Source: Candidatus Limnocylindria bacterium
Lineage (GTDB): Bacteria > Chloroflexota > Limnocylindria > QHBO01
Direction of reading: 5' to 3'
Length of the DNA stretch: 64,000 nucleotides
Assembly: GCA_038209995.1 (NCBI GenBank)
Contig: JBBQXD010000003.1
Location: 89,079 to 153,078, forward strand
Shown here: in pieces, positions 1-64,000 of the stretch
How positions within the stretch are numbered: position 1 is the stretch's first letter
How the letters are laid out: every line of letters starts with the position of its first letter
The notes under the pieces: model-generated
Told to the model about the DNA's origin: nothing
Databases searched by the model: none
What the model saw: only the letters and a program-made list of their open reading frames with translations
Program-made: the position numbers and the translations under genes

Positions 1-537
1 GTCGTCTGCGTCCTGCTCTCGCGCCTGACCGGCTTCCAGCCGGGCTACCTCTACGGGCTGCTCATCGGTCTCGCCTTCGCGCGCGAGCTCTCCGCCGTCG
101 AGGAGGGACGGGCGACGGCGGTCGCCGCGGGCCTCATGCTCGGCGTGGCCGTCGTGGCCTGGATTGCGCTCGCCGCGCTCCCGGCTGCCGGCACCTCGTT
201 CGGGCTGACCGCGATGCGCACCGCGCTGGCGGCGCTGATGGTCGCCGGCCTCGAGGGCGTCGTCTTCGGCCTTATGCCGTTCCGCTTCCTGCCCGGCGAG
301 ACGCTGTTCCGCTGGAGCCGCGTCGCGTGGGGCGTCCTGCTCGGGATCGGCGCCTTCGCGTTCCTCCACATCCTGGTCAACCCGGCGAGCGGCTACCTCT
401 CCGACACGAGCCGCACGCCACTGCTGACCGTGGTGGCGCTGTTCGTCGGCTTCAGCCTCGTCTCAGTCGCGTTCTGGGCTTGGTTCCGCTTCCGCCCCGC
501 GCGCTCGACCCCGAGCAGCGTCGAGGATCTCCGCTAG
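1..537 (+). CDS. integral membrane protein, 5' partial (frame open from nt 1, continues upstream of window)
   Basis: Frame 1 is open from position 1 to the stop at 535-537. The translation has several hydrophobic helices (VVAWIALAALPAAG, LLGIGAFAFLHIL, LLTVVALFVGFSLVSVAFWAWF). Confidence 0.45.
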   Translation, partial: VVCVLLSRLTGFQPGYLYGLLIGLAFARELSAVEEGRATAVAAGLMLGVAVVAWIALAALPAAGTSFGLTAMRTALAALMVAGLEGVVFGLMPFRFLPGETLFRWSRVAWGVLLGIGAFAFLHILVNPASGYLSDTSRTPLLTVVALFVGFSLVSVAFWAWFRFRPARSTPSSVEDLR

Positions 538-1139
538 CCGATCGGGACGCGGAGCTGCCCCCCGACGAGCGTCTCGCTCACCAGCCCCGCCAGGCGCTCC
601 CCGATCGCCCACCAGTCGAACTCCGCGGTCACCTGGCTGGCGGGAACCTCGATGAGCCGCTCCGCGGCGAGGTAGTCGGGCAGGATGCGGTCGAGGAGCG
701 CCTCGATCTCGTCACGGAACGCATCGTTCGTGCTCCGCACGCCGTCGGCGAGCAGCGCGACGTCAGGCAGCAGCCGCACCGAGAGGTCGTAGCTGGTCGC
801 CCAGCGTCGGATGAGCGGCTCGACGGCGAACGGGTCCTCGCCATCGGTCACCCGCAGGTAGTACGCGAAGTTGTCGACCACGGACCGATCGGTGACCAGC
901 ACCTCGGCGCGCTGCGCGAGCTCCAGCTCCTGCTGGACCTGGGTGAGCAGCACCCACAGCTGCGCCTCGGCCGTCGCCCCCTCGTTGAGGCCAAGCGGGT
1001 TGAAGCGGACCACCTCGCGGCCGACCTCGACGCTGCGCCCGGCGCGCCCGATGGTCGAGGCGAAGGCGTGCACCGCGTTCGACTTGCGCACCGAGTGTGA
1101 GCCGATGAACGCGATCTTGGCGTGACGCTGCCAGGGCAT
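534..1139 (-). CDS. P-loop NTPase (AAA_28/NadR-like ATPase family)
   Basis: 201-aa ORF. N-terminal Walker-A-like motif IAFIGSHSVRKS, followed by an acidic/hydrophobic Walker-B-like stretch (EVLVTDRSVVDNFAYY). Confidence 0.55.
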   Translation of the reverse strand: MPWQRHAKIAFIGSHSVRKSNAVHAFASTIGRAGRSVEVGREVVRFNPLGLNEGATAEAQLWVLLTQVQQELELAQRAEVLVTDRSVVDNFAYYLRVTDGEDPFAVEPLIRRWATSYDLSVRLLPDVALLADGVRSTNDAFRDEIEALLDRILPDYLAAERLIEVPASQVTAEFDWWAIGERLAGLVSETLVGGQLRVPIG

Positions 1140-1144
1140 ATGGC

Positions 1145-2521
1145 TCAGCCTGCCTCGACCGCCCGCAGGATCGAGGCGACGCTGGCGTCGGCGTCGGCCT
1201 CGGTCGTCGACCAGTTGCTCACGCTGATCCGCATCGCGGCGACGCCGTGCCAGGTCGTGCCGCCGATCCAGGCCACGCCCTCGGCCTGGACCCGCTCGAT
1301 CACCCGCCGCGTCCGCTCGTCGTCGTCACCGAAGCGGACGAGCACCTGGTTGAGGACCACGTCGTTCAGGACGGCGACGCCGTCGGCCGCGCGCAGCGCG
1401 TCGGCCATCCGCGTCGCGAGGTCGCAGCAGCGCTCGACCATGGCGCACACACCCTCGCGTCCCAGGGAGCGGATGGCGGCGTAGAGCGCGAAGCCGCGCG
1501 CCCGCCGCGAGCTGTCGAGCACGTACTCCCAGTTCTCGCGCAGCTCGCTGCGCATGAGGTATGCGGCCGTGGCGGCCATCGCCGCGCGATGCGCATCAGG
1601 GTCGCGAACGGCCACGAACCCGCAGTCGTAGCCGGCATTGAGCCACTTGTGCGCGTCGGTCGACCAGCTGTCCGCGCGGCTGACGCCCTCGACCAGGTGC
1701 CCGAGGCGCGGCGAGGTTGCCGCCCAGAGGCCGAAGGCGCCGTCGACATGGACCCAGGCGTTGCCGTGCGCCGCCGCTGCCTCGGCCACCGCGGCCGCCG
1801 GGTCGAAGGCGCCGGTGTTCACGTTGCCCGCCTGGAGGATGACGATCACCGGCCCGTCGGCCGCGTCAATCGCGGCCACCGCGGCATCGGCTTGCATGCG
1901 GCCCTGGTCGTCGGTCGGGATGCGCGCCACGCGCTCGCGACCGAGGCCGAGGTAGCCGAGCGCAGTGGCGACGGTGGCGTGGGCCTCGTCGCCGATGACG
2001 ACCGTGATCGGTGGCGCACCGGAGAGGCCCTTCGCTTCCACGTCCCAGCCCTCGCGGGCCAGGACCGCGCGGCGGCCGGCCGCCAGACCCACCGCGTTGC
2101 CGAGCCCCGCTCCGGTCGGCAGGCCGACGCTCGCGTCGCGCGGCAGGCCGAGCAGCTCGAGCATCCAGCCGCCGGCCACCTCCTCGGCCGCCGCGGCTGC
2201 GGGCGACAGCGCATGGAGGGCGCCGTTCTGCTGCCAAGCGCCGGTGAGCCAGTCGGCGGCCGCCGCGGCCGGCAGCGCGCCGCCGATCACGAAGCCGAAG
2301 TAGCGTGGCCCGGCGGACGCGACGAGCCCGGGGTCGACGGCCGCGGCGAGCTCCTCCACGACCGCGGTGGGATCCATGCCGGCGTCCGGCAGCGTCCCTT
2401 GCAGACGCTCGCGCACCGCCGCCGCGTCGGCCGTCGCCCCGACGTGGCGCTCGTCCAGGGAGTCGAGGAATGCGAGGCTGAGCTCCGCCGCACGGCGCAT
2501 GGCGTTAGCCCGTTCTTCCAT
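1145..2521 (-). CDS. pyridoxal-phosphate-dependent decarboxylase (group II, DDC/GAD/SPL-like)
   Basis: Fold-type I PLP motifs HVDGAFG and STDAHKWLNAGYDCG (PLP-lysine region). Start chosen at the internal Met (MEERANAMRR). The track ORF extends to 2554. Confidence 0.65.
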   Translation of the reverse strand: MEERANAMRRAAELSLAFLDSLDERHVGATADAAAVRERLQGTLPDAGMDPTAVVEELAAAVDPGLVASAGPRYFGFVIGGALPAAAAADWLTGAWQQNGALHALSPAAAAAEEVAGGWMLELLGLPRDASVGLPTGAGLGNAVGLAAGRRAVLAREGWDVEAKGLSGAPPITVVIGDEAHATVATALGYLGLGRERVARIPTDDQGRMQADAAVAAIDAADGPVIVILQAGNVNTGAFDPAAAVAEAAAAHGNAWVHVDGAFGLWAATSPRLGHLVEGVSRADSWSTDAHKWLNAGYDCGFVAVRDPDAHRAAMAATAAYLMRSELRENWEYVLDSSRRARGFALYAAIRSLGREGVCAMVERCCDLATRMADALRAADGVAVLNDVVLNQVLVRFGDDDERTRRVIERVQAEGVAWIGGTTWHGVAAMRISVSNWSTTEADADASVASILRAVEAG

Positions 2522-2841
2522 GGCGGCAGCGTAGCCGACGGGGCACGTCGGCAAACTGCCAGGCCACCGCCGATCGTCCGGATTGACGGCGGGACCCGCC
2601 CGCGCCTAGAGCCCCATTCCCTCAGACACTTGGCGCAGATCTACCTGAATGACAACAAGCGTTGGATCCGCCAACAGATGCGTGAACGAAAGATCATCGT
2701 TGACATCGGTCCAACAAAGTCTACCGACTCGATCGCCAGCATCTACTATTGGATGGAGTACTCGGTCACGATGGGCTACCTGGGGGTCATCCGCGCGTGG
2801 GGATGCACCAGGCGTCGCCTCGTGAGGAGGTCGCATCGACG

Positions 2842-3315
2842 ATGAGCCGGCCGGCGAACACTCCTTTGATTTTCTCCGATGTGTGCATTCAGGCGGCGCT
2901 CTTGGCCCGGGGAGACTGGATGGGCGTCGACGAACTCATGATCGACTACGAATACATCGCGCGGTCGACGCCATCGTTCGACAGTCTCAGCTTTGGAATC
3001 GCGCGGCTGGTCGCGAACGGCTTGGTGCAGGTCCGCGATGAGCCGAGTGAATCGTTCATGATGAGAGCCACGCAACGTACGTTTCGCACCGCTACGCCCG
3101 GTGTGGGCGTGATCGATTTCGCGATTCAATTGGCCCACGAGCTCGGAGTGACCCTCGACGAAAATCGGGAGGAAGATCGTTCTCATGGACGTGTCGACGG
3201 CCTAACCTACACGGAATACCAGAAGGCGGCGGGCGCCGGCGGCGAGTGGAAACATCTCGTTGACTCGCGCCTCCCGGGGGCACGCGGGCGCGACGGGCGC
3301 CCCCGCGAGGGCTGA
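2842..3315 (+). CDS. hypothetical protein (lower-GC islet)
   Basis: ATG preceded by GAGGAGG at the correct spacing. Local GC is visibly lower than in flanking genes. No recognisable motif. Confidence 0.4.
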   Translation: MSRPANTPLIFSDVCIQAALLARGDWMGVDELMIDYEYIARSTPSFDSLSFGIARLVANGLVQVRDEPSESFMMRATQRTFRTATPGVGVIDFAIQLAHELGVTLDENREEDRSHGRVDGLTYTEYQKAAGAGGEWKHLVDSRLPGARGRDGRPREG

Positions 3316-3463
3316 TCATGGTGGCACGGAAGGGCTCGCCGTGGCCGTGGCTTGTCGGCGGCGGTGGAGCGGGGGCTCTCTGGTGGCTCGCAAAGGGACT
3401 CGCGCCACTCTGCGGCCTGGGTGCCCCCGTCTGCGCGTGGGCGCTTTGAGCCCCGGAGCCCCA

Positions 3464-4153
3464 ATGAGCAGAAGTGTCCGCATCGTCGGGAGCCCGTCGA
3501 GTTGGCTCGTGATGCTGGAATTGCTCAGCCTCGATGGGGTCAGACCGTTCTGGTCACGGCTCAGCATCCGAGTGCGCCGCCAGCGTGAGCTTCAATCGAT
3601 GCTCCGCGACATGGTGCTCAAGCTTCGCGCGGCCCATGCCCGTCGCAATCGCGCCGCGATGTCTCGTGAGATCATTGCCGGACTGGAGCGCATCCGTCAG
3701 GAGATCTCAAGTCCAGCGGCCGAATCGATCGTGCGGCTTCGTGACCTCGAGGAACGATGGATGGTGCGCCCCGGTCGTGATTGGATCGGTGCTCTGTGGC
3801 TGTACGTCTACCAGCCCCGCAGCCAAGACACGTTGTCGTCCGGCATTCGGCCACAGATCCGGCGCTTGATCAAAGCTCGACTGGCCAGTGACCTGTGGCT
3901 CGATGAGACTGCTGCTGCGCTGTTCCCCGCGAAGAGCACGTGGGACGCTGAAATCGTCGAATCTAGATTCGTGGGCGGCGGACCGGATGCAATGGCTAAC
4001 GCCCTTCGAGAGTTACTCGAAGCGAGGGCGTATGCTTCCTTGCGCCGCGCCCTCAGACAGCACCTCAAAGGGACCGAGCGAGAGGCGTTGCGATCATGGG
4101 CGGTCACGTACGCGCGTGAGGACGGGGTGCGACCGGAGTTGCCACGTCTCTGA
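3464..4153 (+). CDS. hypothetical protein (lower-GC islet)
   Basis: 229-aa ORF starting MSRSVRIVGSP and rich in Arg/Leu. No recognisable motif. The track ORF 3260..4153 is trimmed to the internal ATG. Confidence 0.4.
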   Translation: MSRSVRIVGSPSSWLVMLELLSLDGVRPFWSRLSIRVRRQRELQSMLRDMVLKLRAAHARRNRAAMSREIIAGLERIRQEISSPAAESIVRLRDLEERWMVRPGRDWIGALWLYVYQPRSQDTLSSGIRPQIRRLIKARLASDLWLDETAAALFPAKSTWDAEIVESRFVGGGPDAMANALRELLEARAYASLRRALRQHLKGTEREALRSWAVTYAREDGVRPELPRL

Positions 4154-4169
4154 ATGGTCAAGGCCCCCG

Positions 4170-4745
4170 GCCGGCGCCGCCACCTGCGCCAGCCCAAACC
4201 TCACCCACGACTCCGCCGGCCGCACCGCGACCTGGAACGGCTGGACGTTCGGGTATGACGCCGACGGCCGGATGGTGAGCGCCTGCAAGAGTCCCACCGG
4301 CGCGCCGCGCTACGACACGGTGACCTTCGCCTATGACGGCGCCGGCCATAGGCACCCAGATCAGGGCGACCTCCGCCGCGGGTGCGGTCGCCACGACCGC
4401 TTTCGGCTACGCGGGCGCCGCGATCACCTCCGAGACGCTGACCGACGCATCCCACCGTCGGGCACTGTGGTGCGGCGCTACGCCGTCGACGGCGACGGGT
4501 CGATCGTGAAGGTCAGCATCCCGGGCGGCGAACCCGAGGCCGGTGACTGCCTCGTCACCTGGAACTGCCACGGCGACGCGCTCAACCTGCCGCGCCTCAA
4601 CGCCGACGGCACCACCACCCTCGCCAACAGCTACGCCTATTCATCAGGGGTGCGCCGACGACGTTCACCGACAACGGCATCGGCGACCTCGGCTTCCGCT
4701 TCCTGTACGTCGGCCGCCACGACGTGCAGTGGGACAATCCGTTAG
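4170..4745 (+). pseudogene. RHS/YD-repeat protein remnant (frameshifted, ends in an in-frame TAG)
   Basis: YD-repeat matches: TWNGWTFGYDADGRMVSA, YDTVTFAYDGAG, VRRYAVDGDGSIVKVSIPGGE, TLANSYAYSS. Alternate frames carry further YD-like text (AFGYAGAAITSETLTD; GFRFLYVGRHDVQWDNPLGL). The frame is broken by at least two shifts and a TAG at 4743-4745. Confidence 0.55.
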
Positions 4746-4763
4746 GGCTCGGCCTGGCCTTAC

Positions 4764-5324
4764 ATGCACGCCCGCCACTACGCGCCGGCGCTGGGACGGT
4801 TCCTGCAGCCTGACCCGGCTCGGCTGGAATCGAATAGTTACGGCTATGCCCGAGAAAATCCATTGACGAGGATGGATGCCAGCGGAACGGAGAGTTGGAC
4901 ACCGAACTCCTGGGAGTGGTCCGCTTGCTTCAAGTATCCGATCGCATGCGCCAGGTGGATGCGCGCCTCCTTCCTGGCACTGGTCGCAACCAGGACCATC
5001 TCGAGCGAGCGGCAACGCAATGCCATGAGACACTGCATCTGGAACTGCCTCATGACGGAGTCAATGAGGGCCTCGTGGGCGAATCTCTGGGCATACCTGC
5101 ACGAGGCTGGCGGTCCATTCCAACCGTTGGATACGCGTGTCGACCTCCACAATAACCGCGTAGGCGTGCTGTTCGGGCAGCAGGCCGGATTCTGGTTCTC
5201 GGGTCTTCCATGGGCGGCTGGCTTTTGCGAGGGCGTATGGAGGCGGGGACGGCTCTGGTATGTGGAATACAACAGAGTGGTCCGCACGTCCCTCGGAGTT
5301 AATGTGCCCAACGGTGCGCGCTAG
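4764..5324 (+). CDS. RHS C-terminal tip: core-end motif plus variable putative toxin domain (orphan)
   Basis: Same frame as the upstream remnant. Begins within the RHS core-end consensus (Y)MHARHYAPALGRFLQPDPARLESNSYGYARENPLTRMDASG. This is followed by about 140 aa of lower-GC sequence with conserved-looking His/Asp/Asn residues (AMRHCIWNCLM, AYLHEAGGP, DTRVDLHNNRVG). Confidence 0.6.
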   Translation: MHARHYAPALGRFLQPDPARLESNSYGYARENPLTRMDASGTESWTPNSWEWSACFKYPIACARWMRASFLALVATRTISSERQRNAMRHCIWNCLMTESMRASWANLWAYLHEAGGPFQPLDTRVDLHNNRVGVLFGQQAGFWFSGLPWAAGFCEGVWRRGRLWYVEYNRVVRTSLGVNVPNGAR

Positions 5325-5343
5325 GTAAATCGGCACAAAGACG

Positions 5344-5793
5344 ATGTTGAAGCAGATCGGGCTCGACCGGATCGTCCGGGCAGTTGTTCTCGTCGAAGTC
5401 ATCGGTATCATCGTGCTGGCTGGCTCGATCTTGTTCGATCCTCCTCCCCCGTACCGCACCGACATCGAGCGAGGGGTTTGGACCCTGATCAGCATTGACG
5501 GCCACGTTCAGCCGCCACCCGCACCACAGCTTGCTTTCCGAGGCGACGGCATGACTTGGACGAGCGACTGCCAAACGATCACCGGGGATGCGGTTCGCGA
5601 CAGTGACGGATCGATGATGCTCATTGGTGGCTTTCGGGTGCTGGCTGCTCGATGTTCACCTCAGCAAGACGCCGCCGAAAGGGCGCTCTTGGACGCGCTC
5701 GCGACTACCGAAACGTGGAGCGTCGAGACTGAGGACCTCATCGTGCTCCGCGGGGGTCGACACTCCATCACGCTGGCCCGGATCCCATCCTGA
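5344..5793 (+). CDS. membrane-anchored META/HslJ-like domain protein; candidate immunity protein for the upstream RHS tip
   Basis: Starts 20 nt after the tip stop. N-terminal TM helix (IVRAVVLVEVIGIIVLAGSILF), then a META-like pattern (WTLISIDG ... GSMMLIGGFRVLAARCSPQQ ... ETWSVETEDLIVLRGG). Lower GC. Confidence 0.5.
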   Translation: MLKQIGLDRIVRAVVLVEVIGIIVLAGSILFDPPPPYRTDIERGVWTLISIDGHVQPPPAPQLAFRGDGMTWTSDCQTITGDAVRDSDGSMMLIGGFRVLAARCSPQQDAAERALLDALATTETWSVETEDLIVLRGGRHSITLARIPS

Positions 5794-5802
5794 GCTGCCA
5801 GC

Positions 5803-6243
5803 GTGGGTCGCTCCTATCCCGGACAGCGCATAACGTTGCCGGATACGGTCGGCCGCCCGCCTCGTGACGCACGCCTCTCGGGCCGTGAGGCTTGGAAGGC
5901 TGCCGCTCTGCCAACTGAGCGGCGCGTCTCGCCTGATTTGGGGCGCATAACGATCATCCTCGCCAACCCGTCGAAGCCAGAAAGGCCCACCGCGGGCACC
6001 ACGATCCAAGAGCAGACGCGACAGTGCCTCGCGAACATCGCCGCCATCCTCAAGGCGGCCAGCAGCTCGATGGAGCAGGTCGTGAGCGCCACGTTCATCC
6101 TGCGCCGGCCTGAGGAACTCGCCGGCATGAACGAGGAGTTGGCGCGCTGGTTCCCGGTCGACCCGCCGGCCCGCCAGGGCGCGAAGGACCCGCTCGAGGT
6201 CGGCGACGCCCTCATCTCGATCGCGGCCATCGCGGTGACCTGA
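5803..6243 (+). CDS. ridA: RidA/YjgF/TdcF family (reactive enamine/imine deaminase)
   Basis: Aligns by eye to RidA over EQTRQCLANIAAILKAASSSMEQVVSATFIL ... ARWFP ... PARQGAKDPLEVGDALISIAAIAV. GTG start. Confidence 0.6.
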   Translation: MGRSYPGQRITLPDTVGRPPRDARLSGREAWKAAALPTERRVSPDLGRITIILANPSKPERPTAGTTIQEQTRQCLANIAAILKAASSSMEQVVSATFILRRPEELAGMNEELARWFPVDPPARQGAKDPLEVGDALISIAAIAVT

Positions 6244-6346
6244 GCCAGCGTCTCGCGTCACCCCGGCAGCGTCCCGGGGCCGGTGTATCGTATCGGCCTT
6301 CCCGTGGATGCCAGCCGTCCCGACCAGCTTCGGAGGACCGATCTTC

Positions 6347-7195
6347 ATGGCCCGAATCGTCCGCGCGGCGCTCCTCCAGGCGGAGTGGACCGGCGACAAG
6401 GAGTCGATGATCACCAAGCACGAGAGATACGCGCGCGAGGCGGCCGCCCAGGGCGCGAAGGTCATGTGCTTCCAGGAGCTCTTCTACGGCCCCTACTTCT
6501 GCCAGGTGCAGGACCCGCAGTACTTCAGCTACACCGAGCACATCCCCGACGGCCCGACCACGCAGCGCATGCAGGCGCTCGCCAAAGAGACCGGGATGGT
6601 CCTCATCGTGCCCATGTACGAGGAGGACGAGCAGACCACCGGCATCTACTACAACACCGCCGCGGTCATCGACGCCGACGGCTCGTACCTGGGCAAGTAC
6701 CGCAAGACCCACATCCCGCACGTGAAGGGCTTCTGGGAGAAGTACTACTTCCGCCCCGGGAACATGGGCTACCCGGTGTTCGACACTGCGGTCGGCAAGG
6801 TCGGCGTCTACATCTGCTACGACCGCCACTTCCCGGAGGGCGCCCGCGCGCTGGGGCTCAATGGGGCGGAGATCGTGTTCATCCCCTCCGCGACCTCGCG
6901 CGGCCTCTCCGAGTACCTGTGGCGCGTCGAGCAGGTGAGCCATGCGCTGGCCAACGGCTACTACGTGGGGACGATCAACCGGGTCGGCATCGAGCCGCTC
7001 GGCGATGACGACTTCTACGGGCAGTCGTACTTCGTGGATCCGCGCGGGCAGTTCATCGGCGACGTCGGCGACTCGCACGACGAGGAGCTCATCGTCCGCG
7101 ACCTCGACCTCGACAAGATCACCGAGGTGCGCCAGACGTGGCAGTTCTTCCGCGATCGGCGCCCGGACGCGTACGACGACCTCGTCCGACCGTAG
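6347..7195 (+). CDS. beta-ureidopropionase (beta-alanine synthase; carbon-nitrogen hydrolase family)
   Basis: Long collinear match to beta-ureidopropionases: KTHIPHVKGFWEKYYFRPGNMGYPVFDTAVGKVGVYICYDRHFPEGARALGLNGAEIVFIPSATSRGLSEYLWRVEQVSHALAN. Nitrilase-type E-K-C triad context. GGAGG RBS before the ATG at 6347. Confidence 0.75.
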   Translation: MARIVRAALLQAEWTGDKESMITKHERYAREAAAQGAKVMCFQELFYGPYFCQVQDPQYFSYTEHIPDGPTTQRMQALAKETGMVLIVPMYEEDEQTTGIYYNTAAVIDADGSYLGKYRKTHIPHVKGFWEKYYFRPGNMGYPVFDTAVGKVGVYICYDRHFPEGARALGLNGAEIVFIPSATSRGLSEYLWRVEQVSHALANGYYVGTINRVGIEPLGDDDFYGQSYFVDPRGQFIGDVGDSHDEELIVRDLDLDKITEVRQTWQFFRDRRPDAYDDLVRP

Positions 7196-7199
7196 ACCG

Positions 7200-8216
7200 A
7201 TGGACTTCGGGTTCACGCTGAAGCCGGATCATCGGTTCGAGCGCAGCGTCGATCTCGCACGCCGGGCGGAGGGCAACGGCTTCAGCTACGGGTGGATGTT
7301 CGATAGCCACGTGCTGTGGCGCGATCCGTACCCGCTGCTGACCCTCATCGGCGCGGCGACCGAGACGATGCGCCTCGGAACCTGCGTCACGAACCCAGCC
7401 ACCCGCGACGTCACCGTCACCGCCTCCGCGCTCGCGACCCTCAACGAGGTGACCGGCGGACGCATGGTGCTGGGCATCGGTCGCGGCGACAGCGCGCGGC
7501 GGGTGATGGGCAAGCCGCCGACCACGGTCGCCTACATGGAGGAGTGCTGCCGCATCGTGCGCGCGCTCACCGCGGGCGAGGCGGTGACCCTCGATGGCAC
7601 CGAGATCCGGCTGCCGTGGGCCACGCACGGGCCGGTGCCGATCTGGGTGGCCGGCTATGGACCGATGGCGCTGGCCGCAGCCGGCCGGGTGGCGGACGGC
7701 ATCATCCTCCAGCTCGCCGATCCGGACATCATCCGCTGGTGCATGGGCTTCGTCCGCGCGGCGGCCGAGGAGGCGGGGCGTGACCCGGACGCGATCGAGG
7801 TCATGGCTGCCGCCGCGGCCTACATCTCCGACGACGTCGAGGACGCCCGCGAGCGGGTGCGCTGGTTCCCGGCCCTCGTCAGCAACCACGTCATGAACCT
7901 CATCAACAAGTACCCGAAGGAGGAGCTGCCCGACGCCCTCTGGCGCTACGTCGAGAACCGCGAGGGCTACGACTACCACCACCACGCGGAGGTGGGGAGC
8001 GACAATGCCCGTTTTGTGACCGACGAGATCGTCGACCGCTTCACGATCGTCGGGCCGCCGGCCGCCCACCGTGAGCGGCTGGCCGAGCTCCGCGACGCCG
8101 GGGTCACGCAGCTCAACGTCTACCTCATGAACGGGAACGAGGAGGAGCAGCTCGACCTCTACGAGCCGATCATCCAGCGTGAATCGGCCTCGGAGGCGTC
8201 CGCTCCGACGAGCTGA
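7200..8216 (+). CDS. luciferase-like monooxygenase (LLM) family oxidoreductase, probable F420-dependent (Mer-like)
   Basis: LLM/Mer-like pattern: MVLGIGRGD, PIWVAGYGPMALAAAGRVADGIILQ, and conserved C-terminal TIM-barrel segments. Start MDFGF is 5 nt after the upstream stop. Confidence 0.7.
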   Translation: MDFGFTLKPDHRFERSVDLARRAEGNGFSYGWMFDSHVLWRDPYPLLTLIGAATETMRLGTCVTNPATRDVTVTASALATLNEVTGGRMVLGIGRGDSARRVMGKPPTTVAYMEECCRIVRALTAGEAVTLDGTEIRLPWATHGPVPIWVAGYGPMALAAAGRVADGIILQLADPDIIRWCMGFVRAAAEEAGRDPDAIEVMAAAAAYISDDVEDARERVRWFPALVSNHVMNLINKYPKEELPDALWRYVENREGYDYHHHAEVGSDNARFVTDEIVDRFTIVGPPAAHRERLAELRDAGVTQLNVYLMNGNEEEQLDLYEPIIQRESASEASAPTS

Positions 8217-8264
8217 GGGCGTGCCGTTTGCGCCGGAGCGGAACTAACGACGAAGGAAGGCCCG

Positions 8265-8289
8265 ATTCCGGCCCGAACGCGGCCGGAAT
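8265..8289. terminator. hairpin (ATTCCGGCC / GGCCGGAAT, 7-nt loop) between convergent genes
   Basis: Perfect 9-bp inverted repeat followed by TT. Lies between the + LLM gene (ends 8216) and the - HhH-GPD gene (ends 8402). Confidence 0.35.
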
Positions 8290-8401
8290 TTGGCGCCGAG
8301 CGCACATCGCGTCAAAGCAGTCGCGTCTCCTTCGTCGTTGATTGCGCCTGGAAGCAATCGCCGGTCCGGCCGGGGGCAGCCCGGCCGGCAAGGGCGGGGA
8401 C

Positions 8402-9007
8402 TCAGCGGCGGCGGTCGCTGTTCTTGTCGGCCCAGGGCTCGAATGAGCCTCCCTGCTCGCGCAGGGTCGCCTTGTAGGCTCGCTTCTTCGCCTGATAGTC
8501 GGCGAGCGCCGCCGGCGAGTCAACATCGCCGAGGGTCGGATAGTTCGGGAGCCGCTCGTCGGTTCCCGGCGGTCGGATGCCGAGCCGGAGGGCGAGGACG
8601 GCGAACAGGGCGCGGACCTTCATGTCGCCGAAGCCGGGCAGCGCGCCGATCCGCCGCTGGAGATCAGCGGCATCGGTCGCATCGGTCCAGACTCGCGATG
8701 CATCGCCCTCGTAGACGGTCGCCACGTGGGCAGCCAGCTCATGGACCCGCTTTGCCATCGCGCCGGGGAAGCGGTGGATCGCCGGTGGACCCTTGGCGGC
8801 TGCCAGCAGCGCCGCCTCGTCCACCGCCGCGAGCCGCCGAGCGTCGAGCGTGCCGAGGCGGGCAAGCAGCACCTTCGGGCCGGAGAAGGCCTTCTGCACC
8901 GGCACCTGCTGGTCGAGCGCGAAGCCGATGAGGAGCGCCATCGGGTCGCTGACGAGCAGCTGGTCGGCCTCGTCGTCGCCGGTGAAATGAAGCCGATCGG
9001 TGGTCAT
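8402..9007 (-). CDS. HhH-GPD superfamily base-excision-repair-like protein
   Basis: N-terminal pattern LHFTGDDEADQLLVSDPMALLIGFALDQQVPVQKAFSGP and a helix-hairpin-helix-like region, typical of uncharacterised HhH-GPD proteins. Start at the internal Met (MTTDR). Confidence 0.5.
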   Translation of the reverse strand: MTTDRLHFTGDDEADQLLVSDPMALLIGFALDQQVPVQKAFSGPKVLLARLGTLDARRLAAVDEAALLAAAKGPPAIHRFPGAMAKRVHELAAHVATVYEGDASRVWTDATDAADLQRRIGALPGFGDMKVRALFAVLALRLGIRPPGTDERLPNYPTLGDVDSPAALADYQAKKRAYKATLREQGGSFEPWADKNSDRRR

Positions 9008-9063
9008 GATCGGCCCATCGTACGCCCGCTCTGGCGCGGCGAGGGCGCTGCCCCGTGGCCCAT

Positions 9064-9507
9064 TCACGAGATGTCGCCGAGGTAGATGACCGACAGGTGG
9101 CGGCTGCCTCGCAGCGACCGATCATTCGTGACGAAGGCTGTCGCGCCTGCCGCGCGGGCGGTCGCCAGATGGATTGCGTCCGCCAGGCTGACCTTGCGCA
9201 GCCCTCGGATGATCGCCGCCTCCACTGCCAGATCCGCCGTCAGGGGGTGGATCCCTAGGCCCGCGATCGAACGAAGCTCGTCGGCATAGCGTTCGACCAG
9301 GGCAGCGTCACCGGATCGCGCCGGCCCGGTCGCCAGCTCAGCCAGCCCGATGCTCGCCATCACGCCCCCGACCTCGCCTGCCTCGATCGCATCGACCAGC
9401 GCCTGACCGATGGCAGCGAGCGGCTGCACACCCTCCAGGAGATAGATCAGGACATTCGCATCCAATGCGATGCGCCGATGGTGACGGCAGAGCTCGCCGA
9501 TGGTCAT
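9064..9507 (-). CDS. vapC: PIN-domain ribonuclease toxin VapC
   Basis: IALDANVLIYLLEG (N-terminal acidic PIN motif) and SLADAIHLATA ... FVTNDR. Overlaps the upstream antitoxin by 4 nt. Confidence 0.75.
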   Translation of the reverse strand: MTIGELCRHHRRIALDANVLIYLLEGVQPLAAIGQALVDAIEAGEVGGVMASIGLAELATGPARSGDAALVERYADELRSIAGLGIHPLTADLAVEAAIIRGLRKVSLADAIHLATARAAGATAFVTNDRSLRGSRHLSVIYLGDIS

Positions 9508-9758
9508 CGCCCGAGGCGATCCAGCCGCTCCTCCCATTCGTCACGGAGAGCCCGCACATACGAGACCGGGTCAGGGGGGTACATGCCGCGCCCCAGTCCG
9601 ATCAGCCGCTCGGAAGCACGACCGGCGCGCGGTGTCAGGACGACGCGCCCGTCCTGGATCTCAACCTCCAGGCGGTCGCCGGCCTTGATCCCGAGGGCGC
9701 GGCGCGCCTCCGACGGAACGACGATCTGGTGCTTAGCACTGACCTTGACGCTTAGCAT
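9504..9758 (-). CDS. vapB: AbrB/MazE-type (SpoVT/AbrB fold) antitoxin VapB
   Basis: 84 aa with a swapped-hairpin motif (KHQIVVPSEARRALGIKAGDRLEVEIQDGRVVLTP). Placed immediately upstream of vapC with an ATGA overlap. Confidence 0.7.
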   Translation of the reverse strand: MLSVKVSAKHQIVVPSEARRALGIKAGDRLEVEIQDGRVVLTPRAGRASERLIGLGRGMYPPDPVSYVRALRDEWEERLDRLGR

Positions 9759-9900
9759 GATGCTGAGGCTAAGCGCTGCGGCGCGCGGCCGTCAATCGGG
9801 TCTTTGGATCAGTGACTGGCACCAGCCCTTCGATTGGTGTACCGCACGGCGCTAGGATGTGACCCCATCCGCCACGAACCCTCCGAGGGAGGCACCAATT

Positions 9901-11280
9901 TTGCGCACCCTGATCACCGGTGGAACCATCGTCAACGCCGATGCCACGACGAGGGCGGACCTGCTCGTTGACGGGGAGCGCATCGCCCTCATCGGTACCG
10001 ATCTCGCCGTCACCGCCGACGTCACCATCGACGCGACCGGGAAATGGGTCATCCCCGGGGCGATCGATGTCCATACCCACATGCAGCTGCCCTTCGGCGG
10101 CACGTTCGCTAAGGACACCTTCGAGACCGGCACCCGTGCCGCTGCCTTCGGTGGCACCACCACGATCATCGACTTCGCGGTCCAGCCCCGCGGCGGCTCG
10201 CTGCGCCAGGGATTGGACGCCTGGCACGAGAAGGCCGATGGAAGGGCGTGCATCGACTACGCGTTCCACATGATCGTCAGCGACGTGCGCGACGACGTGC
10301 TCGCCGAGATGGACAGCCTCGTCGACGAGGGGGTGACCAGCTTCAAGCTGTTCACCGCCTACCCAGGCGTCTTCTACAGCGACGACGGCGCGATCCTCCG
10401 GGCCATGCAGCAGACCGCGAAGAACGGCGGCCTGATCATGATGCACGCCGAGAACGGGATGGCGATCGACGTCGTAGCCGGACAGAACGTGGCCGCGGGA
10501 CACACCGATCCGTACTACCACGGCACGTCGCGGTCGCCGGTCTTCGAGGGCGAGGCGACGAACCGCGTCATCCGCCTTGCGGAGGTCGCCGGGTCGCCGG
10601 TCTACATCGTCCATCTCTCGGCGCGCGAGGCGCTCAACGAGGTCCGACGGGCACGGGCCGAGGGGCTGCCGGCGTTCGCCGAGACGTGTCCGCAGTACCT
10701 GTTCCTGTCGCTCGAGGACATGGGCAACGGGTTCGAGGGCAGCAAGTTCGTGTGCTCGCCTCCACTGCGCCCCGCCGATCACCAGGAGGAGTTGTGGACG
10801 GGGCTCCGCCGAGACGACCTGCAGGTCGTCTCGACCGACCATTGCCCGTTCGACTTCCACGGTCAGAAGGAGATGGGACGCGGCGACTTCCGAAAGATCC
10901 CGAACGGCCTGCCGGGCGTCGAGAACCGCGTCGACCTGCTTCATTCCGGCGGCGTGCGCGAGGGACGGCTGACGCCGAACCGATGGGTGGAGGTCATCTC
11001 CGCCGCGCCGGCGCGGATGTTCGGCCTCGCGCAGAAGGGCGCCATCGCGGCCGGCCTCGATGCCGACATCGTGGTCTACGACCCGGGCCGCGCCCACACC
11101 ATCAGCGCCGCGAGCCACCACATGGACGTCGATTACTCGTGCTACGAGGGCTGGGAGGTCACCGGCGGCGCGGACATGGTCATGAGCCGCGGCAAGACGA
11201 TCGTGGATGGTGACGCGTGGAAGGGCGCCGCCGGCGATGGCCGCTTCGTGAAGCGCCAGCGATCCGTGCACCTCCGCTGA
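9901..11280 (+). CDS. dihydropyrimidinase / D-hydantoinase (cyclic amidohydrolase)
   Basis: Metal-binding HTH (IDVHTHMQLPFGG) and DFAVQ. The carbamylated-Lys region and later motifs (HLS, DHCPF, HxxAE) are collinear with hydantoinases. TTG start (LRTLITGGTIVN) with GGGAGG 8 nt upstream. The track ORF starts at 9859. Confidence 0.8.
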   Translation: MRTLITGGTIVNADATTRADLLVDGERIALIGTDLAVTADVTIDATGKWVIPGAIDVHTHMQLPFGGTFAKDTFETGTRAAAFGGTTTIIDFAVQPRGGSLRQGLDAWHEKADGRACIDYAFHMIVSDVRDDVLAEMDSLVDEGVTSFKLFTAYPGVFYSDDGAILRAMQQTAKNGGLIMMHAENGMAIDVVAGQNVAAGHTDPYYHGTSRSPVFEGEATNRVIRLAEVAGSPVYIVHLSAREALNEVRRARAEGLPAFAETCPQYLFLSLEDMGNGFEGSKFVCSPPLRPADHQEELWTGLRRDDLQVVSTDHCPFDFHGQKEMGRGDFRKIPNGLPGVENRVDLLHSGGVREGRLTPNRWVEVISAAPARMFGLAQKGAIAAGLDADIVVYDPGRAHTISAASHHMDVDYSCYEGWEVTGGADMVMSRGKTIVDGDAWKGAAGDGRFVKRQRSVHLR

Positions 11281-11367
11281 TCGGTTGCCCCGATTGCGTA
11301 TCCTTCGGGGGCCGACAACGGTCCGAGCACAGGCTGCGCTGATCGGCTGCTACGAGAACTGCCCAAC

Positions 11368-11985
11368 GTGACCACCAGACTTGCCTCGCGCGGCCTGATC
11401 GCCGCGCTGGCGCTCGCCCTCGCCGCCTGCTCCTCCGGCGGCACATCGTCGAGCGCCTCGAGCTCCGCATCGACCTCGGAGAGCACCGCCGCGTCAGCGA
11501 GCAGCGAGGCCTCCCAGAGCGCGGGGGAGTCGACCGGCGCCCGGTCGTCGTTCGGCATCAACGGCGACCCGGAGCTCAGCCAGCGGCTGCAGACCGCGCT
11601 CGGCTCGAATGGCAACGTCGTCAGCATGCGCGGCGACCAGTTCCTCGCCGCTGGCGCGGATCAGAGCATGAAGGACTTCCTCGCTGGCGTCGGCGCGCAG
11701 ACGTCCGACATGTCGATCGCGTTCGCGGCCACAGCGGATGGGCTCACCGTCTACGCCATGCGCATCCTCGGCACGAACGAGAGCCAGCTGCGCGACAAGT
11801 TCGGCGCGACCGTCGGCAGCGGGATGGGCGGCACGCAGGAGACGAACGTCGGCGGCAAGAAGGTCCTGAGCATCACGAATCCGACCACCCCATCGAACTT
11901 CTACCTGTATTTCAAGGACGACACCGTGTACTGGATGATGGGCCGCGAGGCTCAGGCGGCGACCATCCTCTCGAAACTCCCGTAA
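11368..11985 (+). CDS. lipoprotein, hypothetical (Ser-rich linker)
   Basis: Signal peptide and lipobox (LALALAACSSG), then a poly-Ser/Ala/Glu low-complexity linker and a globular C-terminal region. Confidence 0.55.
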   Translation: MTTRLASRGLIAALALALAACSSGGTSSSASSSASTSESTAASASSEASQSAGESTGARSSFGINGDPELSQRLQTALGSNGNVVSMRGDQFLAAGADQSMKDFLAGVGAQTSDMSIAFAATADGLTVYAMRILGTNESQLRDKFGATVGSGMGGTQETNVGGKKVLSITNPTTPSNFYLYFKDDTVYWMMGREAQAATILSKLP

Positions 11986-12047
11986 CGAACCGAAGCGCCT
12001 GGCGCAGCGGACGCGTCGCGCCGGGCGGACCGGCCCCACCGCCCCGC

Positions 12048-12950
12048 GTGACCGGCTCGCCACTCCCGCGCCCCGCGGCAGTCGTCCTCAACGCGGCCGC
12101 CGGGACCGCGACCACCGACCGCACCCGACGCATGGTGGAGCTCGTGCGCGCCGGCCTCGATGCCGACCTCGTGACGGTCGCCACCCGGGATGCGGACGAG
12201 CTGGCGGCCCTTCTCCAGGATCGGCTGGGCGGCTACCAGACGGTCATCGTCGCCGGCGGGGACGGCACCCTGAGCGTCACCTACAACGTGCTCGCCGGCT
12301 CGGCGGTCACGATCGGCTATCTGCCGGCCGGCTTCGGGAACGCCACCGCCCACCTCCTCCGCCTGCCGCGCGATCCCGAGGCGATCGCGGCCACGGTGCT
12401 CACCGGTGACGCCCGTTCTGTCGACCTGGTCCGGGTCGGCGGCCGCCTGGCACTCTTCGCCGGCACCGGCTGGGACGCCCACGTCGCCGGTCGCTACGCC
12501 GATGCCGGCGCGAAGGGGACCCGCGGCTGGCTGCGTGCCATCGGCGGCGCCGTGCCGAGCCTGTTCCGCCGCCCCATCGTGCGGCTCACCGTCGACGGCA
12601 CGGTCGCGCATGAAGGACCAATGGAGCTGCTCGTGGCATCCACGACGCCCTACTTCGGCCGCGGCCTGCTCGTGAACCCCGGGGCGCGTTCGCAGTCCGG
12701 CACGATGCGGCTGCGCGTCTACGGCGGTCCGGCCGCCATGCTTGCCCTCGAGGCCGTGCGGTGGGCAGCGCGCCGTCTTCCGGCGGCCGTCCCGGTCGAC
12801 GGTTCCGCGGCGGAGCTCGAGGTGATCGAGGCATCGGGCAGGGGCGTCCCGCTGCAGGTCGACGGTGATCGCATCGGCACCGAGCGTACCTGGCGCTTCG
12901 AGCTCGCGCCCGCCGCCGTACGTTTGATCGGGAATTGGCGGGGCGGATGA
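12048..12950 (+). CDS. diacylglycerol kinase catalytic-domain lipid kinase (YegS/DagK family)
   Basis: DAGK_cat motifs: VIVAGGDGTLSVTYNVL and IGYLPAGFGNATAH. Confidence 0.7.
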   Translation: MTGSPLPRPAAVVLNAAAGTATTDRTRRMVELVRAGLDADLVTVATRDADELAALLQDRLGGYQTVIVAGGDGTLSVTYNVLAGSAVTIGYLPAGFGNATAHLLRLPRDPEAIAATVLTGDARSVDLVRVGGRLALFAGTGWDAHVAGRYADAGAKGTRGWLRAIGGAVPSLFRRPIVRLTVDGTVAHEGPMELLVASTTPYFGRGLLVNPGARSQSGTMRLRVYGGPAAMLALEAVRWAARRLPAAVPVDGSAAELEVIEASGRGVPLQVDGDRIGTERTWRFELAPAAVRLIGNWRGG

Positions 12951-13106
12951 TTCGGTCGTGGTGCGTTGTGGCACCGCGACCCGCGGGACCCTTGCGCCGC
13001 GGATCACCGGGTCGTATGTTCACGGCACGGGCGGACCGGTCACCGCGCACGGGCATCTGCCGAATCTGAGTCGTTGACACGCGGGCATCTTTAGGAGGGC
13101 ACTAAT

Positions 13107-15035
13107 GTGCTGAGACGATTCGTGACGTTGCTTGCCGGGATGGCATTGCTGGCGGGGCTGGTCGTCCCAGCCAGTTCCATCGCGCTCGCCGCAGGTGGCG
13201 CCTCGCGCCAGGTCCCGGCAGCGGGCACGACCAGCATTCGGGGCGCTGCTCCGGGAGCCGCTGGCCCTGCCCAGCCGGAGCTCCGTCAAGGTGCCGGAGC
13301 GGAATCCGGAGTGGGCAAACCATCCGGTCGCGGCAAGTTCCCACCCAAGCCGCTGAACCCGCCGGTGGTCTCCTCGAGCGCGGTTGCGCGCTCGAATCCC
13401 GAGATCCTGCTCAGCTTCGCCGGTCTCAACCACTTCGACCAGCGGACCGCCAACGGCGGCAACCAGTTCTCGCTGGAGCCGCCCGACCAGGCCCTGTGCG
13501 TGGGCAACGGCTTCAGCGTCGAGTCCGTCAACAGCGTGCTGCGGGTCTACAGCAGCGCGAGCGGCGCTCCGCTGACCGGTGTCCAGGATCTGAACACGTT
13601 CTTCAAGTACCCCGCAGCATTCAACCGCACCACCGGGTCGGTCGGGCCCGATGTCATCGACCCGGTGTGCCACTACGACCCCGACCATCAGCGCTTCATC
13701 GTCGCGGTCACCACGCTGCTCGTGAACAGCAAGGGTGACTACAACGGGCGAAACACCATCGACCTTGCCGTGTCGAACACCGGCGATCCAACGGGCCTCT
13801 GGACGATCTATCACGTTCCGGCCCAGAACAATGGGAAGCAGGGAACACCGAACCACCACTGCGACCTGGGCTTCTGCTTCCAGGACTACCCGCATATCGG
13901 TGGTGACGCGAACGGCATCTACGTCACCACGAACGAATACTCGACGTTCGGTGCCGGGTTCAGTGGCGCCCAGATCTTCGCGTTCTCCAAGGCACAGCTC
14001 GCCGCCCATTCGGCGGCCCTCACCGTCACCACCGTCGAGAACCTGAGCGTCAAGGGCATCCCGGGCTTCACCGTCTGGCCAGCGACCTCGCCGGCCGGTC
14101 AGTACGCCACGGTGGCCAACGGCACCGAGTACTTCCTCAGCACCATCGCGGGGGACGGGTCCGAGACCGGGAATCCGACCGGCACGGCGAACCGCGTCGC
14201 GCTCTGGGCGCTCACCAACACCGCCTCGCTGAACACCGCGGCGCCGGCCGTCCACCTCACGTCAGCGCTGATCAACAGCGAGAAGTACGTCTTCCCGCCC
14301 ACGGCCGACCAGAAGCCCGGGAATACGCCACTCCGCGACTGCATCAACGACACCAAGACGCCCACGCCATTCGGTAAGGGTTGCTGGCAGCTGTTCTTCG
14401 ACGTCGAACCGGCCCACAACGAGGTGCTTTCGCACCTCGACGCTGGCGACACTCGGATGCAGCAGACCTGGTACACGAACGGAATGCTGTGGGGAGCCGC
14501 CTCTACGGCCGTGAAGGTGGGCGGCGAGGTCAAGGCAGGCATCGCCTGGTTCGCGGTGCAACCATCGATCAACAGCAGCGGCCAGGTCGCTGGAAAGGTG
14601 ACTCGACAGAGTTACATGGCGCTCGCCAACAACAACCTCACATATCCGGCCATCGCCATGGGGACCAATGGCCGGGGAGTCATCGCCTTCACCGTGGTGG
14701 GCGAGAGCTACTACCCCAGCGCCGGCTACGCGACGATCACCGCCAGTGGCGCGGTGGGACCAATCCACGTGGCTGCGGCGGGCAAGGGGCCGTCGGACGG
14801 CTTCACGAGCTACAAGGCGTTCGTCGGCGATCCGCCGCGCACCCGCTGGGGTGACTACGGCGCGGCGGTGACCGACGGCTCGAGCATCTGGATCGCATCC
14901 GAGTGGATCGGCCAGAAATGCACGTACGCGCAGTACTATCCCGCGCCGCCAAGCCTCGCCGGGTTCGGCACCTGTGGCGGCACGCGGACGAGCCTCGCGA
15001 ACTGGGGTACCTACGTGACGAAGCTCACTCCGTAG
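13107..15035 (+). CDS. secreted protein, hypothetical (642 aa)
   Basis: GTG start with TAGGAGGG 8 nt upstream. Cleavable signal peptide (MLRRFVTLLAGMALLAGLVVPASSIALAAG). No recognisable catalytic motif; several Cys pairs. Confidence 0.55.
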   Translation: MLRRFVTLLAGMALLAGLVVPASSIALAAGGASRQVPAAGTTSIRGAAPGAAGPAQPELRQGAGAESGVGKPSGRGKFPPKPLNPPVVSSSAVARSNPEILLSFAGLNHFDQRTANGGNQFSLEPPDQALCVGNGFSVESVNSVLRVYSSASGAPLTGVQDLNTFFKYPAAFNRTTGSVGPDVIDPVCHYDPDHQRFIVAVTTLLVNSKGDYNGRNTIDLAVSNTGDPTGLWTIYHVPAQNNGKQGTPNHHCDLGFCFQDYPHIGGDANGIYVTTNEYSTFGAGFSGAQIFAFSKAQLAAHSAALTVTTVENLSVKGIPGFTVWPATSPAGQYATVANGTEYFLSTIAGDGSETGNPTGTANRVALWALTNTASLNTAAPAVHLTSALINSEKYVFPPTADQKPGNTPLRDCINDTKTPTPFGKGCWQLFFDVEPAHNEVLSHLDAGDTRMQQTWYTNGMLWGAASTAVKVGGEVKAGIAWFAVQPSINSSGQVAGKVTRQSYMALANNNLTYPAIAMGTNGRGVIAFTVVGESYYPSAGYATITASGAVGPIHVAAAGKGPSDGFTSYKAFVGDPPRTRWGDYGAAVTDGSSIWIASEWIGQKCTYAQYYPAPPSLAGFGTCGGTRTSLANWGTYVTKLTP

Positions 15036-15051
15036 CCTCGTCCGACCATGC

Positions 15052-15083
15052 GAGAGAGGCCGGCCGGCGTGCCGGCCTCTCTC
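15052..15083. terminator. bidirectional intrinsic-terminator-like hairpin (GAGAGAGGCCGGC / GCCGGCCTCTCTC)
   Basis: Perfect 13-bp inverted repeat with a 6-nt loop, 17 nt after the + gene stop. It overlaps the stop codon of the convergent cinA gene. Confidence 0.55.
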
Positions 15084-16215
15084 ATGTGCGCGGGGCGGTG
15101 AGCGCTCTGCGGACCGCATCCAGCGCGGCGTAGGCAGCGCGGCGCTGGCGCTGCGGGCCGCTGCCGTGGATCGAGAGCTCGACCATCGGAACACTGATGA
15201 CGCCGCTCAGCGCGACGTGAACGCGGCTTCGACCATGGACGCCTGCCTCGAGCAGCGAGAGCTGCAGCACGGCGTCCGCGAGCGGCACGGCCGCCAGCCC
15301 GCCGACGTCGAGCATGCCGCCGACATAGGTCGCGGCGCGGTCGACCACGTCGGCGCCGGCCAGGATCGCGAGCAGGGCGCCCTCGGTATCCGCCTCCCAG
15401 GAGGCGGCTGAATCGGCACCGGCGGCGCCGAGCGCGGCCAGCGCCACGGCGCCGAGCTCGTCGGCATCGGTCCCCCAGGCGTCGTCGTCGAGCGCGGCGA
15501 GGCAGCGGTCGACGAGCGCGTCGAGCGGCGCGTCATCGTCGCGTGACGAGAAGCGGAGATGCACGCCGTCGTCGCGGGCGTAGATGCCGGCCTCGATCTC
15601 GGTCCCGGGGTGCTCGAGCATGTCGCCGAGCAGATCTGCCACCCGGGACTCGCCGAGGCCCCAGGTCTTCACGGTGCGTGTGCGGAGTGGCGCGAGCGCG
15701 AGGCGCCCCCGCAGCCGAGGCACCACCTCGTCGCCCCACATGCGGCGCATCTCGGACGGCACGCCCGGCAGGAGCACGCAGACCGATCCGTCGCGGTCGA
15801 CCCACCAGCCCGATGCCGACCCGATTGGGTTGGCGAGGAGCTCCGCGGACGCGATGCGCATCGCCTGGCGGAGGTTGCTGGCAGGGAAGGCGCCGAGCCC
15901 GCGCCACCGGGCGCGGAGCGCGCGGGCCAGCTCCGGGTCCTCGGCGAGCGGCTCGCCGAGGGCGTCGGCCAGCCCCTCGCGGGTCAGGTCATCGTGGGTG
16001 GGCCCGAGGCCGCCGGTGGCGACGACGAGCACCGTCTCGGAACGCGCCATTGTGAATGCGGCCGCGATGACGGCCCGGTCGTCGGGGAGTGCCCGGATCC
16101 CGCGCAGCTCGACGCCGAGCCGCGCGAGCTCGGCGCCCAGATGCGCCGCGTTCGTGTCGACCGTCTCGCCGCGCAGGATCTCGCTGCCGATGCTGAGGAT
16201 CTGGGCGGTGGCCAT
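15082..16215 (-). CDS. cinA: CinA family protein (MoCF-biosynthesis-like N domain plus nicotinamide-nucleotide amidohydrolase-like C domain)
   Basis: N-terminal AQILSIGSEILRGETVDTNAAHLG and C-terminal CinA domain (SGGLGPTHDDLT ...). 377 aa. Confidence 0.75.
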   Translation of the reverse strand: MATAQILSIGSEILRGETVDTNAAHLGAELARLGVELRGIRALPDDRAVIAAAFTMARSETVLVVATGGLGPTHDDLTREGLADALGEPLAEDPELARALRARWRGLGAFPASNLRQAMRIASAELLANPIGSASGWWVDRDGSVCVLLPGVPSEMRRMWGDEVVPRLRGRLALAPLRTRTVKTWGLGESRVADLLGDMLEHPGTEIEAGIYARDDGVHLRFSSRDDDAPLDALVDRCLAALDDDAWGTDADELGAVALAALGAAGADSAASWEADTEGALLAILAGADVVDRAATYVGGMLDVGGLAAVPLADAVLQLSLLEAGVHGRSRVHVALSGVISVPMVELSIHGSGPQRQRRAAYAALDAVRRALTAPRT

Positions 16216-16330
16216 TCAGGCGACGCGGTCGCGCAACGGGAGGACGACCTCGTCGACCAGCCGCCGCAGGCGATCCGGACTCGACGGGCCGGTCTCGAAG
16301 TCGATGCGCATCGCTGCAGTCTACGGCTGA

Positions 16331-16370
16331 GGCCGCGCCGGCCGCGCCGGCCGCGCCGGCCGCGCCGGCC
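16331..16370. repeat. tandem 9-nt microsatellite (GGCCGCGCC) x about 4.4
   Basis: Perfect copies in the divergent intergenic region between cinA (-) and the F420 operon (+). Confidence 0.8.
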
Positions 16371-16426
16371 ACATCGGGCTACGATGGTCGCTCCGAAAAA
16401 CAGAGCGCATCTTGTTGGAGACCCGA

Positions 16427-16840
16427 GTGGCAGAGACGATCACGACGAGCACGGTCCTCGGCCCCGCACTGCGGGAGTGGCTCATCGCCGAGCTCCGGTT
16501 CCCAGTGATGGCCACCATTCGCAGCGACGGCATGCCGAGCCAATCGGTCGTGTGGTTCGACCTCGACCCGCAGGACGACAACTCAATCCTCCTCAACACG
16601 AAGGCGGGGAGGGTCAAGCATCAGCACCTGCTGCGGGACCCGCGGATCAGCCTCTGCTTCGAGGACGGCTACGACTACGTCACCCTCGAGGGGCGGGTCG
16701 AGCTCGTCGACGAGCCGGTGCAGGGCCTGCGGGTCATCCAGGACCTCGCCCGTCGCTACGACGACGATCCATCGGTCTTCGACGGCCAGCAGCGCGTCAC
16801 GATCCACATGCGCATCGAGCGCGTGATTCGGCATGACTGA
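16427..16840 (+). CDS. PPOX-class (pyridoxamine-5'-phosphate-oxidase-like) probable F420-dependent enzyme
   Basis: Split-barrel pattern (PVMATIRSDGMPSQSVVWFDLD ... SILLNTKAGRVKHQHLLRDPRISLCFEDG ... YVTLEGRVELV). GTG start with GGAGA upstream. The track starts at 16412. Confidence 0.65.
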   Translation: MAETITTSTVLGPALREWLIAELRFPVMATIRSDGMPSQSVVWFDLDPQDDNSILLNTKAGRVKHQHLLRDPRISLCFEDGYDYVTLEGRVELVDEPVQGLRVIQDLARRYDDDPSVFDGQQRVTIHMRIERVIRHD

Positions 16841-17783
16841 GGCGGCCGATGGCAGCCTGAAGCTCGGCGCGCTGTTCTGGAACCAGTACACCGCGTGGCC
16901 TGCGTTCCGGTCCGCTGCGATGCGTGCCGACGAGCTCGGCTTCGACGACCTGTGGACCTGGGACCACCTGTACCCGATCGTGGGGAACCACGAGGGACCG
17001 ATGTTCGAGGCGTGGCTGACCCTCGCCGCGTGGGCGGAGGCGACCTCGCGGGCAAGGCTGGGGCTGATGGTCGGCGCGAACACGTTCCGCAACCCGGCGC
17101 TGGTGGCCAAGATGGCGACCACCCTCGACCACATCTCCGGCGGCCGCGCGATCCTCGGCATCGGCGGGGCGTGGTTCGAGACCGAGCATGCCGCCTTCGG
17201 GATCGAGTTCGGCGGCTCGCCCGGGGAGCGGCTGCGCTGGCTCGACGAGGCGGCGCGCATGATGCGCGGCATGCTCCACGGGGAGCGGCCGTCCGGCGAC
17301 CGCTACTATGCCGCTCGCGAGGTGCGCAACGACCCGCCACCTGTCCAGGCCCACCTGCCGCTGCTGATCGGCGGCGGCGGGGAGCGGCGCACGCTGCGGA
17401 CCGTCGCCCGCTACGCGGATGCCTGCAACTTCGGCGGCGGCTTCGAGAACGTCCGGCACAAGGACGAGGTGCTCCGCCGCCACTGCGACGAGATCGGCCG
17501 CGACGAGGCGGAGATCGAGCGCACGGTGGGCGTCGGCGTCTGCATCATCCGCGACGATCCGGCGGAGGCGCGCCGAGTTCTCGAGGCGACCTTCGCGCGC
17601 AATGGCGACGCCCGCCCGTGGCAGAGCCAGCTGGTGGGGACGCCGGAGCAGGTCGCCGAGCAGCTCCGCCCGTTCCTGGGGATCGGATTCCGGCACCTCA
17701 TCGTGGGCTTCCCGTCGCCGCACGACGCGGTGTCGCTCGAGCGATTGGCGACCGAGGTCCGCCCGCTGCTCGCCGGCTCATGA
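16833..17783 (+). CDS. LLM-class F420-dependent oxidoreductase
   Basis: LLM TIM-barrel pattern (DDLWTWDHL, RARLGLMVGANTFRNPALVAKMATTLDHISGGRAILGIGGAW). Overlaps the upstream gene by 8 nt and the downstream cofD by ATGA. Confidence 0.7.
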   Translation: MTEAADGSLKLGALFWNQYTAWPAFRSAAMRADELGFDDLWTWDHLYPIVGNHEGPMFEAWLTLAAWAEATSRARLGLMVGANTFRNPALVAKMATTLDHISGGRAILGIGGAWFETEHAAFGIEFGGSPGERLRWLDEAARMMRGMLHGERPSGDRYYAAREVRNDPPPVQAHLPLLIGGGGERRTLRTVARYADACNFGGGFENVRHKDEVLRRHCDEIGRDEAEIERTVGVGVCIIRDDPAEARRVLEATFARNGDARPWQSQLVGTPEQVAEQLRPFLGIGFRHLIVGFPSPHDAVSLERLATEVRPLLAGS

Positions 17784-18715
17784 AGGTCGCCCTGCTCGCC
17801 GGCGGCACGGGCGGGGCGAAGCTGGCACATGGCTTCGCGCAGGTCCTCGCACCCGGCGAGCTGTCGGTGATCGTCAACGTCGCCGATGACACCGAGCTCC
17901 ACGGCCTGCACGTCAGCCCTGACGTCGACAGCGTCCTCTACACGCTCGGGGAGCTCCTCGACCGGGAGACCGGATGGGGCGTCGCCGGCGACACGCGCAC
18001 GGCGCTCGGCATGCTCCGCCGGCTCGGGGCGGAGCGGACCTGGTTCCAGATCGGCGACGCCGACCTCGCCACCCACGTGCGCCGCACGCAGCTCCTCCGT
18101 GACGGCGCGTCACTGACCGATGCCACGGCCGCCATGGCCGCCGCGCTCGGCATCCGCGCCCGCATCCTGCCCGCCACTGACGATCGGCTGCGCACGATGA
18201 TCGAGACCGATGCCGGCGAGCTCGACTTCCAGGACTACTTCGTCGCGCGCCGCCAGGAGCCGGCCGTGACCGGGGTGCGCCTCGACGGCGAGGGATCAGC
18301 CCGCGCCACCGATGCCGCGATCGAGGCGGTGCGCACGGCGGACCTCGTGGTGATCGGTCCCTCCAACCCGGTCGTCAGCATCGGTCCGATCCTCGCCCTC
18401 GCGGAGCTGCGTGACGCCGTCGCCGCCGCGGGCGCGGTGGCCGTCAGCCCGATCATCGCCGGCCGCGCGCTCAAGGGCCCGGCCGACCGGATGCTCGCCT
18501 CGCTGGGGGAGGAGGTCACCGCCGTCGGCGTCGCGCGGCGCTACGCGGGGATCGTCTCGTCCGTCGTCCTCGACACCGCGGACGCGTCGCTCGGCCCGGA
18601 GATAGGCGGCCTGGGAATGACGCCGCGGGTGCTGCCGACGATCATGCGCACCGATGCCGACCGGGCTGCCCTCGCAGCGGCGCTCCTCGAGGGCGGCGGT
18701 ATGCTCGACGCGTGA
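17780..18715 (+). CDS. cofD: 2-phospho-L-lactate transferase (LPPG:Fo 2-phospho-L-lactate transferase) CofD/FbiA
   Basis: MKVALLAGGTGGAKLAHGF ... VIVNVADDTELHGLHVSPDVDSVLYTL is the diagnostic CofD N-terminus. The track ORF 16895..18715 is a longer fused frame and was rejected. Confidence 0.85.
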   Translation: MKVALLAGGTGGAKLAHGFAQVLAPGELSVIVNVADDTELHGLHVSPDVDSVLYTLGELLDRETGWGVAGDTRTALGMLRRLGAERTWFQIGDADLATHVRRTQLLRDGASLTDATAAMAAALGIRARILPATDDRLRTMIETDAGELDFQDYFVARRQEPAVTGVRLDGEGSARATDAAIEAVRTADLVVIGPSNPVVSIGPILALAELRDAVAAAGAVAVSPIIAGRALKGPADRMLASLGEEVTAVGVARRYAGIVSSVVLDTADASLGPEIGGLGMTPRVLPTIMRTDADRAALAAALLEGGGMLDA

Positions 18716-19314
18716 ACGAGCGCGTCCGGATCATCGTCCCGCATCGCGGCCTGGCCGCGGCGAAGACCCGCCTCGCCCCGGTGCTCGACCCCGGTGAGCG
18801 GGTTGCCCTGGCGCGCGAGCTGCTGGAGCGGGTGCTCCGCGTGGCGCGCGAGGCGGTCGACGATGTGGTGGTCATCACGCCCTCCGAGGCCCTGGCACGC
18901 GTCGTCGAGCCGCTCGGCGCGGTGGTCGTCGTGCAGCGCGGGATGGGGCTGAACACCGGGCTCGAGCAGGCGCGACGCGCCGCGGTCGAGGACGGGATCC
19001 GCCTCCTGGGCGTGCTCCACGGCGATCTCCCGAACCTCCGCGCCGATGACGTGGCGGCCCTCCTGGCGGCCGCTCCCCAGCCACGGGGCCTGGCCATCGC
19101 GCCCGATCGCACCGGGACGGGGACGAACGGCCTCGCCATGCGCCCCGTGGACGTCATCGGCTTCGCGTTCGGAGAGGGGAGCTTTGCCGCGCACCATGCC
19201 GCCGCCGACGCGGCAGGCATTCCCGTCGTCGTCGTGGACCGGTCGGGGCTCGCGTTCGATCTCGACACCCCGTCCGACCTCGCCCGCTGGCTCGAGCTCG
19301 GGGACGCGGCGTGA
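18712..19314 (+). CDS. cofC: 2-phospho-L-lactate guanylyltransferase CofC/FbiD
   Basis: RVRIIVPHRGLAAAKTRLAPVLDPGERVALARELLERVL and the later G-rich nucleotidyltransferase segments. ATGA overlap with cofD. Confidence 0.75.
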   Translation: MNERVRIIVPHRGLAAAKTRLAPVLDPGERVALARELLERVLRVAREAVDDVVVITPSEALARVVEPLGAVVVVQRGMGLNTGLEQARRAAVEDGIRLLGVLHGDLPNLRADDVAALLAAAPQPRGLAIAPDRTGTGTNGLAMRPVDVIGFAFGEGSFAAHHAAADAAGIPVVVVDRSGLAFDLDTPSDLARWLELGDAA

Positions 19315-20090
19315 CGTCGGGCTCGCTCGAGATCCTCGCGCTGGACGGGATCCCCGAGGTCCAGGCCGGCGACGACCTGCCAGCGCTCATCGCCGCGGCG
19401 GCCGGGGCCGCCGCCATCGGTCTGTCCGACGCCGACGTCCTGGTCGTCACCCAGAAGGTGGTGAGCAAGGCGGAGGGCCGGCTCGTCGATCTCGCCACCG
19501 TCGAGCCGCGGCCATGGGCGGTCGAGTTTGGCGCCCGGTGGGGCAGGGATGCGCGGCAGGTGGAGCTCGTCCTCCGCGAGTCGGCCGAGATCGTGCGGCT
19601 CGGTCCGCACGGGCTCATCATCTGCCGCACCCATCACGGCTTCGTGTGCGCGAACGCCGGCGTCGACCTCTCGAACGTTGGCACCGGTGACGCGGCAACC
19701 CTCCTGCCGGTCGACCCCGATGCATCCGCCGCCGGGATCCGCGACGGCCTGCGCGCCCGGCTGGGCGTCGCGCCGGCGATCATCGTCAGCGACTCGTTCG
19801 GGCGGCCATGGCGGAACGGGATCGTGAACGTGGCGATTGGTGCGGCGGGCATCGAGCCGCTCCTCGACCTGCGCGGGCGGCCGGACGCGGCGGGGCGCGT
19901 CATGCGCGCCACGATCACCGCGATCGCGGATCAGCTGGCGTCCGCAGCGGATCTCGTCGGCGGCAAGGTCGCGCAGCTGCCGGTCGTCATCGTCCGCGGC
20001 TACGCATACCGGCTGGGCGACAGGGGCGCCGCCGGCGCTGCGGGTGCTGCGGCGCTCGTGATGGATCGCGCCGCGGACCTCTTCCCGTAG
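19311..20090 (+). CDS. cofE: coenzyme F420-0:L-glutamate ligase CofE (FbiB N-domain homologue)
   Basis: LEILALDGIPEVQAGDDLPALI ... VLVVTQKVVSKAEGR ... IICRTHHGFVCANAGVDLSN matches CofE family motifs. 4-nt overlap with cofC. Confidence 0.8.
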   Translation: MTSGSLEILALDGIPEVQAGDDLPALIAAAAGAAAIGLSDADVLVVTQKVVSKAEGRLVDLATVEPRPWAVEFGARWGRDARQVELVLRESAEIVRLGPHGLIICRTHHGFVCANAGVDLSNVGTGDAATLLPVDPDASAAGIRDGLRARLGVAPAIIVSDSFGRPWRNGIVNVAIGAAGIEPLLDLRGRPDAAGRVMRATITAIADQLASAADLVGGKVAQLPVVIVRGYAYRLGDRGAAGAAGAAALVMDRAADLFP

Positions 20091-20170
20091 GTCGAGCACG
20101 CGTCTTCGAGGAGGGGCTCCACCGCGGACGGACGGTGGCCATCGGTCTACCAGGGACGCTCAGCATCCCT

Positions 20171-20259
20171 TCGTGACAGCGTGCCTCACATGCGCCATGT
20201 GCAGCTCGTGACAGCGTGCCTCACATGCGCCGGGTGCAGCATGTGCGTCACGAGCGACC
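20171..20259. repeat. tandem palindromic repeat element (2 x 35 nt unit plus partial), GTGAC-N7-(G/C)TCAC family
   Basis: tcgtgacagcgtgcctcacatgcgcc(a/g)(t/g)gtgcagc occurs twice in tandem, then atgtgcgtcacgagcgacc. Contains the internal palindrome CACATGCGCCATGTG. Related to the repeat at 53778-53889. Confidence 0.7.
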
Positions 20260-20293
20260 TACCCGCGGCGCGTGGACCCGCCCGGGAGGAGGG

Positions 20294-20629
20294 TCAGTTC
20301 GGCTGAAGGAAGAGGGCGACGATCTCGCCACCCTCCACGCGGAAGTTCGCCTCGACGTTCATCGGCGGCACGCCGGGCCGCATGACGGTCACCTCGGCGA
20401 TGTAGCTGCTGCCCATGTTGCGGCTGTCGTTGGTGAACATCCGGAAGCCGTCGCCGGCCCGGACGAACCAGCCGCCGACCTTGTCGCGACCGCGCAGGTT
20501 CGTCCGCTCGTCGGAGCCGGGCACGCTGATGCCGAGCACGGCATGCTCGGCGAAGAGCTCGACGGCCTTCTCGCGGCGGTCGTCGTTGATGAGCTCGAGG
20601 AACAGGTCGACGGTCTCGGTGGCTCCCAT
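20294..20629 (-). CDS. NTF2-like / SnoaL-like small protein
   Basis: 111 aa in a cone-shaped alpha+beta family pattern (VDLFLELINDDRREKAVELFAEHAVL ... EANFRVEGGEIVALF). Confidence 0.5.
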   Translation of the reverse strand: MGATETVDLFLELINDDRREKAVELFAEHAVLGISVPGSDERTNLRGRDKVGGWFVRAGDGFRMFTNDSRNMGSSYIAEVTVMRPGVPPMNVEANFRVEGGEIVALFLQPN

Positions 20630-20691
20630 GGCCGGGCCAGTCTAGCCGGAATGCGCCTCACGAGCCGGTCCGCGGCTAGACTGACCGTCCA

Positions 20692-21615
20692 ATGACACCG
20701 CTTCGCATCGGGCTGATCGGCTGGGGCACGGTCGGCGCCGCCCTCGGCGAGCTCGTGCTGCGCGGTCCGCTGCCGCTCGAGCTCGGCGTGGTGGCGGTGC
20801 GTGATTTGCGGCGACCCAGAGGTAACGCGCTCCCGGCCGACGTGCGAGTCGGCAGGCCGGATGACGCTCTGATCACCGACGTCGTGGTGGAGTTGGCCGG
20901 CGGGATCGAGGCTCCCCGGGAGTGGGCGCGGGCCACGCTGGAGGCGGGGAAGGCGTACGTGACCGCCAACAAGGCCCTCCTCGCCACCCACGGCGGCATG
21001 CTGGCGGCCCTCGCGCAGGCGCGCGGTGGGGCGCTGCTGGGCAGTGCCAGCGTCGGCGGCGGAACGCCGATGATCGAGACCGTCACCCACCTCGCCGCGA
21101 CCGGCGAGCTGTCGCGATTGCGCGGCATCGTCAATGCCACCACGACCTTCATCTGCACCGCGATGGGGGAGGGCCGCGCCTACGAGGATGCGCTGCGCGC
21201 GGCCCAGGCCGCGGGTTACGCGGAGGCCGATCCGACGTTCGACGTCACCGGTCGCGACGCCGCCCAGAAGCTCGCCATTCTGGCCTCGGTGGCCTGGGGC
21301 GAGTGGCGCGCGGAGTCCGAGGTGGCGACGTCGGGGATCGTCGGCCTCGCGGTGGCCCCCGGCGCAACGGTGCGCCTCGTTGCCGAGGCCACTCCGGAGC
21401 TGATGAGCGTGAGACCGATGGAGCTGGCGGGCGACGACCCACTGGCAACGGTGTCGGGGATCGGCAGTCTGCTGGCCGTCGAGGTGGCGGGGGCGGGCAC
21501 CTTCACGGTGAGCGGGCCCGGCGCCGGGGGGCGCGTGACGGCGGGTGCCGTCTATGCCGACCTCGCGCGGCTGGTCGCCGGGGAGCGGCCGATCCTCTTC
21601 GGGAGCGGGCGATGA
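20692..21615 (+). CDS. hom: homoserine dehydrogenase (short form)
   Basis: N-terminal Rossmann IGLIGWGTVG and catalytic-region signature AQAAGYAEADPTFDVTGRDAAQKLAILASV. Confidence 0.8.
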   Translation: MTPLRIGLIGWGTVGAALGELVLRGPLPLELGVVAVRDLRRPRGNALPADVRVGRPDDALITDVVVELAGGIEAPREWARATLEAGKAYVTANKALLATHGGMLAALAQARGGALLGSASVGGGTPMIETVTHLAATGELSRLRGIVNATTTFICTAMGEGRAYEDALRAAQAAGYAEADPTFDVTGRDAAQKLAILASVAWGEWRAESEVATSGIVGLAVAPGATVRLVAEATPELMSVRPMELAGDDPLATVSGIGSLLAVEVAGAGTFTVSGPGAGGRVTAGAVYADLARLVAGERPILFGSGR

Positions 21616-22643
21616 GCGACTGGCCGATCGTCGGCATTGCCGGCGCGCGGGGCGTGGTGGGGAGCGTCCTGTGCTCCATCCTCGCCGACGCGGGCCTGCC
21701 GGCTGCCTCGCTGCGCCTCTTCGGCCACCAGGAGGGGCACGCCGCGACCTACCGGGGCGAGGAGCTGCCGGTCCACGTCCTCGACGCGACGCGCGCGGCC
21801 GAGCTCGACGTGCTGTTCCTTGCCGTCGATGCCGCCCAGAGCCGCGAGATCATGGATGGCCCCGGCGCCGCCGTCCCGCTGGTGGTCGATAACTCGAGCG
21901 CCTTCCGCCTCGCCGAGGACGTGCCGCTCGTCGTGCCAGAGGCGAACGCGCGTGCCGCGCGCGAGCGGCGCGGCAACCTGATCGCGAATCCGAACTGCAC
22001 GACCGCCGCCGCGGTCGTGGTGCTGGCACCCCTCCGCGACGCGGCGGGACTCGCGGCGGTCGACCTCGCGTCGTACCAGGCGGTGAGCGGCGCCGGGCGA
22101 GCCGGGCTCGATGCCTTCGCGGCAGAGCGGGGGAGCGTGCACCGCGAACGAGCCGCCGACTCCCCGTTCCACGGCCGCATCGCGGATAGCGTCGTGCCGC
22201 AGATCGACGTCCTCGACGAGGCGGGCTGGACCGGCGAGGAGCGGAAGATCCATGCCGAGATCCGCAAGATCCTCGACATGCCGGACCTCGACGTGGCCGC
22301 CACGACGGTGCGGGTGGCGGTGCACACCGGCCACAGCGTGGCGCTCCACATTCGAACCGAGCGCGCCACGACGGTCGGGGAGCTCGAGGCCGCGCTGCGC
22401 GCCGCCCCGGGCGTGGAGTACCGGCCCGCGGATGGCAGCGAGCGCCATCCGATGCCGCTCGACGTCGAGGGTCGCGACCCGGTGCTGGTGGGGCGGCTGC
22501 GCGCGATCCCGGGACGTGTGGGTGGCTTCGCGCTCTGGCTGTCGAGCGACAACCTCCGTAAGGGCGCCGCGCTCAACGCGATCCAGGTCGCCGCGGCTGC
22601 CGATCCCGAGCGCTTCGGACGGCTCGTCCCACCGCCGCGCTGA
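21612..22643 (+). CDS. asd: aspartate-semialdehyde dehydrogenase
   Basis: IVGIAGARGVVGSVL (NAD(P) binding), NPNCTT (active-site Cys) and the C-terminal asd dimerisation domain. ATGA overlap with hom. Confidence 0.85.
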   Translation: MSDWPIVGIAGARGVVGSVLCSILADAGLPAASLRLFGHQEGHAATYRGEELPVHVLDATRAAELDVLFLAVDAAQSREIMDGPGAAVPLVVDNSSAFRLAEDVPLVVPEANARAARERRGNLIANPNCTTAAAVVVLAPLRDAAGLAAVDLASYQAVSGAGRAGLDAFAAERGSVHRERAADSPFHGRIADSVVPQIDVLDEAGWTGEERKIHAEIRKILDMPDLDVAATTVRVAVHTGHSVALHIRTERATTVGELEAALRAAPGVEYRPADGSERHPMPLDVEGRDPVLVGRLRAIPGRVGGFALWLSSDNLRKGAALNAIQVAAAADPERFGRLVPPPR

Positions 22644-22739
22644 CGTCGCGGCGGACTGCTCCGCGGCGCGTGATCCGAACCGTCAGCAGACGCGACCATC
22701 GGGCTATGCTGCGCGCGTTCCCGCCCGCTCAACGCAACC

Positions 22740-24395
22740 ATGCTCGGGGGTGCCCACCCAGTGCCGTCCTTCGGTGACCTTGCCGCCCAGTTCCTCGACG
22801 AGGAGCACGCCGCCAACCCGGTCCGTGCCTCGTACCTCGGCCTGAGCGACTACGACGATCAGCTCGACGACCTGTCCGCCGCAGCCATCGAGGCCGATGC
22901 TGCCCGGTCGGCGGCCTGGCTCGACCGGTTCGCCGCGCTCGGCGATGACGAGCTGACGTTCGACGAGGCGATCGACCGCGATCTCGCCGTCGCCCAGCTC
23001 CGGGAGCGCGCGATCTACCACGAGTGGGAGATCTGGCGCCGCCAGCCGGACCTCTACCTCAACCCCGGCATGCGGGGCGTCTTCGTCCTCTTCCTCCACC
23101 GGCTGCGGCCGGAGGGCGAGCTGGCAGCCGCGGCCGCCGCCCGCCTGCGGGCAGTGCCGGCAAACCTTGCCGCCGGCCGCGCGAACCTGCGACCCGCGAT
23201 GGTGTCGCTCGTCATCCTCGACCGGGCGATCAACCAGGCCCGCGCCGGCGCCCGCTACGTCCGCGACCTGCTGCCGGCCGACGTCGCCGAGGAGCATCGC
23301 GGCGACCTGGCCGCTGCCGGCGCGGAGGCGGCGCACGCATTCGAGGCCTATGCCGCCTTCCTCGAGGAGATGCGCCCGGCGGCGACCGGGGAGTGGGCGT
23401 TCGGCGAGGAGAACTACACCGCGGTCCTGCGCGACGCGGAGCACCTCGACCTCGACACGCGGGCGCTCCATCAGCGCGGCCTCGACCAGGTGGAGCTGCT
23501 GCTCGGCGAGATGCGCCGCCTCTCGAGCGATATCGCCGGCCACGACGACTGGAAGCGGCTCGTCAGCGAGCTCAACGCCGATCGCCCGGCCGACCCGGAG
23601 GCGATGCGCGTCGGGTACGAGGTATGGACCGAGCGCGCGCGCCAGTTCCTCCACGACCGCAACCTCGTCTCCTTTCCGGCCGGCGAGGAGTGCCTGGTGG
23701 TGCCATCGCCGCCCTTCCAGCGGCCCGTGATCGCGGTCGCCAGCTACGTCGCGCCGCCGCACTACGCGGCCACGTTCCGCGGCCACTTCTTCGTGCCGTT
23801 CCCACCGGATGGCGCGTCGGAGGAGGAGACCGGGAAGCGGCTCGAGTCGAACGCGTACCCGAGCATTCCCACCACCGCCGTGCACGAGGCCTACCCCGGA
23901 CATCACTGGCACCTCGCGATGGCGAAGACGAACCCCTCGCCGATGCGCGCCGAGTTCGGGACGAGCTACTTCGCGGAGGGCTGGGCCCTCTACGCGGAGG
24001 AGATGATGACGAACGCCGGCTTCTACGACGATCCGCGCCACGTCCTCTACCAGGTCGAGGCACGGCTCTTCCGCGCCGCCCGGATCGTCGTCGACACCGC
24101 CCTCCACATGGGTGAGATGAGCCACCCCGGCGCGGTCGCCTACATGCTGGCCCACAGCTCGCTCACCGAGCCGACGGCGATCGCGGAGGTCACCCGCTAC
24201 TGCTCGTGGCCGACGCAGGCCAGCTCGTATCTCACCGGCGCGCTCGAGATCGCGCGGATCCGCGACGCGTTCTTCGCCGCGCGCGGCGCCGAGGCCGGTG
24301 ATGTCGACACGCTGCGCGACTTCCATGACGCGATCGCCGGGGCAGGAACGCTGCCGATCGCGCTCGCGGAGCGGGCGGCGCTGGCCAGGGTCTGA
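22740..24395 (+). CDS. DUF885 family protein (putative metallopeptidase-like)
   Basis: DUF885 hallmark HEAYPGHHWH plus a YFAEGWALYAEEMM segment. 551 aa. Confidence 0.7.
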   Translation: MLGGAHPVPSFGDLAAQFLDEEHAANPVRASYLGLSDYDDQLDDLSAAAIEADAARSAAWLDRFAALGDDELTFDEAIDRDLAVAQLRERAIYHEWEIWRRQPDLYLNPGMRGVFVLFLHRLRPEGELAAAAAARLRAVPANLAAGRANLRPAMVSLVILDRAINQARAGARYVRDLLPADVAEEHRGDLAAAGAEAAHAFEAYAAFLEEMRPAATGEWAFGEENYTAVLRDAEHLDLDTRALHQRGLDQVELLLGEMRRLSSDIAGHDDWKRLVSELNADRPADPEAMRVGYEVWTERARQFLHDRNLVSFPAGEECLVVPSPPFQRPVIAVASYVAPPHYAATFRGHFFVPFPPDGASEEETGKRLESNAYPSIPTTAVHEAYPGHHWHLAMAKTNPSPMRAEFGTSYFAEGWALYAEEMMTNAGFYDDPRHVLYQVEARLFRAARIVVDTALHMGEMSHPGAVAYMLAHSSLTEPTAIAEVTRYCSWPTQASSYLTGALEIARIRDAFFAARGAEAGDVDTLRDFHDAIAGAGTLPIALAERAALARV

Positions 24396-24431
24396 TCCGC
24401 GCTCGGTGACCGATGCGGGTAGCATCGGTCC

Positions 24432-25235
24432 ATGGACGTGAACGGCGCGCGCCGGCGTGACAGCTGGCTGATGGACATGGACGGGGTGATCGTCCGCGAG
24501 GAGCACCTCGTCCCCGGCGCGGACCGCTTCATCGCGCGGCTCCGGGAGGCGCGCGTCCCGTTCCTCATCCTCACCAACAATTCGATGTTCACGCCACGCG
24601 ACCTCGTCGCGCGGCTCGGCCACATGGGGCTGGTCGTTGACCCCGAGGCGATCTGGACCTCGGCCCTCGCGACCGCCAAGTTCCTCGCCTCGCAGCGACC
24701 GAACGGGACGGCCTTCGTCATCGGCGAGGCGGGCCTGACGACGGCGCTCCACGAGGTTGGGTACACCCTCACCGAGACCGATCCGGACTATGTCGTCATC
24801 GGCGAGACACGCACCTACAGCTTCGAGCGCATCGCGCGCGGCATCCAGCTCATCAGCCGCGGAGCGCGCTTCATCGCCACCAACCCGGATCCGACCGGGC
24901 CGTCACCGGCGGGACCACTGCCTGCCACGGGCTCGGTGGCGGCGCTGATCTCGGCGTCGACCGGCGTGCAGCCGTACTTCATCGGCAAGCCGAATCCGCT
25001 CATGATCCGGTCCGCCCTGCGCCAGATCGGCGCGCACTCGGAGACGACGGTGATGATCGGTGACCGCATGGACACCGACATCGTCACCGGCATCGAGGCC
25101 GGACTCGAGACGATCCTCGTGCTGACCGGCATCCACGGCAGCGAGGAGGCGCAGCGCTTCAGCTACCTCCCGAGCCGCATCGTGGACTCGGTCGCCGATC
25201 TTATCGGCGAGATCGTCGACCGCAGCGACGACTGA
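24432..25235 (+). CDS. HAD-IIA family hydrolase (NagD-like sugar-phosphatase)
   Basis: DMDGVI (motif I), LTNNS (motif II) and GDRMDTDI (motif IV). A later Met (MDMDGV) is an alternative start. Confidence 0.7.
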   Translation: MDVNGARRRDSWLMDMDGVIVREEHLVPGADRFIARLREARVPFLILTNNSMFTPRDLVARLGHMGLVVDPEAIWTSALATAKFLASQRPNGTAFVIGEAGLTTALHEVGYTLTETDPDYVVIGETRTYSFERIARGIQLISRGARFIATNPDPTGPSPAGPLPATGSVAALISASTGVQPYFIGKPNPLMIRSALRQIGAHSETTVMIGDRMDTDIVTGIEAGLETILVLTGIHGSEEAQRFSYLPSRIVDSVADLIGEIVDRSDD

Positions 25236-25238
25236 CCG

Positions 25239-25697
25239 ATGCGCATCGGTACTTCGTTCCCGACCCGCCTCGCGCCGGACCGCGCGTACGCCTACCTGGC
25301 CGACTTCGCGACGATCGAGGAGTGGGATCCGTTCATCACGCACGCTGAGCGGCTCGATCCCGGACCACCACGCGTCGGCAGCCGTTACCACCTCGACGGC
25401 CGCGCCCCGATCGGCATGAGGGTCGCGCTCGACTACGTCATGGAGTCGCTCGAGCCGCCGAAGCGGATCCGGCTGCGCGGGTCGTCGGGCACTCGCTTCG
25501 ACGGCTGGGATGAGATCACGATCACCCCGGCCCCGGCCGGCGGCAGCACGATTCGCTACGATGCGGAGGTGAACCTCCACGGCGTCGGGCGCCTGGTCGG
25601 GCTCGCCATCCCGATCATGGCGCTCATCGGTCGCATCCGCGGCGGCGGCCCGCTCGACGGCATGCGGCGCCGCCTCGACGCGCTGGCGGACCGATGA
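25239..25697 (+). CDS. SRPBCC (START/Bet v1-like, polyketide-cyclase-like) family protein
   Basis: 152 aa. YAYLADFATIEEWDPFI ... helix-grip pattern. Starts 4 nt after the upstream stop. Confidence 0.6.
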   Translation: MRIGTSFPTRLAPDRAYAYLADFATIEEWDPFITHAERLDPGPPRVGSRYHLDGRAPIGMRVALDYVMESLEPPKRIRLRGSSGTRFDGWDEITITPAPAGGSTIRYDAEVNLHGVGRLVGLAIPIMALIGRIRGGGPLDGMRRRLDALADR

Positions 25698-27154
25698 CGA
25701 CCCACCACCTCCGCGCCTTCCTCGAGGTCGACCGCCCGATCGACGAGGTCTTCGCCTTCTTCGCGAAGCCCGAGAACCTTGGTCGGGTCACGCCCCCGTC
25801 CATGGGGTTCGAGCTCCGCTCGAAGGACTTCGCGATGCGGGAAGGGCTCGAGGTCGCCTACCGCGTCCGGCCGATTCTCGGCATTCCGACGCCGTGGCGG
25901 AGCCGCATCGTCGACTACGACCCCCCGCACGGCTTCGGGGACGTGCAGGTCCGTGGGCCGTACCACCGCTGGGAGCATCACCACGCGTTCATCGCCGAGG
26001 GGAGCGCGACCCACGTCATCGACGAGGTGACGTACGAGCTCCCCCTCGGCCGGCTCGGCGACCTCGCCCACGGGGTCGTCGTCCGCCGCCAGCTCGAGGA
26101 GGTCTTCCGTTACCGGGCGCACGCGATCCAGGCCATCTTCGCCACCGCCGAGCCGAATCCGAACCCGATGTCGGTCGCCATCGCGGGCGGGAGCGGCTTC
26201 GTCGGTGGGGGGATCGCCGCCGAGCTCCATCGGCGTGGGAACCGGGTCATCGTCCTCGGCCGCGGGGACCGCGGCAGCATCGGTCCATTGCCGGAAGCAG
26301 TCGAGCTGCGCCGGGTCGATGTCACCGCCGACGAGCTCGGACCGGCGCTCGAGGGGGTCGACGCGCTCGTCATCGCGCTCGCGTTCAAGAACTCGCCGAT
26401 CGAGGCCCCCCGGCGCCACCAGACCTTCATGGAGGTCGACGCGGCCGGGACCGAGCGCCTGGCGGCTGCCGCGGGCGCGGCCGGGATCCGTCATCTCGTC
26501 TACCTGTCCGGCGCCGGCGCCGCGCCAGACGCGAAGCGCCACTGGTTCCGCGCGAAGTGGCGCGCGGAGGAGGCGATCCGCGGCTCGGGTATCGGCTGGA
26601 CGATCATCCGCCCGACCTGGATCTTCGGCCCGCGCGACGTCTCCCTGAACCGCTTCGTCGGGTTCGCGCGCCAGCTCCAGATGGTGCCGATGGCGAACCT
26701 CGGGCGTCAGCCGATGGCGCCGGTCTTCGTCGACGACATCGCGCGCCTCGCCGCCGACAGCCTGACCGATCCGGCGGCAGCCGGCGCCGTCCTCGAGGTC
26801 GGCGGTCCCGCGACGTTCACGATGCGCGAGGTCATCGACCATGCGCTCCGCGTCGCCGAGCTGCGGCGGCCGATCCTCCCCGGGCCGACGCCGCTCATCA
26901 AGCTCGGCGCGCTCCCGCTCACCCTCCTTCCCAAGCCGCCGCTCACCCCCGACGCGGTGGACTTCATCAACCAGCCGGCGGTCGTCGATACGACGTCGCT
27001 CGAGGAGCGGATGCCGCGCCGCCTCACCCCGCTGGACGAAGGGCTGGCAGCCTACCTCAGCCCGGCATCGACACCGGGGCGGGTCGAGATCGACGGCGAG
27101 CGTCCCGGACGCGCCCGCGCGAAGGAAAGGGCGGCGGTCAGTCGAACGCGGTGA
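25694..27154 (+). CDS. fusion protein: N-terminal SRPBCC domain plus C-terminal NAD(P)-binding NmrA/epimerase-like domain
   Basis: First about 150 aa resemble the upstream SRPBCC gene (VDRPIDEVFAFFAKPENLGRVTPP). They are followed by a Rossmann motif VAIAGGSGFVGGGIAAEL and an extended SDR/NmrA pattern. ATGA overlap with the upstream gene. Confidence 0.6.
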   Translation: MTTHHLRAFLEVDRPIDEVFAFFAKPENLGRVTPPSMGFELRSKDFAMREGLEVAYRVRPILGIPTPWRSRIVDYDPPHGFGDVQVRGPYHRWEHHHAFIAEGSATHVIDEVTYELPLGRLGDLAHGVVVRRQLEEVFRYRAHAIQAIFATAEPNPNPMSVAIAGGSGFVGGGIAAELHRRGNRVIVLGRGDRGSIGPLPEAVELRRVDVTADELGPALEGVDALVIALAFKNSPIEAPRRHQTFMEVDAAGTERLAAAAGAAGIRHLVYLSGAGAAPDAKRHWFRAKWRAEEAIRGSGIGWTIIRPTWIFGPRDVSLNRFVGFARQLQMVPMANLGRQPMAPVFVDDIARLAADSLTDPAAAGAVLEVGGPATFTMREVIDHALRVAELRRPILPGPTPLIKLGALPLTLLPKPPLTPDAVDFINQPAVVDTTSLEERMPRRLTPLDEGLAAYLSPASTPGRVEIDGERPGRARAKERAAVSRTR

Positions 27155-27809
27155 CGTCCGCCACCTCGGCGCCCGTCGCGGCGACGAGGTCGGCCGGCGA
27201 AACCTCGGCGCGCCGCACGACGATCGTACCGACCGCGGCTCGCGGCGCCCTGGGGCGTGCGCGGCGACGGGAGCCGCCCACAATCAGGGCGGTGGCAACG
27301 ATTCCGGCCGCCACCAGAAGCAGGAGCACCCAAGGCATCGCGGGGATCACCGGCGGTGTCACGGGCTTCCCGGCTGGCGGCTTAGCCGGTGGCGACGCAA
27401 CCTGGATCGTCTGGATCGGCACCTGGCGGGCGGTCCCCGCACGATCGAGCACGTCGGCGACCACGGTCCAGCTGCCGCCGGTCGGCAGCCTGACCTCGGC
27501 GCGCCACAGGCCCGGCTGATCGGTCGTGGCCGCCGGTGCGCGGATCACGGTCGTGTCCCCGATGCGGGCGAAGGTGAGGATGACGCCGCTTGCGTCGAAC
27601 GGCTGCTCGCTCTTGGAGACCGAGATGTTCACCGATTCCACCCTGCCTGCGTGGAAGATGGTCCCGGGACCCGCGGCGTAAAGGCTGACCGCGACCTCCG
27701 AGCAGAATGCGGGCGGGTTGGGGCCCTCGCACTTGCCAAGGACGGTGCCGGCCCCCGCTGCGAGCAGCAATGCGCTGCCCACGAAGGGGATCAGGAGGCG
27801 GCGAAGCAT
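27138..27809 (-). CDS. secreted/membrane-anchored hypothetical protein
   Basis: N-terminal signal peptide (MLRRLLIPFVGSALLLAAGAG), Pro-rich linker (PPAKPPAGKPVTPPVIP) and C-terminal TM (WVLLLLVAAGIVATALIVGG) followed by an RRR anchor. Confidence 0.45.
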   Translation of the reverse strand: MLRRLLIPFVGSALLLAAGAGTVLGKCEGPNPPAFCSEVAVSLYAAGPGTIFHAGRVESVNISVSKSEQPFDASGVILTFARIGDTTVIRAPAATTDQPGLWRAEVRLPTGGSWTVVADVLDRAGTARQVPIQTIQVASPPAKPPAGKPVTPPVIPAMPWVLLLLVAAGIVATALIVGGSRRRARPRAPRAAVGTIVVRRAEVSPADLVAATGAEVADVTAFD

Positions 27810-27882
27810 GGCGGATCCTCGGTAACGGTCTGATGATCTTCATACCCCGGTCCGCCGGCCCCGGTTCCTGTCCGTCAGGTCG

Positions 27883-28608
27883 TCACGCGTCCTCGACCGC
27901 GATCCGGATGCGCTTGTTGATGCGGCCCTTGCTCTCGTAACCTGTGACGCGCACGTGGCCGATCTCGCCGGTGTGGGCGACGTGCGTGCCACCATCGGCC
28001 TGGAGGTCGAGGCCCACGATCTCGATCGTGCGCACCGTCTCGATCCCCGCTGGCAGAAGGTTGATCTTCGTGCGAATGAGGTAGGGGATCGCGAACGCCT
28101 TGTCGCGCGGCAGCATCGCGACCCGGATCTCGCGGTTTGCCGCGATCTCGTCGTTCACCCGCTCCTCGATCCCGCCGACCAGCTCACCCGACATCGTCTC
28201 GAACTCGAAGTCCATGCGCCCGCTGAGCGGCTCCATGTTGCCGCCGGTGACCTGCGCACCATGGTCGCGCCACACCACGCCGCACAGCACGTGGAGCGCC
28301 GAATGGGTTCGCATCAGTCGATGCCGTCGCTCCCAGTCGAGCTCGATGTCGACCTCGTCGCCGACCGCCGGCAGGCCCGCCTCGGCGTGCTCGAGCTCGT
28401 GCCACAGGTTCGGACCCTCCTTGTGGACCGATGTCACCGTCCAGCGGTCGCCGTCGGGGGCCATGAGCCAGGCATGGTCTCCCGGCTGCCCGCCGCCGCC
28501 GGGATAGACGACGGTGCGATCGACGAGGACCGCCGAACCATCGGTCTCGAGGATGCGCGCTCGACAGGCGCGCGCGTAGGCATCCGTGGCAGCGAGGTTC
28601 TCGGTCAT
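27883..28608 (-). CDS. AlaX-like tRNA editing protein (alanyl/threonyl-tRNA synthetase second additional domain family)
   Basis: Zinc-binding motifs HSALHVL and GGTHV(AH)TGEIG, characteristic of AlaX/ThrRS editing domains. Start at the internal Met (MTENL). Confidence 0.65.
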   Translation of the reverse strand: MTENLAATDAYARACRARILETDGSAVLVDRTVVYPGGGGQPGDHAWLMAPDGDRWTVTSVHKEGPNLWHELEHAEAGLPAVGDEVDIELDWERRHRLMRTHSALHVLCGVVWRDHGAQVTGGNMEPLSGRMDFEFETMSGELVGGIEERVNDEIAANREIRVAMLPRDKAFAIPYLIRTKINLLPAGIETVRTIEIVGLDLQADGGTHVAHTGEIGHVRVTGYESKGRINKRIRIAVEDA

Positions 28609-28724
28609 CGGCCGATGATAGGCGCGCACCGTGCCGGGTTTTGAAGTTCCGGGCCGCGGATTGCCCCATATCGTATGGATGCATCGGTCTGAACCGATGC
28701 CGATGTGCATTCGGCGGCGCTGGA

Positions 28725-29315
28725 CTACGCGTCGGTGACCGCGCCATCCCAGAACAGGTCGACGTTCGTGCGCAGCTCGGCGCGCAGCTGGGCGAGTGGG
28801 AAATCCCCGCCGGCGCGCAGCAGCGTCCCGCTCGTCAGATCGACGAGCTGGCGGACGTGGCTGGCCACCCGACGCGGGTGGCGCAGGCGGCCGTTGGCCG
28901 TCAGCTCGCTCAGCACCGCGCGGATGAGCGTGGCGTAGCGCATCCGCATGAGCGCGTGACGCCGGCGCGCCGGCTCGGGATGGAGCATCTCCCGCGCAAC
29001 GGCCGCGATGAGCTCCGGCTGGCGCGTGGCGGTCAGCGCGATCGCATCGGCCAGGTCATAGAGCGCCTGGCGCGGGGTTCGGCGCTGATGCTGCGCGCGG
29101 AGCGCCGCGATGTCGGTGACGACGTCGGCCCCGATCTCGACGAGGATCGCCTCCTTGTAGGCGAAGTGGTTGAACACGCTCGTCCGGCTCACGCCGGCGC
29201 CGCGCGCGATCTCGTCCATCGTCGTGGTGTCGAGCCCCTGATCGCCGAACAGCCGCGTCGCGACGGCGACGATCCGCTGCCGCGTCTCCGCCCGCTTCCG
29301 CTCCCGCGCACCCAT
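28725..29315 (-). CDS. TetR family transcriptional regulator
   Basis: N-terminal HTH (RKRAETRQRIVAVATRLFGDQGLDTTTMDEIARGAGVSRTSVFNHF). Start at the internal Met (MGARER). Confidence 0.75.
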   Translation of the reverse strand: MGARERKRAETRQRIVAVATRLFGDQGLDTTTMDEIARGAGVSRTSVFNHFAYKEAILVEIGADVVTDIAALRAQHQRRTPRQALYDLADAIALTATRQPELIAAVAREMLHPEPARRRHALMRMRYATLIRAVLSELTANGRLRHPRRVASHVRQLVDLTSGTLLRAGGDFPLAQLRAELRTNVDLFWDGAVTDA

Positions 29316-29622
29316 CGCACGGACCGTACACCGCGGCGGCCACGCGTACTGCGCGGCACGTGCGCGCGGCCGCACGACCCTCGGCGAGCGTGCGCGGCGG
29401 TGCACCCAACTGAGAAGTTGAGGCCGAAATGACGGTGCCGTTCGTCCTTTCGTGCACCTTGGCGCACGAATGCACGCTCCCTATCCGCTTGCCTTGCAGA
29501 TGCGTGCGCCCCGCCGCACACCACACCGATCCCGTGCGCCCGACCGCACCCTTCGCACGGACGGCACACGCCGCCACCGCGGCGAAGGACCGCCGCCCGT
29601 CGGCTCGGCTACCATCGGCCGC

Positions 29623-31305
29623 ATGTTGTTGCAGCCTCTCGTCGATGATCTTCTCGCCGGCTGGTTCCGGCACGACCCTGTCCTGGCCACCGAGCTCGGG
29701 AACCACGATCACGACGGATCGTGGCCGGACCTGACGCCGGCGGGGCACGAGGCGCGGGTCGGGTTCCTGCGCGACGCCGAAGCGCGGTTCGCGGCCCTCG
29801 ATGCCGCGGACCTCACCCGCGATGAGCAGATCGACCGCAGGATCGTGCTCGACAGCATCGCCTCCGCCCGCTTCTCCGACGAGGTGCTGCGAGAGCCGAC
29901 CTGGAGCCCGATCAGCTACGTCTACCTCTTCGGCGGCGGCCTGTTCAGCCTCCTGTCACGCGAGTTCGCGCCGCTCGAGACCCGGCTCGCGAGCGCCGCC
30001 TCGCGGCTCCGAGCGCTCCCGGCGGCCCTCGATGCCGCCCGGGCGACGCTGGCGGCTGGGGGCCCGCGGCCAGTGAGCGCCTTCCACACCGAGAAGGCGA
30101 TCGCGACGATCGGTGGGGTCGCGGACCTGGCGCGCGCCGCCGCCGCTGAGGGGGAGCGTGTGAACGACGATGGGCTGCGGACGGAGCTGCACGAGACGGC
30201 CGAGGCCGCGGCCCGCGCCGTGGAGGCGTTCCGCGACTGGCTGCGCGACGAGCTCGCGCCCCGGGCCACCGGCGACTTCCGGCTCGGCGCAGACCTGTAT
30301 CGGCAGAAGTTCCGGCACGCGCTGAAGACCGAGGTCAGCGTCGAGGATCTCGAACAGCGCGCCACCGCGGCGTTCGCGCATGTTCGCGGCGAGATGGTGC
30401 GCCTCGCCCGTCAGCTCTGGCCGGACTGGATGCATGACGCACCGATGCCGGCCGACGAGACCGAGCTCGTGCGCCGCGTGCTCGACGCGATCAGCGCCGA
30501 CCACCCGCTCGCCGGCGAGCTGCTCGACTTCTGCCGCGCCGAGCACGCGCGGATCGAGGCCTTCATCCGCGAGCGCGACCTCATCGGCCTGCCAGACGAG
30601 CCGATGCAGATCATCTGGACCCCGCCGTTCCTGCGCGCCTTCGGCGGCGCGATGCTCATCCCGCCGGGGCCGCTCGACTTCGGGCTCGACAGCTTCTTCG
30701 CCATCACGCCGCCGCCGGACGACTGGACCGATGCGCAGGTCGAGTCGATGCTCCGCGAGGACAACGCGCGCCAGCTGCGGCTGCTGACGATCCACGAGGC
30801 GATGCCGGGGCATTACCTGCAGCTGGCCTATTCGAACCGCAGCGCATCCCTGGTCCGCGCGATCTTCCAGTCCGGTGTGTTTGCGGAGGGCTGGGCGGTC
30901 TACGTCACGCAGGTGATGATGGACGTCGGCTACGGGGCCGACGACCCGGCGCTCATGCTCGTCCATTGGAAGTTCTACCTGCGCGCGATCACGAACACGA
31001 TGATGGACATCGGCCTCCACGCCGGCGCCATGGACGAGGCCAACGCGATGCGGCTCATGGTCGACGGTGGCTGGCAGGAGGCGTCCGAGGCGAGCGAGAA
31101 GTGGTCACGGGCGCGCCTGTCGAGCACGCAGCTCTGCGAGTACTTCCTCGGCAGCGTCGAGATGCACGACCTGGAGGCCGAGGCGCGGCGTCGTGCCGAG
31201 GCCGACGGTCGCGAGTTCGTCTACCGCCCCTTCCTCGAGACGGTCATCGGCCACGGCACGCCGTCAATGCCGGTCATCCGCGAGATCCTCTTCGGCGCCG
31301 GCTAG
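29623..31305 (+). CDS. DUF885 family protein (second paralogue)
   Basis: HEAMPGHYLQLAY and FAEGWAVYVTQVMM are collinear with the 22740 paralogue. Start at Met58 of the track ORF (MLLQPLVDD). Confidence 0.65.
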   Translation: MLLQPLVDDLLAGWFRHDPVLATELGNHDHDGSWPDLTPAGHEARVGFLRDAEARFAALDAADLTRDEQIDRRIVLDSIASARFSDEVLREPTWSPISYVYLFGGGLFSLLSREFAPLETRLASAASRLRALPAALDAARATLAAGGPRPVSAFHTEKAIATIGGVADLARAAAAEGERVNDDGLRTELHETAEAAARAVEAFRDWLRDELAPRATGDFRLGADLYRQKFRHALKTEVSVEDLEQRATAAFAHVRGEMVRLARQLWPDWMHDAPMPADETELVRRVLDAISADHPLAGELLDFCRAEHARIEAFIRERDLIGLPDEPMQIIWTPPFLRAFGGAMLIPPGPLDFGLDSFFAITPPPDDWTDAQVESMLREDNARQLRLLTIHEAMPGHYLQLAYSNRSASLVRAIFQSGVFAEGWAVYVTQVMMDVGYGADDPALMLVHWKFYLRAITNTMMDIGLHAGAMDEANAMRLMVDGGWQEASEASEKWSRARLSSTQLCEYFLGSVEMHDLEAEARRRAEADGREFVYRPFLETVIGHGTPSMPVIREILFGAG

Positions 31306-31410
31306 GGCCGACTGAGCGCCGCTGGTCGCCGGTCACGCTCCGCATGTATCGACAGATCGTCAATTCATCGACCGAGCCCGGGCTGCGGCGCCGAATGGTC
31401 GATCAATCGG

Positions 31411-32616
31411 TCAGTTGGCAGGAGCCCGGGTCATGCTGGGGAGCGGCGCCGCAAGCCTCGCGCCCGGCCCCAGCGCGAGCTCCAGCAACGACGGCTGACC
31501 GCCGACGCGCGCCACGAGGATGCTCGCCAGGTCGACCTGTGAGCGGTTGGCGATGATCGCGACGCTCGTTCGCTGCCGCGGGAAGTAGAGGAGTAGCGTC
31601 GTCGTCGTCTTGAGCAGGCCGGAATGCCCGACCGCGGTTTCGGCGCCGAACACGAAGCGGCGCGTCCCCAGGCCGTAGTCGTCGCTGTTGAACGTCGTCA
31701 TCGCGCGGCGGTCGGCGGGGGTGACGACCTGCCCACCATAGAGGGCCGATCCCCAGCGGGCGAGGTCGGAGGCGGTCGACTGCATGGCACCGGCGGTCCA
31801 GAACGCGGTCGCCCAGGACGGGTCGAGCATCGCCGGGTCGGCCCGCATGCCGGCGAGCAGCCACGTCTGTGCCAGGTGGAGCGGACCCGTGATGCGCCGT
31901 GCCAGTGCCGTCTCGGCCGGCTCACCGGTCACCTTCTCCAGGAGCATGCCGGCGATGACGAAGTTCGTGTTCGAGTAGCCCCAGTCCGTGCCGGGCGCGA
32001 ACCACGCCCCGCCCAGCCGCCCGAGCACCTCGGTGCGCGTGAAGACGTGCTGCGGCTCGTCGAGCAGCTGCTGGTGCAGCGGCGGGTAGAGATCGGCGAT
32101 GCCGCTGGTGTGGGCGAGCAGCTCGCGGATCGTGACGCCGGTGGCCACCTTCAGATCCGGCAGCCAGGCCGTCACCTCGTCGTCGAGCGACAGCCTGCGC
32201 GCATCAGCGAGCTGGAGGATGGCGGCGGTGATGAATGTCTTCGACACGCTGCCGATCACGAAGGGCGCGTCCGCACGCAGGCGCGTCCTCCCGTCCCGGG
32301 CGACGCCGCTGGCGCCGTTCCAGCCGGCACCATCGTGCTGGACCGAGAAGGTCAGCCCGTACGAGCCGGCAACGCTTCGTGCGCGATCGAGTGCCGCCCG
32401 CAGGGACTGCTGGTCGGCCGTCGAGAGAAGGATCGGAACGGGTGTGGGGGCGGCACGGTGCGGGAGGCGCCAGTGCGGCGGCATGGGATCGGCGCCGTCC
32501 CAGCGCGGCGGGGCCGACCCGGGATCGACGCCCGGCGCAGCGCCTACCAGCAGGGAGATCGCAACGAACCCCCCGAGTGGCAGCCGGAACCAGCGTGAGC
32601 GCGCGGCACGGGACAT
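31411..32616 (-). CDS. serine hydrolase, beta-lactamase/transpeptidase-like (class C / DD-peptidase family), secreted
   Basis: SxxK motif SVSK, YSN-like YSNTNF and HSG (AVGHSGLL). N-terminal signal/TM (FRLPLGGFVAISLLVGAAPG). Confidence 0.7.
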   Translation of the reverse strand: MSRAARSRWFRLPLGGFVAISLLVGAAPGVDPGSAPPRWDGADPMPPHWRLPHRAAPTPVPILLSTADQQSLRAALDRARSVAGSYGLTFSVQHDGAGWNGASGVARDGRTRLRADAPFVIGSVSKTFITAAILQLADARRLSLDDEVTAWLPDLKVATGVTIRELLAHTSGIADLYPPLHQQLLDEPQHVFTRTEVLGRLGGAWFAPGTDWGYSNTNFVIAGMLLEKVTGEPAETALARRITGPLHLAQTWLLAGMRADPAMLDPSWATAFWTAGAMQSTASDLARWGSALYGGQVVTPADRRAMTTFNSDDYGLGTRRFVFGAETAVGHSGLLKTTTTLLLYFPRQRTSVAIIANRSQVDLASILVARVGGQPSLLELALGPGARLAAPLPSMTRAPAN

Positions 32617-32838
32617 CGGGACGAGGCTGATTCTCGCCGACGGCGGTCCGGGTCGGCAAGCCCGAGGGCTTGGCAAAGCTAGTCAGAGTTGTTAGCATTG
32701 CTAAGGATGACCCTCGCCACCCTGCCCCGCCGCCTGTTTGCCGCTGTCCGCCCGCCCCTGCGCGTCATGGGGCACCAGGACGAGAGTGCCCCGCTGCGGG
32801 CCGCGCCGGGTGGGGGATTCCGTCGTGGCTTCGCCGCG

Positions 32839-34110
32839 ATGGAGCATCGCAACTTCCGGCTCTACTTCATCGGGCAGGTGGTGAGCCTGGTCGGCACCTG
32901 GATGCAGTCGGTCAGCCTGCCGTGGCTCGTCCTGCTGCTCGGTGGCTCACCGCTCGCGCTCGGGACGGTGCTCGCGCTTCAGTTCGCGCCGGCCACGGTG
33001 CTCGCTCCGCTCGGCGGCGTGCTGGCCGACCGCATCGACAAGCGCAAGGTGCTCATCGCGACCCAGATCGGGGCGATGATCGAGGCGGGGATCCTCTTCA
33101 CGCTCACCTTCAACCATACGATCACGATCCCGCTCATCATGGCCCTCGCGGTGTTCCGCGGCCTGATCAGCGCGGTCGACATGCCGGTTCGCCAGGCCTT
33201 CGCGGCGGAGCTCGTGCCCGCGAAGGACCTCGTCAATGCCATCGCCCTCAACTCCGCGTCGTTCAACGCCGCGCGCGTCGTGGGCCCGGCGGTCGCCGGC
33301 GTGACGCTCGCGCTCTGGGGGCCGGCTTTCAACTTCGGGCTCAACGCGGTGAGCTTTCTGGCCGTCCTCGTCGGGCTGTGGATGATCGTGCCGTCGGCGC
33401 TCCATCGCGTGGTCCGCCCGGAGCAGTTCGCATCGGTCCGATCGAGCCTCGGGGAAGGGGTGCGCTACGCCGTCCGGACGCCGACCGTGCTGTGGCCGCT
33501 CGTCCTGCTCGGCGGGACGGCGACGTTCGCCATGAACTTCCAGACGCTGCTGCCCCTGTATGCCAGGAACACGCTCGGCCTGGGTGCCGATGGTTACGGC
33601 GCGCTCTTCGCCGCCATGGGCGTCGGCTCGCTCGCCGGCTCGCTCACGCTGGCCTTCATGGGCTCGCGGCGTCCGATGCTGCGGCTCATCCTGCTGGGCG
33701 GCGGCGCGTTTCTCCTGCTCGAGGTCGCGTTCGGCCTCATTCGCACGCCGGCCGGAGCCTTCGCGGTGATCCTGCTGCTCGGCTTCGCCTCGATGCTCAT
33801 GGTGAACACGATCAACGTCACCATCCAGAACACGGTGAGCAACGAGCTGCGCGGCCGCGTGATGAGCCTCTACGTCATGGTGTTCGCGGGCAGCGCACCG
33901 ATCGGCGGCTTCTTCGCGGGCGCGGTGGCCGAGCTGTGGGGGGCACCCGCCGGCTTCGTGCTAGGCGCCGTCCTGTCGAGCGCCTTCCTCGTGCTCGTGG
34001 CGTGGCAGCTCGGCGTCCGCGCGCCGTCGATCGGCCACCGGGCCGGCCCGCGCCCCGTGACGGCGCGTGCCGAGGACGACGAGCCACCGGCTGCCGCCGC
34101 GGGCGCGTGA
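32839..34110 (+). CDS. MFS transporter
   Basis: 12 predicted TM helices. MFS signature GGVLADRIDKRKVL between TM2 and TM3. Start at Met51 of the track ORF (MEHRNFRLY). Confidence 0.7.
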   Translation: MEHRNFRLYFIGQVVSLVGTWMQSVSLPWLVLLLGGSPLALGTVLALQFAPATVLAPLGGVLADRIDKRKVLIATQIGAMIEAGILFTLTFNHTITIPLIMALAVFRGLISAVDMPVRQAFAAELVPAKDLVNAIALNSASFNAARVVGPAVAGVTLALWGPAFNFGLNAVSFLAVLVGLWMIVPSALHRVVRPEQFASVRSSLGEGVRYAVRTPTVLWPLVLLGGTATFAMNFQTLLPLYARNTLGLGADGYGALFAAMGVGSLAGSLTLAFMGSRRPMLRLILLGGGAFLLLEVAFGLIRTPAGAFAVILLLGFASMLMVNTINVTIQNTVSNELRGRVMSLYVMVFAGSAPIGGFFAGAVAELWGAPAGFVLGAVLSSAFLVLVAWQLGVRAPSIGHRAGPRPVTARAEDDEPPAAAAGA

Positions 34111-34126
34111 GACGCCCGCCGGATCG

Positions 34127-34609
34127 CTAACGCCGGGGGGGGCGGACCGCCGCGGCGCGGCTCGGGAGCAGCACCTGCAGCTCGTTGAGCGCGATGTCGA
34201 GCGCCGCCCGTCGCTCGTCGGGAAGGGGGGCGAGCAGGTCCGACGCGGCCGCCAGCAGGTCGCGACGCATGGCGCCGACCTTCCGGCGGCCCTTCAGGGT
34301 GAGCGACAGACGGACCGTGCGCCTGTCGTCCGGGTCGGTGCCGCGCATGACGTACCCGGTGTCGACCAGCGCGGCCGCGAGGCGGGTCACCACCGGCGCC
34401 GAGACGAGCAGGCGACGCGCGATCTCGGCCTGCGGCATCGGCTCCTCGCCGTCGATGATGCGCAGCACGTTGTACTGCTGGTACGTGAGCGACTTCCAGG
34501 CCGGGCGCCGACGGGCGTGCGACAGGAGGTGACGGAAGACAGGGGCGATCGTGGCCACGAGGCGCGCCTCGAGGTCGTCCGCGCGCGTGCCCGGGTGAGT
34601 GGCCGACAT
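34127..34609 (-). CDS. MarR family transcriptional regulator
   Basis: Winged-helix region (LTYQQYNVLRIIDGEEPMPQAEIARRLLVSAPVVTRLAAALVDTGYVMRGTDPDDRRTVRLSLT). Divergent from the MFS gene. Confidence 0.7.
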   Translation of the reverse strand: MSATHPGTRADDLEARLVATIAPVFRHLLSHARRRPAWKSLTYQQYNVLRIIDGEEPMPQAEIARRLLVSAPVVTRLAAALVDTGYVMRGTDPDDRRTVRLSLTLKGRRKVGAMRRDLLAAASDLLAPLPDERRAALDIALNELQVLLPSRAAAVRPPRR

Positions 34610-35855
34610 CGTGGCTGATCGTACTCCGCACCGCAGCGTGCCGCGCCCGCTCCTCGCGCTCGTCCTGCTCGCCTCCGGGCATGCCGTCATCCACGCGCTG
34701 TCGGCGCTCATGCCGCTCGTCTACCCGATCGTGGTGGCGGAGTTCCACCTCAACGCCGCGGACATCGGGACGTTCATCGCGATCACCACCGCGGTCGGCG
34801 GGCTGATGCAGGTGGCCTATGGCTTCATGACCCGCTACGTGGCGCGTCCGCTGCTCCTCGCCGGCGGGCAGCTGCTCTTCGGCCTGAGCCTCCTCTTCGC
34901 GGGCGGCTCCACCTCGATCGGGCAGCTGCTGGCCGGGATCAGCGCCTCGCGCATCGGCGCCAGCCCGCAGCACCCGGTCGGCAACGCGTTCCTCTCCGAC
35001 GCCTTCCCGCCGCAACGACGCGGGTTCGCGATCAGCGCCCACATCGCCGGCGGCAACCTCGGCACCATCCTCGTGCCCCTGCTGGCGGGAAGCGGCCTGC
35101 TCGGCGCCGGGCTGCTCGCCACGATCGGCTGGCAGCGCACGATCGGCCTCGTCGGGGTGCCGGCGCTCGTCATCGGCATCCTCATCGGCCTCCTGGTTCA
35201 CGAGGATCACCGGTCGTATCGCGAGGCGGCGCGCTCGAGCGGATCGGTCCGCGACCAGCTGCGGACCGTGCTCGGACGCCGCGACCTGCGCTTCATCCTG
35301 CTCGCCTCGCTCGTGGCGGCCGGAGGGCGCGGGCTCGACATCGTGGCGCCCTTCATGCTCCTCTACCTGACCGGCCCGCTCCACATCGCGAGCGGGACGA
35401 CGAGCCTCCTCTACCTCATCCTGCTCATCGGCTCGGTCGTCGGCCCCCTGCTCGCCGGCTGGCTCTCCGACCGATTCGGGCGCCAGCGCGTCCTGGTCGC
35501 CTACTACCTCGTGAGCGCAGCGGGGATCCTCGCCCTCCTTGCCGCCGGCACGAACCTCGTGCTGCTCATCCCCCTGCTCGTCCCGTTCGGGACCGCGGTC
35601 TTCAGCGAATCGCCGGTCCTGCAGGCCTATCTCGCCGACCGGGCGGATGGACCGATCCGCGACGTCGCCTTCAGCGTCTACTTCACCGCCGCATTCGGCA
35701 TCGGCGCCGCGTGGGCATTCGTCATCGGCCAGATCGTCGCGCGCTGGGGCTACCCGCCGGCGTTCATGGTCATGGCCGCCTCGTATGTCGTCGCCGCGCT
35801 CCTCGTGCGGGCGGTGCCACGCATGGTGGTCGCCGGGGCGGGCAGGAGCGGCTAG
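34599..35855 (+). CDS. MFS transporter
   Basis: 12 TM helices. Divergently paired with the MarR gene. The predicted start overlaps the MarR start by 11 nt, so the true start may be slightly downstream. Confidence 0.6.
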
Positions 35856-38146
35856 CCGGCCTCGATCAGCGCACCTAGGGCCGTGCCGTCGGGTGCCAGC
35901 AGATCGCGAACCATCGGTCCGTTGACGTCGGCCACGATGATGTCGCCGACCTCGTCGTGGACCGCCCCGAAGAGGCCGATCGCGGCCATCCGCTCGGTCT
36001 GGAGCCGGTTGTCATCGGTGGGGGTCAGGTAATGGACCGCTGCGGCACCGTAGCGATGGACGAGATAGAGGTGCATGAGCGTCATGAGCCGCTTGCGGCG
36101 CAGCGCGGGATCGAACGTGTTCTGGTCGCGAATCGACAGGATCGCGCGGCCCCGCCGATCGGCGATGGTGGCGAAGATGATGTTGGCGAGGCGTCCCCCG
36201 TCGGCATCGTTCACCCCGAGCTCGAGGACCTCGGAGCCGGCGGTATGCGGCCGCAGGCTCACCTCCAGCGTGCGCTGCAGGCCGTGATGCTCCGCCCAGC
36301 GCGCGAGCCAGCCGGCGAGGAGCCGCGTCGGCACCTCGGTCTGGACGAGGTGCTGCTTCTGCGTGGAGCCGACGCCCATCGCCTTCGTGGTCGCCGTCTG
36401 GCCGGACGCGGCCATGAGCGCGGCGTCGGCCCGCGGGCCGCCCACCAGCGTCTGGGGCGTGCGGTACGGCGACTCGAGGAGGCGGAGCGTGCGCTGCAGC
36501 CGGGCGAGGGCGAGCATCCCGTCGTCGCGCAGCGCGGTGGCGAACTCTTCGGCGGCGAGGCCGTCGATCTGGTGGCCGCCGTAGGTGATGAAGTTGAACA
36601 CGAAGCCGAGCCTGCCGAGCTCGACGGGGAACGCCCGCATCTCCTCGTCGCTCATGCCGGTGGTGTCCCAGTTGAACGAGGGGGAGAGGTTGTAGGCGAG
36701 CATCTTTCCAGGGTGGACGGCGTGGATCGCCTCGGCGAACCGCCGCGCGTCGGCGAGGTCGGCGGTCTTGGTCTCCATCCACAGCAGGTCGGCAAACGGC
36801 GCGACGGCGAGCGACTTGGCGATCGCGTAGTCGATCCCGCCGGCGACCTGGTAGTAGCCCTCCGGCGTCTTGGCGAGATCGGGGTCCCACGCGACGTTGA
36901 GGCCCATCTCCCGCGCGCGGGAACGCGCGTCGCCCCACGACGCGCCGGCGGCGAAGCTCGCCCACTCGGCGCTCGTCATCTCAAGCTCGATGCCCTCGTC
37001 GGCGCGGAATGCCATCGCCTCGGCCACCGCCTGGCCGTAGGTCTTCAGCCCGGCGCGCGTCTCCCAGGTCTCGAGGAATCGGTCGGCGACGCGGTCGAGG
37101 GCGTCCTCCGGCGTTGAGCCCAGGGTGGCGGCGTGGGCGCGTCCCGCCCCGTCGATGAGCGGTGCGAGCCCGACCCGCTCGAGCCAGGCGTCGGCGGCGG
37201 CGGTCTCAGCTTGCGAGAGGGCGTAGATGCGGTGGCCGTTGAGATCCTCGACGCCCGCGCGCTGGAGACGCTGCATGAGCGCCAGGTACGCCGACTTGTA
37301 CGACGGGACGTCGGGCCGGGTGACGCCCAGGATGAACGGCTGGTCACGCTCGTCGCCGCCACCGTCGAGCAGGCTCGCCGCCTCGGCATCGGTGCGGGCC
37401 ACGATGATGCCGGCGACGTTCATGATGTCGAGCTGGAGGCGTGCCGCGTTGAGGCGCTTGATCTGCTCGTCGCACGGAACGAGCACCTTGCCGCCCTGGT
37501 GGCCGCACTTCTTGGCGCCGGGCTTCTGGTCCTCGATGTGGTAGCCGGGGACGCCGGCCTCCACGAAGCGGCGGATGAGGTTACGGACGTGGGCATCCCC
37601 GCCGTGCCCTGTGTCGGCGTCGGCGATGATGAGCGGGCTGAAATCGATCTCCGTGATGGTCGCCCGTTCGGCTTCGGTCATCCGTGACCGCGCGAAGCGC
37701 TGGTTGCGATCGGCGGCGAGGAGCGCGCGCACCAGGCCGGCCGCCTCGTCCGGCACCTGGCTCAGCGGGTAGCTGGCGAGATCGGGTCCGGGGTCCTCGG
37801 TGGCCGACCCCTTGGCGGAGGTGGCCCAGCCGCCGAGGTAGATCGCCTCGATGCCGGCGCGCTTCATGGCCACCGCCTGTCCGGGGCTGTAGGGACCGAA
37901 GGTGGTGATCGAGGTCCCGGCAGCGAACAGCTCGCGCAGGCGAGCGTACAGGCGGTCGGCGGCGTTGCGCGCGAGCGGGTAGTCGGTCGCGATCGTGCCT
38001 CGCTGCTCCACCACGTTGCGCGGCGAGAAGAGACGCACGATCTCGGCGAACCGGTCGCCGCGCATCCAGCCTGCGGTCGTCTCGATCTCGGTGTCGAAGG
38101 GGCCGGGCGCGAGCTCAGGCGCAGCGGGCCGCGCGGCGACGGTCAT
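35852..38146 (-). CDS. aceA: isocitrate lyase, long form (ICL2/AceAb-like, 764 aa)
   Basis: ICL signature [13 protein letters not shown] plus the extra about 300-aa C-terminal extension typical of the long actinobacterial isoform. Confidence 0.85.
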
Positions 38147-38405
38147 CCGCTACTCGTTGGGGTGGTCGCGATTGCAGAGGTCCGGGCAGTGGCACTCGGA
38201 GAGCTCCGCCACGCTCAGCGGACGGGCCTCCGCAGGCGCGTCGGCTCGCCATGCGAGCCACGCGTCGCTCGTGGGGAGCGGGAGTGGCGCCGGGAGCGGC
38301 GCCTGGGTGGGTGTCTGGATCATGCGTCGCATCCTGACCGACCTCGTTCCATCGGTCAAGGCGATTCTGTGGATGGGTACCATCAGTCTCATCTATAATC
38401 CGCGG

Positions 38406-39335
38406 ATGCGTGACCAGCCACAGCTCAGCCAGCTCGAGGCCTTCATCGCTGTGTCCCGCGCCGGGACCATCAGCCGCGCGGCGACGGAGCTACTCGTCTC
38501 GCAGCCGGCTGTCACCGCCCGCATCCAGGGCCTGGAGCGCGTCGTCGGCACGCGACTCTTCGTGCGCGGACGCGCGGGCAGCCGCCTGACCGACGCGGGC
38601 CGCGCGCTGCTGCCGCACGCGGAGCGCGCGCTCGCGGCGGTGGACGGTGGCCGCCGCGCCGTGGCCGAGCTCGCCGCCGGGACGGCCGGTCGCCTCACGA
38701 TCGGTGCCGCGCCGGCGGTCTCGACCTACGTGCTGCCGGCGATTCTGCAGCGATTCCGAGACGAGCATCCCGGCGTGCAGCTGTCCGTGCGCAGTGGCCA
38801 CTCGGAGGAGGTGCTCGAGATGGTGCGCCGCGAGGAGGTGGCGGTGGGCCTCATGCGCCCCATCCCGGACGCGGAGGTGATCCAGACGCCCCTCTACGAG
38901 GACGAGCTGGTGCTCGTGGTGCACCGCGGCCACCGGTTCGCGTCCCAGGGGCAGATCCGTCTCGCGGACCTGCGCAGCGAGCACCTCATCCTGTTCGACC
39001 GGACGAGCAGCTACCACGAGCTCACCTCGAGTATTTTCCGGCAGGCGGGGATCGACCCGCTCGGCTACCTCGAGGTGGACAACATCGACGCCGCCAAGCG
39101 GATGGTCGAGCAGCGCCTCGGCATCGCGCTCCTGCCCGCGACCTCGGTCACCGCCGAGATCGGTGCCGGCCGCCTCTTCCCCGTGGTCGTCGCCGACATG
39201 GCGCCGGTGCGCCGTCAGATCGTCGTCGCCCGGCGTCGCGACGCCGGTCCGCCGTCACCGATCGTCACCGGGTTCCTCCGCACCCTCGCGGCGCTGCGAC
39301 CCGATCCGCACCGCGCGCACAGCATCATCGCCTAG
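38406..39335 (+). CDS. LysR family transcriptional regulator (divergent from isocitrate lyase)
   Basis: N-terminal HTH (LSQLEAFIAVSRAGTISRAATELLVSQPAVTARIQGLE) plus a LysR substrate-binding domain. Confidence 0.75.
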   Translation: MRDQPQLSQLEAFIAVSRAGTISRAATELLVSQPAVTARIQGLERVVGTRLFVRGRAGSRLTDAGRALLPHAERALAAVDGGRRAVAELAAGTAGRLTIGAAPAVSTYVLPAILQRFRDEHPGVQLSVRSGHSEEVLEMVRREEVAVGLMRPIPDAEVIQTPLYEDELVLVVHRGHRFASQGQIRLADLRSEHLILFDRTSSYHELTSSIFRQAGIDPLGYLEVDNIDAAKRMVEQRLGIALLPATSVTAEIGAGRLFPVVVADMAPVRRQIVVARRRDAGPPSPIVTGFLRTLAALRPDPHRAHSIIA

Positions 39336-39401
39336 GGCAAGCATCCTCGCCTGATCGGCACCCTGGCACTGCGCCGGGGGCGCGCGGTGGCCGAACGTTA
39401 G

Positions 39402-39752
39402 TCAACAGAGCGGGACGGGCGCGTTGCGGCAGATGTCCTCGACACGTCCCGCGAGGGATGCCACCTGGTCGCGGATCTCGGTGATGCGCTGAAGGATGAG
39501 CTGCGAGGAGTCGGTCGGAACCACGCCGTTCCGCGGGAGGGCCGCGATCTCGGAGTTGAGGTGGTCAACCGCGTCGCGCACCTCGCTGACCACCCTTGCG
39601 GCGCTGTCTGCGGCAGCAGCCGCAGCGTCCGCCTGCGCGCGCGCCTGCTCGACGTCGCCGCGCAGTCCGATGAGCTGGACGCCGAGAACGATGAGCAGCA
39701 CCGCCACCACCGTGCCGACAAGGGGCATGGGAAACGATCGCATGACGTTCAT
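39402..39752 (-). CDS. hypothetical membrane-anchored protein
   Basis: N-terminal TM (LVGTVVAVLLIVLGVQLI) followed by an Ala/Asp-rich coiled region. No identifiable motif. Confidence 0.35.
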   Translation of the reverse strand: MNVMRSFPMPLVGTVVAVLLIVLGVQLIGLRGDVEQARAQADAAAAAADSAARVVSEVRDAVDHLNSEIAALPRNGVVPTDSSQLILQRITEIRDQVASLAGRVEDICRNAPVPLC

Positions 39753-39796
39753 CCTGCCATGGGCTCGAGGTACGCGGAGAGCTCGCCGAGGCCCCG

Positions 39797-41710
39797 TCAT
39801 CCCTCTCCACGCGAGGCGCGCAGCTCGGCCATCGCAGCCCTCGCATCGTCGACCGAGCCCTCGTCCTCGATGGTCGTGATGTCGCCCGGGTCACGTCCGA
39901 GCACCACCGCCTTCAGGACCCGCCGCATGATCTTGCCGCTGCGGGTCTTCGGCAGGCTGTCGACGAAGCTGAGCTCGCCGACCACCGCGATGGGCCCCAG
40001 CTCGTCGCGGAGCGTGCGGAGCAGCTCGGCGCGCAGCTCGGTCGATGCCGCTGCACCGGCCTTGAGCACGATGAACGCGGCGATGACCTCGCCGCGCAGC
40101 TCGTTGGGACGCCCCGTGACGCCCGCCTCGGCCACCGCCGGATGGCGCAGGAACGCGGTCTCGACCTCGATCGTGCCGAGGCGATGTGCCGCGACCTTGA
40201 TGATCTCGTCCGCGCGGCCCGCGAACCACGCGTAGCCGTCGTCGTCGATGTGCGCCGCATCGCCGACGTAGTAGACCGACTGCCCGGGGATGCGCTCCCA
40301 GTAGTCCGCGACGTAGCGCTCCGGCTCGCCCCAGAGGGTCGTGATCAGCCCGGGAAACGGGCGGCGGATGATCATGATCCCCTTCTCCCCATTGGGAACC
40401 GGGTCGCCCTCCGGCGTCACCACCGCCGCATCGATCCCCGGCAGCGGGACGCCGGCCGACCCCGGCTTGATGGGCAGCAGCTCGACGCCGTACGGGTTAC
40501 CGAAGATCGGGCCGCCGGTCTCCGTCTGCCACATGTGGTCGATGACCGGGACGCGGCCGCCGAAGACGTGCTCGGCGAGCCACTCCAGCGCCGGCGGGTT
40601 GAGCACCTCGCCGGCGCTGAAGAAGCGCTCGACGCGCGACAGGTCGTGGCGTGCCGGCGGCTCGTCCCCGTGGCGCATGAGCGCGCGGATGGCGGTCGGG
40701 GAGCTGAAGACACCGGTGACGCGCTCCTCGGCCATGATCCGCCACGCGACATCCGTCTCCGGATGGTCGAGCGCGCCCTCGTAGGCGATGGTCGTGCAGC
40801 CGGCGATCAGGGGCGCGTGGACCATGTAGGCGTGGCCGACGATCCAGCCGATGTCCGAGGTGCACCACCAGACATCGTCGGGCACGAGACCGAAGACCCA
40901 GCGCGCCATGCTCGCGATATGGACCTGGTAGCCGCCGTGGCCATGGACCGCGAGCTTGGGACGTGCCGTCGTCCCGGAGGTGGCGAGGATGAATGCCGGA
41001 TCCTCGGCGCGCATGACCTCGTACGCGCCGTCGCTCCCCGGCGCCCCGGCCAGGAGCTGATCCCAGGTTCGGTGCCGCCCGTCGAGCCGTGCCGTCCCGG
41101 GGCGGCGCTCGAGGATGACCACGTGCTCCACCGCCCTGTTGTCCGCCAGCGCGGCATCCATGATCGACGCCAGCTCGACAACCTTCCCCTTGCGATAGGT
41201 CACATCGGCGGTCAGCACGACATGGGAACCCGATGCCCTGATGCGGTCGCCGAGGGCACCGGCGCCGAAGCCGGCGAAGACGACGAGGTGGATCGCGCCG
41301 ATGCGGGTTGTGGCCAGCATCGCGACGATCGACTCGACGCAGGTCGGCATGTAGATCGTCACCCGGTCGCCGCGCTGTACCCCAAGGCTCCGCAGTGCCG
41401 CCGCCACGCGCTGGACGTCGGCCAGGAGCTCGGCATACGTCCGCGTCTCGCGCCCACCGCGCTCGTTGCGGGCGACGAGTGCCAGGCGATCTCCCTGACC
41501 GGCGGCCACGTGGACATCGAGCGCGTTGTAGGCGAGGTTGGTCGTGCCGCCACCGAACCACCGGAACGTCGGTGGGTCCGGCCGCTCCAGCACGTGATCG
41601 GGCGGGTTGAACCAGGCGATCCCCCGCGCGGCGTCCGACCAGAACGTGTCCGGGTCGTCGAGTGCCCCCTGGAGCCAGGCGGCGATGCGCGGTGTCACTG
41701 CTCCGGTCAT
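39797..41710 (-). CDS. AMP-forming acyl-CoA synthetase, acetate/propionate-CoA ligase family (PrpE/AcsA-like)
   Basis: Collinear with Acs-type ligases: FWSDAARGIAWF ... TYAELLADV, the AMP-binding core and the conserved C-terminal Lys region (KTRSGKIMRR). Start at Met100 of the track ORF, with GGAGG upstream. Confidence 0.75.
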   Translation of the reverse strand: MTGAVTPRIAAWLQGALDDPDTFWSDAARGIAWFNPPDHVLERPDPPTFRWFGGGTTNLAYNALDVHVAAGQGDRLALVARNERGGRETRTYAELLADVQRVAAALRSLGVQRGDRVTIYMPTCVESIVAMLATTRIGAIHLVVFAGFGAGALGDRIRASGSHVVLTADVTYRKGKVVELASIMDAALADNRAVEHVVILERRPGTARLDGRHRTWDQLLAGAPGSDGAYEVMRAEDPAFILATSGTTARPKLAVHGHGGYQVHIASMARWVFGLVPDDVWWCTSDIGWIVGHAYMVHAPLIAGCTTIAYEGALDHPETDVAWRIMAEERVTGVFSSPTAIRALMRHGDEPPARHDLSRVERFFSAGEVLNPPALEWLAEHVFGGRVPVIDHMWQTETGGPIFGNPYGVELLPIKPGSAGVPLPGIDAAVVTPEGDPVPNGEKGIMIIRRPFPGLITTLWGEPERYVADYWERIPGQSVYYVGDAAHIDDDGYAWFAGRADEIIKVAAHRLGTIEVETAFLRHPAVAEAGVTGRPNELRGEVIAAFIVLKAGAAASTELRAELLRTLRDELGPIAVVGELSFVDSLPKTRSGKIMRRVLKAVVLGRDPGDITTIEDEGSVDDARAAMAELRASRGEG

Positions 41711-41799
41711 CGGCGAACGCGTGCCTCCGCTCGGGAACGGATGAGCCCCGGGCACGCACCGCGCGCAGCCCGGGGCTCCAGTGGACGTGGGGCGACGGA

Positions 41800-43284
41800 T
41801 CAGCCCGCGAGCGCGCCGCCCGTGGCAGCCTTGTCCTTGGCCGCCGCATCGAGGTCGTCCTGGTGTCCGCCAACTTCGTCCCAGATGCGAACGTCCTTCG
41901 TTTCGTGGATCGCGATGCCGCCCACGATCACGGTCATGACCGCGATCACGATCGGGTACCACAGGCCGGCGAAGATGTGGCCGCCCGGGGTGATGTTGCC
42001 GAGCCATGCCAACCCGCCGCCGACGACCGCTGCGGCAGTGACGGCCGTCGCGATGAACGGGAGCCAGCCGCCGAACTCGCCATTGCCGATGTGATAGGGG
42101 AGTGAGAGCGACGTATAGCGGATCCTGGCGGGGAAGTATTCAACCAGGAACGCGGCGATCGGCCCGTACACCATCGTCACGAACAGGATCATGATGAACA
42201 CCATCGCCGTCAGGCCCAGGATGTTCGGGTTCTGGGCGACCATGATCGCCTTGCCGGTGGCGTCGGTGCCCGGGATCGGGTTCGTGAACCCGTGCATCGC
42301 GTTGAAGATCGGGAAGTAGCTGACCGCCGCGATCAGGCAGCCGCCGAGGATGATCGGCTTGCGGCCGATCTGGTCGGAGAGCCACCCGAAGAAGACGAAG
42401 AACGGCGTCGCCAGCGCGATCGCGACGAGCATCACCGTGTAGGCATCGGTGAATTTGACTCCGAGCGAGGTCTGCATGAAGGACAGGGCGTAGAACTGGC
42501 CGGTGTACCAGACGACCGCCTGCCCGGCGGTCATGCCGAACAGCGCGAGCAGGATGAGGCGCCAGTTGCGGCGGTTGCCCAGGCTGTCACGCAGGGGGGC
42601 GGACGACGTCTTGCCCTGCTCCTTCGCTCGCGTGTACAGCGGTGTTTCCTGCAGCTTGAAGCGGATATACAGGGCGCCCACGACGAGGATCGCGGACAGG
42701 AGGAAGGGAATTCGCCACCCGATCGATGCGAACGTCTCGGGGCCGAGGGTCAGCCGGAAGATCAGGATGACCGCGAGCGCCAGGAAGAGCCCGATGGTGG
42801 CGGTCGTCTGGATCCATGACGTGTAGAGGCCGCGCTTGCGGTCCGGCGCATGCTCGGCGACGTAGATGGCCGCGCCCCCGTACTCACCGCCAAGGGCGAG
42901 GCCCTGCAGCATGCGGAGGGAGACGAGGATGATCGGGGCCAAGATGCCGATCTGCGCGTACCCGGGGAGCAGGCCAACCAGCACGGTCGCGCCGCCCATG
43001 ATCGACACAGTGAGCAGGAAGGCGACCTTGCGCCCGGTCTTGTCGCCGATGCGGCCGAAGACGAGGGCACCGAACGGGCGAACCGCGAACCCGGCGCCGA
43101 ACGTGGCCAGGGCGCTCAGGATCTGGGCCGTGGGATCACCGGGGAAGAAGACGGGCGCGAGAAAGGTGGCCAGGACGGCGTACAGGTAGAAGTCGTACCA
43201 CTCGATCACCGTACCGATCGCTGAGGCACCGATGACGAACGGGATCGAGGTGTTGTACGTCCGGGCGGGGGTCGTGGCTGCCAT
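41800..43284 (-). CDS. MFS metabolite:H+ symporter (MHS family, ProP/KgtP-like)
   Basis: MHS N-terminal signature (IGTVIEWYDFYLYAVLATFLAPVFFP) and GRIGDKTGRK. Start at MAATTP with GAGG 8 nt upstream. Confidence 0.7.
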   Translation of the reverse strand: MAATTPARTYNTSIPFVIGASAIGTVIEWYDFYLYAVLATFLAPVFFPGDPTAQILSALATFGAGFAVRPFGALVFGRIGDKTGRKVAFLLTVSIMGGATVLVGLLPGYAQIGILAPIILVSLRMLQGLALGGEYGGAAIYVAEHAPDRKRGLYTSWIQTTATIGLFLALAVILIFRLTLGPETFASIGWRIPFLLSAILVVGALYIRFKLQETPLYTRAKEQGKTSSAPLRDSLGNRRNWRLILLALFGMTAGQAVVWYTGQFYALSFMQTSLGVKFTDAYTVMLVAIALATPFFVFFGWLSDQIGRKPIILGGCLIAAVSYFPIFNAMHGFTNPIPGTDATGKAIMVAQNPNILGLTAMVFIMILFVTMVYGPIAAFLVEYFPARIRYTSLSLPYHIGNGEFGGWLPFIATAVTAAAVVGGGLAWLGNITPGGHIFAGLWYPIVIAVMTVIVGGIAIHETKDVRIWDEVGGHQDDLDAAAKDKAATGGALAG

Positions 43285-43297
43285 GTTCGCAAACCTC

Positions 43298-43311
43298 AAC
43301 GTGTTGAGAAC
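43298..43311. promoter_or_regulatory. perfect 14-bp palindrome CTCAACGTGTTGAG in the divergent promoter/RBS region
   Basis: Lies between the MHS transporter (-) and acs (+), 14 nt upstream of the transporter start codon and overlapping its RBS. Confidence 0.35.
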
Positions 43312-43556
43312 GAAGGTGACGGTTCCGAAGCTCGGATTCGGTCGTCGCGCGGCCGGGGTCGGCCGGGCATTCATCTCATGCTTTCGGGCCTGCCTCTCTC
43401 CCCTCGGCAGCGGAGCCTTCATGGTGGCTACGACCGGCACGATACACCCGGCGTGCAAGTTCACCGCCCGATGGGCACGCGAACGCCACGCGGCCCGCGG
43501 GTAGAATCTTCCCCGGAGATCCCCCGGAAGATCACGAAACGCAGGAGACGTCCCGC

Positions 43557-45530
43557 ATGAGCGACGAGCAGACCGCGACCCCGGACGCGATCGAGAACCT
43601 CCTCCGCGAGGAGCGCACGTTCGCTCCGTCGGCCGACTTCGTGGCGGAGGCGATCGCCGGCGACGCCGGCATCTACGAACGCACGGCAAGCGAGGAGGGC
43701 TTTCGCGCCTTCTGGACCGAGGAGGGGAACCGGCTCGACTGGATCGAGCCGTGGAGCGAGCTCTACACGTGGGACGCGCCGTATGCACAGTGGTTCATCG
43801 GCGGCAAGCTCAACGTCAGCGCGAACTGCCTGGACCGCCATGTGGCCAACGGGCTGGGCGACCGCGTCGCCTACTTCTGGGAGGGCGAGCCAGGCGACAG
43901 CCGCACGATCACCTACCGCGAGCTCCTCGACGAGGTGTGCCGCTTCACGAACGCCCTGCGGGCGCTGGGGGTGAGGAAGGGCGACCGGGTCGCGATCTAC
44001 ATGCCGATGATCCCCGAGCTGCCGGTCGCTATGCTCGCCTGCAGCCGCATCGGGGCGCCGCACAGCGTGGTGTTCGGCGGCTTTTCCGCAGATGCGCTGG
44101 CGGACCGCATCGAGGATGCGTCGTGCACCGTGGTCATCACCGCCGACGGCGGCTACCGCAAGGGTGCGGCAGTCGCGCTCAAGCACGCCGCCGACGAGGC
44201 GATCGGCCGGACGTCATCGGTCCAGCACTGTGTCGTCGTGCGCCGAACCGGGGCTGACGTCGCCTGGGACGAGGGACGCGACCACTGGTACCACGAGCTC
44301 ATCGCCGAGCAGCCGGCGACCGCGGAGCCGGAGCCGATGGACGCCGAGGACCTCCTCTATCTGCTCTACACCTCCGGGACCACGGCCAAGCCGAAGGGGA
44401 TCATGCACACCACCGGCGGCTACCTGGCCGGCGTGAGCGCCACCCATCGGCTCATCTTCGACCTGCACCCGGAGACCGATGTCTACTGGTGCATGGCCGA
44501 CATCGGCTGGGTGACCGGGCACAGCTACATCGTCTACGGCCCGCTCGCGAACGCCACCACGAGCGTCATCTACGAGGGCGCCATCGACTTCCCGCAGAAG
44601 GACCGATGGGCGCAGATCGTGGCGAAGTACGACGCCACCATCCTCTACACCGCCCCGACCGCCATCCGCGCGCTCATGAAGTACGGCGCCGATGCCTTCG
44701 CCGCCGATGACCTGTCCTCGCTGCGCCTGCTCGGCTCCGTCGGCGAGCCGATCAACCCCGAGGCCTGGGCCTGGTACTGGACTGAGATCGGCGGCGGCCG
44801 CTGTCCGGTCGTCGACACGTGGTGGCAGACCGAGACGGGGATGATCATGATCACGCCGCTCCCCGGGATCACGACCCTCAAGCCGGGGTCGGCGACCTTC
44901 CCGTTTCCCGGCGTGAAGGCCGACGTCGTGGACGAGGCGGGCACATCGGTCCCGCTCGGGCGCGGGGGCTACCTCGTCATTGAGCGCCCCTGGCCCGCGA
45001 TGCTGCGCGGCATCTACGGCGACCCGGAGCGCTACGAGCAGACGTACTGGTCGCGTTACCCCGGTCGCTACTTCCCCGGCGACGGGTGCAAGCGCGACGA
45101 GGAGGGCTACTACTGGCTGCTCGGCCGCGTCGACGACGTCATGAACGTCTCCGGGCACCGCATCTCCACCACCGAGATCGAGTCTGCGCTCGTCTCGCAT
45201 CCGGCGGTCGCGGAGGCAGCCGTCGTGGGGCGCAGCGATCCGATCACCGGCCAGGCCATCTTCTGCTACGTCATCCTGCGCTTCGGCCACGAGCCGTCGG
45301 ATGAGCTCGCCGCAGGCCTGCGCGAGCACGTGGCGGACGTGATCGGCAAGTTCGCGCGCCCCAAGCAGCTCATGTTCACGCCCGATCTGCCGAAGACGCG
45401 CTCCGGCAAGATCATGCGCCGCCTGCTGCGCGACATTGCCGAGCAGCGCAACCTCGGGGACGTCACCACGCTCGCCGACGCGAACGTCGTGCATACGATC
45501 CGCGAGCAGTCCGGGACGGGCGAGGAGTAG
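43557..45530 (+). CDS. acs: acetyl-CoA synthetase (AMP-forming)
   Basis: Canonical Acs N-terminus (NLLREERTFAPSADFVAEA ... WFIGGKLNVSANCLDRH), the YTSGTTAKPKG box, the WWQTETG box and the C-terminal PKTRSGKIMRR. Confidence 0.85.
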   Translation: MSDEQTATPDAIENLLREERTFAPSADFVAEAIAGDAGIYERTASEEGFRAFWTEEGNRLDWIEPWSELYTWDAPYAQWFIGGKLNVSANCLDRHVANGLGDRVAYFWEGEPGDSRTITYRELLDEVCRFTNALRALGVRKGDRVAIYMPMIPELPVAMLACSRIGAPHSVVFGGFSADALADRIEDASCTVVITADGGYRKGAAVALKHAADEAIGRTSSVQHCVVVRRTGADVAWDEGRDHWYHELIAEQPATAEPEPMDAEDLLYLLYTSGTTAKPKGIMHTTGGYLAGVSATHRLIFDLHPETDVYWCMADIGWVTGHSYIVYGPLANATTSVIYEGAIDFPQKDRWAQIVAKYDATILYTAPTAIRALMKYGADAFAADDLSSLRLLGSVGEPINPEAWAWYWTEIGGGRCPVVDTWWQTETGMIMITPLPGITTLKPGSATFPFPGVKADVVDEAGTSVPLGRGGYLVIERPWPAMLRGIYGDPERYEQTYWSRYPGRYFPGDGCKRDEEGYYWLLGRVDDVMNVSGHRISTTEIESALVSHPAVAEAAVVGRSDPITGQAIFCYVILRFGHEPSDELAAGLREHVADVIGKFARPKQLMFTPDLPKTRSGKIMRRLLRDIAEQRNLGDVTTLADANVVHTIREQSGTGEE

Positions 45531-45550
45531 GCCCCGGGGAGCCTGCCGGG

Positions 45551-46291
45551 ATGGCTGCCCCGCCGCTCCCGATCCGCGCGGCGCCGGAGATCGGCGCCGG
45601 CCGCGTCTGCCTGGTGGGTGCCGGCGAGTATCTGGCCGCGATGGAGCCGGTCGACCGCGAGCTGCTCGCCCTCACGCCCGCAGCAGGCGAGGGACGAGTC
45701 CCGCTCGTCGTGTGCCTCCCGACCGCAGCCGGGACCGAGGGCGAGCAGGTGGTGGCACGCTGGATGAGCGCCGGCATCGAGCATTTCCGGCACCTGGGCG
45801 CGGACGCGATGGCGCTTCGCGTCATCGACCGCGAGACGGCCAAGGAGCCGGAGCTCGCCGATGTCATCGGTGCCGCCGACCTCGTCTACCTGTCGGGCGG
45901 CAAGCCGCCGCACCTCATGGCGACCCTTCGCGACACGCCGGCGCGGGACGGCATCCTGCGCGTCCTCGAGCGTGGCGGGGTGGTCGCCGGCTGCAGCGCG
46001 GGCGCGATGATCATGGGCGCGCACGTCCCCTCGTTTCCGAACATGGCAAGCCGCCAGCCCGGCTTCGCGCTCGTCCCCGATGCCATCGTGCTGCCCCATT
46101 TCGATGAGTTCTTCGGCCGCTTCGGCCGCCTCGCCCAGCTCGGCGCGCCATCGAAGAGCTATCTCCTCGGCATCGACGGCATGACCGGCATGCTGGTCGG
46201 GACTGATGGGTGGCGCGTGCTCGGCGAGCGGCGCGTGGTGGTCGACGACGGCCGGCGGCGGGTCGAGCTGCGGACAGGATCGCGCGGCTAG
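45551..46291 (+). CDS. peptidase S51 / cyanophycinase-dipeptidase E-like (type 1 glutamine amidotransferase-like fold)
   Basis: VYLSGGKPPHLMATL and GCSAGAMIMG (nucleophile-elbow-like Ser) are typical of the S51 family. Confidence 0.55.
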   Translation: MAAPPLPIRAAPEIGAGRVCLVGAGEYLAAMEPVDRELLALTPAAGEGRVPLVVCLPTAAGTEGEQVVARWMSAGIEHFRHLGADAMALRVIDRETAKEPELADVIGAADLVYLSGGKPPHLMATLRDTPARDGILRVLERGGVVAGCSAGAMIMGAHVPSFPNMASRQPGFALVPDAIVLPHFDEFFGRFGRLAQLGAPSKSYLLGIDGMTGMLVGTDGWRVLGERRVVVDDGRRRVELRTGSRG

Positions 46292-46300
46292 AATCGGACC

Positions 46301-47062
46301 ATGGCCATCCATCCCCGCCAGACGACCGAGGCCGCGGCGGAGTACCTCATGACGATCCGCTACATGCACGGCGAGGGGCAGCCGGTCATCGCGGCGCGCC
46401 TCGCCGAACGGCTCGGCGTCAGCGCGGCCACCGTGAGCGAGATGGTCACGCGACTGGTGCGGGAGGGCCTGCTCACCGTCGACGAGCCGACGCGTCAGCT
46501 GCGCCTGACCGATGATGGCCGCACCGCGGCCGAGCGCACGTTCCGGCGCCATGCGCTCGCGGAGTGGCTCCTCACCGAGGTCGTGGGGCTGGGCTGGGCG
46601 GAGGCGGACGAAGAGGCGCACCACCTCCAGCACGCCCTCTCGGAGCGGGTGACCGACAAGCTCGACGACCTGCTCGGCCGCCCGCCCACCTGCCCGCACG
46701 GCAACCCGATCCCGCGCGGCGGCGTGACCCCCGAGCGACCTGCCGGGATGCGGATGAGCGACGCTGTGGCAGGAAGCGAGGTCACGGTCCTGCGCGTCAC
46801 CGAGGAGGCGGAGGAGGACGCGCGGCTGCTCACCTTCCTCCAGGAAAACGACCTGCGGCCGGGCATGGTGTTCGCGGTCACCGAGGTTGCCGACCACGTC
46901 GGCACCATGACCCTGCGCCCGGTCAGCGCAAGGGGCACGGACGTCACCATCGGGCTCACCGCCGCGGCCAAGCTGCGCGTGCTGGACGGCCGCGCCGAGG
47001 CGGCTCTCTTCCATCGCGTGCCGGAGCGGGCGCGGCTCGCCGCCGCACTCACGGGTGCCTGA
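46301..47062 (+). CDS. ideR: DtxR/IdeR family metal-dependent transcriptional regulator with C-terminal SH3-like (FeoA-type) domain
   Basis: N-terminal HTH (EYLMTIRYMHGEGQPVIAARLAERLGVSAATVSEMVTRL), metal-site TCPHGNPIP and a C-terminal SH3-like domain. Confidence 0.75.
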   Translation: MAIHPRQTTEAAAEYLMTIRYMHGEGQPVIAARLAERLGVSAATVSEMVTRLVREGLLTVDEPTRQLRLTDDGRTAAERTFRRHALAEWLLTEVVGLGWAEADEEAHHLQHALSERVTDKLDDLLGRPPTCPHGNPIPRGGVTPERPAGMRMSDAVAGSEVTVLRVTEEAEEDARLLTFLQENDLRPGMVFAVTEVADHVGTMTLRPVSARGTDVTIGLTAAAKLRVLDGRAEAALFHRVPERARLAAALTGA

Positions 47063-47120
47063 GGCGATTTGCTACGATGCGCATCGCCCACCGGCCCATG
47101 AGCACAGCGGAGGATTTCCG

Positions 47121-47324
47121 ATGACGCGTGATCGCGGCAAGCGCGGTCTCATCGCGGCGATCGCGACCGTGCTGTGGCTCGGCTTCATGTCGGTCGGGCT
47201 GGCGGTCATCAACATCGTGGCCCCCACGGTGCGCGGCTCGGGGCCCGATGGGGCGGCCGCCTTCGTCGGCCTCGTCGGCGGCGTCATCACCGTCGGCCTG
47301 ATCATGTGGGCCGCCTCCGAATAG
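47121..47324 (+). CDS. small membrane protein (67 aa), hypothetical
   Basis: Two TM helices (LIAAIATVLWLGFMSVGLAVINIV; FVGLVGGVITVGLIMWAA). Confidence 0.35.
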   Translation: MTRDRGKRGLIAAIATVLWLGFMSVGLAVINIVAPTVRGSGPDGAAAFVGLVGGVITVGLIMWAASE

Positions 47325-47354
47325 CCGGCGGAGCTCGGCGGGGGAGCCATCGTC

Positions 47355-47610
47355 ATGACCGATCCATTTTCAGCGTCTCCCGGCCTGCGCCTGTGCCCGC
47401 CGACGATGGCCGACGTGGAGGCGGTCACCGCGCTCGTCAACTTCACCGACGAGCACGACTTCGGCGCTGCCGATCTCGAGGTCACCGGTCGATGCCGGCT
47501 CGACGCGGCTCTACGAATCGGTGGGGATGCATGTCGCCGAGTCGTACGACCAGGTCGAGCGTGAGCTCCGTCCCGGGCGCGACATCGCGGTGAGCGCGCT
47601 CGACGGCTGA
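47355..47610 (+). pseudogene. possible GNAT acetyltransferase remnant (frameshifted, truncated)
   Basis: The first frame reads MTDPF ... VEAVTALVNFTD. The downstream +1 frame reads RLYESVGMHVAESYDQVERELRPG, a typical GNAT C-terminal motif. Too short for an intact GNAT. Confidence 0.25.
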
Positions 47611-47622
47611 CTCGGTGAGCGC

Positions 47623-48504
47623 TCAGTCCTCGAGGTCGGTCATCACCCCTGGCACCGGCGGATGGAGGCGGTCAACGCCCGGGGCAGCGAGGCGGGCATA
47701 GAGGCCGGGCCGCCGGTCGGCGATCGTGTCCCACTCGTGCTCGCCTGGGCGGCGACGGACATGCGTCTGGCGCGCGCGGTCCACGTCCACCTCGCCGACG
47801 AGGAGCTCCTCGTCGGTGTCCGACGCGACCGCGAGCGGCTCGCCGTCGGGGTCGACGAGGACCGAGCGGCCCATGAACGTCGTCCCGCGCTCTGTCCCGA
47901 CCCGATCCGCGGCCAGGACGTAACAGTGGTTCTCGGCGGCCCGCGCCGGCGCGAAGAGGTTCGGGTGGAACGCCACCCCGATCGGCCAGTTCGTCGGCAG
48001 GCAGATGAGATCGGCCCCGTCGAGGGCGCAGATGCGCGCCGCCTCCGGGAAGCGGAGGTCGTAGCAGATGAGGATGCCGATACGCAGCCCCTCGACCTCC
48101 ACCACCATGGGCGGCTCCGGGCCGGGCGTCGTGAAGCGGTCGACGCCGAGGAAGGGGAGGTGCATCTTCCGGTACGTGAGATGCCGGCCATCCGGCGTGG
48201 CGAGGATGGCCGCGTTGAAGACGGCATCGCCCTCCGCCTCGAGCGTGCCGACGATGATGGTCAGCCGATGCGCGGCCGCCAGGCGGCGCACGTGGGCGCC
48301 CGCGATGGCGGTGGCGCGACGGGCGACGGGTCGCGCCTCGTCGAGCGAGGAGAAGGCGTAGCCGGTGACGGCGGCCTCGGGGAGGACCGCCAGGCGCGCT
48401 CCGGCGGCGGCCGCATCGCTCGCCGCGCGTTCGATGCGCTCGAGATTGCCCTCCACCTCGCCGATCTGCGGATCGATCTGGCAGGCCGCCACCCGGATCG
48501 TCAT
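47623..48504 (-). CDS. carbon-nitrogen hydrolase family protein (nitrilase superfamily)
   Basis: IRVAACQIDPQIGEVEGNLERI (E of the triad), a K region and ILICYDLRFPE (catalytic Cys). Start at Met64 of the track ORF. Confidence 0.7.
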   Translation of the reverse strand: MTIRVAACQIDPQIGEVEGNLERIERAASDAAAAGARLAVLPEAAVTGYAFSSLDEARPVARRATAIAGAHVRRLAAAHRLTIIVGTLEAEGDAVFNAAILATPDGRHLTYRKMHLPFLGVDRFTTPGPEPPMVVEVEGLRIGILICYDLRFPEAARICALDGADLICLPTNWPIGVAFHPNLFAPARAAENHCYVLAADRVGTERGTTFMGRSVLVDPDGEPLAVASDTDEELLVGEVDVDRARQTHVRRRPGEHEWDTIADRRPGLYARLAAPGVDRLHPPVPGVMTDLED

Positions 48505-48610
48505 GGCGGCGATGGTACTCGCGTCGCCGGTGGGCGAGGCGAGGCCGCTGCGCCGTGCGCCGGATCGGCCGGCCCGGGGCTTGCCGGGTCGTGCTTGGTA
48601 GACTCGGGCG

Positions 48611-49534
48611 GTGGCAGCGCGCGCGGGTTGGCTGACGCCGGCCGTCTTCCTCACCCTGGGCCTCATCTGGGGCTCGTCGTTCCTGTGGATCAAGATCGCG
48701 CTGCGCGAGATCGGGCCGGCGACTCTCGTCGCGGAGCGGATGACGCTCGGTGCGATCGGGATGGTCGGCTACCTTGCGCTCATCCGACAGCGCCTGCCGC
48801 GAACGGCGCGTGAGCTGGCGCCGCTCGCCGTCGTCGGCCTCATCAACGCCGGCCTGCCGATCTTCCTCATCAGCTGGGGCGAGGTCCACGTGGACTCCGG
48901 CACCGCCGCGGTCCTGAACTCGCTCGTCCCGCTGTTCAGCCTGCTCATCGCCGGAGTCTGGCTGCGCACCGAGCCGGTGACGGCGCTCCGCGTCACCGGC
49001 CTGATCCTCGGCTTCGGTGGCGCCGCGATCCTCGCCAGCCGCGAGCTGTCACTCACCGGGGATCCGCTGGGCCTCGTCGGCGCGGTCGCGGTCGTGCTGG
49101 CGGCAGGCTCCTACGCGCTGGGCGCGAGCTACGCGCGGCATCGGATCACGACCACCCATCGGTATGTCGTCGCCGGCGGGACGCTGGTCTTCGCCGCGAT
49201 CTACCTGTGGGTGCTCGCCCTCATCAGCGAGTGGCCGATCGGCGTGCCGGTGCGCGTGGATGGGATCGTCGCCGTGCTGTGGCTCGGCCTCCTCGGCAGC
49301 TTCGTGGCCTACCTGTGCTACTTCTTCCTCATCGAGCACCTTGGCGCGACTCTGGCGAGCATGGTCACCTATCTCTTCCCGGTCGTGGGCGTGGCCCTGG
49401 GGACGACCTTCCTGAACGAGGCATTCGACATTCGGATGGCGATCGGCACCGTGCTCGTGCTGCTCGGGATCGGGGTGGTCAGCCTTCGCTATGATCCGCG
49501 CGTGAGCCGCGAACCTCGTGGGGCCGGCGAGTGA
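48611..49534 (+). CDS. DMT superfamily transporter (EamA-like, 10 TM)
   Basis: Two EamA repeats ([15 protein letters not shown] ...; [23 protein letters not shown]). Confidence 0.7.
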
Positions 49535-51639
49535 GTGACGCCGGCGACCGCGAACCGCGGCCGGATGACGAGCAGCCGGCCGAAACCGATTGGCCGGCGG
49601 CCGATATGACTCCCCGCTCGCCCGACCCCGACCCACCGTCCGCCGATGACGACTGGGCATGGCCACGTCGCGACCTGCCTCGGGAAGAGGAGGCGGAAGA
49701 CTGGCGCCCCGCGGAGCCGTGGCGCGACAACCCCTCCTGGAACGACACCCCCAGCGACGCCCCGTTGAACCGCGATCCCGAGCCATTCTGGGTACGCGAG
49801 CCGGAGCTGCCGGAACCGCATTCGGCACCGTCCTGGGAGCGCGAGCCGGAGCCGCCGAAACCGGTAGCGGCGCCGTTGTGGGAACCCGAGCCGGAACCAG
49901 ACCCTGAGCCAGAGCCCGAACCTGAGCCCGAACCAGAACCTGAGCCCGAACCAGAACCGGAGCATGCGCCTGCGCCTGCGCCCGAGCCGGAACCGGAACC
50001 ACCGCCGGAGCCCGAGCCGGAACCGGAACCCGAACCCGAACCGGAACCAGAACCCGAGCCCAAACTGGAACCAGCGCCCGAACCGGAAGCCGAGCCAGAG
50101 CCGGAGGGCGCGCCGGAGCCGGTTGCGGAACCAGCGCCCGAGGCTCCGGTAGAGCCTGAGTCCGCGGCACCACCGACACTGGCGGTAGCTGGCGAGCCCG
50201 CGCCCGAAACTGCCGCTGAACCCGAGCCCACGCCACATGAGCCGGTGGCCCCGGAAGAGGCACCGCCCAAGCGGCCCACGTGGGAGGCGGACGTCGAATC
50301 GAAGCCGGGCTTCGCTGAACCAGCACCGGAAGCAGCAGCCGCCCATCCGACAGCGGCGCCCGCCCCGTCTCCGGTGGTCGTGCCGCCCGTCCCCGTGGAG
50401 GTAGAGGCCGCCACCCAGGCTCCCTGGTCAGCGCCGGTGGAGGACATGCCGGCAATCGAGGGTGGCCACCCGCGGATGACCTGGGATCGGCGCCGGATGG
50501 GAGAGCGCCGCAGGCCGACGACCTCGGAGCAGGCCGTGCCGTGGCTCATCGGGATCGTCCTGGCGATGGCCGGCATCGTGCTCGTCCTCCTTGCCCTCAT
50601 CTACACCTCCGAGAACGGGCACCTTACGACGGTAAGCGGGTCGCCGTCGGCGGGGTCGTCGATCGTCGTCGTGCCGAGTGAAGGCAGTGGCGCGGCGGCG
50701 GCATCCGCCTCGCCGACCGACGGCGCGAGCACGACGGCCAGTCCATCGGCCCTCGGGCCGACGTACGGCGCCCTGGAGATGATCTACCTCAGCCGCACCA
50801 TCGCCTCGGCGCCGATCTACGTGTTCCGCCGTGACTTCAGCGTCACCCAGGAGGCAGAGACCCTCGCCCGGGCCGACCAGGGCGTCGAGCAATTTGCCTG
50901 GGCGCCCGACGGCCGCATCGGCGCGGGGCTCATCTCCGGCCGCGTCCTGGCGCTCCAGCCCGGACACGCTGCCCGCGCGCTCGGAGACGGCATGGTCGAC
51001 ATCTCGTTCAGCACCGACTCGCGGACCGTGTACGCGGTCCGTGTCACCCGCAATGGCGCGAACGACAAGGCCGACGTCGTCGCGGTCGAGTGGGCAACCG
51101 GAGCCCAGCGCACCGTCGGGTCGGTGACCTATCCACATCCCCAGGTAGTGGCCGACCCGGCCCTGAAGGAGGCGCAGTTCATCGACGATGGCGGGCTGGT
51201 GCGGCTCTACCCGACGGTCGACAACCGCCTCGTGCTCTGGATCCTCGGCGCGCCGTCGACCTACCTGGTAAGCGCCGCTGGCGGCTCGCTGGCGCCGATC
51301 GCCGGCCTGCCGAAGCTGGTCTCGCCGGACGACCAGTGGACGGTGCAGGTCAAGGAGTCCAAGGGCACGACGACGCTGACGCTCGCCGACCGCGCCGGAA
51401 GCGCGCGTGCCGCGACGAGCATCACCGGCCTCGTCAGCCACATTCGTTGGGCGCCGAACGGCTCGGAGGTCGCGTTCACGCTCGGGCATACCGGCCAGAA
51501 CGGTGGCGTTGTCCAGAATCTCTACGTCTGGGACCTCGTCGACGCCAAGGCGCCGATCGAGATCACGAGCAACGGCGCCTCCTTCGGCGCCGAATGGCGT
51601 GGTGCCGCGGTAAGGTGGGTCAGTGAGCCCGCGTCCTGA
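49531..51639 (+). CDS. single-pass membrane protein with an N-terminal acidic (Glu-Pro)n low-complexity region and a C-terminal beta-propeller-like (TolB/PD40-like) domain
   Basis: About 35 EP dipeptide repeats with Trp-containing W-x-x-P-E-P motifs (aa 1-330). Basic stretch plus TM ([24 protein letters not shown]). Then about 340 aa with repeated beta-strand-rich blocks. ATGA overlap with the upstream EamA gene. Confidence 0.6.
49890..50100. repeat. hexanucleotide tandem repeat tract (GARCCN)n inside the CDS, encoding (EP)n
   Basis: gagcccgaaccagaacctgagcccgaacc ... . Near-perfect 6-nt periodicity over about 210 nt. Confidence 0.7.
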
Positions 51640-51961
51640 GATCGTCAATCCCATCGGCGTCGAGCTCGATGAGACCGCGCGCCGCATGCGGATCCGATGG
51701 GATGACGGCCACCTCGGCGAGTGGGGCTGGACCGAGCTCCGACGCGCGTGTCCGTGCGCCCTGTGCGCCGGCGAGGGCAGCATGCCCGGCCTCGTATCGC
51801 TCGAGACGGCATTCACCGCACCCCAGGTGACGCTCGAGCGGGTGAAATGGATCGGGCGCTATGCCCTCGCCCCGATCTGGGCCGATGGCCACGACACCGG
51901 GCTCTTCACGTACCTGCGGCTGCGCGAGCTCTGCGCCTGCCCGGAGCACGGCGCCGCATGA
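51623..51961 (+). CDS. DUF971 domain protein (gamma-butyrobetaine hydroxylase N-domain-like)
   Basis: 112 aa with a conserved CxC ... C pattern ([13 protein letters not shown] ... CACPEHG) and a W/H-rich core typical of DUF971. Overlaps the upstream stop. Confidence 0.55.
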
Positions 51962-52785
51962 CGACGCGGTTCCGCGAGCCGTTCACGCTCGCGCTCGGCG
52001 GGGGCGGGGCGCGCGGCTGGGCGCACATCGGCGTGGCGCGCGCCCTCGAATCGGCCGCGCTGCGCCCGGCATCGATCGTGGGCACCAGCATGGGCGCCGT
52101 CGTCGGGGCCGGCCTCGCCGCCGGGTACCCGACCTCCCGCATCGAGGAGGTCGCGCGCCGCGTGCCGGTCTATCGGCTCATCGGCCGCCGGGGGCGCTAC
52201 GCGCTCTTCGACAGCCGGCCGGTGCTCGAGGTGATGGGCCGCGAGCTCGGCAATCCGCGGATCGAGGAGCTCGGGCTGCCGTTCGCGATCACGACCTTCG
52301 ACCTCGTGACCGGCTCGACGATCGCGATTCGCGAGGGCGATCTCGTCGACGCGCTGGCGCGCAGCATCGCGGTGCCGCTCTTCTTCCCGCCGACGCACGA
52401 CGACGACGGCGTGTGGTGCGACGCCGGACCGTGGGAGGCGGTGCCGATCAGCGTGGCCCGCGATCTGTGGCCCGGGCGGCCGGTGATGGGCGTGCGGGTG
52501 GACGCCCCGAAGCCATCGCTGCTGGGCAGTCCACTCGGCTCGCGCGTGCTGCGCGCCGTGGCGGGGCGCCTCGGCGAGGCGGGCGAGGCGCTCACCGCGC
52601 GGCGGTACGTCGCGCTCCTCGCGGCGCGCTGGGCGGACCCGGTCCACGAGGAGCCGGCCGACCTCCTCATCGAGCCGAAGCTCGGCATGACGAGCGCGTG
52701 GCAGTTCAGCCGCGTCGGACCGATGGTGGAGCGCGGCGAGCGCGACGCCCGGGCCGCGCTGCGGGAGGCATCGGTCCATGGCTGA
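51958..52785 (+). CDS. patatin-like phospholipase
   Basis: Oxyanion hole GGGGARG and nucleophile elbow GTSMG, with a later DGG/DAG catalytic Asp (WCDAG). ATGA overlap with DUF971. Confidence 0.75.
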   Translation: MTTRFREPFTLALGGGGARGWAHIGVARALESAALRPASIVGTSMGAVVGAGLAAGYPTSRIEEVARRVPVYRLIGRRGRYALFDSRPVLEVMGRELGNPRIEELGLPFAITTFDLVTGSTIAIREGDLVDALARSIAVPLFFPPTHDDDGVWCDAGPWEAVPISVARDLWPGRPVMGVRVDAPKPSLLGSPLGSRVLRAVAGRLGEAGEALTARRYVALLAARWADPVHEEPADLLIEPKLGMTSAWQFSRVGPMVERGERDARAALREASVHG

Positions 52786-53734
52786 TGGTGGTGGGCTCCT
52801 CCTCGTCCATGCCCATCCCGACGACGAGGCGATGGGCACCGGCGGCCTGATCGCCACGACCGTCGATGCCGGGCGACGGGTCGATCTCGTCACCTGCACC
52901 GATGGCGCCGAGGGCGAGATCCACGACCCGACCCTCGACCACGACGAGGCCCGCCCCCGGCTGGCGGCGATCCGGCGCGAGGAGCTCGCCTGCTCGCTCG
53001 ACGCCCTCGGCGCGGGGCGCGTGAACCTGCACCTGCTCGGCTACCGCGACTCCGGGATGATGGGCACCGAGGCCAACGAGCACCCCGACTCGTTCTGGAA
53101 GTCCGACCTCGACGAGGCGATCGGGCGCGTGGTGCGCATCGTTCGTGAGGTGCGGCCGGCGGTGATGGTCGGCTACGACAGCAAAGGCGGGTACGGGCAC
53201 CCCGATCACATCAATGCACACCGCGTGGCGGTGGGGGCGTTCGAGGCGGCCGCTGACGGGTCGCGCTACCCGGAGGCCGGGTCCCCCCACGAGGTCGCGA
53301 AGCTCTACGAGACCGCGTTCGCCCGCGAGGCCCGGTTCCGCCTCATGACGGCCATGAAGGAGCGTGGCATCACGCTGCCATGGGACTTCGACGAGGCCAT
53401 CGAGCAGTACGCCGCCGACGAGCTCAACCCGTCCAATGCCGCCCCGGTTCAGCAGGCTGGGGAGCAGCTCGCGGCGGGGGAGGAGGTTACGGGGTTCGGC
53501 ACCTCGGAGGCGGACATCTCGACGACCGTCGACGTCTCGGCGGTCGCCGGTCGGAAACGCGCCTGCATGGCCTGCCACCGCACCCAGGCCCAGGATCTGG
53601 GCTGGCTGCTGGCCCTGCCCGACGATCTCGCTGCCGGCGCGCTCAGCCCCGAGACGTTCGTGCTCCGTCGCTGGCCCGGCCACGAGCCGATCGACCCTGG
53701 CTTGCGCGAGACGCGCGTCTTCGCGGGGCTGTAG
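52778..53734 (+). CDS. PIG-L/LmbE family N-acetylglucosaminyl deacetylase (MshB/Mca-like)
   Basis: Hallmark LLVHAHPDDE, then HPDH (GYGHPDHINAH) zinc ligands. 8-nt overlap with the patatin gene. Confidence 0.75.
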   Translation: MADGGGLLLVHAHPDDEAMGTGGLIATTVDAGRRVDLVTCTDGAEGEIHDPTLDHDEARPRLAAIRREELACSLDALGAGRVNLHLLGYRDSGMMGTEANEHPDSFWKSDLDEAIGRVVRIVREVRPAVMVGYDSKGGYGHPDHINAHRVAVGAFEAAADGSRYPEAGSPHEVAKLYETAFAREARFRLMTAMKERGITLPWDFDEAIEQYAADELNPSNAAPVQQAGEQLAAGEEVTGFGTSEADISTTVDVSAVAGRKRACMACHRTQAQDLGWLLALPDDLAAGALSPETFVLRRWPGHEPIDPGLRETRVFAGL

Positions 53735-53777
53735 CGTGCGTGGGGGAGTTCCTAGCGCCGGTAGGCCGGCGGGCCCT

Positions 53778-53889
53778 GTCAGCCGTATGTCGTGACAGTG
53801 TGCGTCACATGCTGCGCGTGACAGCGTGCGTCAGCCGTATGTCGTGACAGTGTGCGTCACATGCTGCACGTGACAGCGTGCGTCACGAG
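53778..53889. repeat. tandem palindromic repeat element (2 x 52 nt unit plus partial), GTGAC-N7-GTCAC family
   Basis: gtcagccgtatgtcgtgacagtgtgcgtcacatgctgc(g/a)cgtgacagcgtgc occurs twice, then gtcacgag. Shares the core cgtgacagcgtgc(g/c)tcac ... gtgcgtcacgag with the repeat at 20171-20259. Confidence 0.7.
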
Positions 53890-53981
53890 GGAAGCCCGAC
53901 AGCAGGAAGAGGCCGCCTGGACGCTCGCATCCCGAGTCCACCGGCGTATGCTCGGAGACCCATGGAGGAGATGACTGACTG

Positions 53982-54638
53982 ATGTCCGGCCGCTCCATCG
54001 GGCTGTCGCCCGAGCTCCACGATTACCTCATGCGCGTCGGGGTGCGCGAGCCGGCCGTCCTCGAGGGCCTGCGGACCGATACCGCCTCGCATCCCCAGGC
54101 GCAGATGCAGATCGCGCCCGAGGAAGGTGCCCTGCTCGCGCTCCTCGCGCGTCTCACCGGCGCGCGGCGCATCCTGGAGATCGGCACCTTCACCGGTTAC
54201 AGCAGCACGGCGATGGCGCTGGCGCTGCCGCCGGGTGGCGCGGTGGTGTGCTGCGACATCAGCGAAGAGTTCACCGCTCGGGCGCGGCAGGCGTGGCGCG
54301 ACGCCGGGGTCGACGAGCGCGTCGAGCTGCGCATCGGTCCGGCCGTGGAGACCCTCGAGGGGCTGCTCGCCGAAGGCGTGCCGTTCGACATGGCCTTCAT
54401 CGACGCCGACAAGCCGAACTACGGCGCCTACTACGAGGCCTGCGTGGCCCTCGTGCGGCCTGGCGGCCTGATCTGCATCGACAACGTCCTGTGGTCGGGA
54501 CGGGTGGCCGACGCGGCCGACACCGATGCCTCGACCAAGGCGATCCGGGCCATTAACGCGCGGATCGCGTCCGACGAGCGGGTCGATGTCGCGATGGTGC
54601 CGATCGCCGACGGCCTGACCCTGGCCCGCGTCCGCTGA
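53982..54638 (+). CDS. class I SAM-dependent O-methyltransferase (caffeoyl-CoA OMT-like)
   Basis: SAM motif ILEIGTFTGYSS, then DFAFIDADK-type (DMAFIDADKPNY) and DNVLW segments. Confidence 0.75.
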   Translation: MSGRSIGLSPELHDYLMRVGVREPAVLEGLRTDTASHPQAQMQIAPEEGALLALLARLTGARRILEIGTFTGYSSTAMALALPPGGAVVCCDISEEFTARARQAWRDAGVDERVELRIGPAVETLEGLLAEGVPFDMAFIDADKPNYGAYYEACVALVRPGGLICIDNVLWSGRVADAADTDASTKAIRAINARIASDERVDVAMVPIADGLTLARVR

Positions 54639-54765
54639 CCGACCGCGCCGTCTGGCCCCCTCGCGGTGCGGCCGCTCGTGGTGTGGCCCATCCTCGCCGA
54701 CGCTGCGGATCGATGGGGGCACGCCGCTCTACGTCACCGACCTCGATGGCCCGCGACGCCTGAGT

Positions 54766-55377
54766 TCAGTCCTGGGCGTCGCGCTCGCGGAAGCCGTGGC
54801 CACCCATCACCCGCCAACCGATCCCGTCGTGCTGGAGGTGGTAGACCGCCGGCGTCGGCATCGCGAGGTGGAAGTCGAGGTCGACGCCGTCCTCGAGCGT
54901 GGCGAGCAGCAGGCTGATGAGGTTGCCGTGGCTGCCGACGAGTACCGTGCCACCCGCGGCGTGGCGGCTGCGCAGGAGGTCGAGCTGCGCACGGACGCGC
55001 TGCTGTGCCTCGCGGCTCGACTCCGCCCCCGGCAGTCGGTAGTCCGGGTCGCTCCACGAGCGCGAGAGCTGGTCGTGCCAGTCGTCGCGCGGCTCGTGGC
55101 TCTGGCGACGCTCCCGCAGGTCGGGGAGCAGCTGGACCTGCATCATCCGACGCCGCGCGGTGGGCTCGACGGTCGCCACTGCCCGCGCGTACGGGGAGGA
55201 GTAGACCGCGTGGAGCTGGAACGCCTCGAGCTCATGTGCGAGCTCCTCGGCGGCCCGCTGCCCGTCCTCGGTGAGCGGCCGATCATCGTCACGCTCCTCC
55301 CAGCCGGCGCTGCCCGGTGGCACCGGCTCGGCGTGGCGGACGAGGATCACGTTGAGATGCGGGAGGCGCTGCTGCAT
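54766..55377 (-). CDS. histidine phosphatase family protein (phosphoglycerate-mutase-like)
   Basis: RHG motif (ILVRHAEP) near the N-terminus and a later His (GSHGN). Confidence 0.65.
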   Translation of the reverse strand: MQQRLPHLNVILVRHAEPVPPGSAGWEERDDDRPLTEDGQRAAEELAHELEAFQLHAVYSSPYARAVATVEPTARRRMMQVQLLPDLRERRQSHEPRDDWHDQLSRSWSDPDYRLPGAESSREAQQRVRAQLDLLRSRHAAGGTVLVGSHGNLISLLLATLEDGVDLDFHLAMPTPAVYHLQHDGIGWRVMGGHGFRERDAQD

Positions 55378-55403
55378 CGGTCGCTGAGTCTAGCGGGGCG
55401 CGC

Positions 55404-57116
55404 TCAGGCCGGGGTCACCTCGCCGGATTTCTCGCCGACCGACGGTCCCGTGCCGCGTCCCTCGAACCGCATCCGCAGGTCGCGCTTCGTGACCTTGCCG
55501 AGCGGGTTGCGCGGCAGCGCGTCGAGCACGAGCAGCTCCTTGGGCATCTTGTAGGCTGCGATCTGCTGCTCACCGAGCCAGCGCCGGAGCTCGCCGATGG
55601 TGAGTGCCGCATCCGGTTTGAGGACGCATGCCACGCAGATCCGCTGCTCACCCTCCATGCGCCGATCCTCGACGCCCACGACCGCCACCTCGGCGACCGC
55701 GGGGTGGCGCGAGATGAGCGCCTCGAGCTCCTCGGGGGCCACCTTCATGCCGCCGCGGATGATGAGGTCGCGCGCGCGACCGATGAACCGCAGCCGGTCT
55801 TCGCGCTCGCCGGCGATCTCGAACAGGTCGCCCGTTTGATAGAAGCCGTCGGCGTCGATGGCGCGGGCCGTCATCTCGGGGCGCCGCCAGTAGCCGGGGA
55901 AGCGGGTCGGGCCGCGAAAGACGAGCTCGGCGGCGACATCGGGCTCCGTCACCTCGTCGCCTGAGAGCGGGTCGATGAGCCTGGTCTCCGTGCCGCGCGC
56001 CGCGCGGTTGCCCCACGCCTCGCCATCGGTCCCCGGCGCGCCGAAGCGCGGGAAGTAGCGGGCGCGCTCCGCCGGATCGGGCACGGTCGCCGGATCCCCC
56101 ACCAGCGCGGTGCCCTCGTTCGAGCCGAAGAAGTTCGTGACATCGATCCCGAAGCGCTCCTTCCAGCCGACGACCATCGCCGCCGACAGCGGCGCCGACC
56201 CGGAGCCGATCACGCGCATCGAGGAGAAGTCGCCCGCGGCGAGGAGCTGCTCGTTGGCCAGCAGCATCGTCAGCAGGATCGGCGGGGCGACGGTGTAGCT
56301 GGCGCGTTCGCGGCCGATCTGCCCGAGGAAGACCGGAAGCGCCATCGGGTGATGCATGACGAGCGTGCCGGCGACCTGCAGCCAGGGGACGAACATGCCA
56401 CCGATGCCCGACATGTTGACCATCGGGAACGGGTTGAGCAGGATGTCGCCGTCCCGCAGCCGCGCGCCGTCGGTCGTCCCGTAGCCGATGCTGATCCAGT
56501 GGTTGTGGCTGCGCGGCACGCCCTTTGGCTCGGCCTCGGTGCCGCTGGTCCAGCAGATGGTGAAGATGTCGTTCGCGGTCCAGCTCGGCTCAGGCAACGA
56601 GCCACCCGTTCCGGCGAGGATCGCGTCGAGCTCGGAGCCGATCGTGATGATCGGCACGTCGGGCGCCGTCTCGCGGACCATCACGGTGTGATCGAAGCCG
56701 TGGACGCTGGTGGTCGTGATGAACGCCTTCGGCTCGGTGAGGCCCATCGTGTGCCGCAGCTCGTGTTGGCGGTACTGGACTGGCAACGGTGAGACGATGG
56801 CCCCGATGCGGCCCGCGGCCAGGTAGCTGAGCGCGAGCTCGACCACGTTCGGGAGCTGGACCATGACGACGTCGCCGGGACCGATGCCGCGGCGCAGGAG
56901 CTCGGCGCCCAGCGCATCGGCGGCCGCGGCCGCCTCCGCGTAGGTGAGGCGCTTCGGCTCGCCGACCGTCAGCTCGGCGCGGTTGGGCGGATCGACGAGC
57001 GCCAGCCGCGTCGGGTGGGTGGCCGCGTTGCCCCGGAACAGGTCGTCGAGCGTGTCGGTGCCCCACCAGCCGGCATCGGTGTAGGCGCGGATCGTCTCGG
57101 GAGCGTCGAGGATCAT
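55404..57116 (-). CDS. AMP-binding acyl-CoA synthetase / fatty-acid-CoA ligase
   Basis: AMP-binding signature (ICWTSGTEAEPKGV), GYGTTD-like and C-terminal GRARDLIIRGGMKVAPEELE motifs. 570 aa. Confidence 0.75.
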   Translation of the reverse strand: MILDAPETIRAYTDAGWWGTDTLDDLFRGNAATHPTRLALVDPPNRAELTVGEPKRLTYAEAAAAADALGAELLRRGIGPGDVVMVQLPNVVELALSYLAAGRIGAIVSPLPVQYRQHELRHTMGLTEPKAFITTTSVHGFDHTVMVRETAPDVPIITIGSELDAILAGTGGSLPEPSWTANDIFTICWTSGTEAEPKGVPRSHNHWISIGYGTTDGARLRDGDILLNPFPMVNMSGIGGMFVPWLQVAGTLVMHHPMALPVFLGQIGRERASYTVAPPILLTMLLANEQLLAAGDFSSMRVIGSGSAPLSAAMVVGWKERFGIDVTNFFGSNEGTALVGDPATVPDPAERARYFPRFGAPGTDGEAWGNRAARGTETRLIDPLSGDEVTEPDVAAELVFRGPTRFPGYWRRPEMTARAIDADGFYQTGDLFEIAGEREDRLRFIGRARDLIIRGGMKVAPEELEALISRHPAVAEVAVVGVEDRRMEGEQRICVACVLKPDAALTIGELRRWLGEQQIAAYKMPKELLVLDALPRNPLGKVTKRDLRMRFEGRGTGPSVGEKSGEVTPA

Positions 57117-57134
57117 CGTGCTGCTCTGAGTCTC

Positions 57135-57920
57135 CTATCGGTCCCTGGGGAACCAGGGGATGAAGGCCGACGTGCGGCGCATGTATGCCTCGTACCCGGT
57201 GCGCCGCTGCGCGATCGTGCGTTCGAGCATGCCCACTCCTGATACGCGGACGATGAGGAAGCTCATCACCAGCGGTGAGAAGATCGACCACCAGCCGCCC
57301 GCCGCGAGGGCGAGCAGCCAGTACGCCCACCACTGGGTGGCGTCGCCGAAGTAGTTGGGGTGCCGAGTCAGCGACCAGAGCCCCGACTGCATGGTGTGGC
57401 CCTTGTTCGCGGGGTTGCGGATGAAGGCGCTGAGCTGGGTGTCGCCAACCGCCTCGAAGGTGAAGCCGATGCCCCACACGACGATGGCGACCGCGTCGAG
57501 CCAGCTCCACCCCTGCGGCCCGCCGCTCATCACCGCGTACAGCGGCACCCCGATCACCCAGGCCAGGAGCGCCTGGAGGACGAAGACGCGCGGCAGGCTC
57601 TGCCACCACCACGCGGCGCCGACCTTGCGGCGCATGACGGTGTACCGATGGTCCTCGAGCGCGCCGGCATTCCGCCCCGCGATGTGGGTCGCCAGGCGCG
57701 TGGACCACACCGCGACCAGCACGAGCAGCACGATCTCGCGACCGATGAAGCCGCGGTCCGGCGTCAGCGCGTAGACGATCGCCTGGAGGAGGAAGAAGGG
57801 ACCCCAGAAGATGTCGACCACGCTCGTGTCGTTGGCGCGGATGCTGACCAGCCAGACGAGTATGGCCGCCACGAGGAGTGCGCCGAGCCCCGCGGCGAGC
57901 GGCTCGAGATGCTCGGTCAC
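57135..57920 (-). CDS. DUF1295 family membrane protein (steroid-5-alpha-reductase / ICMT-like fold)
   Basis: Multiple TM helices and the C-terminal pattern GLWSLTRHPNYFGD typical of DUF1295/methyltransferase-reductase-like membrane enzymes. GTG start assumed at Val32 of the track ORF. Confidence 0.5.
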   Translation of the reverse strand: MTEHLEPLAAGLGALLVAAILVWLVSIRANDTSVVDIFWGPFFLLQAIVYALTPDRGFIGREIVLLVLVAVWSTRLATHIAGRNAGALEDHRYTVMRRKVGAAWWWQSLPRVFVLQALLAWVIGVPLYAVMSGGPQGWSWLDAVAIVVWGIGFTFEAVGDTQLSAFIRNPANKGHTMQSGLWSLTRHPNYFGDATQWWAYWLLALAAGGWWSIFSPLVMSFLIVRVSGVGMLERTIAQRRTGYEAYMRRTSAFIPWFPRDR

Positions 57921-58156
57921 GGACGGGGTACGGGCTGGGCGGCGCCGTGCATCACGCGGGCAGTATGCCCGAGCCGGTCGTGACGCCTCTTGACACGCGC
58001 GCTGGACGCGCACGAGGATGATGGTCCCGCTTCGATCACGCTAGCTCCGATTCGTACCCGCGCACCATCGTCCTCATCGGCGCGCGTTCGAGGCAGGTGA
58101 CTCCACGTCCCGCATGAAGCGGAGCGCGCAGCTCGGTCTCTCGCTCGATTTGCCAG

Positions 58157-59158
58157 TCAGGTGAGGCTGGTCGGGATCTCATCGACGGCGACGGTTCGCC
58201 GCTCGACGTGGGACCGGGTGGCGGCGACGGCGATCCGCATCGCCTCCACGCCGTCGCGGGCATTCGACGCCGGCGCGCGCTCGCCACGCGCGGCGGCCAG
58301 GAACGCGGTGAGCTCCGCCCGGTAGGCCACGGTGAAACGCTCGAGGTAGCCCGACCAGGCGGCGGCGCGGCCCGCGGCATCCGGCCAGTCGAGATGCGTG
58401 GCCGGGGTCCGCGGCGAGAGCCCCGCCGTCGCGGCCACGCCATCGGCGAGGACCTCGGCTCGGATGTCGTAGCCGCCGGGGTGCAGCCAGCTCGCCGAGA
58501 GGACCGCGAGTGCGCCGCCGGAGAGGCGCATGGTGACGATCGCGCTCTCGATGCCGCGCGGGTCAGCGGGCCGCGCCTGGTCGCGGCGGCTCGCCTCCAC
58601 CGCCACGGTCGCGACCTCCTGGCCGGTGACCCAGCGCACCACGTCGAAATCGTGGATCGACGAGTCGCGGAAGATCGGCGCCACCTCGGAGCGCGGCCAC
58701 CCATCGAGGGCCGGCGGCTCGAAGCGCGGATCGAAGGCGGTGAGGCGCACGAGATGGATGCGGTGTCCGGCGACCGCCTCGCGCAGGGCGACGAAGCCGG
58801 GGTCGTGGCGCCGCTGGAAGCCGAGCTCGACGTGCGTGCCCGCCGTCGCGCGCTCGGCGAGTGCGATCGAGGAGGCGAGCGCATCGGTCAGCGGCTTCTC
58901 GCACAGGACGTGGATGCCGCGTGCGAGCGCCTCCTCGACCGCGGCGGCGTGGTATTCGGGCGGCGTGGCGACGATGACCGCCTCGGCCCGCTCCATCGCC
59001 TTCTCGAGACCGATGGCGCTGCCGCCCACCCGCTCCGCGACCATCGCCGCCCGGGCCGTGTCCACGTCGACGACGAGCAGCTCGACGTCGGGCATGGCGC
59101 CCAGCAGCTCGGCGTGCAGCGCCCCCATGCTGCCCGCACCGATGACCGCGACCCTCAT
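58157..59158 (-). CDS. Gfo/Idh/MocA family oxidoreductase (inositol 2-dehydrogenase-like)
   Basis: Rossmann MRVAVIGAGSMGALHA and the conserved EKP motif (VLCEKPL). Confidence 0.7.
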   Translation of the reverse strand: MRVAVIGAGSMGALHAELLGAMPDVELLVVDVDTARAAMVAERVGGSAIGLEKAMERAEAVIVATPPEYHAAAVEEALARGIHVLCEKPLTDALASSIALAERATAGTHVELGFQRRHDPGFVALREAVAGHRIHLVRLTAFDPRFEPPALDGWPRSEVAPIFRDSSIHDFDVVRWVTGQEVATVAVEASRRDQARPADPRGIESAIVTMRLSGGALAVLSASWLHPGGYDIRAEVLADGVAATAGLSPRTPATHLDWPDAAGRAAAWSGYLERFTVAYRAELTAFLAAARGERAPASNARDGVEAMRIAVAATRSHVERRTVAVDEIPTSLT

Positions 59159-60051
59159 CGGTCCAGCCGTGCGATGCCCGTCCGCAGCGCCTCCATCCCG
59201 ATGCGCGCCGCGTCGACCGGTGGCAGCCACGAGGAGTCCTGCTCGACCATCAGCCAGCCCGGGTAGTCGCGGGCGCCCAGCGCGACCAGCACGCCGCCGA
59301 GGTCGAGCATCCCGTTGCCGGGCTCGGTGAAGATCCGCTCGCGTACCGCGCCCATGAAGCCGTCGATCTCGCCGGCCCGCAGCCGTGCCAGGACGGCCGG
59401 GTCAACGTCCTTGACGTGGACGTGGGTGACGAGCTCGCCGTAGTCGCGAAGCGCCGTCACCGGGTCGCCACCGCCGACGATGAAGTGCCCGACGTCGAGG
59501 CAGATCCCGGCACCCGTGCCGGCGAGGCGGCCCGCCAGCGCGTCGACCTCGTCGGGCGCCTCGATGAAGGTGGCGGTGTGCGGGTGGAACGTGACCTTCA
59601 CCCCGTCCGGGGCGGTCGTGGCCAGCTCGCCGAGGAGCGCCGCGAGATCGTCGAAGGCGGTGGCCGGCCAGCGTGGCGCGCCCTCCGCCACGCGGCCGCT
59701 CCAGCGATCCCGCTCGCCGCCGCCGTCGAGGGCCACGTTGAGCACCTCGCCGTGCGCGGCGATCAGGCGCCCGAGGTCCCGCCGCGCGATGTCGCCGGCG
59801 CCGGGCGCGAGGCCGTCGGCATCGGAGTCGATCGCCGAGTAGAGCTCCGCGAAGCGCAGGCCGCGGCGGCGCAACTCGCCGCGGAGCGGCTCGCCCTCCG
59901 GGAAGCCGCGGCCGTGCTGCGTGCCCTGGTAGCCGAGCGCCACGTACGCGTCGAGGATCTCCGCGTACGGCACCGCGGGGCCGAGGTCGGGCAGGTCGAC
60001 GTTGTTCCAGACGATCGGGACGCAGCCGATCGGCGCGCCGGCGAGGCTCAT
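59155..60051 (-). CDS. sugar phosphate isomerase/epimerase (xylose-isomerase-like TIM barrel; IolE/IolI-like)
   Basis: TIM-barrel metal-site pattern (HPHTATF ... DVGHF ... E). ATGA overlap with the downstream Gfo/Idh/MocA gene. Confidence 0.6.
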   Translation of the reverse strand: MSLAGAPIGCVPIVWNNVDLPDLGPAVPYAEILDAYVALGYQGTQHGRGFPEGEPLRGELRRRGLRFAELYSAIDSDADGLAPGAGDIARRDLGRLIAAHGEVLNVALDGGGERDRWSGRVAEGAPRWPATAFDDLAALLGELATTAPDGVKVTFHPHTATFIEAPDEVDALAGRLAGTGAGICLDVGHFIVGGGDPVTALRDYGELVTHVHVKDVDPAVLARLRAGEIDGFMGAVRERIFTEPGNGMLDLGGVLVALGARDYPGWLMVEQDSSWLPPVDAARIGMEALRTGIARLDR

Positions 60052-61826
60052 CGCACCTGCTCCTCCAACCGGCCGCGCAGCTGCTCCTCGTGCGCCGGGC
60101 GGCCCTCAGGGACCGGCACGTCCCACCAACCGGTCTTGTCAGGTCCGGCCACGGCCAGCTCGCGATCCACGCGCACGTGGACGAGCGACGGCCCGCCGGA
60201 TGCCAGGCCGCGTTCGACGGCGGGCCGCACGTCGGCAGCCACATCGGCGAACTCAGCGTGGATGCCAAAGGCGCGACCGATGGCCGCGAAGTCCGGCGAG
60301 TACGGACTGCCATCGCGGAGGAAGTCGGTCGCCGCGGTGCGTCCGAAGTGCGCCTGCTGGCCGCCCTTGATGCTGATCCACCCCGAGTTGTCGAGCACCA
60401 CCGTGCAGACCGGCGTGCCGAGCATCGCCGCGCTGGCGAGCTCCTGCATGGTCTGCAGAAAATCGCCATCGCCGCAGATCGCCAGCACCTGCGCATCGGG
60501 CCGCGCGAGCTGAGCGCCGATCGCGGCGGGGAGCGTGAAGCCCATGGTCGAGAAGCCGCCCGAGGTGATGTGCGTTCGCGGCTGCCGCGTCACCCAGCGC
60601 TGCTTCACCATCCCCTGCGGCAGCCCGGCGCCGGTCACGACGATCGCGTCGTCCCGGGTCGCCGCCTGCACCTCGCGCACGGCGCGCGCCATGGTCATCG
60701 GTGCGGCCTCGGAGCCCGATTTGACCTCCACCTGCTCCTCCCACGCCGTCCGCAGCTTCGCGATCTCCTCCCCGTGGACCGATGCGGGCGCGCCGCGCCC
60801 GAGCGCGGCAACGAGGTCCGCGAGCCCGCTGCGTGCGTCGCCGACGAGCGGCACCGTGGCCGGGTACGTCTTCCCGATCTCGCGCGGGTCGATCTCGAGC
60901 TGGATGAGCTGCGTCGGCGGAATCGCGAACGTCACGCCGGCCCGCCACGACGAGGCGGACCAGTCGACGAAGCGGCAGCCGACCGAGAGGATCACGTCCG
61001 CGGACGCGGCCAGCGCGTTGCCGATCGTCGAGCCGGTGTCGCCGATCGTCTGCCCGGCCAGCGGATGGGTCTCGTCGATCGCCCCCTTGCCGTTCCAGGT
61101 CGTGACCACCGGCGCGCCGAGCCGCTCGGCGAGGGCGCGCAGCTCCGGCGTGGCATCAGCCGAGATCACCCCGCCGCCGGCGATGATGACCGGCCGCTTC
61201 GCGGTGGTCAGCAGCCGCGCGGCGCGCTCGACGAGGTCGGCGTCGGGTCGCGGGCGGCCCCCTGGCGGCACCTCGCGGAGCGTGACCTCGGCCGCATCGG
61301 CCTGCACGTCCATCGGCACGTCCAGCAGCACCGGTCCCGGTCGGCCGCTGCGCATGGCGTGCCAGGCGCGGTCGAGGACGAACGGCAGCTCGTCGACCCG
61401 CGACGGCTGCCACCACTCCTTGACGACCGGCTCGAAGATGCGCGGGTTGTCGGCCACGTGGCGGCGCTCGAGCTCCTGGAGCAGGCCGCGGCCGCGCAGG
61501 TAGGTGTGCGGCGAGCCGGTGAACAGCGCCACCGCGGTCGAGTCGACGTACGCCGTCGCCATCCCGATCACCGTGTTCGTCGCGCCCGGACCGATGCTCG
61601 TGAACGCCACCATCGGCTCACCGCTGGCGCGGTAGTACCCGTCGGCGAGGTGCACGGCCGATTGCTCGTGCATGACCTGCACGGTGCGGATCGCGTCGGC
61701 GCGGTCGAGGAGCGCGTCGGTGAGCGTCCAGCAGCCGTGGCCCGGGATGCCGGCGGCGAAGCGGACGCCCTGGCGAACCAGGTGCTCCACGACGACCTGG
61801 GCGCCCGTCAGGCGCTGGGGTGGCAT
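60048..61826 (-). CDS. thiamine-pyrophosphate-dependent enzyme (IolD / acetolactate-synthase-like)
   Basis: N-terminal Pyr domain (GIPGHG ... ), central domain and C-terminal TPP-binding GDGDF motif (ICGDGDFLQTMQELASAA ... N). Overlaps the IolE-like gene. Confidence 0.7.
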   Translation of the reverse strand: MPPQRLTGAQVVVEHLVRQGVRFAAGIPGHGCWTLTDALLDRADAIRTVQVMHEQSAVHLADGYYRASGEPMVAFTSIGPGATNTVIGMATAYVDSTAVALFTGSPHTYLRGRGLLQELERRHVADNPRIFEPVVKEWWQPSRVDELPFVLDRAWHAMRSGRPGPVLLDVPMDVQADAAEVTLREVPPGGRPRPDADLVERAARLLTTAKRPVIIAGGGVISADATPELRALAERLGAPVVTTWNGKGAIDETHPLAGQTIGDTGSTIGNALAASADVILSVGCRFVDWSASSWRAGVTFAIPPTQLIQLEIDPREIGKTYPATVPLVGDARSGLADLVAALGRGAPASVHGEEIAKLRTAWEEQVEVKSGSEAAPMTMARAVREVQAATRDDAIVVTGAGLPQGMVKQRWVTRQPRTHITSGGFSTMGFTLPAAIGAQLARPDAQVLAICGDGDFLQTMQELASAAMLGTPVCTVVLDNSGWISIKGGQQAHFGRTAATDFLRDGSPYSPDFAAIGRAFGIHAEFADVAADVRPAVERGLASGGPSLVHVRVDRELAVAGPDKTGWWDVPVPEGRPAHEEQLRGRLEEQVR

Positions 61827-61868
61827 GGCTCGATTCTATCGGCCGCCACCTGGTGCGATCATTGGTCC

Positions 61869-62942
61869 ATGCCGCCGCTCCTTGCCGACACCCCGCTCGG
61901 CCGCACCGTCGCCGGGTTCGCCACCGACATCTGGAACGACAGCTGCAACGTCGACGAGCTCGCGTACGCCGTCTCGTTCGGCGCCGTGGGTGCCACCGCG
62001 AACCCGACCATCGTGGTCGACAACTGGCGCAAGGATCCGGCGCGGCAGGCGGATCGCGTCCGAGCCCTCGTCGCCGACCACGCAACCTGGTCCGAGCGCG
62101 AGCTGGCGTGGGAGATCGTGGCCGAGATGAGCGTGGCCGCGGCGCCGCTCCTGCTCCCGGCCTTCGAGGCCTCGGGCGGCCGCGCCGGTCGGCTCTCGAT
62201 GCAGACCGATCCCACCCTCTACCGCGACGCGGCCGCCATGGTCGCCCAGGCCGAGGGCTTCATGGCCCTCGCACCGAACATCATCGTGAAGTTTCCCACC
62301 ACCACCGCCGGCGTGGCCGCGATGGAGGAGGCGACCGCGCGCGGGATCAGCGTCAACGCCACGGTGAGCTTCTCCGTCCCGCAGGCGATAGCGGCGGCCG
62401 AGGCGGTGGAGCGCGGCCTGGCCCGGCGCACCGCCGCCGGCGCATCGGTCGACGAGATGGGGCCGGTGATCACGATCATGATGGGCCGCCTCGAGGACTG
62501 GCTGCGCGAGGTGGGGGAGCGCGACGGCGTGATCTACGACCCCGACGCGCTGCCGTGGGCCGGCGTGGCGGTCTTCAAGCGCGCCGTGGCCGAGTGGCAG
62601 TCGCGTGGTCTCCAGGCGCGCCTCCTCGGCGCTGCGATCCGGCACCACTACCACTGGTCGGAGCTCATAGGCGGGGACGTGGTCATCACCCTGCCCGCCG
62701 CGTGGCAGCGACGCTTCAACGCCTCGTCGGTCGCGGTCCGGTCGCGGATCGACGTCCCGGTGGATCCGCGCCACGTCCGCGCGCTATGCGACGCGTTTCC
62801 GGATTTCCGGCGCGCGTACAGCCCGGATGGCCTGGCGATCGACGAGTTCGCGGCCTGGGGACCCAGCGTAAAGACGCTGCGCGCGTTCATCGCCTCCTAC
62901 CACGAGCTGCTCCACCTCGTCGCTGAGGCGCTCCTGGCGTGA
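61869..62942 (+). CDS. transaldolase family protein
   Basis: Transaldolase/FSA-like motifs (GATANPT; NIIVKFPTT with the Schiff-base Lys). The track ORF 60090..62942 is trimmed to the ATG at 61869. Confidence 0.55.
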   Translation: MPPLLADTPLGRTVAGFATDIWNDSCNVDELAYAVSFGAVGATANPTIVVDNWRKDPARQADRVRALVADHATWSERELAWEIVAEMSVAAAPLLLPAFEASGGRAGRLSMQTDPTLYRDAAAMVAQAEGFMALAPNIIVKFPTTTAGVAAMEEATARGISVNATVSFSVPQAIAAAEAVERGLARRTAAGASVDEMGPVITIMMGRLEDWLREVGERDGVIYDPDALPWAGVAVFKRAVAEWQSRGLQARLLGAAIRHHYHWSELIGGDVVITLPAAWQRRFNASSVAVRSRIDVPVDPRHVRALCDAFPDFRRAYSPDGLAIDEFAAWGPSVKTLRAFIASYHELLHLVAEALLA

Positions 62943-63745
62943 CCATTCCGGAAGTGCGCCTCGCACCCGGCATGCCGGTCACGCCCGAGCGTGCCGGCTG
63001 GCGCTACCTCTCGTTCCGGGTCGAGACGCTCGCCGGCCCCGCGATCCTTGGGGCCGCGGAGCGCGAGACGGCGCTCGTGATCCTCTCCGGAGGCGGGTTG
63101 CGGATCGGCGAGCGGGAGGTGCCCGGTCGGACATCGGTCTGGGAGCGGCGCGCGTCGGCCGCCTACCTGCCGGCAGGGTGTCGGGTCGAGGTCGCGCCGC
63201 TCGGCCCATCGGTCGAGCTCGCGATCGCGGAGGCCACGGCGGAGCCGATCGGCAACGAGCCCGTGCTCATCGGTCCGAAGGAAGTGACGGTCGAGGTCCG
63301 TGGTGCCGGCAACGCCACGCGCGAGGTGCATCACATCATCACCCCGCATTTCCCCGCCCACCGGCTCGAGGTGGTCGAGGTCTACACGCCCTCGGGCAAC
63401 TGGTCGTCGTGGCCGCCGCACAAGCACGACACCGATGACATGCCCCGCGAGGCGATCCTCGAGGAGATCTACGCGTACCGATTCCGGCGCCCGCAGGCCT
63501 GGGGCATCCAGCGCCTCTACGGCGGGTCGGTCGACGGGCTGTGGGCGGTGCGCGACGGGGAGACGGTGATCGTCCGCGACGGCTATCACCCTTTCGCCGC
63601 CACCCACGGCGATGACGCCTACTACCTCAACGCCCTCGCCGGGGATCGGCGGACCATGGCGTGCTCGTACGACCCCTTGCTGGATGGCGTGCGCGAGGCG
63701 TGGGAGGGGATGGCGCGAGATCCGCGGGTGCCGCTGGTCCCGTAG
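62939..63745 (+). CDS. iolB: 5-deoxy-glucuronate isomerase (IolB/KduI-like cupin)
   Basis: 268-aa bicupin with a pattern typical of IolB (HHIITPHFPAHRLEVVEVYTPSGNWSSWPPHKHD). GTGA overlap with the upstream gene. Confidence 0.65.
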   Translation: MTIPEVRLAPGMPVTPERAGWRYLSFRVETLAGPAILGAAERETALVILSGGGLRIGEREVPGRTSVWERRASAAYLPAGCRVEVAPLGPSVELAIAEATAEPIGNEPVLIGPKEVTVEVRGAGNATREVHHIITPHFPAHRLEVVEVYTPSGNWSSWPPHKHDTDDMPREAILEEIYAYRFRRPQAWGIQRLYGGSVDGLWAVRDGETVIVRDGYHPFAATHGDDAYYLNALAGDRRTMACSYDPLLDGVREAWEGMARDPRVPLVP

Positions 63746-64000
63746 CGGGTCGATCCCGCGTGGCCGGGAGCGCGGTCGCCCGCCCGCGCGTGCCGGTCAG
63801 GTATGCACCGGGTGGGTCAAATCGTCACGGCAGTTGCCGAATATGCACCGCGTGGGTGGAATCACAACGCAGGGCCCCCGTGCGTGGCCATCCCAGCCGT
63901 CAGATGCATATCCGACCACCCCGTTAGCCGTTTGACCCACACGGTGGATAAGCGGTCGCCTAGCCCCGCCGCACCGGGACCAACCCGCTACGCCACTTCC

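Follow-up and report, generated by a model that had tools for sequence, protein, structure and literature searches.

How an Rhs toxin tip can stand beside a possible immunity gene with no rhs gene to carry it is the question raised by a short stretch of the 64,000-nucleotide piece of DNA analysed here (the 64-kb window). A preliminary description, made from the sequence letters, had placed a lower-GC accessory islet at 2560-5800 and had proposed that its orphan cassette was either displaced from an rhs locus elsewhere or a stand-alone remnant able to recombine into one. The analysis below indicates that an Rhs polymorphic-toxin locus probably decayed here and left the islet behind.

Composition, borders and synteny of the islet

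Host-like coding was defined as stop-to-stop ORFs of at least 100 aa with a GC3 of at least 0.80; 88% of the window was covered by such ORFs. The largest stretch of the window devoid of them was 2606-5793 (3188 bp), with a GC content of 0.637 compared with 0.707 overall, so that windowed GC and codon usage together reproduced the proposed islet almost exactly. The GC content fell from 0.75-0.78 at 1800-2600 to 0.58-0.60 at 2600-3200 and was 0.60-0.62 at 4800-5800, while the YD part (4000-4800) showed 0.69-0.72. At the 3′ border, 80% nucleotide identity with a META locus (L004) stops at 5829. All islet genes are missing from the syntenic relatives L082, L086 and L087, which bears out the view of the segment as accessory; in relatives with a CN-hydrolase 90-96% identical, the decarboxylase and CN-hydrolase genes adjoin, with one small AAA_28 gene between them. 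The following features were assigned:

2606-5829, no strand: accessory islet as a whole, with low GC, non-host codon usage and absence from syntenic relatives
2842-3315, plus strand: h1, a 157-aa soluble hypothetical protein, an ORFan with no HMM matches and a single-member cluster
3267-3449, plus strand: CT-A remnant, the hydrophobic, Cys-containing tail of a second Rhs toxin C-terminus (last 60 codons and TGA)
3464-4153, plus strand: h2, a 229-aa soluble helical protein, from its position the presumptive immunity gene of a lost toxin A
4170-4763, plus strand: 5′-truncated rhs YD/core pseudogene of about 198 codons, from frameshift-aware alignment to Rhs homologues
4764-4889, plus strand: Rhs core end (YMHARHYAPALGRFLQPDP...MDASGT), with both aspartates of the autoproteolysis motif
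4890-5324, plus strand: toxin tip, DUF6973, 144 aa, BteO/Min-Wnt-like and all-alpha, from a PF22322 match and conserved motifs
5344-5793, plus strand: candidate immunity gene (149 aa; TM anchor at the N-terminus, Pfam META domain, two conserved Cys)

No tRNA was found in a scan of the window and no att-like or IS ends were found at the islet borders, where the repeat search gave short chance repeats only. A promoter/terminator scan gave no promoter-like site in the islet, and terminators at chance level. PHROGs and PADLOC returned nothing informative for the four islet proteins. A single weak match (PHROGs, E 6.5e-4; function unknown) fell on the Rhs core end within the tip ORF.

The rhs fragment is broken and has no parent in the window

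Frameshift-aware alignment, colinear with four homologues (P0001, P0002, P0026 and P0071), placed indels of +1 near 4353, -1 near 4456, -1 near 4650 and +1 near 4760; an in-frame TAG lies at 4743-4745. The fragment had been described as about 190 aa of YD repeats, frameshifted and stopped, and this was accurate. The corrected protein matched RHS_repeat (one hit) and TIGR03696 (E 8e-14) as well as 275 Rhs proteins (best identity 69%), and the GC3 of the fragment was host-like (0.89-0.92). A long YD shell in one open frame is not present, and an N-terminal secretion or trafficking domain is likewise absent; searches with the first 1450-1650 aa of three full-length relatives gave no match in the window.

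If the frameshifts were sequencing or assembly errors, the fragment would belong to one open orphan ORF of 390 aa. Two compensating indel pairs (+1/-1 and -1/+1), by which the overall frame is kept, could be cited for this reading, as could the many fragmented genes in related long-read MAG contigs such as L082. Net-zero pairing is, however, expected by chance in one of four cases, and even a repaired ORF would be short of about 1450 residues at its N-terminus. An independent Logan contig (assembly of SRR19962013, identical over 3644 bp) is 100% identical to the rhs fragment, frameshifts included, the rest of the window contains many intact ORFs of more than 700 aa, and inspection of the contexts placed three of the four indels outside homopolymer runs. 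On these three lines of evidence the frameshifts are genuine and not assembly noise, and an artefact is very improbable. Programmed frameshifting was also rejected: the four sites differ in context, and there is a stop inside one out-of-frame block.

In tblastn searches of the window neither a full-length rhs body nor any other Rhs or YD sequence was found, as the preliminary description had maintained for the body. The islet is an orphan rhs toxin/immunity module on an accessory segment, with a 5′-truncated rhs with core homology, a distinct tip and an adjacent candidate immunity gene. It does not lie 3′ of a full-length rhs; a 60-codon toxin tail is all that was found of one in the 64 kb. 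The Rhs body is also missing in at least 11 of the 21 truncated relatives examined (available flanks up to 10 kb), and parentless orphan fragments are common in this mostly Chloroflexota family.

ORF 4764-5324 matched TIGR03696 (Rhs-associated core; E 1e-11) at profile positions 33-75 of 76. The core end keeps the family-invariant columns, with 'RFLQPDP' and 'MDASG' present. At the DPxGL position it reads 'DASGT', while other family members have DAAG, DACG or DSCG and only D and G are invariant. The proposal of an intact core end followed by a C-terminal domain of about 140 aa was correct in both parts, except that the motif is not the canonical DPxGL.

Conservation of the core end across the family (e.g. 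YMHARHYxPxLGRFLQPDP) could make the islet a silent but usable cassette, whose tip and immunity pair would swap the toxin of a full-length rhs located elsewhere in the genome by recombination at the shared core end. In favour of this, tip and immunity gene are intact, several rhs loci occur alongside distant orphans in related genomes (L016 with L041; L023 with L030), and tip displacement from orphan cassettes is established for rhs of E. coli and Salmonella (PMC3150448). The homology arm, however, carries four frameshifts and a stop, so that an in-frame chimera needs a crossover within the last ~130 nt (4761-4889), and no core match found anywhere exceeded 69% protein identity. We regard this explanation as possible but rather unlikely. 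Of the earlier proposal of a displaced or recombining module, the module and the missing body stood; an intact, recombination-ready unit did not, as only ~130 nt of clean core are left.

The toxin tip is a DUF6973 domain

The preliminary description had left the tip unnamed and had suggested an HMM search of ORF 4764-5324. Besides the core, this search detected DUF6973 (PF22322; E 1e-16, 60.6 bits against a cutoff of 27). The tip begins after the 'MDASG' motif, and at this junction the GC3 breaks from 0.9 in the core to about 0.7 in the tip. It contains the motifs RH(90)CxW, H(113)E(114) and D(127)xHN(130)N(131)xxG(134) as well as four conserved Cys, and keeps all DUF6973 invariant residues (C55, C62, A87, H90, W93, E114, D127, N130, N131, G134, C155 and L164).

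The nearest solved homologue is BteO (9uu0), and the putative catalytic residues are strictly conserved between the window tip and BteO of B. fragilis. The fold of the tip matches Wnt, with a Wnt-related helical lipocone core. H90, E114, D127 and N130-N131-R-V-G134 are family-invariant; the window has V where the Min-Wnt sNxxGR motif has Arg. The H/E/D residues, the sNxxG(R) motif and the Wnt fold match fit the SAA-Wnt clade of lipocone toxins, and DUF6973 is a putative member of the Min-Wnt/SAA-Wnt clade. A literature search for 'DUF6973' gave nothing, DUF6973 is not named in the main lipocone paper (PMC12419801), and META, HslJ and DUF6973 were not found in its supplements.

For toxins of the SAA-Wnt clade the predicted mode is an attack on lipid head groups from the outer side of the cell; without exception, their immunity proteins are TM proteins or lipoproteins (PMC12419801). 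BteO is toxic in the periplasm only, where cell-wall defects follow, and its mode was reported as non-enzymatic, via OmpA binding (PMC12541434). The latter report conflicts with the enzymatic prediction of the former. For the window tip, we infer that it works in the envelope, with a lipid head group or a lipid carrier (such as lipid II or Und-PP) as its probable target.

The META gene as candidate immunity gene

The META gene starts 19 nt past the tip stop and has a GC3 (0.71) like that of the tip. A TM helix spans residues 13-31 (Kyte-Doolittle 2.72). A tightly coupled, small membrane-anchored gene had been recognised here from the start, but its META domain (PF03724; E 4e-8, 33.6 bits against a cutoff of 24) had been overlooked. 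META domains are widespread lipoprotein modules of the HslJ type.

Homologous META lipoproteins lie directly 3′ of DUF6973 tips in L029 and L016, the latter encoding a full-length Rhs of 1855 aa; their META scores were 27.6 and, at the borderline, 23.7. The genes 3′ of DUF6973 tips encoded TM-anchored proteins or lipoproteins in 12 of 12 cases, and mutually homologous META proteins in three (the window, L029 and L016). That no more than three of the 12 tips are followed by META, and that tip similarity did not sort by immunity type, speaks against an immunity role. Since META genes adjoin DUF6973 tips in two other genomes, this repeated adjacency supports the META protein as a candidate immunity protein for the DUF6973 tip. 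The conserved Cys in both proteins fit an extracytoplasmic location. In the papers searched, META was not found described as immunity to DUF6973 tips, a literature search combining 'META domain' and 'immunity protein' found nothing, and a metagenome scan with the META alignment gave one uninformative 1.5-kb contig.

Stand-alone META homologues exist (L004 and L092), and the META protein might be an ordinary envelope protein whose gene came to lie beside the toxin by coincidence. The closest homologue (P0122, 76% aa identity) follows a CW_binding_2 gene, with neither Rhs nor DUF6973 in the vicinity, and the more distant L092 also has no adjoining toxin. This is nevertheless improbable in view of the same subfamily lying directly 3′ of DUF6973 tips elsewhere, once behind a full-length Rhs, and of the 19-nt gap, the non-host GC3 shared with the tip and the absence from syntenic relatives. 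The META gene of L092, moreover, co-occurs with the sole known h2 homologue.

Salmonella orphan Rhs is documented to act in a toxin-antitoxin-like manner inside the producer (PMC7043789), and the tip could be an internally expressed toxin of this kind, with an intact ORF (4764-5324) that begins with ATG. This ATG, however, is the conserved core Met (YMHARHY), with no Shine-Dalgarno sequence upstream, and the scan of the islet had given no promoter-like site. The conserved Cys, the exclusively membrane-anchored partners and the periplasm-only toxicity of BteO (PMC12541434) point to action outside the cytoplasm, and a META domain outside the membrane could not neutralise a cytoplasmic toxin. Internal expression is therefore extremely improbable.

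The upstream half carries the tail of a second toxin

The two hypothetical genes described as motif-less, h1 and h2, had indeed no match in the four HMM libraries searched (Pfam, NCBIfam, PHROGs and PADLOC). The h1 ORF has a GC3 of 0.74 in its own frame and is preceded by GAGGAGG; its single-sequence AF2 model was unusable (pLDDT 37). As its last ~16 codons overlap the CT-A remnant in a different frame, h1 was probably fused at a deletion junction.

The CT-A remnant has an in-frame stop codon immediately upstream. Over 59 aa it shares 56% identity with the tail at the C-terminus of the closest Rhs homologue, P0001 (tblastn E 9e-12). Composition-preserving shuffles gave z = 14.7 for P0001, 7.0 for P0060 and 6.1 for P0057. 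The same tail also terminates the Rhs toxins in L021 and L065.

The h2 gene starts 14 nt past the CT-A stop and ends 16 nt ahead of the Rhs homology. Among 1.84 billion representatives it had one homologue, P0247 (29% identity, E 9e-6). The gene of P0247, in locus L092, adjoins a transposase, and a META lipoprotein belonging to the same immunity family lies 2 kb away. When h2 was compared with the immunity proteins 3′ of P0001-type toxins (L021 and L065), no similarity was seen (z < 1). By its position and the one co-occurrence with META, h2 presumptively encodes immunity to the lost toxin A.

We infer the order toxin A tail, immunity A, orphan B and immunity B, with the parent deleted. Because 3267-3449 is a second toxin tail, 14 nt before h2, decay in place is favoured, and the displacement from an rhs locus elsewhere that had been suggested earlier is less likely.

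Proposed explanation

In the intact relative L016, a signal-peptide-like N-terminus and DUF6531 are followed by a YD shell of about 1400 aa, the Rhs core and the DUF6973 tip. By analogy with characterised Rhs toxins, such a protein would be exported with its tip enclosed by the shell, and would free that tip through aspartyl autoproteolysis at the core end. The freed tip may act on the outer face of a neighbour's membrane, and the membrane-anchored META protein would neutralise incoming toxin on the same side. In the window, the part for export and shell is gone, with the 198-codon core piece left as a pseudogene. The DUF6973 tip is intact in sequence but probably silent, and would be undeliverable because it has no start context, signal peptide or shell. 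Of the toxin-immunity pair, the META gene alone looks functional. The META gene, and possibly h2, was probably kept as orphan immunity against neighbours' toxins of this type. The toxin tail upstream of h2 suggests that the parent rhs formerly stood at this site and was then deleted.

A wider proposal is put forward tentatively, with somewhat more doubt than confidence. Membrane-anchored META proteins may form a family of immunity proteins, so far unrecognised, against lipocone toxins of the DUF6973 (BteO/Min-Wnt-like) type; such toxins, with the same H/E/D/NN residues from Bacteroides to Chloroflexota, would be enzymes acting on an envelope lipid carrier and not mere OmpA binders; and h2-like proteins may be a second immunity type that travels along in toxin-less immunity islets.

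As a relic of warfare between bacteria the islet itself is routine, and one of its details is modestly new. DUF6973 and META add a concrete candidate toxin-immunity pair to the Wnt-like lipocone toxins, whose known immunity proteins are few. The residue conservation between the tip and BteO bears on the dispute between a lipid-head-group enzyme (PMC12419801) and a non-enzymatic OmpA binder (PMC12541434). Rhs loci in this poorly studied, mostly uncultured lineage decay to parentless islets of tip and immunity gene, often beside IS elements, which is of relevance to the persistence of immunity genes once the weapon is lost.

Comparison with known systems

For rhs genes, a model of C-terminal displacement was reportedly put forward by Jackson et al. 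in 2009. The islet resembles the orphan rhs-CT/rhsI modules of Enterobacteria (Poole et al. 2011, PMC3150448) in having a 5′-truncated rhs with part of the core, a variable tip and a coupled immunity gene. Also as in these modules, the GC content of tip and immunity gene differs from that of the core, and the array runs from toxin A tail through immunity A and orphan B to immunity B. It differs from them in that no full-length rhs lies upstream, where 60 codons are left, that the core fragment is frameshifted, and that the host lineage is Chloroflexota and not Proteobacteria. The full-length relatives, moreover, look Sec-exported, with a signal-peptide-like N-terminus and DUF6531, and not T6SS-linked.

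Compared with the Min-Wnt/SAA-Wnt lipocones and the TelC-TipC paradigm (Burroughs, Nicastro and Aravind 2025, PMC12419801), the motif Gly is followed by V and not R in the window tip, and META is absent from the immunity folds listed there for lipocone toxins. BteO-BtiO is a T6SS effector-immunity pair of Bacteroides fragilis GA3 (PDB 9UU0; PMC12541434). BteO travels as a T6SS cargo of its own and has a TM helix at its N-terminus, whereas the window tip is an Rhs tip, and BtiO mimics the OmpA C-terminal domain, whereas the window immunity candidate is a META protein. OmpA, the reported target of BteO, would be absent from a monoderm host.

WapA of Bacillus subtilis, a monoderm Rhs toxin, has a Sec-type N-terminus, a YD shell, a C-terminal toxin and a downstream immunity gene. 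The full-length relatives of the window locus resemble the WapA type in this layout. The tips of WapA are tRNases acting in the cytoplasm, and their immunity proteins are cytoplasmic, whereas the toxin and the immunity protein of the window both appear to be extracytoplasmic.

Composition and bounds of the islet

The drop in GC from about position 2560 to 5800, claimed in the preliminary description, was borne out and proved to be sharply bounded. Windowed GC was 0.75-0.78 directly left of the islet compared with 0.58-0.60 at 2600-3200, was still 0.69-0.72 in the YD part and reached 0.60-0.62 at positions 4800-5800. Stop-to-stop ORFs were taken as host-like if they had at least 100 aa and a GC3 of at least 0.80. 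Together they spanned 88% of the 64 kb, and the biggest gap without such an ORF in the whole window was 2606-5793 (3188 bp; GC 0.637 vs. 0.707 overall). The GC3 mosaic is the known Rhs pattern, i.e. the core is host-like and the tip and immunity gene are foreign-looking.

Features of the islet and their GC3
2842-3315 (+): hypothetical ORF h1, 157 aa; GC3 0.74
3464-4153 (+): hypothetical ORF h2, 229 aa; GC3 0.70
4170-4763: rhs fragment; GC3 of core segments 0.89-0.92
4890-5324: tip, DUF6973 domain (PF22322); GC3 of core end plus tip 0.69-0.75
5344-5793: META gene, candidate immunity gene; GC3 0.71
Flanking genes: GC3 0.92-0.96

The rhs fragment

Rhs homology began at 4170 and was colinear with four homologues over about 240 residues in a frameshift-aware protein-to-DNA alignment, which required indels near 4353 (+1), 4456 (-1), 4650 (-1) and 4760 (+1). 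The entry frame also contains a TAG at 4743-4745. The frameshift-corrected product of 386 aa matched RHS_repeat, TIGR03696 (E = 8e-14) and DUF6973. The ATG at 4764 corresponds to the conserved Met of 'YMHARHY', and no Shine-Dalgarno sequence was found upstream of it. 'RFLQPDP' and 'MDASG' are retained at the core end; in the last core motif only D and G are invariant across the family. No further Rhs sequence was found elsewhere in the 64-kb window.

In the Logan assembly of run SRR19962013, one contig was 100% identical over 3644 bp, all four indel sites included. The window's other genes are long and undamaged, and inspection of the printed sequence contexts placed three of the four indels outside homopolymer runs. 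Together the indels make up two compensating pairs, an arrangement that would arise by chance one time in four. The four frameshifts were accepted as real, with slight residual doubt. The rhs gene is truncated and frameshifted; the BteO/Min-Wnt-like tip and the anchored META gene are intact. In this state the tip could presumably be neither made nor delivered from the locus, and the META gene would persist as an orphan immunity gene. The islet might also serve as a recombination reserve for an rhs gene elsewhere, as had been proposed at first, but the clean core end usable for an in-frame crossover comprises only about 130 nt.

Remnant of a second toxin

Neither h1 nor h2 had a match in Pfam, NCBIfam, PHROGs or PADLOC. 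The last 50 residues of P0001, the closest Rhs homologue, aligned to window 3267-3443 in a third frame (56% identity, E = 9e-12). The open frame of this toxin tail (toxin A) comprises 61 codons, with a stop codon just before it and a TGA stop at 3447-3449. Since the match is unreported under BLAST default low-complexity filtering and composition-based statistics, its main support is a composition-preserving shuffle test, which gave z = 14.7 for P0001, 7.0 for P0060 and 6.1 for P0057. Rhs toxins at two loci from other genomes (L021 and L065) end in the same hydrophobic, Cys-containing tail. The final codons of h1 overlap the tail in a different frame, as is expected at a deletion junction.

The start of h2 lies 14 nt past the stop of the tail, and h2 occupies the position of an immunity gene. 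It showed no similarity to the mutually homologous immunity proteins following P0001-type toxins (L021, L065). A search of 1.84 billion representatives gave a single homologue of h2, P0247 (E = 9e-6); it is encoded at locus L092, next to a transposase fragment and at a distance of 2 kb from a META lipoprotein belonging to the same subfamily.

The order of the islet would accordingly be h1, deletion junction, toxin A tail, h2, truncated rhs B with the DUF6973 tip, and META gene. On the basis of this order, with its toxin A tail, we read the islet as what is left of an rhs locus that lost its main gene by deletion. Perhaps h2 was likewise kept as an orphan immunity gene.

The site in relatives

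Three relatives were compared, with CN-hydrolase identities of 96% (L082) and 90% (L086, L087). All three have the gene order decarboxylase (-), AAA_28 (-), CN-hydrolase (+) with short spacers. The islet is absent from them: h1, h2, Rhs, tip, META and RidA-like sequences are all missing. The window segment without a counterpart extends from about 2555 to 6346. In the window, AAA_28 (534-1139) and the PLP-decarboxylase (1145-2554) are swapped relative to L082 (7871-9888) and L086 (7676-9658), where AAA_28, between decarboxylase and CN-hydrolase, holds the position of the islet. AAA_28 thus lies on the far side of the decarboxylase in the window, which indicates that the site was rearranged and did not simply receive an insertion. 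No tRNA, integrase or flanking repeats were found at the islet borders.

For the RidA-like ORF at 5803-6243, the match to the Pfam profile (Ribonuc_L-PSP) starts only at profile position 37 of 121, and the N-terminal third of the ORF appears degenerate. Although the ORF has host-like codon usage (GC3 0.84), all syntenic relatives lack it, and it may be a gene fragment that arrived with the same rearrangement. The listed ORF of the CN-hydrolase (295 aa from 6308) probably includes 13 codons too many (6308-6346), as homologues of 282 aa start with 'MARIV', equivalent to window 6347. L082 (ENA ERZ25039536 contig_23880) contains many broken genes, e.g. split BPD_transp_1 and Na_H_Exchanger genes, and its CN-hydrolase reads through into a glyoxalase domain. 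This breakage looks like long-read indel error and calls for caution with gene lengths taken from these data.

Orphan copies in the Rhs family

A protein search with the corrected product yielded 275 Rhs proteins (top identity 69%). The genome scan yielded 77 loci, mainly from Chloroflexota (Chloroflexia, Limnocylindrales) with a few from Actinomycetota, the source locus not being among them. Full-length genes encode 1850-2270 aa (L011-L018, L020, L022, L027), of which L016 and L020 have a DUF6531 domain and a signal-peptide-like N-terminus; many copies are truncated to 220-600 aa. For 11 of 21 truncated loci, the flanks that were available (up to 10 kb) contained no Rhs body, and IS110 or IS3 transposases adjoin several truncated loci (L003, L088, L091), so parentless orphans are ordinary in this family.

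In other genomes, IS110, IS3 or Transposase_mut genes lie directly beside orphan DUF6973 Rhs fragments and beside the h2/META islet (L003, 2-787; L088, 752-1834; L091, 332-2096; L092, 3724-4122), a hint that such cassettes are truncated or moved by IS activity; no transposase was found within the islet of the window.

Genes downstream of DUF6973 tips

The tip is followed, after 19 nt, by a gene for a 149-aa protein that combines a TM helix at its N-terminus (Kyte-Doolittle 2.72) with a META domain (E = 4e-8). Genes directly 3' of 12 DUF6973 tips were surveyed, and the adjacency of tip and META gene was found repeatedly.

Proteins encoded directly after DUF6973 tips
Window, L029 and full-length L016: META proteins with TM or lipobox anchor; mutual similarity E 1e-8 to 3e-14
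L006 (2379-2930), L032 (11096-11551) and L030 (10887-11453): second family, anchored and unannotated, in three genomes; similar to one another at E 6e-6 to 1e-13; without Pfam match; candidate further immunity family
L005, L090 and L091: small multi-TM proteins
L002, L019 and L089: other lipoproteins or anchored proteins

All 12 proteins had a membrane anchor. Conserved Cys residues number four in the tip and two in the META proteins, and both look extracytoplasmic. Together with the anchors, this supports META proteins as one type of immunity against the DUF6973 toxin. As a caveat, the tips did not group by immunity type in a similarity comparison. A further caveat is that the closest META homologue (76% identity) has no toxin beside it; at its locus (L004, 1150-3784) it is preceded by a 570-aa protein without Pfam hit and a 327-aa CW_binding_2 protein, which might form another kind of secreted toxin system sharing this immunity type. 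No paper tying META domains to immunity was found in the literature searched.

Relationship of the tip to BteO and Wnt-like toxins

When 19 DUF6973 homologues were aligned, the invariant residues were C55, C62, A87, H90, W93, E114, D127, N130, N131, G134, C155 and L164; the tip of 144 aa carries them all, which was confirmed with 12 tips. A tip-only profile matched 9uu0 (E = 3e-13), in which 'NAFRHTLWQ', 'HE' and 'IDLLNNQIGR' align with the family motifs. This structure is BteO, a Bacteroides fragilis T6SS effector whose toxicity is confined to the periplasm and leads to elongation, blebbing and lysis; it was published as a non-enzymatic OmpA binder that reportedly acts by binding the C-terminal domains of OmpA (PMC12541434). 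BteO (9uu0 residues 412-503) keeps all the polar motif residues that are invariant in the Chloroflexota Rhs tips (RH, W, HE, D, NN, GR). Such conservation suggests a shared catalytic or ligand pocket, which the published mechanism does not explain.

SAA-Wnt toxins form a clade of soluble tips with His (H2), Glu (H3), Asp (H4) and an sNxxGR motif, and occur in polymorphic toxins, including RHS-borne ones (PMC12419801). The activity predicted for them is cleavage or exchange of phosphate-linked lipid head groups, of the kind that TelC performs on lipid II; all of their immunity proteins are TM proteins or lipoproteins (PMC12419801). DUF6973 matches this description and, since it is not named in PMC12419801 or its supplements, we infer its membership of the clade. 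A toxin of this type would act at the membrane from its outer side, with a lipid carrier or head group as the most probable target. The islet is one more orphan Rhs toxin/immunity relic, with a modestly novel immunity assignment and a useful tie to BteO and the Wnt-like toxins.

Follow-up and report, generated by a model that had tools for sequence, protein, structure and literature searches.

The question raised by this locus is which enzyme carries out the first step of reductive pyrimidine catabolism (Pyd). The window, i.e., the whole 64-kb stretch of DNA that was analysed, encodes a CN-hydrolase, an LLM-class F420-dependent oxidoreductase (hereafter LLM) and a dihydropyrimidinase (Table 1), and lacks the usual dihydropyrimidine dehydrogenase. 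All GC3-supported ORFs of the 64 kb were scanned and no DHO_dh, PreA or PreT-type proteins were present among them, nor did the E. coli PreT and PreA sequences find a match there by tblastn, so the absence of a PydA/PreTA-type enzyme reported in the earlier note holds for the window. The same note proposed the LLM as a candidate F420-dependent uracil/thymine reductase, and this is strongly supported by comparative genomics: a linkage to Pyd genes across six phyla, loci that lack PreT/PreA, and proteobacterial operons shared with F420 and Fno genes. Because of these, the LLM is most likely (a probability of about 0.8) an F420H2-dependent uracil/thymine reductase that replaces dihydropyrimidine dehydrogenase, and the window probably holds a reductive Pyd module whose first enzyme is the TIGR03842 LLM and not the iron-sulfur flavoprotein PydA/PreTA.

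Table 1. Features of the window discussed in the text, with their positions and supporting matches.
Feature	Position	Strand	Match or remark
RidA-like fragment, truncated	5803-6243		upstream of CN-hydrolase
CN-hydrolase, carbamoyl-amidase branch; candidate beta-ureidopropionase	6347-7195	+	282 aa; Pfam CN_hydrolase 1.2e-65
TIGR03842 LLM-class F420-dependent oxidoreductase (LLM)	7200-8216	+	NCBIfam TIGR03842, 415.9 bits (cutoff 295.45)
HhH-GPD gene	8402-9067	opposite	between LLM and dihydropyrimidinase
PIN toxin gene	9064-9537	opposite	between LLM and dihydropyrimidinase
AbrB/MazE antitoxin gene	9504-9758	opposite	between LLM and dihydropyrimidinase
Dihydropyrimidinase	9901-11280	+	TIGR02033, 557.8 bits (cutoff 393.25)
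cofD (2-phospho-L-lactate transferase)	17780-18715	+	TIGR01819, 316 bits (cutoff 257); Pfam CofD
cofC (2-phospho-L-lactate guanylyltransferase)	18712-19314	+	TIGR03552, 158 bits (cutoff 105)
cofE (F420-0:L-glutamate ligase, stand-alone form)	19311-20090	+	TIGR01916, 254 bits (cutoff 181)

The three pathway genes lie where they had first been placed, as confirmed by their ORFs, third-codon-position GC content and HMM matches. The ATG of the CN-hydrolase follows a GGAGGA ribosome-binding site, and its TAG stop (7193-7195) is separated by 4 nt from the ATG of the LLM gene; the dihydropyrimidinase begins with TTG, preceded by a GGGAGG site. The dihydropyrimidinase translation displays the metal-ligand motifs DVHTHM, FKLF, MHAENG, IVHLS and STDHCP, and its top solved-structure match is D-hydantoinase 1yny (1.6e-146). 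The description of the CN-hydrolase as a clear beta-ureidopropionase was too strong, since its top HMM match is N-carbamoylputrescine amidase (271.6 bits, below the cutoff of 410) and the best structure match is likewise N-carbamoylputrescine amidase 5h8i (1e-62), followed by beta-ureidopropionase 2vhh (5e-51). The call therefore depends on local motifs and context, and these fit: the Glu-Lys-Cys catalytic triad is kept, the motifs HIPhVkgF, ICYDRHFPE and PSATSrgLSeyLW agree with 2vhh, and the insertion of N-carbamoylputrescine amidase is missing. The protein is a candidate for the conversion of N-carbamoyl-beta-alanine to beta-alanine, CO2 and NH3. The picture of two hydrolase genes bracketing the LLM gene is correct on one side, where the CN-hydrolase directly adjoins it, but on the other side three opposite-strand genes precede the dihydropyrimidinase. 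This interruption of the cluster, and the lack of a transporter, aminotransferase or semialdehyde dehydrogenase near it, count against the reductase reading. What had been described as a full F420 operon is a cofD-cofC-cofE block that begins 9.6 kb beyond the LLM stop, all members exceeding their equivalog cutoffs; it is not full, as no Fo synthase (cofG/cofH or fbiC) was found within the 64-kb window. Judged by these matches, the block is part of the F420 cofactor supply.

A species-level GTDB scan gave 80 LLM loci, from Chloroflexota, Acidobacteriota, Binatota and Dormibacterota. At 73 of the 80, a dihydropyrimidinase and/or CN-hydrolase is encoded no more than 10 kb from the LLM gene, with the nearest of them no more than 700 bp away at 69, and a CN-hydrolase homologue is found within 10 kb at 57. 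Of the 39 loci flanked by 5 kb or more of sequence on each side, 36 have one of the two genes, and L020 becomes the 37th by ORF clustering. The association is kept across six bacterial phyla and in many gene orders, at least five of them among the GTDB loci. Examples (CNH, CN-hydrolase; DHP, dihydropyrimidinase) are CNH>LLM>DHP in Chloroflexota, <DHP >LLM <NCS1 <CNH in Terriglobia, CNH>NCS1>LLM>DHP in Acidiferrales, NCS1>LLM>CNH>DHP>MMSDH>aminotransferase in Dormibacterota, and an operon CNH>aminotransferase>DHP>LLM in Streptomyces alboflavus and S. lavendulae. These differing architectures argue against inherited synteny. Recurrent neighbours include transporters (NCS1 (uracil) permease, the NupC nucleoside transporter), nucleoside enzymes (pyrimidine-nucleoside phosphorylase, cytidine deaminase, a RihA-like nucleoside hydrolase and DeoC) and downstream enzymes (class-III (beta-alanine) aminotransferase and TIGR01722 (malonate-)semialdehyde dehydrogenase). 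All Pyd steps have a nearby candidate except the reductase, and the LLM is the sole conserved gene of these loci left without a role. Counting against the reductase reading are LLM members that have no Pyd neighbours, in S. venezuelae (after cydABDC), Paracoccus alcaliphilus and at loci L073 and L081.

The same neighbourhoods bear on the alternative offered in the earlier note, an ene-reductase of a hydantoin pathway. Spelled out, the cluster would serve hydantoin utilisation (D-amino-acid type), with the LLM as ene-reductase or redox helper for 5-substituted hydantoins. TIGR02033 does include D-hydantoinases, and CN-hydrolase-type D-carbamoylases exist (1erz is a distant match, 2.6e-25), but hydantoin racemase occurs in no LLM locus, and the three hydantoin-type hydA loci examined (L094, L097 and L099) are all without the LLM. 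The pyrimidine-nucleoside and beta-alanine character of the recurrent neighbours, including RutR-like regulators, also speaks against this alternative, which we regard as very unlikely.

PreA was not detected in about 95 LLM loci (about 10 kb around each), using PreT/PreA probes that do pick up both proteins in positive controls, and close relatives without the LLM carry PreT/PreA. In one such pair, Qingshengfaniella and Leisingera, the loci have orthologous hydA (74% identity), M20 hydrolase (73%) and TetR regulator (47%) genes; PreT/PreA is present and the LLM missing in Qingshengfaniella, and the LLM module is present and PreT/PreA missing in Leisingera. The two systems thus appear to displace each other in close relatives, which supports the reductase reading. 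In Proteobacteria, the LLM belongs to an operon, cofG-cofH-cofD-cofC-cofE-fno-LLM, that encodes the complete F420 pathway and adjoins Pyd genes (hydA, an M20-type carbamoylase, NCS1 or NMT1-type ABC transporters, and an omega-aminotransferase), an arrangement seen in Leisingera, Cohaesibacter, Marinobacterium, Pseudovibrio and marine MAGs. The M20 beta-ureidopropionase of these loci is non-homologous to the CN-hydrolase. Fno is an NADPH-dependent F420 reductase, and the presence of its gene in the operon suggests that the LLM consumes F420H2; the only reduction in the Pyd pathway is step 1. RutR, which regulates pyrimidine utilisation, is the best match of the TetR regulators next to the operon (198 bits, with any other family below 42 bits), and the regulators of Marinobacterium and Pseudovibrio have a TetR_C_3 domain.

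The position of the LLM at the end of cof operons would also be explained by a role in F420 biosynthesis or maintenance, e.g., as a dehydro-F420-0 reductase where CofE is stand-alone, as it is in the window. In Proteobacteria the LLM always comes last in the cofGHDCE-fno operon, and it lies beside cofE in three Chloroflexota loci (L081, L082 and L085), and PEP-using F420 pathways require a dehydro-F420-0 reductase (PMC8498797), which counts in favour of such a role. It is nevertheless highly improbable, as cof genes are missing from most LLM loci, and at 69 of the 80 loci, in other phyla, it is Pyd genes and not cof genes that lie within 700 bp of the LLM. In Streptomyces, where the LLM sits in Pyd operons, the bifunctional FbiB already reduces dehydro-F420-0.

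The LLM has a single domain and consists of one polypeptide, about 335 aa long. Its AlphaFold model (mean pLDDT 84.6) has Mer-F420 complexes as the best folds, then F420-dependent FGD1/FGD2, with Adf (1rhc) also listed, and its top NCBIfam matches are all F420-class families. Mer (F420-dependent 5,10-methylenetetrahydromethanopterin reductase; 8qpl, 1z69, 1f07) is nearest among solved structures in both fold and sequence (3.4e-36; TM-score 0.77-0.80), and common to the two are the N-terminal segments GxxVTNP and GIGxGD, which we take to be F420-binding. In contrast to Mer, the LLM falls below both Mer HMM cutoffs (155 vs 348.7 and 170 vs 276), has Thr6 in place of Glu6 (mutated in entry 8qq8), and is unalignable over residues 205-280, where RWFPALVSNHV, R254, Y259 and D275 are conserved within the family; methanopterin genes are missing from its context. 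Three further points count against the reductase reading. Confidence in the model is low for two conserved loops, residues 36-40 and 261-267; NCBIfam still gives the widespread TIGR03842 family hypothetical-equivalog status, its GO term in annotated records being only the root "biological_process"; and the reactions of the F420-dependent LLMs characterised so far are reduction of imines or ketones and oxidation of alcohols, while the reduction of C=C bonds with F420 is better known from the FDOR family, which is unrelated to LLMs.

RutA belongs to the same luciferase-like superfamily and acts on uracil in RutR-controlled clusters. A further rival makes the LLM a pyrimidine oxygenase of the RutA type, dependent on FMN and opening the uracil ring by oxidation. 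A RidA-like fragment lies upstream of the CN-hydrolase, and RutC is of the RidA family, but the fragment is truncated and missing from relatives. RutA (TIGR03612) is outside the 25 best NCBIfam matches of the LLM, the best folds are F420 enzymes, and the LLM is co-operonic with genes for F420 synthesis and Fno. Moreover, RutA cuts the ring with FMN and O2 in a pathway that has no dihydropyrimidinase, whereas the substrate of dihydropyrimidinase has to be a reduced and not an oxidised ring, and a RutA-like role is extremely unlikely.

Another rival assigns the LLM to a different step connected with pyrimidine or beta-alanine metabolism, such as malonate semialdehyde to 3-hydroxypropionate or the reduction of a modified pyrimidine or nucleoside, with a canonical dihydropyrimidine dehydrogenase encoded elsewhere in the genome. 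In its favour, the PreTA/PydA search covered about 10 kb per locus and the 64-kb window, and characterised F420-dependent LLMs include alcohol and ketone oxidoreductases, with Adf and FGD1/FGD2 among the folds found. However, many loci already encode a dedicated CoA-acylating dehydrogenase for the semialdehyde, the linkage of the LLM to dihydropyrimidinase and carbamoylase is far tighter than that of the aminotransferase or semialdehyde dehydrogenase, and close relatives differ solely by the swap of PreT/PreA for the LLM module. Such a role would leave the reductive step without a candidate in about 95 loci, and we consider it unlikely.

Compared with canonical Pyd systems (PydA or PreT/PreA, as in E. 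coli preTA, Burkholderia multivorans and Qingshengfaniella), LLM loci have in common dihydropyrimidinase, carbamoylase, beta-alanine aminotransferase, semialdehyde dehydrogenase, NCS1 or NMT1-type ABC transporters, a RutR-like regulator and the uracil to beta-alanine chemistry. The LLM itself is non-homologous to the canonical enzyme, is without a DHO_dh-type FMN domain or an Fe-S or FAD subunit, and has F420H2 as its predicted reductant where the canonical enzyme uses NAD(P)H. A precedent for lineage-dependent variation in the electron donor of the first step is the ferredoxin-dependent dihydropyrimidine dehydrogenase of Clostridium chromiireducens (PMC7332683), but that enzyme is a PydA homologue, whereas in the LLM case the protein family itself would be replaced. 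Another parallel is the bioinformatic proposal that, in variants of the reductive uric-acid cluster of Chloroflexota, a putative F420 luciferase-family reductase replaces the DPD-like YgfK/UacX (PMC12507026). That is a purine pathway, and its SsnA, YgeW, YgeY and YgeX neighbours are missing here; the reductant variants that the paper discusses (NADH, ferredoxin and F420) are those of the uric-acid enzymes, and an F420-dependent enzyme for the Pyd pathway is not mentioned. NpsU (SSGG-03002), from napsamycin/mureidomycin biosynthesis, belongs to a small family (42 BLAST hits), has a uridyl-peptide antibiotic substrate and not free uracil, and its in-vitro activity was not obtained (PMC10714638). 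No prior description of an F420-dependent LLM uracil/thymine reductase was found in the searchable literature and, if the reading is true, a known pathway would have a new first enzyme, with F420H2 in place of NAD(P)H.

For the LLM, we infer the following substrate, reaction direction and chemistry. F420H2, supplied by Fno or Fgd-type enzymes encoded elsewhere, would bind to the Mer-like TIM barrel at its C-terminal face and donate a hydride from its C5 to C6 of uracil or thymine, while an enzyme acid would protonate C5 of the pyrimidine, giving 5,6-dihydrouracil or 5,6-dihydrothymine. The dihydropyrimidinase would then open the ring to an N-carbamoyl-beta-amino acid, from which the CN-hydrolase would release beta-alanine or beta-aminoisobutyrate with CO2 and NH3. 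In relatives, the route would be finished by the class-III aminotransferase and the CoA-acylating (methyl)malonate-semialdehyde dehydrogenase.

The luciferase-like (LLM) oxidoreductase gene of the window starts 4 nt after the stop codon of a CN-hydrolase gene, a candidate beta-ureidopropionase, and a dihydropyrimidinase gene (hydA) lies further downstream on the same strand. The gene map given in the table below is based on ORFs supported by third-codon-position GC content and by profile searches (G+C of the window, ~70%). It agrees with the gene coordinates and start codons proposed in an earlier note on this DNA, which had described the two hydrolases as bracketing the LLM gene; that wording was too strong, since three genes on the opposite strand interrupt the arrangement. 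The earlier note had also reported that a canonical dihydropyrimidine dehydrogenase (DPD) is missing, and profile searches and tblastn detected no PreA, PreT or PydA-like protein in the 64 kb. The nearby F420 operon, taken to be full, proved to be a cofD-cofC-cofE block, and no Fo synthase was found within 64 kb. Two further F420-class enzymes, a PPOX protein and a second LLM protein, are encoded in the window; their genes share a few bases with each other and with cofD, forming one apparent operon with cofD-cofC-cofE.

Features of the window, in order of position
Feature	Position	Strand	Remarks
AAA_28 ATPase	534-1139	-	
PLP-dependent decarboxylase	1145-2554	-	Weakly resembles PanP (aspartate 1-decarboxylase) and diaminobutyrate decarboxylase
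Lower-GC stretch, weak ORFs only	2554-5800		GC 65-67% vs about 70-72% elsewhere
RHS-repeat-like ORF	inside 2554-5800		
DUF6973 ORF	4764-5324		
META-domain ORF	5344-5793		
RidA-like (Rid-family) ORF	5803-6243	+	N-terminus apparently truncated; model positions 37-120 of 121
CN-hydrolase	6347-7195	+	ATG at 6347 behind GGAGGA
LLM oxidoreductase	7200-8216	+	TIGR03842
HhH-GPD base-excision protein	8402-9067	-	TIGR03252, 164.9 bits vs 136.5
PIN toxin	9064-9537	-	
AbrB/MazE antitoxin	9504-9758	-	
Dihydropyrimidinase	9901-11280	+	TTG at 9901 behind GGGAGG
Hypothetical gene	11368-11985	+	
Lipid kinase	12048-12950	+	
CinA	15082-16215	-	
PPOX protein, F420-dependent class	16412-16840	+	TIGR03618
Second LLM	16833-17783	+	TIGR03560-like, 228 bits, just below cutoff of 231
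cofD, cofC, cofE	17780-20090	+	
DUF885 paralogue 1	22740-24395		
DUF885 paralogue 2	29452-31305		5 kb from paralogue 1; adjoins TetR regulator
Second CN-hydrolase	47623-48693	-	356 aa, N-terminal extension; best match archaeal-type nitrilase

The LLM protein scored 415.9 bits against TIGR03842 (cutoff 295.45), with model positions 1-322 of 329 aligned, and its closest relatives are found in Limnocylindria MAGs. NCBIfam lists the family as a hypothetical equivalog, and a specific process term is missing from its annotated records. About 8,000 homologues scored below 1e-20, with 57-87% identity between members across phyla and 80-87% among MAGs of several phyla. The AlphaFold model of the LLM protein (pLDDT 84.6, pTM 0.86) is closest to Mer-F420 complexes (TM-score 0.77-0.80), followed by FGD2 and FGD1, and these three enzymes account for the top 13 Foldseek matches in the PDB. 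Sequence comparison with solved structures also placed Mer nearest (3.4e-36), ahead of other F420 enzymes. Mer and the LLM protein have the N-terminal segments GxxVTNP and GIGxGD in common. Residues 205-280 of the LLM protein cannot be aligned with Mer and contain motifs that are conserved throughout TIGR03842, and Thr6 stands where M. jannaschii Mer has Glu6, the residue changed in PDB entry 8qq8. Identity with Mer was rejected, as Glu6 is not kept and the scores fall below both Mer cutoffs (TIGR03555, 155.2 vs 348.7; NF002619, 170.1 vs 276). RutA was likewise rejected: TIGR03612 (cutoff 498 bits) was not in the best 25 of the 28 matched families, and so scored below 26.5 bits. A reductase of F420 biosynthesis was also among the rival explanations rejected.

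The dihydropyrimidinase matched the dihydropyrimidinase/D-hydantoinase family TIGR02033 with 557.8 bits (cutoff 393.25), and its translation contains all of the binuclear-metal ligand motifs (HxH, carbamylated Lys, His, His and Asp). The CN-hydrolase had been called a clear beta-ureidopropionase, which is too strong. It has the Glu-Lys-Cys triad, three active-site-proximal motifs are beta-ureidopropionase-like, and it likewise lacks the insertion of N-carbamoylputrescine amidase. Over its whole length it best matches N-carbamoylputrescine amidase (1e-62 vs 5e-51 for the beta-ureidopropionase 2vhh), with an aguB HMM score below the cutoff, and context is the main basis for its putative role as a beta-ureidopropionase.

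With one genome taken per GTDB species, a scan that used an alignment of eight LLM sequences as the query yielded 80 loci, distributed over Chloroflexota, Acidobacteriota, Binatota and Dormibacterota. By tblastn and ORF clustering, a dihydropyrimidinase was present in 64 of the 80, a CN-hydrolase in 57, and one or the other in 73, the nearest lying less than 700 bp from the LLM gene in 69 loci. Where each flank of the locus extends for 5 kb or more, either hydrolase was found in 36/39 loci, or 37/39 with ORF clustering. Gene order within the reductive pyrimidine catabolism (Pyd) module varies by lineage, being CNH>LLM>DHP in Chloroflexota, <DHP >LLM <NCS1 <CNH in Terriglobia, CNH>NCS1>LLM>DHP in Acidiferrales and NCS1>LLM>CNH>DHP>MMSDH>aminotransferase in Dormibacterota (CNH, CN-hydrolase; DHP, dihydropyrimidinase; MMSDH, (methyl)malonate-semialdehyde dehydrogenase), and this diversity speaks against synteny that was simply inherited. 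In Streptomyces alboflavus and S. lavendulae the order is CNH>aminotransferase>DHP>LLM on a single strand, and in Streptomyces sp. BHT-5-2 and S. rimosus it is DHP>LLM. A neighbor-joining tree placed Pyd-linked members in all four of the TIGR03842 subclades examined. Other recurrent neighbors are NCS1 permease, NupC, pyrimidine-nucleoside phosphorylase, cytidine deaminase, a RihA-like nucleoside hydrolase, DeoC, a class-III aminotransferase and a CoA-acylating MMSDH. There is therefore a candidate gene for each step from nucleoside uptake to acyl-CoA except base reduction, and the LLM gene is the sole universally conserved gene in these loci that lacks an assigned role. Both hydrolases occur and are conserved as a pair, the canonical reductase is missing, and its place is taken by the LLM gene as a putative substitute.

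Some family members occur in other surroundings. In S. venezuelae (locus L090, 3855-10999) the TIGR03842 gene follows cydA-cydB-cydDC with no Pyd gene within 10 kb, unlike in three other Streptomyces loci, which may reflect a rearrangement or hint at a second role. In three Chloroflexota loci (L081, L082 and L085) the TIGR03842 gene adjoins cofE and is accompanied by two or three further LLM paralogues, with no Pyd genes nearby in the first two, and with Pyd genes 4-7 kb away in L085. One family representative, P0121, is on a 2 kb contig that offers no context.

Independent evidence comes from the Proteobacteria, whose family members lie within complete cof operons. On Leisingera plasmids the LLM gene is the final gene of cofG-cofH-cofD-cofC-cofE-npdG(fno)-LLM, a RutR-like TetR gene adjoins, and a divergent operon reads pntA-pntB-omega-aminotransferase-M20 carbamoylase-hydA-NCS1. 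Since the carbamoylase here is of the M20 type, which is non-homologous to the CN-hydrolase, the LLM gene tracks the pathway and not one gene family. Related arrangements are hydA-ABC transporter-cof...LLM in Cohaesibacter, DHP<NCS1<M20 divergent from RutR-like TetR>cof...LLM in Marinobacterium, Pyd genes on the flanks of cof...LLM in Pseudovibrio, and DHP>ABC>cof...fno>LLM>aminotransferase in abundant marine MAGs. Paracoccus alcaliphilus was the sole Proteobacteria case without nearby Pyd genes; the binding protein of the Paracoccus ABC transporter is 22-25% identical to that of Chloroflexota, which was judged uninformative. Fno produces F420H2 with electrons from NADPH, and its gene in the operon suggests that the LLM enzyme consumes F420H2; the pathway contains a single reduction, its first step. 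On one Leisingera plasmid (NZ_CP041156.1, locus L093, 9611-12628), the Pyd operon begins with pntA and pntB, the genes of the proton-translocating transhydrogenase, and this position suggests that F420H2 has an electron supply of its own, fed by NADPH via Fno.

Qingshengfaniella, a relative of Leisingera, carries orthologous genes for hydA (74% identity), the M20 hydrolase (73%) and the TetR regulator (47%), and its locus has PreT-like and preA genes and no LLM gene; Burkholderia multivorans shows the same canonical layout. With the E. coli Fe-S/FAD subunit PreT and DHO_dh-type FMN subunit PreA as tblastn probes, these controls were detected at 35% and 42-44% identity, and no homologue of either was found in the window or in the ~95 LLM loci, save for a 31% PreT-like gene in one of them (L073). 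A canonical dehydrogenase could be encoded elsewhere in LLM-carrying genomes. The alternative raised in the earlier note, that the LLM protein is an ene-reductase of a hydantoin pathway, was rejected, as no LLM locus contains a hydantoin racemase, and the three hydA loci of the hydantoin type that were examined, which have a racemase and a D-carbamoylase, contain no LLM gene.

These data favor, with a probability of roughly 0.8, the non-orthologous displacement of dihydropyrimidine dehydrogenase by an F420H2-dependent LLM enzyme. From gene context only, we infer that this enzyme reduces uracil or thymine to the 5,6-dihydropyrimidine; by analogy, hydride would be delivered to C6 and a proton to C5. 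Counted against displacement are the members without Pyd neighbors (S. venezuelae, P. alcaliphilus, L073 and L081), the minimal and interrupted Pyd module of this window, and the chemistry itself, as C=C reduction is, to our knowledge, atypical for the F420 LLM enzymes characterized so far. A broader proposal, for and against which the odds seem evenly balanced, is that TIGR03842 represents a metal-free, single-subunit, F420H2-dependent DPD, and that in marine Alpha- and Gammaproteobacteria the F420 operon and Fno are kept and horizontally transferred as a dedicated, RutR-controlled cofactor-supply module for one catabolic step. If so, pyrimidine scavenging would be a main physiological reason for F420 synthesis in Proteobacteria, Chloroflexota and Acidobacteriota.

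All known dihydropyrimidine dehydrogenases are iron-sulfur flavoproteins of the PydA/PreTA type (PMC7332683). A full-text search found no literature linking F420 or TIGR03842 to pyrimidine catabolism, and the LLM system appears as a variant of a known pathway not previously described in the literature searched. A 2025 bioinformatic study raised the possibility that, in uric-acid clusters of Chloroflexota, a DPD-like reductase is replaced by an F420 protein of the luciferase family (PMC12507026), and genetic evidence points to a putative F420/FMN oxidoreductase that reduces the uracil ring of mureidomycins (PMC10714638). A 2021 review treated what F420 does in Proteobacteria and Chloroflexi as open, with no F420H2-dependent reductase from these bacteria studied, and noted trace F420 levels for Oligotropha carboxidovorans and for Paracoccus denitrificans (PMC8498797). 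Induction of the cof operon by uracil via a RutR-like repressor, if it occurs, could account for the traces in these two alphaproteobacteria. Displacement, if true, would provide a function for a large and very conserved orphan family and a new enzyme class for the first Pyd step. Such an enzyme would be small and, as it is predicted to be Fe-S-free, might tolerate oxygen; it would find use in biocatalysis, and also in the annotation of nitrogen recycling in metagenomes from soils and marine habitats.

The PLP decarboxylase gene lies upstream of the CN-hydrolase gene, on the opposite strand, in several Limnocylindria relatives, and a tie to beta-alanine metabolism is possible. Because the two genes directly adjoin in one relative (L004, the only case of immediate adjacency), the lower-GC stretch between them looks like an inserted island, possibly a polymorphic-toxin remnant. 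The RidA-like ORF is absent from relatives, and the island probably carries it as a fragmentary gene rather than as a RutC-like member of the pathway. Rfam and tRNA scans of the whole window found nothing, and a promoter and terminator scan of 5600-11500 gave only chance-level matches. The HhH-GPD gene is kept in the interval between the LLM and dihydropyrimidinase genes in Limnocylindria-type relatives (L002-L004, L009 and L010; 72-77% identity), and the presence of a uracil-related DNA glycosylase at a Pyd locus may be a coincidence. The PIN toxin and AbrB/MazE-type antitoxin genes form a VapBC-like pair inserted between the HhH-GPD and dihydropyrimidinase genes, and tblastn found no PIN-toxin match in the same five close relatives. 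The second CN-hydrolase gene overlaps the start of an EamA transporter gene and is unrelated to the Pyd module.

Follow-up and report, generated by a model that had tools for sequence, protein, structure and literature searches.

A probable F420 tail-assembly operon headed by two oxidoreductase genes in Candidatus Limnocylindria

Described F420 loci and the Limnocylindria gene block

In mycobacteria the fbi genes occur at three loci, and FbiB carries a dehydro-F420 reductase domain (PMC8498797). Their chemistry is homologous to that encoded at the locus described here, FbiD being the equivalent of CofC, FbiA of CofD, and the N-terminal domain of FbiB of CofE. The pathway of Thermomicrobium roseum and the Chloroflexi consists of CofC, CofD, a stand-alone CofE and a stand-alone nitroreductase, FbiE (Braga et al. 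2020, summarised in PMC8498797 and PMC8764529); in the Thermomicrobium and Dehalococcoidia loci FbiE comes after cofC, and cofE lies elsewhere. The legend to Fig. 10 of a 2021 review (Grinter & Greening, PMC8498797) names FDOR and LLHT genes as neighbours of F420 biosynthesis genes, and in the clusters of that figure, as far as its legend describes them (attached FDOR, LLHT, Fno or Fgd), cofactor biosynthesis genes adjoin those of user enzymes, as they do here. Our literature search returned no paper that treats Limnocylindria together with F420.

We analysed a 64-kb stretch of DNA, hereafter the window, from the genome (71% G+C) of an uncultured soil Candidatus Limnocylindria (Chloroflexota). 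Five genes on the + strand, at about 16427-20090, encode in order a PPOX/FDOR-B protein, an LLM-class oxidoreductase, CofD, CofC and a single-domain CofE. They are flanked by a divergent cinA-like gene (15082-16215, - strand) and a convergent small ORF (20294-20629, - strand). The features, with the evidence used for each, are:

16216..16426, + strand: divergent intergenic region between the cinA-like and PPOX genes (sequence read, repeat scan)
16427..16840, + strand: PPOX-class (FDOR-B, split beta-barrel) probable F420H2-dependent oxidoreductase, 137 aa (TIGR03618, PF01243, AlphaFold/Foldseek)
16833..17783, + strand: luciferase-like (LLM/LLHT) oxidoreductase, probably F420-dependent, 316 aa (PF00296, TIGR03560 near cut-off)
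17780..18715, + strand: cofD (fbiA), 2-phospho-L-lactate (or enolpyruvyl) transferase, 311 aa (TIGR01819, PF01933)
18712..19314, + strand: cofC (fbiD), guanylyltransferase activating 2-phospholactate or PEP, 200 aa (TIGR03552, PF01983)
19311..20090, + strand: cofE, single-domain F420-0:gamma-glutamyl ligase, 259 aa (TIGR01916, PF01996)
20091..20293, no strand assigned: gap from the operon end to the convergent gene (repeat, terminator and fold scans)

The block resembles the Thermomicrobium roseum pathway in phylum, in having cofC, cofD and a single-domain cofE as separate genes, and in a CofC of the 2-PL/PEP type, but cofE here follows cofC, two oxidoreductase genes precede cofD, and FbiE is absent from both the operon and the window. 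Unlike the mycobacterial genes, cofD, cofC and cofE overlap in one unit, and cofE lacks the reductase domain of FbiB.

Junctions and boundaries of the block

Successive genes overlap by 8 nt at PPOX/LLM (16833-16840, the LLM ATG overlapping the PPOX stop) and by 4 nt at LLM/cofD (ATGA, 17780-17783), cofD/cofC (GTGA, 18712-18715) and cofC/cofE (GTGA, 19311-19314), so that all five lie on one strand with zero gaps and each stop codon overlaps the next start codon. The NCBI record holds identical protein sequences for LLM, CofD, CofC and CofE, meaning that independent gene calling picked the same starts. For PPOX, the first-pass annotation had placed the start at TTG 16412; the GTG at 16427, 15 nt further downstream, is most likely the true one, with a GGAG Shine-Dalgarno (16417-16420) 6 nt before it and a product of 137 aa, the length in the source record and in almost all homologues. 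Only 5 of the 27 same-strand neighbour pairs outside the block overlap, and the four consecutive overlaps, the longest such run in the window, therefore exceed the genome background. The LLM and cofD starts have no clear Shine-Dalgarno upstream; this lack and the overlaps of 8, 4, 4 and 4 nt point to translational coupling of the genes.

A consensus scan inside the block found no promoter-like or + strand terminator-like site, the scan being of E. coli type and having little power in a Chloroflexota genome of such G+C content. With real overlaps, flanking genes on the opposite strand and an interior that gave no consensus promoter or terminator hit, the geometry is most naturally read as one operon, in which the five genes would be co-transcribed. 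The promoter and 5' leader presumably lie in the divergent intergenic region, where Tandem Repeats Finder detected 4.4 perfect tandem copies of the 9-nt unit GGCCGCGCC (16331-16370). The region yielded no match to the sigma-70 consensus or to any Rfam family. In the gap behind cofE a 35-nt direct repeat occurs twice (20171-20240); no + strand intrinsic terminator was predicted there, and the fold of the gap is no more stable than that of shuffled sequence (z = -0.9).

The five proteins

CofD matches TIGR01819 over its full length (316 bits, cut-off 257.45; residues 4-302 align to profile positions 2-299 of 301) and PF01933 with 166 bits. CofC passes TIGR03552 (158 bits, cut-off 105) and also matches PF01983. 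Aligned to M. tuberculosis FbiD (6BWG) it conserves the Mg2+/substrate residues D116, S166, D188 and D190, with K17 replaced by R. In the alignment with 6BWG and the 3-PG enzyme 7P97, its residues matching FbiD L92, Msmeg T152 and FbiD G163 are L, T and G. The signature of 3-PG-using enzymes is M91, H145 and S162 of Mrhiz-CofC, S162 corresponding to FbiD G163 (PMC8764529). A CofC activating 3-PG (3PG-F420 pathway) was accordingly rejected, and the L/T/G residues assign the protein to the 2-PL/PEP type, which needs either a reductase or a source of 2-PL. CofE passes TIGR01916 (254 bits, cut-off 180.65) with PF01996 as its sole Pfam domain, and in length and domain content it is a stand-alone enzyme; in the PDB it is closest to F420:glutamate ligases of the CofE type, each about 250 aa long (2PHN, 7ULD, 2G9I). 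A two-domain FbiB was rejected: the NF009810 match (225 bits) is below the cut-off of 304 and covers only profile positions 10-242 of 449, the N-terminal half, and Pfam finds no C-terminal nitroreductase domain (no PF00881 match).

PPOX passes TIGR03618 (95 bits, cut-off 79.05) and also matches PF01243. Its AlphaFold model (pLDDT 84.6) finds as best Foldseek matches in the PDB the F420-bound Rv2074 and Rv1155 (5JAB, 4QVB), followed by MSMEG_3380 and Rv2991, the last being its closest solved structure by sequence (39 bits). Family score and fold thus both place it in FDOR-B, and the protein is a probable F420H2-dependent enzyme whose substrate cannot be assigned. The mycobacterial FDOR-Bs (the biliverdin reductases Rv2074 and Rv1155, Rv2991 and MSMEG_3380), several of them solved with F420 bound, share with PPOX the split beta-barrel fold and membership of TIGR03618, but are only 25-31% identical to it, with TM-scores of 0.57-0.67. 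No linkage to fbi genes is known for the mycobacterial FDOR-B genes. Of the five proteins, PPOX shows the lowest conservation, at 49-59% identity in most relatives and 74% in the closest, L001.

Conservation within the operon is highest for LLM, which is 73-83% identical across relatives and 75-87% identical to its best 120 database relatives. It shares the TIM-barrel luciferase-like fold (PF00296, 153 bits), and its best family match is TIGR03560, the Rv1855c-type F420-dependent LLM oxidoreductases (E 1e-67 over 213 residues), from which it differs in scoring 3 bits below the curated cut-off (228.3 against 231.4). We know of no characterised member of TIGR03560. F420-class LLM families take all four top places among the NCBIfam matches (E 1e-67 to 4e-34), the best FMN-type family reaching 2e-20. 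Fgd, Mer, Adf and fHMAD are each only remotely similar (38-62 bits). The closest solved structure by sequence is 3RAO, an uncharacterised Bacillus 'luciferase-like monooxygenase' (86 bits), and many close relatives are named only 'LLM class flavin-dependent oxidoreductase' at NCBI. LLM likely uses F420 rather than FMN, its substrate again being unassignable.

The gene identities proposed in the first-pass annotation hold, four of the proteins scoring above curated cut-offs and LLM 3 bits below, and so do the overlaps it reported and its statement that cofG/H (FbiC) is not in the window. A Pfam scan of the roughly 55 gene calls of the 64 kb found no radical SAM Fo synthase (cofG/cofH/fbiC), which must be encoded elsewhere in the genome. 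Nor does any gene call in the window belong to the nitroreductase family (PF00881), and four FbiE-like proteins of related loci, used as tblastn queries, gave no match there. With CofE single-domain, operon and window therefore encode no dehydro-F420 reductase; if PEP is the substrate of CofC, one must be encoded elsewhere. The stretches of the window without gene calls (about 2.6-5.9 kb) contain only RHS-like fragments.

Conservation among relatives and interpretation

The closest CofD relatives are Limnocylindria MAGs, with up to 83% identity. We compared 60 genome loci selected by cofD and having at least 2.5 kb upstream of it: PPOX and LLM both lie upstream in 20, PPOX only in 14, LLM only in one and neither in 25, so that one or both are present in 35/60. 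PPOX is present in every one of the 13 close relatives (CofD identity of 58% or more) for which 1.9 kb or more upstream was available, and LLM accompanies it in 10. When metagenome loci were instead selected by PPOX, LLM, cofD or cofE adjoined it in 48 of the 57 that were informative; in the other nine PPOX has no adjoining cof genes, and the linkage is not obligatory. The arrangements seen are PPOX-cofD, PPOX-LLM-cofD, cofC-PPOX and PPOX-cofE. In relatives, overlaps recur between PPOX and LLM (29/41, the same 8 nt in 22), cofD and cofC (35/77), and cofC and cofE (52/66). They are least frequent between LLM and cofD (10/35), where the gap has a median of 19 nt and reaches about 125 nt in L001; the PPOX-LLM junction of L001 does not overlap either. 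PPOX-(LLM)-cofD-cofC-cofE is thus how these genes are usually arranged in Limnocylindria and in many other Chloroflexota. The first-pass annotation had regarded such an arrangement as unusual, which does not agree with its recurrence here or with the FDOR and LLHT genes already published beside F420 genes: the operon is real and ordinary, and standard in its lineage. It had also tied the two oxidoreductases to a physiologically central F420 function, a claim we do not retain; what speaks for it is their linkage, and the nearest structures (39 and 86 bits) allow no substrate to be assigned.

We consider it probable that the block is the F420 'tail-assembly' operon of Candidatus Limnocylindria, with two oxidoreductase genes at its head. 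By the chemistry of characterised families, CofC would activate 2-phospho-L-lactate or phosphoenolpyruvate with GTP, CofD would transfer the activated group to the deazaflavin Fo, yielding F420-0 or dehydro-F420-0, and the single-domain CofE would then add gamma-glutamates. The intermediate shared by CofC and CofD is unstable and the two enzymes work only as a pair (PMC8764529), which makes translational coupling sensible for them. PPOX and LLM, members of F420-using families, would most likely consume or recycle the cofactor and be made together with it.

Could PPOX, possibly with LLM, instead be one of the pathway enzymes? In that role it would act as an F420H2-dependent ene-reductase converting dehydro-F420-0 to F420-0, non-homologous to the FMN-dependent FbiE and FbiB C-terminal domain that it would replace in Limnocylindria and allied Chloroflexota, taking hydride not from FMNH2 but from reduced deazaflavin supplied by LLM. 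FDORs are known ene-reductases. The 2-PL/PEP-type CofC with its need for a reductase or 2-PL source, the single-domain CofE and the lack of a nitroreductase-family gene in the window all fit this reading, as does the persistence of PPOX beside cof genes through several rearrangements. The distribution of FbiE also fits: among genome loci chosen through cofD, FbiE-like genes (TIGR03553, 169 bits) directly 3' of cofC occur only in Dehalococcoidia and Thermomicrobium, the loci concerned (L020, L030, L032, L050, L074, L080) have neither PPOX nor LLM, and among the 53 loci whose flanks to either side of cofD were long enough, FbiE is present in 0/32 of those with PPOX or LLM upstream. However, a Ktedonobacterales-like locus (L153) carries cofE-FbiE-cofD-cofC-PPOX-LLM in a single cluster, and this coexistence argues against the pair as the dehydro-F420 reductase. 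Clusters of the Rubrobacter type lack both FbiE and PPOX in their vicinity, so that absence from a cluster is not absence from a genome, and the absence of FbiE here is established for the 64-kb window. The nine loci with unlinked PPOX, and a sequence conservation unlike that of a core biosynthetic enzyme, also weigh against such a role, which we regard as unlikely.

Somewhat less probable still is that only cofD-cofC-cofE is a true operon, as in Rubrobacter, with PPOX and LLM a separate upstream unit under its own regulation and the overlaps a matter of compact packing at high G+C. The core does stand alone in 25/60 loci, the LLM-cofD junction is the one that overlaps least, and short overlaps are common in the window (the 5/27 pairs outside the block), but LLM and cofD here share their ATGA, so that any promoter between them would have to lie within coding sequence, the E. 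coli-type scan found no terminator-like site after LLM, and the adjacency of PPOX/LLM to cof genes is conserved under both cofD and PPOX sampling. We give very little credence to the view that LLM, and perhaps PPOX, depends on FMN and is unrelated to F420, the 'two F420 users' being an artefact of family-level HMMs. The narrowly missed TIGR03560 cut-off, the uncharacterised 3RAO as best PDB sequence match and the generic names of many relatives would allow it; against it stand the F420-class families filling LLM's four best matches far ahead of any FMN type, the PPOX score above its F420-family cut-off with F420-bound structures as best matches, and the persistent linkage to F420 biosynthesis genes.

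As a tail-assembly operon, the block predicts that F420 is made and used by Limnocylindria, an abundant uncultured soil class, and widens the view of F420 as a common cofactor among aerobic soil bacteria. Its practical value is modest: a compact cofD-cofC-cofE cassette, and two very well conserved partner enzymes that can be screened as F420-dependent biocatalysts. The key question is what reduces dehydro-F420 in lineages with a single-domain CofE and a cluster without FbiE, for which the PPOX/LLM pair is a testable candidate. Should PPOX prove to be a non-homologous reductase, the final reductive step of F420 synthesis would be self-priming, a fourth variant of the pathway, and the F420 pathway map would gain a new branch.

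Gene content, starts and boundaries of the operon

Five consecutive open reading frames occupy the + strand between 16.4 and 20.1 kb of the window, which has a G+C content of about 71%. NCBIfam and Pfam scans gave the following identities for these genes, listed here with their flanking genes.

15082-16215, - strand: cinA-like gene, divergent, upstream of the operon
16427-16840, + strand: PPOX-class F420-dependent oxidoreductase (TIGR03618, 95 bits, cut-off 79; PF01243)
16833-17783, + strand: LLM oxidoreductase (PF00296, 153 bits; best family TIGR03560, 228.3 bits, just below the cut-off of 231.4)
17780-18715, + strand: CofD (TIGR01819, 316 bits, cut-off 257)
18712-19314, + strand: CofC (TIGR03552, 158 bits, cut-off 105)
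19311-20090, + strand: CofE (TIGR01916, 254 bits, cut-off 181)
20294-20629, - strand: 111-aa ORF, convergent to cofE, without a Pfam or NCBIfam match

The five overlapping genes reported by the first-pass annotation are thus all present, save for a 15-nt shift of the PPOX start, and its functional label of an F420 operon is sound, with cofD, cofC, cofE and PPOX all scoring above their HMM cut-offs. The second to fourth NCBIfam families matched by the LLM protein are likewise F420-class LLM families. An exact-sequence look-up returned identical products of 316, 311, 200 and 259 aa on record from one NCBI contig, meaning that independent gene calling agrees with overlaps of 8, 4, 4 and 4 nt, and in cofD, cofC and cofE the HMM alignments set in only a few residues from the chosen starts. 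For PPOX, the GTG at 16427 is preceded by a GGAG at proper spacing and yields a product of 137 aa, as in the source record and almost every homologue. We therefore place the probable start at this GTG rather than at TTG 16412, 15 nt upstream. Elsewhere in the window, 5 of 27 pairs of same-strand neighbours overlap, and the run of four overlaps stands out against this background of the genome itself. The five-gene operon is probably translationally coupled.

The divergent cinA-like gene and the convergent ORF make the five genes a self-contained directon. A consensus scan of 15.0-21.8 kb, which has little power in such a genome, returned neither a sigma-70-like promoter nor a + strand terminator. 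Rfam assigned no RNA family anywhere in the window and the region downstream of cofE folds no better than shuffled sequence (z = -0.9), so that no RNA element or attenuator was seen. The divergent intergenic region between cinA and PPOX carries a perfect tandem repeat (16331-16370, 4.4 copies of GGCCGCGCC) that closely precedes the presumed promoter of the operon, and the gap downstream of cofE holds two copies, matching at 94%, of a 35-nt direct repeat (20171-20240, TCGTGACAGCGTGCCTCACATGCGCCAGGTGCAGC). The 111-aa ORF (cluster 16) is conserved, likewise behind cofE, in 11 related loci of Limnocylindria, and its counterpart in the related locus L003 is about 85% identical.

Other loci in the window

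A second F420-class LLM gene (7194-8216, + strand; TIGR03842, 416 bits, cut-off 295) shares 2 nt with a carbon-nitrogen hydrolase gene (6308-7195, + strand), and lies near a RidA-like gene (5938-6243) and a dihydropyrimidinase/hydantoinase-like amidohydrolase gene (9901-11280), both also on the + strand. The genes at 5938-11280 together resemble a cluster for the reductive degradation of pyrimidines or hydantoins, with an F420 enzyme perhaps serving as the dehydrogenase. Between about 2600 and 5900, G+C falls to 65-67%, the coding signal is poor and ORF fragments contain RHS/YD-repeat-like motifs such as 'LQPDPARLESNSYGYARENPLTRMDASG' in 4764-5324; it has the appearance of degenerate polymorphic-toxin cassettes, perhaps gained by horizontal transfer. 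Two paralogues of the DUF885 family (22761-24395 and 29629-31305, + strand; Pfam 320 and 329 bits) are separated by 5 kb. At 35852-45530, genes for an isocitrate lyase-family protein (764 aa), a LysR regulator, two acetyl-CoA-synthetase-like proteins and an MFS transporter form a cluster that suggests an acetate/glyoxylate-shunt locus.

Recurrence of the arrangement

A search of 185,579 species genomes placed the nearest CofD relatives in Candidatus Limnocylindria MAGs, at no more than 83% identity, followed by other Chloroflexota and Rubrobacter. We mapped the five proteins onto 80 loci selected by cofD, and counted the 60 that extend 2.5 kb or more upstream of that gene. PPOX and LLM both lie upstream of cofD in 20 of these 60, PPOX without LLM in 14 (mostly abutting cofD), and LLM without PPOX in one; the 25 with neither come mainly from Rubrobacter and other Actinomycetota, Dehalococcoidia and some Thermomicrobiales. 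Among close relatives, with a CofD identity of 58% or more and no less than 1.9 kb of sequence upstream, PPOX is present in 13/13 and LLM as well in 10/13. To offset the bias of selecting by cofD, we fetched 80 metagenome loci with an alignment of eight PPOX sequences: PPOX is adjoined by LLM, cofD or cofE in 48 of the 57 with sufficient flanking DNA, a count that includes one locus (L091) dropped at first by a distance filter. The remaining nine form one related group, in which unrelated genes follow PPOX.

The overlaps recur as well, from PPOX to LLM in 29 of 41 relatives (by the identical 8 nt in 22), from cofD to cofC in 35/77 and from cofC to cofE in 52/66, and from LLM to cofD in only 10/35. 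Of the five proteins, LLM shows the highest conservation throughout (73-83%) and PPOX the lowest, at 49-59% in most relatives and 74% in the closest (L001). No fusion of PPOX or LLM with a Cof protein occurs among the homologues listed, all of which are single-domain. The recurrent synteny and the kept overlaps indicate a module typical of the lineage rather than an oddity. The first-pass annotation had called the joining of cofactor genes to their user enzymes unusual, a view that finds no support here: PPOX and LLM recur beside cof genes, and the legend of Figure 10 in a 2021 review of F420 already names FDOR and LLHT genes beside F420 biosynthesis genes (PMC8498797). Our literature search returned no paper connecting Limnocylindria with F420.

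Many Limnocylindrales and Thermomicrobiales loci (L025, L031, L034, L036, L044, L046, L047, L049, L051, L055, L059, L063, L069, L075-L077 and others) carry a second, paralogous LLM directly after cofE, which is absent from the window. Its identity to the window LLM is about 38-48% in most loci, dropping to 24-28% in three Thermomicrobiales/Chloroflexia loci; in no case does it overlap cofE, from which it is separated by a median gap of 38 nt. In one Actinomycetota MAG (L058:4697-6094), cofC and cofE matches lie in-frame within a single 465-aa ORF, which may be a CofC-CofE fusion, or else reflect a missed stop or an assembly artefact.

Side-chain synthesis and the dehydro-F420 reductase

Judging from the enzymology of their families, CofC would use GTP to activate a three-carbon phospho-acid, CofD would join the activated acid to Fo and CofE would add glutamate. 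Aligned to Mtb FbiD (6BWG) and a 3-PG-specific enzyme (7P97), the window CofC carries L, T and G at the three sites where 2-PL/PEP users differ from enzymes that use 3-PG, which have M, H and S (PMC8764529). This makes the 3PG-F420 route, which is reductase-free, unlikely, and we rejected it on these residues. Mycobacteria and Thermomicrobium use PEP in vivo (PMC8498797, PMC8764529); if this organism does so too, a dehydro-F420 reductase is required. CofE is single-domain: its match to the FbiB model is below cut-off and confined to the ligase half, and the solved structures nearest to it are F420:glutamate ligases of the CofE type, about 250 aa long. We called about 55 window genes by third-position G+C and scanned them with Pfam, finding among them no radical-SAM CofG, CofH or FbiC, in agreement with the earlier remark that Fo synthase is missing from the window, and no nitroreductase-family protein; neither the operon nor the window was found to encode a dehydro-F420 reductase. 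The Fo synthase gene is outside the window, and the gene for the reductase is probably elsewhere likewise.

We also considered whether PPOX, with LLM supplying hydride, stands in for FbiE as the dehydro-F420 reductase, which we regard as very unlikely. FDORs are ene-reductases, which makes such a reduction by PPOX chemically plausible, and the distribution of the genes fits a replacement. An FbiB C-terminal-domain-like gene (TIGR03553, 169 bits) lies downstream of cofC in six cofD-selected loci of Thermomicrobium/HR26 and Dehalococcoidia types (L020, L030, L032, L050, L074 and L080), immediately after it in four and behind a transporter gene in L020 and L050, and PPOX, LLM and cofE are all absent nearby. 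Conversely, FbiE is within reach in none of the 32 cofD-selected loci that carry PPOX or LLM upstream and have adequate flank on both sides of cofD, so that the two are complementary across these loci, as replacement would predict. However, a six-gene cluster cofE-FbiE-cofD-cofC-PPOX-LLM on a metagenome contig (L153:2823-7368), the only locus seen with both FbiE and the PPOX/LLM pair, shows that they coexist there; its FbiE is near-identical to proteins named Ktedonobacterales. Rubrobacter-type clusters have neither FbiE nor PPOX nearby, which makes absence of FbiE from a cluster weak evidence for its absence from the genome. PPOX, moreover, evolves faster than the other four proteins and stands apart from cof genes in nine loci. 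Searching with an FbiE profile gave 5258 matches, the best 120 of which are mostly from Ktedonobacteria, Thermomicrobium and Dehalococcoidia.

The predicted PPOX model (pLDDT 84.6) best matches F420-bound Rv2074 and Rv1155, then MSMEG_3380 and Rv2991, at an identity to these mycobacterial structures of only 25-31%. The best match of LLM among solved structures is 3RAO (86 bits), with FGD1 at 62 bits, and it has no close characterised relative. The best explanation of these data is a conserved operon for synthesis of the F420 side chain, in which two F420-family oxidoreductases are expressed together with the biosynthetic genes.
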